Source: Phyllosticta citribraziliensis
Taxonomy: Eukaryota
NCBI RefSeq assembly: GCF_038025025.1
Contig: NW_027117341.1
Coordinates: forward strand, 2,479,642 to 2,499,641
DNA: 20,000 nt
Direction of reading: 5' to 3'
The notes under the pieces were generated by a model. The model did no database searches and had not been told where the DNA came from. It was given only the letters and a program-made list of their open reading frames with translations. Made by a program: the position numbers and the translations under genes. Positions 1 through 20,000 of this stretch are shown here, one piece after another. Positions within the stretch are counted from its first letter, which is position 1, and every line of letters begins with the position of its first letter.

Positions 1-303
1 CGTCGAGGCGCGCGTCATCCCTTGGAGCTGTGTGAAGATTGTTGCTGCGCTCGACGGGCGTGCTGGGCGCCCTTAGGCCGTCGTTGGTTTCGTCGAGGCG
101 TGCGTCGTCGTCCTCGTTGGATGCAGGGCTTGCAGCGCTCCTGAGCCATCTCGCAGAAAGCCGGACGGGATCCGCCGCACCCACAGCTCGACCACCGCCT
201 CAAAATTTCCACGCCTCTCCACGACGCCGCCCCCTGCCGCGCCTGCATCGGCAGCCCGTGTCCTGACCTCCTGACCGTCGGCGAGAAGTTGAACGGGAAG
301 CCG

Positions 304-329
304 AGAGACAAGGACAGAAGTGAAGAGGT

Positions 330-366
<37 letters not shown>

Positions 367-484
367 TTCGCAGCTTGACGTACCTGACCTTCAACATAAA
401 GTCAAGAGACAAGGACAGGAGTGAAGAGGCAAGTAGCAGTAGCAGCAGCAGCAGATTCGCAGCTTGACGTGTCCGACCTTCAAC
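304..484. repeat. Two-copy tandem duplication (304-395, 405-484) containing an AGC/CAG microsatellite
   Basis: AGAGACAAGGACAGRAGTGAAGAGGYAAG-(AGC)n-AGATTCGCAGCTTGACGT..GACCTTCAAC occurs twice. Copy 1 has (AGC)11 at 331-363; copy 2 has about 7 units, two of them AGT. Confidence 0.9.
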
Positions 485-1536
485 GTGTATGTGAGATGAA
501 AGGTGCTGGCGAAATAGGCGCGAATGTAAGGGAACGGGGAAGCGGCTGCGGTGCGCGACTCAACCCTAGATTCTCGAGGGGCAATGGGGGACGCCGGCAC
601 TCCACACTAGATGACTTGCCCCAAGCAGTAAAGTATTTGACAAAGTGGCAAGCAGAGTCGAAACACCTCACCAGAAGCCGTACTGCTCCAGCAGGCCCGC
701 CCGCTGTCTGATAGCCAGACGCCTCGCTCTTTGTGTCGTCCATCTTGTCCGGCGCAGCGCGCCCGCGGCAATGGCGTGAGCAGGAACTCGAGTGCCGCAC
801 ATGTAGCTGATAAGGAGCATGACGCAGAAGACTGGGTTGACTGTGTTGAGCGTTGGGATGATGTCGCGCGACGACCGGTTGTCAGGCGAGATGGTCCGAG
901 GTTGTGAGGACATCACACACAGCAGCCGTGTTGTGATCAACTCCGGCAGCGGTCTCATTTCCAAAATCCAGCCCCTCAGCACCACCGGCCTCGCCCCCCG
1001 TCCAGCCCGCCGACGTCCCTATCTACAGGCGCCCGGATGGCGCAGCGATGTGGAGTATGACAGCGAAGATGAGGACAGACAGCCATGAGCAAGGGATTGA
1101 GGTAGACGGCGAGTTTGGATGGAAATAGCGGGCCAGCTGAGCTTGTCAATGGCGCGCCGTGTACCAAAGTCGGCGGCCTCGAGGGCGCAAAAGCGCAATT
1201 TGTTGGCACCGAGACGGCGGCTTCGAGGGCTCACATCTTTGCCGCACTGGCGGTTGCAATGAGCAATGGCGCCGTTGTGAGACAACATGCTCCATGCTTG
1301 CCAGGTGTAAATTGTTCTGTTCTTGCGGGGTTGGCGTGACATCATAGCAAGGCTCTTGGGAGGACTGCGCGGTTGAAGACACTTTTCGACAGATGAAGGA
1401 TTGAGATGAGCGAGGATGCATAGATGGAGAGAAGAAGATGGAAAAACTGTGACTGCATGGATGGCGTTGGCGATTATCCGAATTCCATGGCCATTACGAT
1501 GTATCCGAGTAACTGAGACGAGGGATGAGAGGATAC

Positions 1537-2750
1537 CTAGACGGGACGCAGCGAGGTGGAACAGGGACAGACTGCAGGCTGATTGTGAGCGGAGACGAGA
1601 GAAAACGTACATTGCAATTGGAGATGATGGATTGCGAGTGGACGTGGTTCAAGCCAAGCCAAGCCGCCCTTCCCTTCGCTCCAGCACTTGGCCGCGACTA
1701 CAAACGGCGCCGCCGCCAGCCACCCTTTTCGACCTTGGGAACCAACTCTACGCACTTTGTCTCCCGCGTGTGATACAACGCGACTCTCGCCTCGCAGATT
1801 TTCCAAGGCAAAGGAGAAGAAGTCGATGAAGGCCTCGTACGCTTCCGCTGCAGAATACTCGGCCGCGATGGCTTGTGTCTGGTCGTTGATGCTGACAGAG
1901 GTTGTGGTGACGATGGTGGCTGCCAACCGGCGACGAAGGGTGTGGACCACAAGGCCGAGGTAGACAAGGAAGTGTATGCCATGGGAAAATCTTTTGCAGA
2001 CGGAAGAGGCTTTTTGACTGGGGAGGTTGCGGACGCTGTCACGGCGAGGATGTAAGCGCCGCCGTGGTGCGAACAGATTGTAGCGTTGTCGAGGCGAAGA
2101 TTGACATAGAATCTGTGACAGTGAGAGCGCATCTCAAGTCATGAACAAGCCAGCTAAACAGCACTCACGAAGATGACGGTCCAAAAAGTCGTAAATCGTG
2201 TCATAATTCTTGAGCATTTCCTTTCCTAGAGTCGTAAGTCACGGCGCTGAGCCGCGACACCACCATGAAGCGGCAAGCCACTCACATTATCCGAATAGAT
2301 ATGCCGCATCGGCTTGCGCTCTTGTTACGCTCTTTTCAATGCCAGCCGCCAGCCCCTGCAGCGGCGTCGGCACGGCGCCATTGGTGGGAGCGCCGGAGGC
2401 TCGATTGCCATCATGATGCGTACCGTGGCCAGCAATCAACAGCAGTGTCCAAATAGGTCTGCGCCCTGTACAGAACCACAATACGAGACCGCGCATCCCC
2501 CGCCTTAACCATCTTCGCCGCGCACCGAGCTTGCCTACGCCCTCTCGCGTGCCCTCGCCCGCGGCGGCGCTCGACCTCGATTGGTTGCCAAACTCGGCAG
2601 ACAGCTGTGCGAGTTCCTGGCTCGAATCATCTAGCGCGAGTCGAGAGTAGCATCAGCCGTCTGCTTCACTTTGTCAAAGTTGTCGTTTGCTCGGTCGACG
2701 AGGTCGTCCACGGGTACCGACCATGAGGACAACGGTGAGCGATCCGTCAC
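1537..2750 (-). pseudogene. Possible fragmented or spliced gene remnant, product unknown
   Basis: Protein-like stretches in different minus-strand frames (VPVDDLVDRANDNFDKVKQTADATLD; LALDDSSQELAQLSAEFGNQ; PLQGLAAGIEKSVTRAQADAAYLFG; DQTQAIAAEYSAAEAYEAFIDFFSFALENLRGE), but no continuous ORF and no recognised domain. Confidence 0.25.
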
Positions 2751-2851
2751 TATTTATTTCTTCGCGTTGGGTTCTTTCTGGTAGTGCTTCCCTGCTGCTT
2801 CTCGACAAGCGGAGCAGGGACAGCGGTGCAGCATGGAAAAGTTTGGGCTCA

Positions 2852-4546
2852 TCAAGCGTATCCCTTGCCCCACATGACGGGACTCCGTTCCTCCCGGCCC
2901 GCCATGAGCGGCTGATTCCCAACATTAAAGAAAATAGCGGCCAGTACCGCCGCGCGCGCCCACTCAAACTCGCAGCCGACGGGGTCGACGTCGCTGCTGT
3001 ACGCGCCGAGCGGGTGGCGCTCGAGCAGCTTGGCCGCTGCGGCTCGCATGGCCCCGAGCTCCTCGAGCACGTCCGTGTCGGCAAAGACCTGGACGCGCTC
3101 GTTCATCCAATGCCGCAGGTACTCGACTTGGTCCAGCGGGTTCAAAGGGAATGGAGATGGAGATGACTTGTTGACGGTGTCAAGATCAACGGCCATGTCG
3201 GCAATTACGCGCCGCGCCAGCTCCTCGCGCATGGCGACAAAGGCTGCGTACGTGGAGTCTTGGTCCGGCGTTGTGGTGCCGTCTTGTTGCGTCAGCGCTG
3301 CGACGGCCTTGCGCGCCGCGTGTCCCAAAGCAAGGAAGCGGGAGAGGTGCATCTCGTGGGTGTTGGGTTGGCGCTTGAGCGCCTTTTGCAGGAGAGCGAC
3401 CATGTCGAAGAAGATGGAGTTTGTCTTGGAGAACTGCAGCCTCCAGATCGAACTGATGGGCATTTCCGTGCTGGGAGCTCGTAGAGTCGGAAAGCTGAAG
3501 GTTACAATGTCTTCATAGCGCTGGCCTGTGCCCGTCGTGCTTGGACTTGCCGCCAGGCTCGAAGCAGCAGTGGCATCGCGCCTGGCCTCGTCCTGGCGAG
3601 CCAAGTCCAACATCTCTGCCGTGCCAATGGGCTCCGTTGCTTGTGTCGCCTTTTCCAGACGTGCCTTGGTTATTCGCTCCCAAGGCGGGACCGGGGATGC
3701 TGACGCCTTGCGCTTAGGTGGCGAGCAGACTGCCCACCCGAGCACCTCGTCGGGCGAAGCACCAACGGCAGTCTCGGGCGGCTGCAAGCCAAGGCCGACG
3801 CATGGTGCTTGAGTGTACTCGGGCGGCGGCTGCTCATCAACGTAAGGGTTCCAACAGCGTGCCTTTTCCGGGCCCAAGTCGTCGGTCGTGACGGGGTAGA
3901 GATCCCAGCGGTTGACGAGCAGCTCGTCATGTCCGCCTGAAACGTTGAGATCGAGGGCCGCGTCATGAAGACTGCCCCGATGTGCCGCCGCGACGACATC
4001 TTGCAGGACGCCGTCAAGTTTTTCACTCTTTGCAACGTACACATGGACCGTCTTGGTTGTGGTCAGCTTCCGCACGCACTCGATGAGGTACCCAGGCACA
4101 TCATCCAGGGGCCTTTGCACCCGTCTTCGACTCTGGGGCATGATGGTGTAGGGAAACTCGTTGAGTGACAAGGTAACGCGGATACAGTCAATAGAGAGGG
4201 CCGGATTGCTGTGCGCACGAGAGGCGGGTTGCGCGTTGACGGCGGCCTTGGTCACGGGCAGGACCAACAGGACGTCTTTCTTGGGCTTGGATGTCGACGA
4301 GCGAAGTTTGAGGTGTAGATTCAACAATACCAGTTTGCGCGAAACATTGTCCACGTCATGTCCGATCCAAAGAACAAAAGGTGTTTCTGAACCGAGACGG
4401 CCACCACTGCCATCCCCCAGGCGGCCGAGGTACTGCTCCATGCCCGTTTCTTCATCAAGCCATTGAACCACTGCCCATTCGCCTTGAACCTGCCACTCCA
4501 TCTTTGTGTCTAAACAGTGCTCGAGCGTTTTGTGTACACCGGCCAT
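2852..4546 (-). CDS. Hypothetical fungal protein, ~564 aa, single exon
   Basis: Longest ORF in the window. The track starts it at a TTG (4645); the first in-frame ATG is at 4546 (MAGVHKTLEH...). It has a globular-looking N-terminal part, a PPPEY motif, a basic PPKRK stretch, a low-complexity linker and a helical-looking C-terminus. No family recognised. Confidence 0.7.
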   Translation of the reverse strand: MAGVHKTLEHCLDTKMEWQVQGEWAVVQWLDEETGMEQYLGRLGDGSGGRLGSETPFVLWIGHDVDNVSRKLVLLNLHLKLRSSTSKPKKDVLLVLPVTKAAVNAQPASRAHSNPALSIDCIRVTLSLNEFPYTIMPQSRRRVQRPLDDVPGYLIECVRKLTTTKTVHVYVAKSEKLDGVLQDVVAAAHRGSLHDAALDLNVSGGHDELLVNRWDLYPVTTDDLGPEKARCWNPYVDEQPPPEYTQAPCVGLGLQPPETAVGASPDEVLGWAVCSPPKRKASASPVPPWERITKARLEKATQATEPIGTAEMLDLARQDEARRDATAASSLAASPSTTGTGQRYEDIVTFSFPTLRAPSTEMPISSIWRLQFSKTNSIFFDMVALLQKALKRQPNTHEMHLSRFLALGHAARKAVAALTQQDGTTTPDQDSTYAAFVAMREELARRVIADMAVDLDTVNKSSPSPFPLNPLDQVEYLRHWMNERVQVFADTDVLEELGAMRAAAAKLLERHPLGAYSSDVDPVGCEFEWARAAVLAAIFFNVGNQPLMAGREERSPVMWGKGYA

Positions 4547-4993
4547 GGTGGAGTTGCGGTCGGAAATCGAAGAAACGGGGTGTTGCGAACTGTGATCGAA
4601 GCTGTCGACGGTCAGAATGGCATACCGGATATGATGGACCGACAAACCTGATCCAGGACGGAATCGGGAGGCGGGGTTGCAGTAAATCGCGGCGTGGGGC
4701 CGGGCCCGCTGTCGACGCCGTCCACTCGGCGCTGTGCGCGCTGCGGTCGCGCTTACACGCGTCGCACGGGTAGGGCGTGAAGGAGCGGCGCTGCTGGGCT
4801 CGGTGAAGCAGAGCGAGATCGTTGATGGTGTGTGCTGCGTTTTGTTGCGTCTCTGGCGATGCTGGTTCGTGCTGGGGATCCCTAGATGCTCGAGTCAATA
4901 AGCACGGCCAACGAGCCACAGGGCGTCAAAAGACGCGACTTGCACCGGCAGTACTCGACTTCACCGGCTCGACTTCGTTTGCCGAGTGCAGGT

Positions 4994-5212
4994 GTCAACA
5001 AACGCGGCTAACGGGGCACACTTGGTCAAGTCGCAACGGGCGGCTTGCAAGGGCGCTGGCGTCAACACACGCCGCCAACAGGGCACTTTGGGCAGGTCTG
5101 CGATCCAAAGAGGGCGTCGTCAACACATATCGCGGCTAACGGGGCAACCTCTCAATCACATCCCAAGCGTCGACGACGGGGGGATGATGACGACGAGGCG
5201 CAAGCGTCAACA
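4994..5212. repeat. Short dispersed direct repeats GTCAACA-N(2-5)-CGCGGCTAACGGGGCA
   Basis: Copies at 4994-5018, 5061-5085 (degenerate) and 5119-5146, plus a GTCAACACAC half copy at 5206. Confidence 0.6.
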
Positions 5213-5838
5213 CACGTGCGCTGCGGGCTCGCTCGACGGGTCTTGCGCAGAACGAGTCTTGTCGGGGAGACAGGCCAGGCCGGGCTAGGCGAGGATGGAG
5301 AATATGGAAAAGAGCGAGATGGAGCGAAAAAATGATGACAACGGCGATGATGGTGATGGAGGTCAGATGGCCGTGTGTAGGGTGTAGAGTGGTAGAGACG
5401 GGGAAGAGAGCGGACGGGATAGGAGAGTAATAGAGTCGGGTACGTCTAAAGCCGAGGTAAGTTATATATAGCTAGTCTATAGTTAGTTAGTCCTAGGTAT
5501 AAAAATAATATATACTATTATTAGTAACTATATTATTATATTAATTTTCTCTATTTATATATTAATATAACTAATTCTACTTCTTTTAGATCTTCTAGTA
5601 TATCTAGTATCTATAAATATCTTAGAAGTCTTAGTATAGTTATTAATAAGAAATAATAGATATTAGAAGATAAATAATAAAATAAGATCTATTTTAAGAA
5701 ATAAGCTTAAATATAATATAAATAAATAAATAAATACTAAGTTTATTTTATTTTATTTTATTTTAAGAAAAGTTTAGATACTTATAAATAGACTAATAGA
5801 ATAATAATAAGTCTAGTAAAAGAAAAGAAGTCTAAAAT

Positions 5839-6522
5839 CTAGCTAAATACTACTAGACTAGCTACTTATTAAGTATCTTCTATTATAGTTTAGTCCTCTT
5901 TATAAGTATATAGTAGATAATAGAAGTTAGCTATAATATAAATTTCTAATCTAGTCTTCTTTTTAAATTTCTACTATAAAATACTAAGAACCTCTATATT
6001 TCTAGCTAAATACTACTAGGCTAGCTACTTATTAAGTACCTTCTATTATAGTTTAGCCCCCTTTATAAGTATATAGTAGATATTAAAGGGTAGCTATAAT
6101 ATAGACCTTTAATCTAGTCTATTTTTTTAAAAAATATTAAATTTTTAAAAATCTTCTTATTTTTAACTAAATACTATTAGACTAGCTACTTATTAAGTAT
6201 CTTTTACTATAGTTTAGCCCCCTCTATAAGTATATAGTAGAAAATAAAGAGTAGCTATAATATAGATCTTTAATCTAGTTTACTTATTAAAAAAATATTA
6301 AATTTCTAAAAACCTCTTTATTTCTAACTTAATACTACTAGATAGGCTACTTATTAAGTACCTCTTATTATAGTTTAGCCCCTTTTATAAGTATATAGTA
6401 AATAGTAAGAGGTAGTTATAGTATAAACCTCTAATCTAGTCTTTTTTTTAAGAAAATACTAAATTTCTAAAAATCTCTTTTTTTCTATTATAATACTACT
6501 AGAATAGCTACTTACTAAGTAT
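5839..6522. repeat. Subtelomeric tandem repeat array 1 (~161-163 bp unit, 4 full copies + 1 partial)
   Basis: Unit starting CTAGCTAAATACTACTAGACTAGCTACTTATTAAGTA recurs at 5839, 6002, 6163, 6324 and 6485. Confidence 0.92.
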
Positions 6523-6959
6523 ATACTTATATAATAAGGTCTATCTAACTAGTATATAGCTAGTATATAGATATATAGAGTCTATTTTTAAAGAAAACTC
6601 TATTCTATTCCTCTCTATTAAAAAGTAAAGAATCTACTATAGCTAGATTAAAGCTTAAGATATAACTATAATTTAAGCTTATATCTTATATTCTAGTTCT
6701 ATAGTATAGGTCTATAGCTTAAAATACTAAGATATTTTTATTTTTAAAAGTAGCCTCTCTTCTAGTCTTTTAAGTCTCCTACTAGATAAAAAGTAGAATA
6801 AGAAATTTAGATTTTAGTAAATCTATTAAATCTAGTCTAAATATATTTTTATCTAGTAGATATAAGCTAAAGTAATAGAGGAAAAAGTAGAAAGGAGAAA
6901 AAAAGTCTAGTATTTAATAAAATAATAGTAAGTTTATTAAAAGAAGAAAAGTCTAATTT

Positions 6960-7710
6960 CTAGTTAAATACTATTAAAATAGCTACTTATTAAGTACTTC
7001 TTATTATAGTTTAGCCCCTTCTATAAGTATATAGTAAGTAGTAGGGGGTAGCTATAGTATAGACCTCTAATCTAGTCTACTTTTTAAGTTTCTACTTAAA
7101 AATATTAATAACCTCTTTATTTTTAATTAAATACTACTAGATAGGCTACTTATTAAGTACTCTTTACTATAGTTTAGCTTCTTCTATAAGTATATAGTAG
7201 GTAGTAAAAAGTAGTTATAATATAGACCCTTAATCTAGCCTCTTTTTTAAGTTTCTATTTAGAAATACTAATAACCTCTCTATTTCTAACTAAATACTAC
7301 TAGATAGACTACTTATTAAGTACCCTTTATTATAGTTTAGCTCTTTCTATAAGTATATAGTAAATAGTAAGGGGTAGTTATAATATAGACTTCTAATCTA
7401 GCCTTTTTTTTAAATTTCTACTAAGAAAGAGATAGGAAAGAATTACTAGCTAAATATTATTAGACTAGCTACTTATTAAGTACCTTCTACTATAGTTTAG
7501 TACCTTCTATAAGTATATAGTAAATAGTAGAAGGTAGTTATAGTATAGATTTCTAATCTAGTCTACTTTTTAAAAAAATATTAAATTTCTAAGAACCTCC
7601 TTATTTCTAGCTAAATACTACTAGATAGGCTACTTATTAAGTACCTCTTACTATAGTTTAGCCCCCTCTATAAGGATATAGTAAGTAGTAGAAGGTAGCT
7701 ATAATATAAA
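6960..7710. repeat. Subtelomeric tandem repeat array 2 (same unit, 4 full copies + 1 truncated)
   Basis: Unit starts at 6960, 7123, 7286, 7446 and 7607. The last copy is cut at ~7710, directly before the degenerate telomere tract. Confidence 0.92.
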
Positions 7711-7711
7711 A

Positions 7712-7825
7712 TTAAAGTTAAAGTTAGAGTTAAGATTAGAATTAGGATTAAAGTTAAAGTTAAAGTTAGAATTAGAGTTAGAATTAAAGTTAAGATTAGA
7801 ATTAGAGTTAGAGTTAAGATTAAGG
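7712..7825 (+). repeat. Interstitial fossil telomere: 19 G->A-mutated TTAGGG units
   Basis: Strict 6-bp period TTARRR (TTAAAG, TTAGAG, TTAAGA, TTAGAA, TTAGGA, TTAAGG) over 114 bp, in the same orientation as the terminal telomere. Confidence 0.9.
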
Positions 7826-8112
7826 TTATAGTTAAGAAATAAATCTTAAAAGTAATTTATTAAGTAGGTAAAGAGATTAAGAGTTCTACTATTTATATAT
7901 AAATAGTTTTATCTTAAAGCTCTTTAAGAACTTAGTATAATAAAATCTCTTTATAAAGAGCTAGTTATAAAAAGTATTTTAATAACTAAGGTTATTATTA
8001 AGTAAAGACTTATATAACTTATTAATTAGTTTCTTATTTATAATAGATAAATAAGTAAAATATATTAAGTATTAAATTAGAAGTATTATCTCTACTTATA
8101 TAAAAAGAAAGA
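7826..8112 (-). repeat. Penelope 3' end / pseudo-LTR, internal copy
   Basis: Ungapped match to 19600-19886 (offset 11774), differing by transitions. Confidence 0.92.
7881..7933 (-). ncRNA. Type-I hammerhead ribozyme relic, internal copy (RIP-mutated)
   Basis: Minus strand reads AAGTTC-TTAAAGA-GCTTTAAGAT-AAAA-CTATTTATATATAAATAG-TA-GAACTC. This is the layout stem I / CUGANGA / stem II / GAAA / stem III / UA / stem I' after reverting transitions. Confidence 0.7.
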
Positions 8113-8130
8113 TAACTTAAAATTTATTTT

Positions 8131-8553
8131 TATTATAATAGATATATACGCGCCTATATAAGTACTAGAGCTAGTATAGATAAACCTAGTATTATATAGT
8201 TATAAGAAGTATAAGCCTTACCTTAAATAGTAGCCTACTATAGCTTAGGCTAAAACCTATAGGCTAGTACTAGCTACTATAGCCTAGTACTAGCTACTAT
8301 AGCCCTAGGTAGATACTATATAATAGCCTATTAATACCTTACCTTTATAACTTACCTAATAATAACTAAGGACCCTTATATAAAGGATAAGAAATAGAAT
8401 AGTATAAAGGAAGGACTAGAAAATATATAAGTAATAAGTATCTTTTATATTTTATTTTTTTAACTTATTAGATTTAATTAAGATATATATATATTTTCTA
8501 GTAGTTTACTTTTAGCCCTTATCTATATAATAAGAAATCTATAAGTTATAATA
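8131..8553 (+). repeat. 5' LTR (423 bp)
   Basis: Colinear with 15903-16325. Termini TATTATAAT...GTTATAATA/GTCGTAATA fit a RIPed TGTTACGAC...GTCGTAACA inverted repeat. Contains an internal 21-bp tandem duplication CTAGTACTAGCTACTATAGCC. Confidence 0.95.
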
Positions 8554-8565
8554 GATATAAAAGAT
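8554..8565 (+). promoter_or_regulatory. Primer-binding site of self-priming (Tf1/sushi) type
   Basis: GATATAAAAGAT lies immediately after the 5' LTR and is complementary to ATCTTTTATAT(T) inside the LTR at 8440-8451. No TGG tRNA-type PBS is present. Confidence 0.6.
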
Positions 8566-8799
8566 TATTTTAAGTTTTAGCTCTATTCTACTTCTTTATC
8601 TATAAAGGTATTATAATATTTAACCTAAATAATATTATATATAGCTATAGTCTTATATAAGACTACTTATTACTTTTCCCTAGTAAACCTAAGTTATCTT
8701 TATTAGGCGTATTAGTATTATCTAAGGACTAAGGAGTATTAAGTATATATTAACTATAAAAGTCTTTAGTTAAAGCTATAGAGTAATATATAAATATCT

Positions 8800-10286
8800 A
8801 AAAGGTATCCTATTTATAACCTACTTAAGAGATATTCTAAGTAGAAGACTATAAAGATAGTATAGCTAAGAATAAAGCTAATATATCTAGTACTACTAAA
8901 GGTATTAGTACTAGTTAATTAACTTAATAAGATTTATATAAAGGGACTAAAGATTTATATAATACTAGATACTTATTAAATAATAATAAAAGGGGACCTA
9001 CCCCTATTCTCCTATATAATTTCTACTTAGTCCTAGTAGTAGAGGTAAAAGAATATACCTAAGATCTAAAGTTAACTTATATAGTTTAAGCTCTAGTTAT
9101 AGAGGTATTTATAAAGGTACTATACTTAGATATTAATTAATTTAAATCTAAAATTATATCCTTAAATAAGTCTTAAGTATAGTAATAACTAAACTATATA
9201 TAAAGGTAGAACTAGGCTCTTAAGTAAATACTCTTAAACTATACTAATAGACTTAAAGAAGTTTTAAGGGAAGGATATATTAGGCCCTTTTTATTAGCTT
9301 AGTACTTAAGACCTATTACTCTTAAACCTCCTCCTAATTATATAAGAAAAACTACTACTAAAACCTCTATTTTATCTTTAAATAATAAGAAATACTATAA
9401 TAGTAAGGTTTCTAATCCTTTTCTTCTTACTAATAAAGAAGACCCCTTATATAAATACTAGACCCTCCTTATATAAAATAAAATTAAATAAAACTATAAT
9501 TACTTTACTAAAGATATAGTAGAGGAGACTAAATAAAATATTATAAGTTATATTATTTCCTATATTAGTAAAGAAGTCTTATATTACCTAACTCCTTTCC
9601 TTACTTCTTATATAAAGGCTAATAAAGTTACTTTAAATAAGGATATCTTTAAATTCCTAAATAACCTCTTTTAGAGTCTATATAAATATAAGGATATAAA
9701 GAAGTAATTATATTCTTTTATATACTATATCCTTATAGACCTTTAGAAGTTTTAATTAAACTTTATATAATTAGCCTTAGATATAGATCTTCTTTAAGAA
9801 TAGTAAAAAGAGGACTTTTATAATATAATAGATCCTCTCCTTTAAACCTATATAGTTACTATAGAGTAAGATAGGGATATTAACTTTTATAAGTATTTCT
9901 AATAAGCCTACCCTATTACTTAAAGTCTTAGTAACTACTATTCTAACTATAGAAAACTAATACTTATATTATATAAGGAATAAGTAAAGAAGAGATAATA
10001 AGAATAAGTAAAAATAACTATTTTAAATAGTATAAGTACTTTATCTTCTAGTTATATCTAGATATAATCTATATCTAGGGCTCCCTTATATAATATAACC
10101 TATAAAGGTAAAGTAGAAGTCTATATAGAGATTAGACTATATAATTACTATAGCTAGTTTAGCTATTTATAGAGATAATACCTATAACTAGAGATAAAGA
10201 TAATAGAGTTAGTTAAAGAAGAAAGTACTAAAGATATCTATATAAATAAAGAAGATTAGTCTTTATTAGAAAATAATAAGACCTAG
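8800..10286 (+). pseudogene. gag: Gypsy gag (RIPed; start and stop approximate)
   Basis: One frame carries a capsid-like PDPxxLxxxxDPxYExWxxxMxxKxxxNxDHF segment from 9411 and a CX2CX4HX4C knuckle at 10140-10181 (de-RIP C-NY-C-GQFG-H-LQRQ-C). It ends near SENDKT*. Confidence 0.75.
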
Positions 10287-13200
10287 GTAAAGTCTCTTAC
10301 TATAGGTCTAAACTTAGAGTAATATATATTAAGGGTTCTTATATAAATCTTAGTTACTTTATTAGAGGTATACCCTTTACTATATAAACCTTAATTATAT
10401 CTAATAGCTGTGCCTTAGAAATTTATACTCTAGCTAATACTAGTACTAGTAGTATAAGTTTTATTTACTTTAAGCTACTACTAACTCTCTAGTCTATAGG
10501 TACTATAAAAAAGAGAATAATAGGTAAAGGGCTTAATATTACTAGATTTAACTAATATATAAATAAGAAAGTTAATTTTTACTTTTATCTTTAACTCTAT
10601 TTCTAAGATTAAATAGTTTCTACTTATACTTTTATTTATAATATTAGCTATAATAATATAATTCTTAAGTAATAGTTTTTTAACTAGTATAATATCCTTT
10701 TAGACTATAAATAATATAAACTAGTCTAGAGATAGCTACTAGTTAACTAGTCTTTTTAGTATCTTTTATAACTACTAAAAATCTCTATATAAAGTAAAGA
10801 ACTATAGAAAGAATACTAAGTAGATATAGACTATAAAAATAAAAAATTTAATAAATACCTTCTTCCTTCTATATAGGTTATTAAGGGAATTAAATTCTAA
10901 ACTTAAAATATATTTAAGCTTTCTATTTATAAAATACAAGTTATACTAATAGAGATCTATACTATTAACCTTATATAAGTCTAAGTAGCTATTAAAGATA
11001 AGGAAACTAAGGAATTACTAGCTTTTAAGCTACTAGCTACTTATAAAGAATTTTAAGATATATTTTTTAAAATAGAGTCTAATAATCTACTACCCTATTA
11101 TATAAGAGTTAATTATAAAATATCTCTTATATATAATAGTCTATTAGAGCTTCTACTTAGTCCTCTCTATAAAATATCTCTAGAGCAGCTTAAGGCTATA
11201 AAAGAGTATATTATTAAAAACCTTTAAAAAGGCTTTATTATAAAGAGCTTTACTACTTATACTTCTCCTATTCTTATAGTAAAAAAGCCTAGTAGGGGAT
11301 AGAGATTCTATATAGACTACTAATAGCTTAATAAATAAACTACTAAGGATTTATACCCCCTCCCTCTTATTATAGAGTTACTTTAGTATATTAGAAAGGG
11401 TAAGATTTATACTAAGCTTAATATTTAATAAGCTTTTTACTATATTTATCTTACTAAGGATTTTAAAGATAAAACTACCTTCTATATAAGATATAGGTTA
11501 TTTAAATACTATATCTTACTATTTAGATTAAGTAATAGACCTATAGCCTTTTAATATTTTATTAACTAGGTTCTCTTTAAGTATTTAGATAATTTTATTA
11601 TAGCTTTTATAGATAATATACTTATTATCTCTAAAAACCCTATAGAGTATAAGGAATAAGTAAAAAAAGTACTAGTAAGACTATAAAAAGTAGGACTATA
11701 GATAGATTTAAAGAAGAGTAAGTTTTTAGTTACTTATATAAAGTTTCTTAAATATATTATTTCTATAGAAGGTATTTAAATAGACCTAGATAAGGTAGAA
11801 CCTATATAAAACTAGCTAATACTAAAAACCCTTAAAGCTCTTTAATCCTTCTTAGGTTTCTATAATTTCTACTAATAATTTCTCCCTAACTATAGATAAA
11901 TTAGCTAGCTATTAAAGAAACTATACTTTAAGGTAAAATAGTAATAACTAGGACCCTTAAAAGAAGAGGTAATTTAATAACTTAAGAAGCTAATATATAG
12001 TAATATACTTCTAGCTAATTATAACCCTACTCTTAATACTTATATAGAGACTAATATAAGTAATAGAGTTACTACTAGTATTTTAATATAGCTCTAGTAA
12101 TCTTTATATAATTAGAAACTAGTAGCGTTCTACTCTAAGGTAATAGTAGATATAGAACTTTATTATAAAATTTTAGATAAAGAACTACTAGCTATTAAGA
12201 ATAGACTAGAAGAATAGAGACTAATACTTATTAGCCTTAAAAAACCTTTTTTTATAATTATAGACTATTAGGTATTAGAGTACTACTCTACTAAATAATA
12301 ACTTAATTAATAATAAGCTAGATAGTTTAAGTTTTTTATAGAGTTCTATATATAATTCTCCTATTAACTAGAAAAGGAAAATATTATTACTAATTATCTT
12401 ACTTAAAAATAAGAAGACCTAAAGACTTAAAAAGAAAAAATAAGGGCTATATAAGAGATATATCTTATCTTATTAAAGACTATTATTCTTCTTTCTATTT
12501 TAAAATAAGAACTTCCTCCTCTAGTATTATTTTTAAATAAACTCTTCTATATAAACTAAGAAGATTTTAAATTAAAACTTTAAAAATAAAAAGCCCTCTT
12601 AAAGGACCTTAAATAAAGAAATAGTTAGGAACTAAAAAATAGTCTTTTACTATAATATAGTATACTCTTTATACTAGATTATAATAACCTCTATATAAAA
12701 ATACTTAATACTTTATATACTATCTATATAACTACCTATTCTAGTATTATAAAGATATAAAAACTCCTTAAGTAATATTATTATTAGCTAGCTATAAATT
12801 ATATAATTAATATTTATAGGTAAGGATACTATATTTACTACTAAATAAAGGAGTTTTATAATAAAGACCTAGGCCTTTTATAACTACTAGAGATTCCTAC
12901 TTAACCCTAGTAATACTTAGCTATAGATTTTAAAGAGATACCTAAGAACTAAAAAGGCTATAATATAATCCTAGTTATTATAAACTAGTTAAGTTAAAGA
13001 ACCTTTAGCTTACCTTATATAAAGAAGATTAATATTAAAGGAGTCTCTAGGCTTTTTTATAAATATATCTATTATATTTATAGAAACCCTAAGTCTATTC
13101 TATTTAACTAAGGCCCTTAGTTTATCTTAGTATTTATAAATAAACTATATAAGCTAACTAGTATAGAGTAGTATTTTAACTTATCCTACTACTTTTAAAC

Positions 13201-14110
13201 TAATAGTATTATAGAGATTATTAATTAGCATCTTATATAAAGATTAAGACCTTTTATTAATTACTTTTAGAATAATTAGTCTAATCTTCTACTATTAATA
13301 GACCTTATATAAGTAATACTTCTTTATAAAGCTACTAGACTTTTACTTTTTAAGATTAAGTTAGGATATTCCCCTTAATTATACTATAACTAGTAATAAA
13401 GAACTAAAACCCCCTAGTAATTAAAGAAAATAGCTTATATAGTAGTATAAATACTATAAAAGAGAAAATAAGAAGCTTTTAAATTTATAAAAAATCTTAT
13501 TCTTAAATCCTAAGAGTATATATACTAATAAGCTAATAAATACTATCACGTACTAGACTTTATAGTTAGAGATTATATCTATATTAAGAAAATAGAATAG
13601 TCTACTAATTAGTTAAACCTTAAATTAGACTTTCTTAATACTAGACCTTTTAAGATTATAGAAATAGAAGGACCCTTCTATATTCTTAATCTTTCCTTAT
13701 ATATAAAGATAGTTAACCTTTTCTATACTAATAGGCTATATAAGGCTAAAATAGAATAGCTTTTTAGTTAGGAATATACTAAACCTAAACCTAAAATTAT
13801 TTAAGATAAGCCTAAGTAGGAAGTAGACTATATTTAAGCTAGTTAAGTCTTATATAAAAAGCTTTAATACTAAGTTAAATAGACTAGATATAACTAAGAT
13901 AACTAGTAGTATAATATAAGTTCTTTTAGTAGTATACTATAGAAAATTAAAGAATTCTACTTATTATACCCTACTATAGTAGGACTACTAAAAAATCTAG
14001 AAAAATAGAAAACTACCTTCCTTTAAGAAGAACCCTAGATTAAAAGAGAAAGTAATAATAAAATAAGTTACTTAGACTTATAGTAAATATTATAAAGATA
14101 TAAAAAGTAG
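10270..14110 (+). pseudogene. pol: Gypsy pol: protease, reverse transcriptase, RNase H, integrase, chromodomain (RIPed)
   Basis: Same frame at every motif checked, -1 relative to gag. De-RIP motifs: ALADTGA (10427), KGFI..S...ASPIL.VKKPGGGWRFCVDYRQLN (11228), LPFGLSNGPA.FQ (~11515), AF(V/I)DD (11603-11617), VETDASD (~12045), DKELLAI, TDHQALEY, GLLQPLEIP.QPWQHLAMDF (12872), SDRGPQF, QTDG..E..NQ, GPFKI, and chromodomain EWEVD.I..SR....LQYQVKW.GY (~13814). Confidence 0.92.
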
Positions 14111-14210
14111 ACTAATTAGTTTACTATCTACTCTTATATAAATACTATTAATTTTAACTCCTACTCTTTAGTCTCTCTTTTTTATTACTTATTCTTTATT
14201 ATTTCTTTCT

Positions 14211-15800
14211 TTACTTCTTTCCTTTTCCCTTCTTCTTATTATAACTATTATTATATAAGATAGTCTCTTCTAGATCTTTTAGCTTATTAAGTAGGATATT
14301 CTACTTAGCTAAAGCCTAATTAGTTTAATCCTCTACCTTAGCTTAATAGTATAAGTTTTAAAACTTCTCTATATAAATTTTATCTTTATACCTCTTATAA
14401 TAAGTAGGCAGCTTAGTACTTTTTAAGTTACTAATAGTATAGTCTAAGTTACCTATACCTTAAAGGTAGTTAGTATAGCGGCCCTATAAGAAACTAGATA
14501 AGTAGTAATAACTAATAAATATATAAGTATTAGTATTATTATAATACTTAGTATAGCTAATAGGGTTATTAATTCTAGTATACTAGATAAGAAAAGTATT
14601 ATATAAGCTAGCTTAAGTTTTAACTAATAAGTAGTTAAATTACTAAGTAGAAACTATAATATATAAGTAAGATATACTATTACTTAAGGCTAAGATATAT
14701 TTAGTATGCTCTTATACTTTAAAACTACTAAGGCGCACCTATATAGTTAGTTAGATAAGAATCCCTTATATTAGTAAGATAAACTTACTTATATAATACT
14801 CTCTATATTTTTATAAGGAATATAAAGCGTCGACTTAAAGTTCTACTTAATAGGCGCCTTATTAGAGCTAACTAGTAACGCCGTAATATAAATCTTACTA
14901 TTACTACTATTATATAAAGTAGTAGGTAGTAAGTACTTAGCTACTAGAACCTAATAAGCTATAGGATTATAATAATAGTATATATAAGTAGGCTCTTTAC
15001 CTTCTTCCTCTAAAATAGGCTATATAATAGTAAACTAGTAGTAATATAGTATAATATACTAGTTAGTAGTAGGCTATATAGCTATAGATAATAAACCTTA
15101 TATAATAACTAATAATACTAATTAAGTAGAACCTAATACTATAGTATACTATAGATAAAGTAATAAGCCTATAGCTATTTCTAGCTAAATAAGTAAAGCC
15201 TAGCCTAATTAAGTCTTTATATAAGTATCCTCCTCTATAATTATATTAGTTAGTAAGATAGGATAATAAAGTAGTAAAACCTAGATATATAATACTACTT
15301 ATTAGCCTAGATAATAATTAGTAATAGTCTAAAGAGATAGAATTAAAGTTTACTTATCTTAGAACTCTATATAATAGTCTTTATAGATACTACTAGCTAA
15401 AATAGCTCTCTAAGTAAGCAGCGACTATAATAGATTATAAATAATACTATATAATAATAACTTAATACTATAACTCTTATATAATAGTAATAAGTCCTAA
15501 TAGACTAGACTATAATAAGTAGTAGATATATTAAGTATATAGTAGCTAGAAATATCTACTTTACTATTAGTAGGGTATAAATTATTTAAATTATTAGAAC
15601 CTTTATATATAATAGTTAGTTTACTAGATTATAGCTAAATTAGACTAGGGTAATAATATACTTTAATAAGGAGCTTTAGATATAGCTAAGTAAGATAGTA
15701 ACTTTCTATAGGTTATATAGTAAAAGAAATAGTAATAAAAAAGAGATAGTATAGTAGTAGCCCTAGACTAATAATTATACTTTATAACTATATAGAACGC
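14211..15800 (-). pseudogene. Extra antisense, intron-containing gene inside the Gypsy element (unknown product; 5' limit uncertain)
   Basis: The last exon (14738-14211) ends in a coiled-coil-like stretch and KKKGKGKK*. A 50-nt intron at 14788-14739 has a GTAAGT donor, CTAAC branch and TAG acceptor, and joins two protein-like frames in phase 0. A second branch site and acceptor lie at 15253-15235. Confidence 0.6.
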
Positions 15801-15892
15801 TTAAATTACTAAATTACTACTATTATATATTATAAGTCTATACCTATATAAGCGCCTATAGCTACTAATTCCTATAATTTTAGCTTCTCTTT

Positions 15893-15900
15893 AGGGGGGG
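15893..15900 (+). promoter_or_regulatory. Polypurine tract
   Basis: AGGGGGGG, 2 nt upstream of the 3' LTR start at 15903. Confidence 0.85.
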
Positions 15901-15902
15901 CA

Positions 15903-16325
15903 TATTATAATAGGTATATATATACCTATATAAGTACTAGGGCTAGTATAGATAAACCTAGTATTATATAGTTATAAGAAGTATAAGCCTTACCTTAGAT
16001 AGTAGCCTACTATAGCTTAGGCTAAAACCTATAGGCTAGTACTAGCTACTATAGCCTAGTACTAGCTACTATAGCCCTAAATAGATACTATATAATAGCC
16101 TATTAATACCTTACCTTTATAACTTACCTAATAATAACTAAGGACCCTTATATAAAGGATAAGAAGTAGAATAGTATAAAGAAAGGACTAGAAAATATAT
16201 AAGTAATAAGTATCTTTTATATTTTATTCTTTTAACTTATTAGATTTAATTAAGATATATATATATTCTCTAGTAGTTTACCTTTAGCCCTTACCTATAT
16301 AATAAGAAATCTATAAGTCGTAATA
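15903..16325 (+). repeat. 3' LTR (423 bp)
   Basis: Colinear with 8131-8553 and followed by the ATTTT target duplication. Confidence 0.95.
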
Positions 16326-16405
16326 ATTTTTAAAGTTATATAAATAATAAAAGAGATATATTTTAATCCTTAAATAATATTTTAAACTAGTTTAAAGTAT
16401 TATAA

Positions 16406-16435
16406 TTAGAATTAGAATTAGAATTAAGATTAAGA
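16406..16435 (+). repeat. Five degenerate telomere-like units inside the Penelope 3' region
   Basis: TTAGAA x3 then TTAAGA x2, consistent with G->A-mutated TTAGGG. Confidence 0.6.
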
Positions 16436-16699
16436 TCTTAATCTTTTAAAATAATACTAATAACTATAAATACTTAAAGGAACCTATAGAGGAAACTTCT
16501 TATATAAGTATTTATATAAAGAGATATAGTATAATATAGCTATAAACTAATATAAAGTAATATATATAAAGTATATAACTATAGGAGTATATAGTAAACT
16601 ATAATAAAAAGATTAGCTAAGGAGTTAAATTTTAAACTAATATACTAGCTATAAGTAGTAGCCTCTTTAAGGGGGTAGCTACTATAATTTAAATACTAT

Positions 16700-19578
16700 A
16701 AGCTATAAGAATTAGTAGTATAACTAGGTTTTTTAGTATAGCTCTTAGCTCTACTTAGTATTTCTTATAATCTAAATTTAGTATCTTAATAGAGAATTAT
16801 TAAATTTTTATAGTTATATATATTATATATATTATAACTATACTTAAGGGCTTTAATAAATCTTAAATATTATAAATTAACTAGAAGAGACTCTTAAAAA
16901 GATAATATTATTATAGTTTAAGTATCTTTAAGTTTACTTATATAAATATACTCTTAGGCTAGATTATATTTAAATAGTAAAATTAAGAATTCTTTTTATT
17001 TAAAATAAGTTATTAGGCCGCCTAAAAACTATTAATCTAATAAACTAGATAGGTACTTATAATAGTATAAATTAGCTTAAAAGTATTAGTAATACTATAA
17101 GAATAGTAGGTTATCTAAATAGATTATATATATATAAGTAAGTTTAGCTTTAATAAAAGCTTTCTTTACTAATACTAGATATACTAAAGAGAATAGAATA
17201 TATATATAGTAATTTAACTCTTTTTAAAATACTATTATATAAATATCTTTATTAAGGAAAACTTTAATATTAAAAAAGTATATTTAGTAAGTTAAAAATT
17301 TCTAAATAATCTTAAGCCTTAGTATTTTAAAACTAGCTAGTATAGCTTAATAGTCTTAAATTAACCCTTAGAAGATAAGGAAGATATTATTAATATAATA
17401 ATAATAAAAAATAAGTCTATATCTTTTTAACTTATTATATAAAGGTTCTTTAAAGTATATAGTAAATAAGTTAATAATTACTAGAGTATATACTATCCTT
17501 ATAGTAATACTATTATTCTACTTAAAGGTCTTTTTATTATACTTAAAGTAGTTATTATTTAAAATCTAGTAGAGTAAAATAATAATCCTATTATATAGAT
17601 TTTCTTTAAAATTAGTATATTATAAGAGATTCTCTATAATTAGTTTTATACTAATTACTAGAATATTTATATATATAGTAGTAATATTACTAGTAACTAG
17701 AATATATTTTATATAAAAATCTACTATCTTTAGATCCTAAATAAATAACTTTATTCTATTAAGGACTATAAGAAACTAATAAAGATTTTTTTAAAAAAAA
17801 TAATTAATAATTTCTAATATATAAGAAATAATCTAGCTATAACTTAAAATAATAGGCCTCTTCTTTTAAGGTATCTTATATACCTTTAGAATAATATAGA
17901 ACCTTAATAGATTAGTAGTTATAGTATAAAGATATTTTATAATTAGTTTTATCTATTTAAAACTAAGAAGTTATTAATATCTCTTAATAAATTTAAAAGG
18001 ATTAATACTAGTTACTAGCTTATATAACTAAGTATTAATAAGTAGTAGATTATATTATTCTATATACTAATCTTAAAAAAAAATAGTAAGATCTAGATTT
18101 TTATTAGTAATCTTAATAAGGTAATTCTTCTTAGTTAAGAACTACTATAGTATATAAAGCTATAAGTTAAATATATAGGATTAATTAAGAAGAGCTACTA
18201 CTTATAAAAGTAGTATAGCTTCTACTTTATTAATTATTTATTTAATCTTATATATTATAGGTAGTAGATTTTATAGAGACTTAATATAAAACTTTAAATT
18301 AAAATTAGTATTTTTATTATTATAAAAGAACTATTAGATTCTAATTATATACCTTAATTATTTTATTACTTAAGGTAGGAGGGAGTTATTCTTTTAAATA
18401 TAAAGAATAAATTTTTTATTTAGTAATAATTATTATTTTATCTCTAAAGGAAGAGATATTTTAAGAGTAAAGAAGTAATTATTTTAATATAATAAAATAA
18501 AATTTATAAAGTCTAGTAAGAAGTAGAGTAAATTAAAGTATATATATATATATAAATTTAAATTAAAAAATTTTAAGGGATAAGAGAGTATATCTCTTAA
18601 ATTAAAATACTTATTAATAGTATCTTTTAATTAAATTAGCTTAACTATTATTTCTTCTTTCTATTTAGCCTTTCTTTTTTATAAGTAACTAGTAGCTACT
18701 AGTACTTTACTACTTTAATTAGTTTAGAATAGCTATTTAACTTTAGTTAACCTTATAGTAGAAATAAATAATAAGTAGACTATAAAGTAGTTATATAATA
18801 TACTTTTCTAGGTTCTTAGAGTCTTTTTATTATATACTATAAGAGTATATTAAACTACTTACTTAATTTATTAAGAGATATTATTAATAATAGTATTAGA
18901 TATCTATATATCTATATCTTTTTTAAGCTTAAGCTTAGATATTTTTAATACTAGGTTATACTAGTATTTAGTAAATCTAATAGCTATAGCTTTATAATAA
19001 AGCTTAAGACTATTAGTTTATATATAGTTTAGTTTATTAATATAAAATAATATATATATTATTTTACCCTTTTAATTAATATTTAATATAAATATAGACT
19101 TAAAGAGCCTATAGATATCTTCTACTTTTTTAATTATAAAGTTTTTAAGTCTTATAAATAAGATTATCTTTAATAAGAACTTATACTTTTTCTATTTTAA
19201 CTAGATAGAAGCTTCTAATATAGAGTATTATATTATATAAACTATATAATTTAAAGTAAAATACTATTTTTATTATTAGCTTATATCTTTAAATTCCTTT
19301 ATTATTTATATAATTAGTAATTTTAGGGATCCTAATAAGACTAAGAAAAAGATACTATTAATAAAGTATCTTTTAAAACTTAATAGGGTTATCTAGATAT
19401 AAGAGGCTTTAACTATAATATTAAAGAACTTATAATATAGGGTTATAAAGTAGTATATAAAAGTCTTTAGTATAATTTAATAGAGCTTATTAATTATTAC
19501 TATACTAGTAAGGTTCTAGATATATATATTAAGGTTAACTATAGTAATAGGACTAGTAAGAGTAATTAAAGTAGGTAT
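16700..19578 (-). pseudogene. Penelope-like ORF: N-terminal coiled-coil-like region plus reverse transcriptase, ~950 codons in one frame (C-terminal limit approximate)
   Basis: De-RIP translation in a single frame: probable start MPTS (19578), H..NGT.P....GSLK.P..Q..KEF, KKDADVQM, LSLN.KFIPH, KFHVKS.WNPPP, TDKNLGLAV....WY (DKNLG at 18105-18091), PRFHVIPKVHK.PWKGRPI.PSHSWIT (~17905-17825), LVTGDVTAMYTNIP (17700-17659), Q..GIAMGTACAP.IANLF (17520-17464), RYIDDIFLIF (YIDD at 17397-17386), FLDI, YMYIPFSSAHP..VKKAFIKAEL.R...ICS, NL.RRGYP, LPSEYNP.WEY. No GIY-YIG domain seen. Confidence 0.9.
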
Positions 19579-19599
19579 AATTTAATAAGTAGGTTAGAA

Positions 19600-19886
19600 T
19601 TATAGTTAAGAAATAAATCTTAAAAGTAATTTATTAAGTAAATAAAGAGATTAAAAGTCTTACTACTTATATATAAATAGTTTTACTTTAAAGCTCTTTA
19701 GGGACTTAATATAGTAAAATCTCTTTATAAAGAGCTAGTTATAAAAAGTATTCTAGTAATTAAGGTTATTATTAAGTAAAGACTTATATAACTTATTAGT
19801 TAGTTTCTTATTTATAATAGATAAATAAGTAGAATATATTAAGTACTAGGTTAGAAGTATTATCTCTACTTATATAAAAAAAGAGG
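19600..19886 (-). repeat. Penelope pseudo-LTR, terminal copy, truncated and capped by the telomere
   Basis: Matches 7826-8112, is preceded by the telomere-like linker AGGTTAGAA (19591-19599), and runs directly into TTAGGG repeats. Confidence 0.92.
19655..19707 (-). ncRNA. Type-I hammerhead ribozyme relic, terminal copy (RIP-mutated)
   Basis: Minus strand reads AAGTCC-CTAAAGA-GCTTTAAAGT-AAAA-CTATTTATATATAAGTAG-TA-AGACTT. Combining both copies gives GAGTCC CTGAAGA GCY-TTAA-GGY GAAA CTACTT-N6-AAGTAG TA GGACTC. Confidence 0.72.
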
Positions 19887-20000
19887 GTTAGGGTTAGGGT
19901 TAGGGTTAGGGTTAGGGTTAGGGTTAGGGTTAGGGTTAGGGTTAGGGTTAGGGTTAGGGTTAGGGTTAGGGTTAGGGTTAGGGTTAGGGTTAGGGTTGGG
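19884..20000 (+). repeat. Telomere (TTAGGG)n, chromosome end
   Basis: AGGG, then 18 perfect TTAGGG units (19888-19995), then a final TTGGG at the end of the window. Confidence 0.99.

Follow-up and report, generated by a model that had tools for sequence, protein, structure and literature searches.

A family-specific spacer with a candidate antisense coding relic between pol and the 3′ LTR of a RIP-inactivated chromovirus

Between the end of pol and the polypurine tract (PPT) of a RIP-inactivated Ty3/gypsy chromovirus lies a spacer of about 1.8 kb that may preserve the relic of an antisense coding sequence. The support for this reading is statistical, and its probability is put here at about one half. 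Nothing in the present copy is functional. The original prediction, which was made from the letters of the DNA, had proposed a spliced antisense gene convergent with pol. The three-base periodicity of the spacer, a codon model and the position of a frame switch favor such a gene, while a fragmented parse and the lack of a homologue speak against it.

A complete chromovirus inactivated by RIP

The window, that is, the whole stretch of 20,000 nucleotides that was analysed, contains at 8131-16325 a complete Ty3/gypsy chromovirus (Metaviridae, chromodomain clade) that has been inactivated by RIP (Table 1). The element is heavily RIPed, with a GC content of 0.22-0.26. Its LTRs share 96% identity across their first 300 nt and bear the terminal inverted octamers TATTATAA and TTATAATA; the outer end of the 3′ LTR is confirmed by a contig of run X5 that runs on into the sequence found after the 5′ LTR. 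A telomere adjoins the retrotransposon. In the flanks (1-5500 and 16330-19880), no Pfam match was obtained.

The gag-like relic was parsed as a single plus frame by a codon model trained on pol alone, and it has no Pfam match. For pol, Pfam recovered RVT_1 (1.7e-13) and RT_RNaseH_2 (1.2e-9) in the frame starting at 8402, and a query covering 10904-14089 retrieved 160 fungal Ty3/gypsy Pol proteins, with a best E value of 1.2e-154. The 1062-aa read-through of pol spans 92-97% of fungal Pols that have rve and integrase zinc domains after RT/RNase H; in the RIPed frame itself, Pfam neither recovered rve nor directly called PF00385. The C-terminus of Pol aligns by BLASTP with residues 1129-1218 of the 1259 residues of protein P0001 (E 9e-10), which is listed with PF00385 among its Pfam domains; the matched residues are the chromodomain-bearing end of this fungal Pol. 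Since this alignment ends at 13972, the stop of pol is expected near 14095. The chromovirus identity that had been predicted is thus borne out by the Pfam matches and by the chromodomain alignment.

In all, the element has an LTR pair, a short target-site duplication (TSD), a PPT at the 3′ LTR, the order RT-RNase H-integrase and a C-terminal chromodomain. Since it is complete and flanked by a target duplication, the spacer is internal to it. A loose contig end of run X16 (organism A) carries a GC-rich form of the LTR, and on this basis at least one un-RIPed copy exists in organism A. A viral-contig collection scanned with the Pol alignment gave 113 pattern matches, none of which was confirmed.

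Table 1. Features of the element and of its pol-PPT spacer, in window coordinates.
Feature	Position	Strand	Basis or remark
TSD ATTTT, 5′ copy	8126..8130		read directly; same 5 nt after the 3′ LTR
5′ LTR, 423 bp	8131..8553	+	aligns to 15903-16325
gag-like coding relic (approximate)	8977..10020	+	codon model and base periodicity
pol (PR?-RT-RNaseH-IN-chromodomain), RIP-inactivated	10562..14095	+	Pfam and Pol protein search
Family-specific spacer, ~1.8 kb, pol end to PPT	14100..15892		read coverage, relatives, periodicity
Possible antisense polyadenylation region	14178..14200	-	AATAAA at 14200-14195 and 14186-14181; RNA end near 14178
Candidate last exon of antisense gene; 176 codons, 13 stops	14211..14738	-	best of six frames, codon model
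Intron-like motif GTAAGT..CTAAC..TAG, 50 nt, phase 0	14739..14788	-	read in sequence
Candidate upstream exon of antisense gene; 148 codons from 15232, 13 stops	14789..15234	-	best of six frames
Part of spacer without coding signal; putative promoter/5′ region if an antisense unit exists	15235..15892		promoter role inferred
Polypurine tract AGGGGGGG	15893..15900	+	read directly; 2 nt before the 3′ LTR
3′ LTR	15903..16325	+	LTR alignment and X5 contig
TSD ATTTT, 3′ copy	16326..16330		read directly

The spacer as a trait of the family

The gap of about 1.8 kb had been predicted correctly, as pol ends at about 14095 and the PPT (15893-15900) is followed by the 3′ LTR from 15903. Its length is indeed unusual. 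Among related metagenomic elements, the distance from pol to the 3′ LTR was examined in 48 of 78 loci; in the 23 relatives with a flanking LTR pair, the pol match ends 51-314 nt before the 3′ LTR, against the 1.8 kb observed here. Similarly, five related contigs with collapsed LTRs have units of 5.5-6.1 kb, compared with 7.77 kb for the present element. The spacer segment was absent from the related elements examined, and its six frames gave no match better than E 2.1 when compared with related loci by tblastn.

The spacer has a GC content of 0.24 and a TpA/ApT ratio of 1.86. The DNA runs X1 and X5 each cover all 30 of its bins and X7 covers 27 of them, and its junction with the end of pol is bridged by contigs of X5 (14016-14192), X7 (14082-14266) and X16 (13997-14151). 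Since the runs that cover it carry three organism labels, the spacer belongs to the family. As far as coverage and relatives indicate, the spacer is a family-wide, lineage-specific addition. Of the features that mark LTR retrotransposons with an accessory antisense ORF in this interval (aORF-3R, with brtn, Grande gene23 and Retand ORF4 as members), an unusually long pol-to-3′ LTR interval in most family copies is present.

In the spacer, TRF reports short tandem repeats at 14165-14224, in a pyrimidine tract of low complexity; elsewhere the tandem repeats are short and weak. When the spacer was compared with the window by blastn, stricter settings gave 12 short, weak matches (22-113 nt, 72-95% identity, E 1.7e-5 to 0.009). 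Permissive settings gave alignments of about 59% identity, which were set aside as merely compositional.

Coding statistics

The spacer has a three-base periodicity (chi2 31.5, p=2e-5). In the same test, p was 5e-10 for pol and 1.4e-5 for the gag relic, and 0.81 and 0.2 for tandem-repeat DNA and the LTR, respectively. Over 15301-15900, periodicity is not significant (p=0.23). After training on the RIPed gag and pol of the element itself, a codon model is negative in every frame over 15235-15892. With this model, the minus frame of each candidate exon is the best of six, scoring +15.1 bits for the last exon (P 0.003-0.005) and +11.1 bits for the upstream exon (P 0.012-0.016). The minus frames thus total +26.2 bits, against -10.9 for their plus-strand mirror frames (+8.3 and -19.2). 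If stops are ignored, the last exon scores +13.4 bits (P 0.008) and the upstream exon +11.9, and in the upstream segment a plus frame then matches the minus frame, with +13.2 bits. The coding-like patch within the upstream exon covers 14801-15082. The best switch point between the two minus frames falls at 14738-14803, on the intron-like motif.

Another explanation is that the 3′ internal region was enlarged by non-coding DNA, either untranslated sequence or degenerate repeats, and that the coding-like statistics of the spacer arise by chance or as an artefact of RIP composition. Several observations are in line with this. An unbiased six-frame Viterbi parse is fragmented (minus strand at 14164-14406, plus at 14407-14799 and minus at 14800-15081), and in a cross-validated control flips to the mirror frame occur within pol too. 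The score of the best single patch is not significant alone (P 0.056-0.07), and the low-complexity pyrimidine tract with its tandem repeats takes in the 3′ end of the candidate ORF. Nevertheless, the non-coding controls have no periodicity, and a pair of coding-like patches that each reach 18.1 bits or more on a single strand has P=0.003 in 2000 Markov-2 simulations. Moreover, a splice-like motif of suitable phase lies at the frame switch, and the rest of the spacer has just short, weak tandem repeats. A non-coding origin seems unlikely, and a decayed antisense coding sequence is preferred.

The number of stops does not, by itself, help in this decision. Across the whole spacer, one minus frame is depleted in stops (48 in 600 codons, P about 0.011), but in pol the non-coding mirror frame holds no more stops than the true one (103 against 125 in 1176 codons). 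Stop density was consequently dropped as stand-alone evidence, and the openness of the mirror frame would also suit a non-coding spacer. The differences between copies were given no weight either: 12 of the 21 listed in the spacer are at one phase, which does not fit the last-exon frame, and the 14 listed in pol have no third-position excess by hand count.

Read literally, the frames of the candidate exons lack a Met codon and together hold 26 stops in 324 codons. The minus-frame translation reads PILEEEGKEPTYI, KIYITALLVSSNKAPIK*NFKSTLYIPYK, VRLSSFKV*EH, FL*GR, KLKDLEE and KKKGKGKK*. The peptides quoted in the original prediction were de-RIPed guesses, and the S/P/Q-rich composition that it gave to the upstream exon is not readable from the sequence. 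The basic tail of the candidate protein, which the original prediction tied to a speculative nuclear or anti-silencing role, sits in a purine-rich tract (the TRF rows at 14165-14224) that is also K/E/R-rich in the other two minus frames.

Intron-like motif and antisense transcript

The 50-nt intron had been predicted at 14788-14739, and a motif of this kind is found exactly there and in phase 0. However, its pattern is no commoner than chance would give, as in a non-coding spacer: the two strands of 14,350 nt hold 4 cases, and Markov-2 simulations yield 4.8 ± 2.2. Alone, the motif is thus not significant. A contig of X16, possibly RNA, with adaptors at both ends spans 14723-14858 ungapped and leaves the motif unspliced. 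The predicted splicing found no junction read, as none of the four runs has a spliced joint at 14739-14788; four joints are listed elsewhere in the reads, all at low depth. The RNA status of X16 is a guess: no run covering the stretch is recorded as RNA, and the two rows marked "RNA?" are guesses.

Another feature of X16 bears on the end of a putative antisense transcript. One of its contigs has 16 untemplated T before 14178; read along the minus strand, this point lies 17-22 nt beyond AATAAA. With the RNA status of the run being guessed, this contig end is a weak hint of an antisense polyadenylation site.

Homology searches and other origins of the spacer

The searches for a homologue of the candidate protein gave nothing. 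In the six spacer frames, Pfam found no match at E<=0.1, Transposase_28 (PF04195, TRP28) included, with a sensitivity that is low on RIPed DNA. One whole minus frame, that of the upstream exon, gave 0 matches at E<=1e-3 by phmmer against 1.84 billion representatives. Word-indexed searches with the last-exon frame brought up 924 and 21 candidates, with no match at E<=10 in either set. In the PDB, the best E value reached was 0.044; the matches to a nucleoside deaminase (E 0.044, 16 bits) and to eL32 (E 0.91) were treated as chance. As a positive control, the RIPed pol still retrieves its relatives at 1.2e-154. The homologues that might have been expected in other LTR elements did not appear among the antisense ORFs of 47 related loci. 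In these loci, 13 antisense ORFs reach 100 aa or more, none of which is common between loci or resembles the frames of the window (best E 0.39), and no conserved antisense ORF was found. The lack of a homologue in the searches of the spacer frames is also what a non-coding expansion would give.

A different possibility is that the spacer is of foreign origin, either a mobile element, such as a small DNA transposon with terminal inverted repeats, or a piece of a gene. It would have entered a master copy and been amplified with the retrotransposon, and the coding signal would come from a decayed transposase or host gene rather than from an accessory gene of the element. In effect, an inverted repeat (14161-14197 and 15723-15760; 32 of 38 nt, with an exact core of 16 nt) brackets 1.6 kb, without which the gap between pol and the PPT would be about 200 nt, as in the relatives, and the segment is missing from these relatives. 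Yet the inverted repeat is not significant (in Markov simulations, P about 0.12 for the exact 16-mer and about 0.13 for the best local score), and inverted-repeat scores as high or higher are obtained elsewhere in the window. Furthermore, no transposase was found by Pfam or HMMER, and there is no clear target duplication at the ends of the repeat. A foreign insert is regarded as quite improbable.

Finally, a third sense-strand ORF after pol (env-like or an extension of pol) is very improbable. It would be read in the plus frame whose third codon positions coincide with those of the low-stop minus frame. In its favor, the phase of the periodicity fits this frame equally well, the frame wins the parse over 14407-14799 (14.9 bits), 11 of the 21 differences listed between copies leave its amino acids unchanged, and the translation of 14103-14260 is very hydrophobic. 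Against it, the frame has 69 stops in 600 codons, compared with 48 in the minus frame, and the codon model gives it -42.6 bits for the spacer as a whole and -11 for 14789-15234. The hydrophobic stretch is the pyrimidine tract with tandem repeats, where all three plus frames are rich in L/F/S/I, and Pfam and PDB gave nothing better than E 0.044.

A possible history of the antisense sequence

The family has gained some 1.8 kb of additional sequence in the stretch from pol to the PPT. If the antisense coding reading is right, the 3′ two-thirds of this insert (about 14211-15234) would be the wreck of a minus-strand protein-coding gene convergent with pol. The gene would have been transcribed from its own promoter, presumably located in the roughly 650 bp by the PPT or in the 3′ LTR. 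The 50-nt intron at 14739-14788 would have been removed by splicing, and the transcript may have been polyadenylated near 14178, downstream of AATAAA, as hinted by one contig. In antisense-intron retrotransposition reporters, an intron that is antisense to the genomic RNA is not spliced from that RNA. Such an intron stays in the RNA that is copied back to DNA and, thus, the antisense intron would be inherited at each retrotransposition. HBZ, the antisense gene of HTLV-1, has a spliced form.

The protein would be a regulatory accessory factor, by analogy with brtn, gene23 of Grande and HBZ of HTLV. A fuller scenario, possible but doubtful, is that an ascomycete chromovirus lineage gained, on one occasion, an intron-bearing antisense gene unrelated to known proteins, brtn included. 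This gene would have had its own promoter and poly(A) site, run convergent with pol and been kept in all copies and in several species as a counterpart of HBZ, with its intron inherited by virtue of the antisense orientation.

Known antisense genes of retroelements

An antisense gene between pol and the 3′ LTR is already known in fungi, and the architecture is therefore not new. According to the excerpts of four papers, which credit it to Zhao et al. 2011 (Virology 417:248), Boty-like chromoviruses in Botrytis cinerea and Sclerotinia carry an antisense gene, brtn, in the interval from pol to the 3′ LTR (PMC8365987, PMC4227169, PMC5987419, PMC7264820). As described there, Boty is like the present element in being a fungal Ty3/gypsy element with a chromodomain and an extra antisense gene (a candidate here) between pol and the 3′ LTR. 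Boty is much more compact, as its construct without LTRs has 4.98 kb in those excerpts, compared with the 7.77-kb unit of LTR plus internal region here. The same descriptions of brtn do not mention an intron, whereas the present candidate has an intron-like motif. The present copy is dead, and its likeness to brtn rests on these descriptions and not on sequence.

In plants, the excerpts cited place antisense ORFs (aORFs) between pol and the 3′ LTR of Retand/Tat elements (Retand, Grande with gene23, RIRE2), with retention in most copies of a family, a proposed nuclear or regulatory role and, for the antisense gene of Grande, a promoter said to be its own (PMC11963269, PMC7264820). Retand/Tat elements, as portrayed there, share with the present one a long pol-to-3′ LTR interval, but they are not chromoviruses and their interval is 2.9-6.6 kb. 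Most of their aORFs are said in these excerpts to encode TRP28 (PF04195), which Pfam did not find here, and about half of their intervals hold tandem-repeat arrays, which are absent here. Deltaretroviruses also have antisense genes, namely, HBZ in HTLV-1 and APH-2 in HTLV-2, as stated in an excerpt of one paper (PMC11963269). In that account, the likeness is that an antisense unit, driven from the side of the 3′ LTR, occupies the 3′ end of the retroelement and specifies a nuclear regulator; in the present element, LTR-driven transcription is purely putative. These genes belong to a vertebrate retrovirus lineage, and a sequence relation is not expected.

Significance

The immediate value of these observations is modest, since the present copy is dead and the case for coding is statistical; what they provide is a well-defined family with an unusual 1.8-kb insert. 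To our knowledge, few LTR retrotransposons carry accessory genes, and no function has been assigned to these. If the antisense reading is true, the family would be a second fungal case, independent of brtn and with an antisense intron, which would mean that chromoviruses repeatedly take up regulatory cargo. In that event, fungi with intact copies would offer a tractable system in which to study the function of such proteins.

Anatomy and setting of the element

The window is GC-rich at 1-5500 (GC 0.55-0.63), GC-poor at 5500-19880 (GC 0.16-0.27) and closed by (TTAGGG)n at 19884-20000. The GC-poor part shows the hallmarks of repeat-induced point mutation (RIP): TpA/ApT is 1.75-1.86 and (CpA+TpG)/(ApC+GpT) is 0.00-0.02 in pol, spacer and LTR, compared with 0.50 and 1.25 in the GC-rich flank.

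The anatomy of the element is confirmed (Table). A single plus-strand frame contains Pfam RVT_1 (1.7e-13) and two RNase H models, and 10904-14089, read through with X at stops and devoid of ATG, matches 160 Pol proteins (best E 1.2e-154, 32% identity, 95% coverage). The top-ranked of these are fungal Ty3/gypsy, with plant and animal Ty3/gypsy Pols ranking lower, and several contain a chromodomain. Since the Pol C-terminus (13703-13972) can be aligned to the chromodomain-bearing end of P0001, a fungal Pol protein (residues 1129-1218 of 1259), the original pol stop would lie near 14095. Thus, the element is a chromovirus, and the gap of ~1.8 kb between pol and the polypurine tract is real, as originally predicted. 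The 3′ LTR end is independently backed by a contig of the public DNA run X5, which runs on with sequence found after the 5′ LTR. The present copy is dead.

Features of the element and of the proposed antisense gene (window coordinates)
Feature	Position	Strand or type	Remarks
5′ LTR / 3′ LTR	8131-8553 / 15903-16325	direct repeats	96% identical over first 300 nt; inverted terminal octamers
Target-site duplication ATTTT	flanking both LTRs		5 nt
Polypurine tract AGGGGGGG	15893-15900		
Candidate upstream exon	15232-14789	minus	13 stops in 148 codons, literal reading
Candidate last exon	14738-14211	minus	13 stops in 176 codons, literal reading
Intron-like motif GTAAGT..CTAAC..TAG	14788-14739	minus	exact, 50 nt, between codons in both frames

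Several further features surround the element. The GC-rich flank holds a 680-codon minus-strand frame without stops (2852-4894), and no frame of 1-5500 matches a Pfam family. RIP-degraded tandem repeats with a period of 161-163 bp (5794-7710) lie between the GC-rich genes and telomere-like hexamers. These hexamers, also RIP-degraded (7702-7842), precede a 295-bp sequence at 7817-8111, directly 5′ of the chromovirus, that is 91% identical to a segment of equal length bordering the true telomere on its inner side (19591-19885); more degraded hexamers occur at 16396-16436, 70 nt beyond the 3′ LTR. It looks as if a former chromosome end was duplicated or extended, with the chromovirus sitting at the old end. 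Between element and telomere, RIPed DNA at 16777-19875 has three-base periodicity (p=4.5e-4 and 5.8e-3), is parsed by the codon model described below as one mirror pair of frames, has no Pfam match and is probably another destroyed coding relic.

The spacer in relatives and other copies

When an alignment of the 19 top Pol matches was used to scan metagenome contigs, it identified 78 related loci; the 48 in which the match covers most of pol were examined, and 30 with partial pol matches were set aside. The distance from the end of the pol match to the 3′ LTR is 51-314 nt in the 23 related loci with a flanking LTR pair, and the LTR-plus-internal unit measures 5.5-6.1 kb in five contigs with collapsed LTRs, compared with 7.77 kb here. 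No spacer-like sequence was found in the 78 loci (best tblastn E 2.1; pol C-terminus control 4e-41). Many of them, among L013-L074 and from one metagenome (Ga0307507 contigs), have a GC of 0.35-0.41 and pol frames broken early, and are likely RIP-affected too.

Contigs of four public runs, placed on 13001-16400 at a likeness of at least 80%, cover the spacer in 30/30 bins in the DNA runs X1 and X5 and 27/30 in X7, and bridge pol and spacer. These runs bear three organism labels. Thus, the spacer is an addition common to the family and lineage-specific, rather than a private insertion of this copy. A nested DNA transposon is suggested by an inverted repeat (14161-14197 / 15723-15760, 32/38 nt) enclosing 1.6 kb, but such repeats can arise by chance in this composition (P ~0.12-0.13). 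Tandem arrays are absent from the spacer beyond short low-complexity runs, including a pyrimidine tract at 14165-14224.

Most differences between the contigs and the window are T>C or A>G, which means that RIP has hit other copies less or in a different way. In another of these runs, X16, a loose end before 15971 (LTR 15941-15970) is a GC-rich LTR form whose differences from the window are nearly all transitions; thus, un-RIPed copies of the family exist in organism A, and are possibly expressed.

Coding signals in the spacer

The original prediction placed a spliced minus-strand gene in the spacer. The peptides quoted for it were mental reversals of RIP; the literal frames are interrupted by stops (Table) and neither exon contains an ATG. 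The "basic tail" comes from the pyrimidine tract. The phase-keeping intron motif is present exactly. Nevertheless, intron-like patterns occur at the expected frequency (4 observed, 4.8 +/- 2.2 expected in 14,350 nt, both strands), and the motif alone therefore carries no weight. Low stop density alone is likewise unreliable, because over 1176 codons the mirror frame of pol (the opposite-strand frame paired with it) has 103 stops against 125 in pol itself. One minus frame has 48 stops in 600 codons across the whole spacer, a value reached by the lowest of six frames with P=0.011 in Markov-2/3 simulations.

Base composition in the spacer has three-base periodicity (chi2 31.5, p=2e-5), strongest at 14101-14700, weaker at 14701-15300 and absent at 15301-15900. 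Periodicity of the same kind is found in pol and gag, and is absent from the tandem repeats at 5794-7710 (p=0.81) and the LTR (p=0.2).

A codon log-odds model, for which the RIPed pol of the element itself served as training set, has weak but genuine power: under cross-validation the true frame was best of six in 10/12 windows of 300 nt and tied best in one more, and gag is parsed as a single frame. The predicted minus frames are best of six at both 14211-14738 (+15.1 bits; plus-strand mirror +8.3, others at or below -18; simulated chance 0.003-0.005) and 14789-15234 (+11.1 bits; mirror -19.2; 0.012-0.016). The occurrence on one strand of two patches that reach 18.1 bits or more (14175-14444, 14801-15082) has P=0.003. 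When stops are ignored, the two frames score +13.4 and +11.9, and the upstream segment then has a plus frame at +13.2. If a switch between the two frames is assumed, it is best placed at 14762-14763 and, within 3 bits, at 14738-14803, coinciding with the intron-like motif. Left unbiased, a seven-state parse assigns 14164-14406 to the minus strand, 14407-14799 to the plus mirror and 14800-15081 to the minus strand again, with non-coding sequence after that. The antisense model can accommodate this result if the middle stretch was wrongly assigned to the mirror frame, as also happened inside pol in the control; the parse is no clean gene call.

Transcript hints

None of the runs containing the stretch is recorded as RNA; that X16 is RNA is only a guess, and its cover of the region is patchy. 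One X16 contig with adaptors at both ends spans 14723-14858 ungapped, leaving the "intron" unspliced there, and no joint at the proposed intron occurs in X16 contigs. Another X16 contig begins with 16 untemplated T before 14178. On the minus strand this would correspond to a poly(A) tail located 33 nt beyond the proposed stop and 17-22 nt beyond AATAAA, a weak hint; the alternative, priming within the A-rich sequence of that strand, also requires minus-strand RNA.

In all, the anatomy stands; the gene itself is unproven, and the functions proposed for it are speculative. That the spacer is an antisense coding relic is plausible, at roughly even odds (about 0.5); the exact two-exon model, also plausible, is the less likely of the two, at clearly less than even odds.

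Homology and known systems

The search for relatives of the putative spacer protein found none. Pfam gave no family in six frames; phmmer, which compared the low-stop minus frame in full length with 1.84 billion representatives, gave 0 matches at E<=1e-3; word-indexed searches with the other minus frame gave 0/924 and 0/21 candidates; and a PDB search with three spacer frames gave no homologue. The large-library searches covered minus frames. RIPed pol still yields ~0.5 bit per residue against relatives, so an intact same-family protein, if in the libraries, should be visible to them; their sensitivity is limited, and a distant relative such as BRTN, the protein of the antisense gene brtn, would escape.

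The brtn gene of Boty-like chromoviruses was reportedly described by Zhao et al. in 2011. Passages in several sources place it antisense between pol and the 3′ LTR in Botrytis and Sclerotinia (PMC8365987, PMC4227169, PMC5987419, PMC7264820), and passages in two place antisense genes similarly in plant Retand, Grande and RIRE2 (PMC11963269, PMC7264820). Thus, the architecture is already known. A literature search, not aimed at spliced genes, found no other fungal example. If true, the novelty would lie in an independent fungal case of such an antisense gene and in its intron.

Follow-up and report, generated by a model that had tools for sequence, protein, structure and literature searches.

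Remnants of a probable type-I hammerhead ribozyme in the RIP-damaged pseudo-LTRs of a telomeric Penelope-like element of Phyllosticta citribraziliensis

Results

The DNA analysed here, referred to as the window, is a stretch of 20,000 nt of contig NW_027117341.1 of Phyllosticta citribraziliensis (positions 2,479,642 to 2,499,641, forward strand) and is a chromosome end. Positions 1-5400 are GC-rich (59% GC), the sequence from about 5500 to 19883 has a GC content of 17-24% and a saturated RIP signature, and the present telomere, (TTAGGG)n on the plus strand, occupies positions 19884-20000, to the window end. A 597-codon open frame in the GC-rich part (2852-4645, minus strand) and four further frames of 137-197 codons are without a Pfam family at E<=0.001. 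The marks of RIP are an excess of TpA (TpA/ApT of 1.71 in the AT-rich part versus 0.50 in the GC-rich part), the loss of CpA and TpG [(CpA+TpG)/(ApC+GpT) of 0.01 versus 1.25] and differences between repeats that are exclusively C>T or G>A.

The AT-rich part contains two direct copies of a pseudo-LTR unit of about 285 nt, both on the minus strand, which are 92.9% identical over 281 nt (7826-8106 versus 19600-19880) or 91% identical in a longer alignment of 295 positions, where 26 of the 26 differences are transitions. The distal (5') copy (19600-19883) carries a TATA box, a hammerhead relic and a sequence that we refer to as the anti-core box; it is truncated on its 5' side by the live telomere, which it abuts. 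The proximal (3') copy (7826-8130) is made up of the unit proper (7826-8106) and 24 nt leading up to the insertion of another element, which has split off its upstream part (16345-16391, minus strand). This proximal unit directly follows some 130 nt of RIPed TTAGGG repeats (7700-7830, plus strand), a former telomere onto which the element appears to have been added. Telomeric sequence in reverse-complement orientation is found at two further places on the minus strand: an internal tract of about seven RIPed repeats lies between the 3' UTR and the proximal pseudo-LTR (16392-16436), with a perfect 20-nt palindrome at its junction (16426-16445), and a short RIPed stretch resembling the TAACCCTAACC of related elements is located between the distal hammerhead and the start codon (19592-19605). 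We note that the centromere-proximal side of the old telomere repeats is occupied by a RIPed tandem satellite (5794-7710) whose 161-163-bp units are 73-87% identical to each other.

The split in the proximal pseudo-LTR is due to a RIPed Ty3/Gypsy LTR retrotransposon of 8.2 kb (8131-16339, plus strand), opposite in strand to the Penelope element. Its 438-bp LTRs (8131-8568 and 15903-16339) are 95% identical, a polypurine tract, AGGGGGGG, precedes the 3' LTR, and a 5-bp target duplication, ATTTT, is found at 8126-8130 and 16340-16344. On account of these paired LTRs, polypurine tract and target duplication, the Gypsy element is a clean nested insertion between the Penelope open reading frame (ORF) and the proximal pseudo-LTR and not a part of the Penelope element. 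Relics of a Gypsy reverse transcriptase (RT) and of two RNase H families (about 11279-12337) were all that a Pfam search of the six reading frames, with X in place of stops, returned. The would-be hammerhead cut sites in the two pseudo-LTRs lie 11774 nt apart, and subtraction of the 8214 nt accounted for by the Gypsy element and its duplication leaves a unit of 3560 nt.

Between the two copies, and on the same strand as the hammerhead relics, lies the RIP-ruined ORF of an endonuclease-less Penelope-type RT (16765-19578, minus strand; about 935 codons in one frame with many stops), which bears out the proposal of an earlier note on this DNA, made from the sequence alone, that the element is of the Penelope type. 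The 3.15 kb between 16437 and 19590 yielded no Pfam match in the six-frame scan with stops read as X. One minus-strand frame has a stop density as low as 0.05, a drop also seen in the Gypsy RT that served as control, and purine periodicity agrees with this choice of frame. A phmmer search of 1.84 billion representative sequences with that frame, with X at the stops, returned 380 matches at E<=1e-3, the best of which is a 941-residue protein, P0004 (E=1.5e-108). BLASTP aligns the relic at 5e-132 and 29% identity; the alignment spans 916 residues, stays in one frame and has 13 gapped positions, so the damage to the ORF is of the point-mutation type made by RIP; the relic is colinear with P0004 to within nine residues of the end of the latter.

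P0004 and its relatives carry the motifs TDKNLG, IPKVHK..RPI, GDVKAMYTNIP, QKNGIAMG, RYIDDIF and FLDV. The DKN signature of P0004 (ITDKNLGLAV) and its RYIDDIF motif have their counterparts in the relic, ITNKNLDLTI and YYINNIF, at the aligned places. RVT_1 was the sole family in all eight relatives scanned, none of which thus has a GIY-YIG endonuclease, and the nearest solved structures by sequence are those of group II intron RTs and telomerase RT (E of 1e-4 to 4e-4). An RT-only architecture together with the DKN motif is what is given for Coprina-type Penelope-like elements (PLEs) in published accounts of these elements (PMC13159263, PMC8557442). The location is likewise that of a telomeric element, the window being a chromosome end in which the sense strand of the element is the C-rich strand and telomeric repeats are found on both sides of it, with reverse-complement repeats near the hammerhead. 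Judging from these motifs and this layout, on which the clade placement rests, the element is probably an endonuclease-less, Coprina-type PLE.

The two hammerhead relics, at 19655-19707 (distal) and 7881-7933 (proximal) on the minus strand, share the same order of parts: the 5' strand of helix I, a 7-nt core-like box, helix II, AAAA, helix III, TA and the 3' strand of helix I. The distal relic reads AAGTCC, CTAAAGA, GCTTTAAAGT and AAAA with AGACTT as the return strand, and the proximal one AAGTTC, TTAAAGA, GCTTTAAGAT and AAAA with GAACTC as the return strand. The earlier note had credited both copies with exact type-I geometry; the order and spacing of the parts hold in each, but helix I forms five of its six pairs rather than all six in either relic, and helix II of the proximal relic, a 3-bp helix with a TTAA loop and a G.U pair in both, now pairs at only two of three positions. 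Helix III has seven to eight pairs, A15.1-U16.1 included. With pairs counted permissively for RIP, both copies have the three helices of the motif (six pairs in helix I, five of them present-day, three in helix II and eight in helix III). The core-like heptamer, CTAAAGA versus TTAAAGA, departs from the type-I catalytic core in both copies: A replaces G5 (at 19699 and 7925) and G12 (at 19684 and 7910) and, in the proximal relic, T replaces C3 (at 7927), the other core letters being present. It is for these substitutions that the two stretches are classed as relics rather than as active hammerheads. G5 and G12 are essential for hammerhead catalysis, and the present copies, whose would-be cut sites fall between 19661 and 19660 and between 7887 and 7886, should therefore be catalytically dead.

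Searches that consider only the present-day sequence do little to identify these relics. A descriptor with a RIP-permissive core, applied to positions 5500-19883 on both strands (28.8 kb of AT-rich DNA), finds exactly these two sites; with present-day pairs the distal relic passes and the proximal one fails, owing to the lost pair in its helix II. Dinucleotide shuffling (300 replicates) put the chance expectation at 0.057 sites with present-day pairs and at 0.30 with RIP-permissive ones, and sites with a helix III of at least eight pairs occurred in 2/300 and 7/300 shuffles, respectively. No Rfam hammerhead family matches the window at gathering score or at E<=10, even when the search is confined to a 73-nt stretch, and the top Rfam match is a miRNA-precursor model, a match that reflects the hairpin alone. 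The 53-mers folded alone do not adopt a hammerhead fold; in a context of 101 nt, a long imperfect hairpin forms on both strands (z of -2.0 to -3.5), and the relic region as a whole is an 80-nt imperfect palindrome. On the present letters alone, the case for a hammerhead is weak.

Foremost among the evidence are therefore the un-mutated relatives, since it is from these, by sequence comparison, that the proof of hammerhead identity comes, and not from the present-day letters of the relics. Alignment of 15 RT relatives led to 76 related loci on metagenome contigs, mostly of 3.4-4.1 kb (L numbers below). A strict descriptor (CYGANGA, GAAA, A15.1-U16.1, H17 not G and three helices) detected a sense-strand hammerhead in 53 of the 76 and an antisense one in a single locus, for a total of 41 distinct sequences; the 23 loci without a hammerhead by this descriptor include some short contigs. 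When the descriptor was relaxed to accept either purine at G5, G8 and G12 and either pyrimidine at C3, 55 sense-strand motifs were found and none on the antisense strand. Fifty-four of these are canonical, with G at all three positions, and one has A at position 12. The refuting observation named in the earlier note, A rather than G at the core positions of less-mutated sequences, is therefore not what the relatives show. Several relatives read AGTCC, CTGATGA, GCCTTCAAGGC (or GCCTTTAAGGC), GAAA, helix III, TA and GGACTCT; the core of the L001 group is CTGAAGA. That the two copies were mutated at different sites and jointly restore the GTCC/GGAC pairing, as the earlier note put it, agrees well with these sequences, as the copies together give AGTCC/GGACT, the helix I strands of several relatives; helix II is shared with the relatives as well.

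Hammerheads with an intact core and covarying stems, which the same note recommended looking for in less-mutated copies, exist among the relatives. In an alignment of 32 relatives, 88.2% of the cells at paired positions are paired, versus 28-33% in slid controls, and none of 500 shuffles reached the observed covariation score; five of the six pairs of helix III have changed on both sides, and all letters of the catalytic core are invariant. Rfam (release 15) returned no hammerhead match at gathering score in 20 related loci, intact relatives included. L059 scores 22.5 bits with RAGATH-1-hammerhead and 21.9 bits with Hammerhead_3, and L001 has no Rfam hammerhead match at E<=10. Since Rfam at gathering score misses even intact relatives, the Hammerhead_1 check proposed in the earlier note would be uninformative, and the lack of Rfam hammerhead matches in the window is a result of low power.

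To relate the relics to these hammerheads, the hammerhead regions of six relatives were aligned locally to both strands of the 28.8 kb of AT-rich DNA with tolerance only for changes in the RIP direction. The top match fell on the unit copies, on the minus strand, for five of the six. Scores were 98.5 for L059 (null 57.6 +- 6.6), 93 for L053 (62.2 +- 4.9), 92 for L054 (63.8 +- 7.6), 85 for L001 (65 +- 6.2) and 82.5 for L032 (67 +- 8.6), this last being below the null maximum of 87.5; L011 (65.5, under its null mean of 81.5 +- 7.3) had its top match elsewhere. Twenty-two columns are invariant in the 32 relatives. At the eighteen that MAFFT aligned, each copy either has the invariant letter or departs from it by C>T or G>A; the remaining four (one loop A, U16.1 and the first two letters of the helix I return strand) were gapped by MAFFT and placed by hand according to structure, the relics there having A, T, and then A/G with G/A. 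A ten-sequence alignment displays a common layout of TATA box, hammerhead, anti-core box, short TAACCCTAACC-like telomeric stretch and ATG. Under a covariance model built from the 32 relatives, the distal relic scores 6.3 bits (E=3.1), no better than an unrelated site, and the proximal relic is absent from the matches at E<=10, a weak result attributable to the training of such models on GC-rich, intact members, which leaves them blind to RIPed copies. It is thus the alignment to the relatives that shows descent from an intact hammerhead, the score of the present letters under the model being weak.

A chance resemblance, in which an AT-rich, RIPed palindrome mimics a hammerhead once G/A and C/T ambiguity is allowed, would be compatible with the 0.30 sites expected per 28.8 kb of shuffled DNA under RIP-permissive pairing, with the helices I and III that an 80-nt imperfect palindrome supplies for free, with the lack of Rfam matches and with the mere 6.3 bits under the relatives' model. 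It does not account for the letters, spacing and flanks being the same as those around the intact hammerheads of the relatives of the adjacent ORF, on the correct strand and at the correct distance from the start codon, nor for the absence of any further descriptor site in the window, and we consider it largely refuted and very improbable. What is directly observed comprises the two copies and the fact that they are homologous to intact hammerheads, the ORF relic between them, the layout, and the signature of RIP. The best explanation of these features, to which we assign a probability of roughly 0.92, is that the 53-nt stretches were once an active type-I hammerhead of an endonuclease-less, telomere-attached, Coprina-type PLE that was killed by RIP.

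The relatives also reveal how an undamaged unit is organized. Their hammerhead lies about 70-210 nt upstream of the ATG and is repeated one unit downstream, with periods of 3403 nt in L002, 3420 nt in L054, 3681 nt in L020, 3747 nt in L031 and 3837 nt in L011, versus 3560 nt in the window. Forty of the 76 related contigs begin and end with the same bases, a stretch of exactly 123 nt in 35 cases, and several ORFs wrap around the contig ends; these units came out of assembly as 3.4-3.9-kb circles or tandem arrays, which implies circular or tandem templates. A TATA box is invariant in the aligned relatives, 17-25 nt upstream of helix I, a position that suggests that transcription may start at the hammerhead or just before it. 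In the window, the TATAAA box of the distal copy (19724-19729, minus strand) is located 17 nt upstream of helix I and aligns with the invariant TATA of eight relatives (columns T17, A18, T19 and A20); that of the proximal copy is at 7950-7955 on the same strand. Reverse-complement telomeric tracts occur twice per unit, one lying about 250 nt before the hammerhead and the other about 60 nt after it (L066 and L071 are further examples); in the relatives, a conserved GGGTTCAAACCC motif that resembles a small hairpin precedes the upstream tract. In L001-L009 this upstream tract is (CCCTAA)6-7 and occupies the same place as the internal tract of the window (e.g. L001:1628-1663 and L002:3126-3161).

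These tracts bear on whether the copy in the window arose in one step. A true hammerhead relic could also have come about through two additions, in which a proximal promoter/hammerhead module of about 360 nt was first added alone and the ORF-bearing element later attached to new telomere repeats. Telomeric repeats are indeed found on both sides of the proximal module (7700-7830 and 16392-16436), copies of endonuclease-deficient PLEs are described as commonly 5'-truncated by short telomeric stretches and arranged in head-to-tail arrays (PMC6431247), and a comparison of the repeat unit with the ORF segment yielded no similarity above the null. The internal tract nonetheless looks like part of the unit, since L001-L009 have it at the same place (its distance upstream of the hammerhead is 262 nt in L002 and 244 nt in the window) and the sequence just before it can be aligned by eye with the window. 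Moreover, the L054 and L060 contigs, like Coprina-1_Alen as it is described in PMC13159263, consist of repeat, ORF and repeat between telomeric repeats. We accordingly find two additions unlikely; the internal tract of the relatives and contigs such as L054 would rather favour a single event, with a more-than-unit template.

A further conserved feature of the unit is the anti-core box. In the window, CTCTTTA (19643-19649, minus strand, in the distal copy; 7869-7875, minus strand, in the proximal copy) lies 11 nt after the cleavage site and complements the TAAAGAG of the core strand; because of this complementarity, the palindrome and long hairpin of the window are not accidental. In the relatives (L001-L061), the cut site is followed 11-20 nt later by a box complementary to TGANGAG. 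Among 40 distinct hammerheads, the complement is exact in 18 and holds at six or more of seven positions in 31, one of these 31 boxes being at +41, probably by chance. The box reads CTCATCA, or CTCTTCA where N7 is A, such that N7 and its partner in the box change together: the pair is U and A in most relatives, and A and U in the window and the L001 group. L015, in which N7 is A, has a one-base deletion in its box. RNAfold predicts the hammerhead as the minimum-energy fold of the motif alone in three of three relatives' motifs and, once 25-30 nt more that include the box are added, an extended hairpin pairing the core with the box in five of five relatives.

One reading of this arrangement is a two-state switch, in which the box would pair with the CUGANGAG core strand such that the motif adopts the hammerhead fold by itself and the extended hairpin in the longer RNA, with pairing of the unit ends and a circular or panhandle template as the outcome. 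After two cuts, pairing of box and core would hold together both ends of the unit-length RNA, and the circular or panhandle template so favoured could lead to more-than-unit reverse transcription at chromosome ends. Such a switch, if real, would explain both the repeat-ORF-repeat copy in the window and the 40 of 76 contigs with identical ends. We offer it as a tentative model that is possible rather than probable. Circular templates were tentatively proposed already in 2014; the switch is the new part, and neither the main text of PMC4209133 nor the titles and abstracts searched mention an anti-core box.

Alternatively, the conserved structure may serve mainly as a promoter-proximal, end-pairing hairpin or as a fold recognized by the RT, self-cleavage being dispensable for retrotransposition. 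The prediction of the extended hairpin as the minimum-energy fold in all five relatives once the box is included would suit such a role, as would the reports on the animal PLE PAc that hammerhead mutants were without effect on in vitro insertion and that no reads started or ended at the cut site (PMC11167929), and the proposal for rotifer elements that the fold itself exposes telomeric repeats (PMC6431247). A catalytic core that is invariant in 32 relatives is, however, hard to explain without catalysis, and the monomer of a fungal PLE hammerhead is reported to cleave at rates of 1.97 per min in 10 mM Mg and 0.16 per min in 1 mM Mg (PMC4209133), so that we hold this alternative to be rather improbable.

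Discussion

Telomere-attached (Coprina-type) Penelope elements of fungi have been known to carry hammerheads since 2014, and the window holds a dead, RIP-inactivated representative of this kind. According to PMC4209133, Penelope hammerheads cut precursor RNA of tandem or repeat-flanked copies, and those of fungal telomeric PLEs belong to type I, have a large helix III and cleave in monomeric form. Compared by description rather than letter by letter, the relics of the window and these fungal hammerheads are both of type I, with a large helix III, a short helix II and no evident loop-loop contacts, and both reside in the flanking repeats of an RT-only telomeric element; unlike those in PMC4209133, the core in the window has been destroyed by RIP (A at G5 and G12, and T at C3 in one copy).

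Similarly, and again by description, Coprina-1_Alen of Ascochyta lentis (PMC13159263) shares with the window its ascomycete host, its place at the extreme tip of a chromosome between telomeric repeats, and an RT ORF enclosed by direct repeats a few hundred bp long; the direct repeats of Coprina-1_Alen are given as 63 and 255 bp (422 bp in full), and its RT has the DKN motif. It is described as intact and transcribed, with two ORFs, unlike the window with its single RIP-ruined ORF and nested Gypsy element. The 3' end of the Athena/Terminon elements of bdelloid rotifers, as presented in PMC6431247, resembles the window in having a hammerhead fold with reverse-complement telomeric repeats downstream of it, and copies that telomeric repeats cap or truncate. 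In Athena/Terminon the reverse-complement repeats come immediately after the hammerhead, whereas in the window and its relatives some 55-65 nt that include the anti-core box intervene, and a second telomeric tract is present about 250 nt upstream of the hammerhead. A further parallel is with the retrozymes (LTR-type in plants, non-LTR in animals), as generally described, where a unit-length RNA is likewise bounded by hammerheads located in terminal repeats, and a circular RNA has been proposed as template; retrozymes are non-autonomous, unlike the unit in the window, which encodes its own RT.

The analysis shows that confident identification is possible even for a ribozyme that has been erased too far for covariance models to detect, by reading through RIP to the neighbouring ORF, moving from there to un-mutated relatives and comparing layouts. 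It also adds one more ascomycete chromosome end to the few described Coprina-type telomere caps. The related contigs supply natural, intact hammerheads accompanied by a conserved TATA box, an anti-core box and two telomeric tracts, and they make the question of what Penelope hammerheads do more testable.

Read inward from the chromosome end on the sense strand of the element, the layout is in turn the telomere, the truncated pseudo-LTR (TATA box, hammerhead, anti-core box and short telomere-complement, in this order), the RT ORF, the 3' UTR, the internal telomere-complement tract, the full pseudo-LTR with the second hammerhead, and the old telomere. While the element was active, cleavage by each hammerhead would have taken place after GUA, and two cuts would have freed a one-unit RNA carrying the ORF, 3560 nt in length without the Gypsy element; we infer that self-cleavage and a unit-length RNA of this sort did once occur. 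Endonuclease-deficient PLEs are described in PMC6431247 and PMC8557442 as attaching to G-rich overhangs by way of reverse-complement telomeric repeats beside the hammerhead, a scheme that the window fits in that the sense strand is the C-rich strand, telomeric repeats flank the element and a telomeric stretch is found about 55 nt after each hammerhead. The window records the order of events as the old telomere, addition of the element, insertion of Gypsy, RIP and the present telomere.

RIP converted essentially every CpA and TpG in the element, turning G5, a TpG site, and G12 into A, weakening helices I and II and placing stops throughout the ORF. G5 could not have survived, since it sits in a TpG, the context preferred by RIP acting on the other strand, and the (CpA+TpG) index of the AT-rich part is down to 0.01. 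Among the relatives, comparison of the hammerheads of L060 (327-387) and L054 (361-421) reveals C>T and G>A changes in helices I and II (e.g. GGTGAAA for GGCGAAA), and the changes in the L060 hammerhead may represent an early stage of the same decay.
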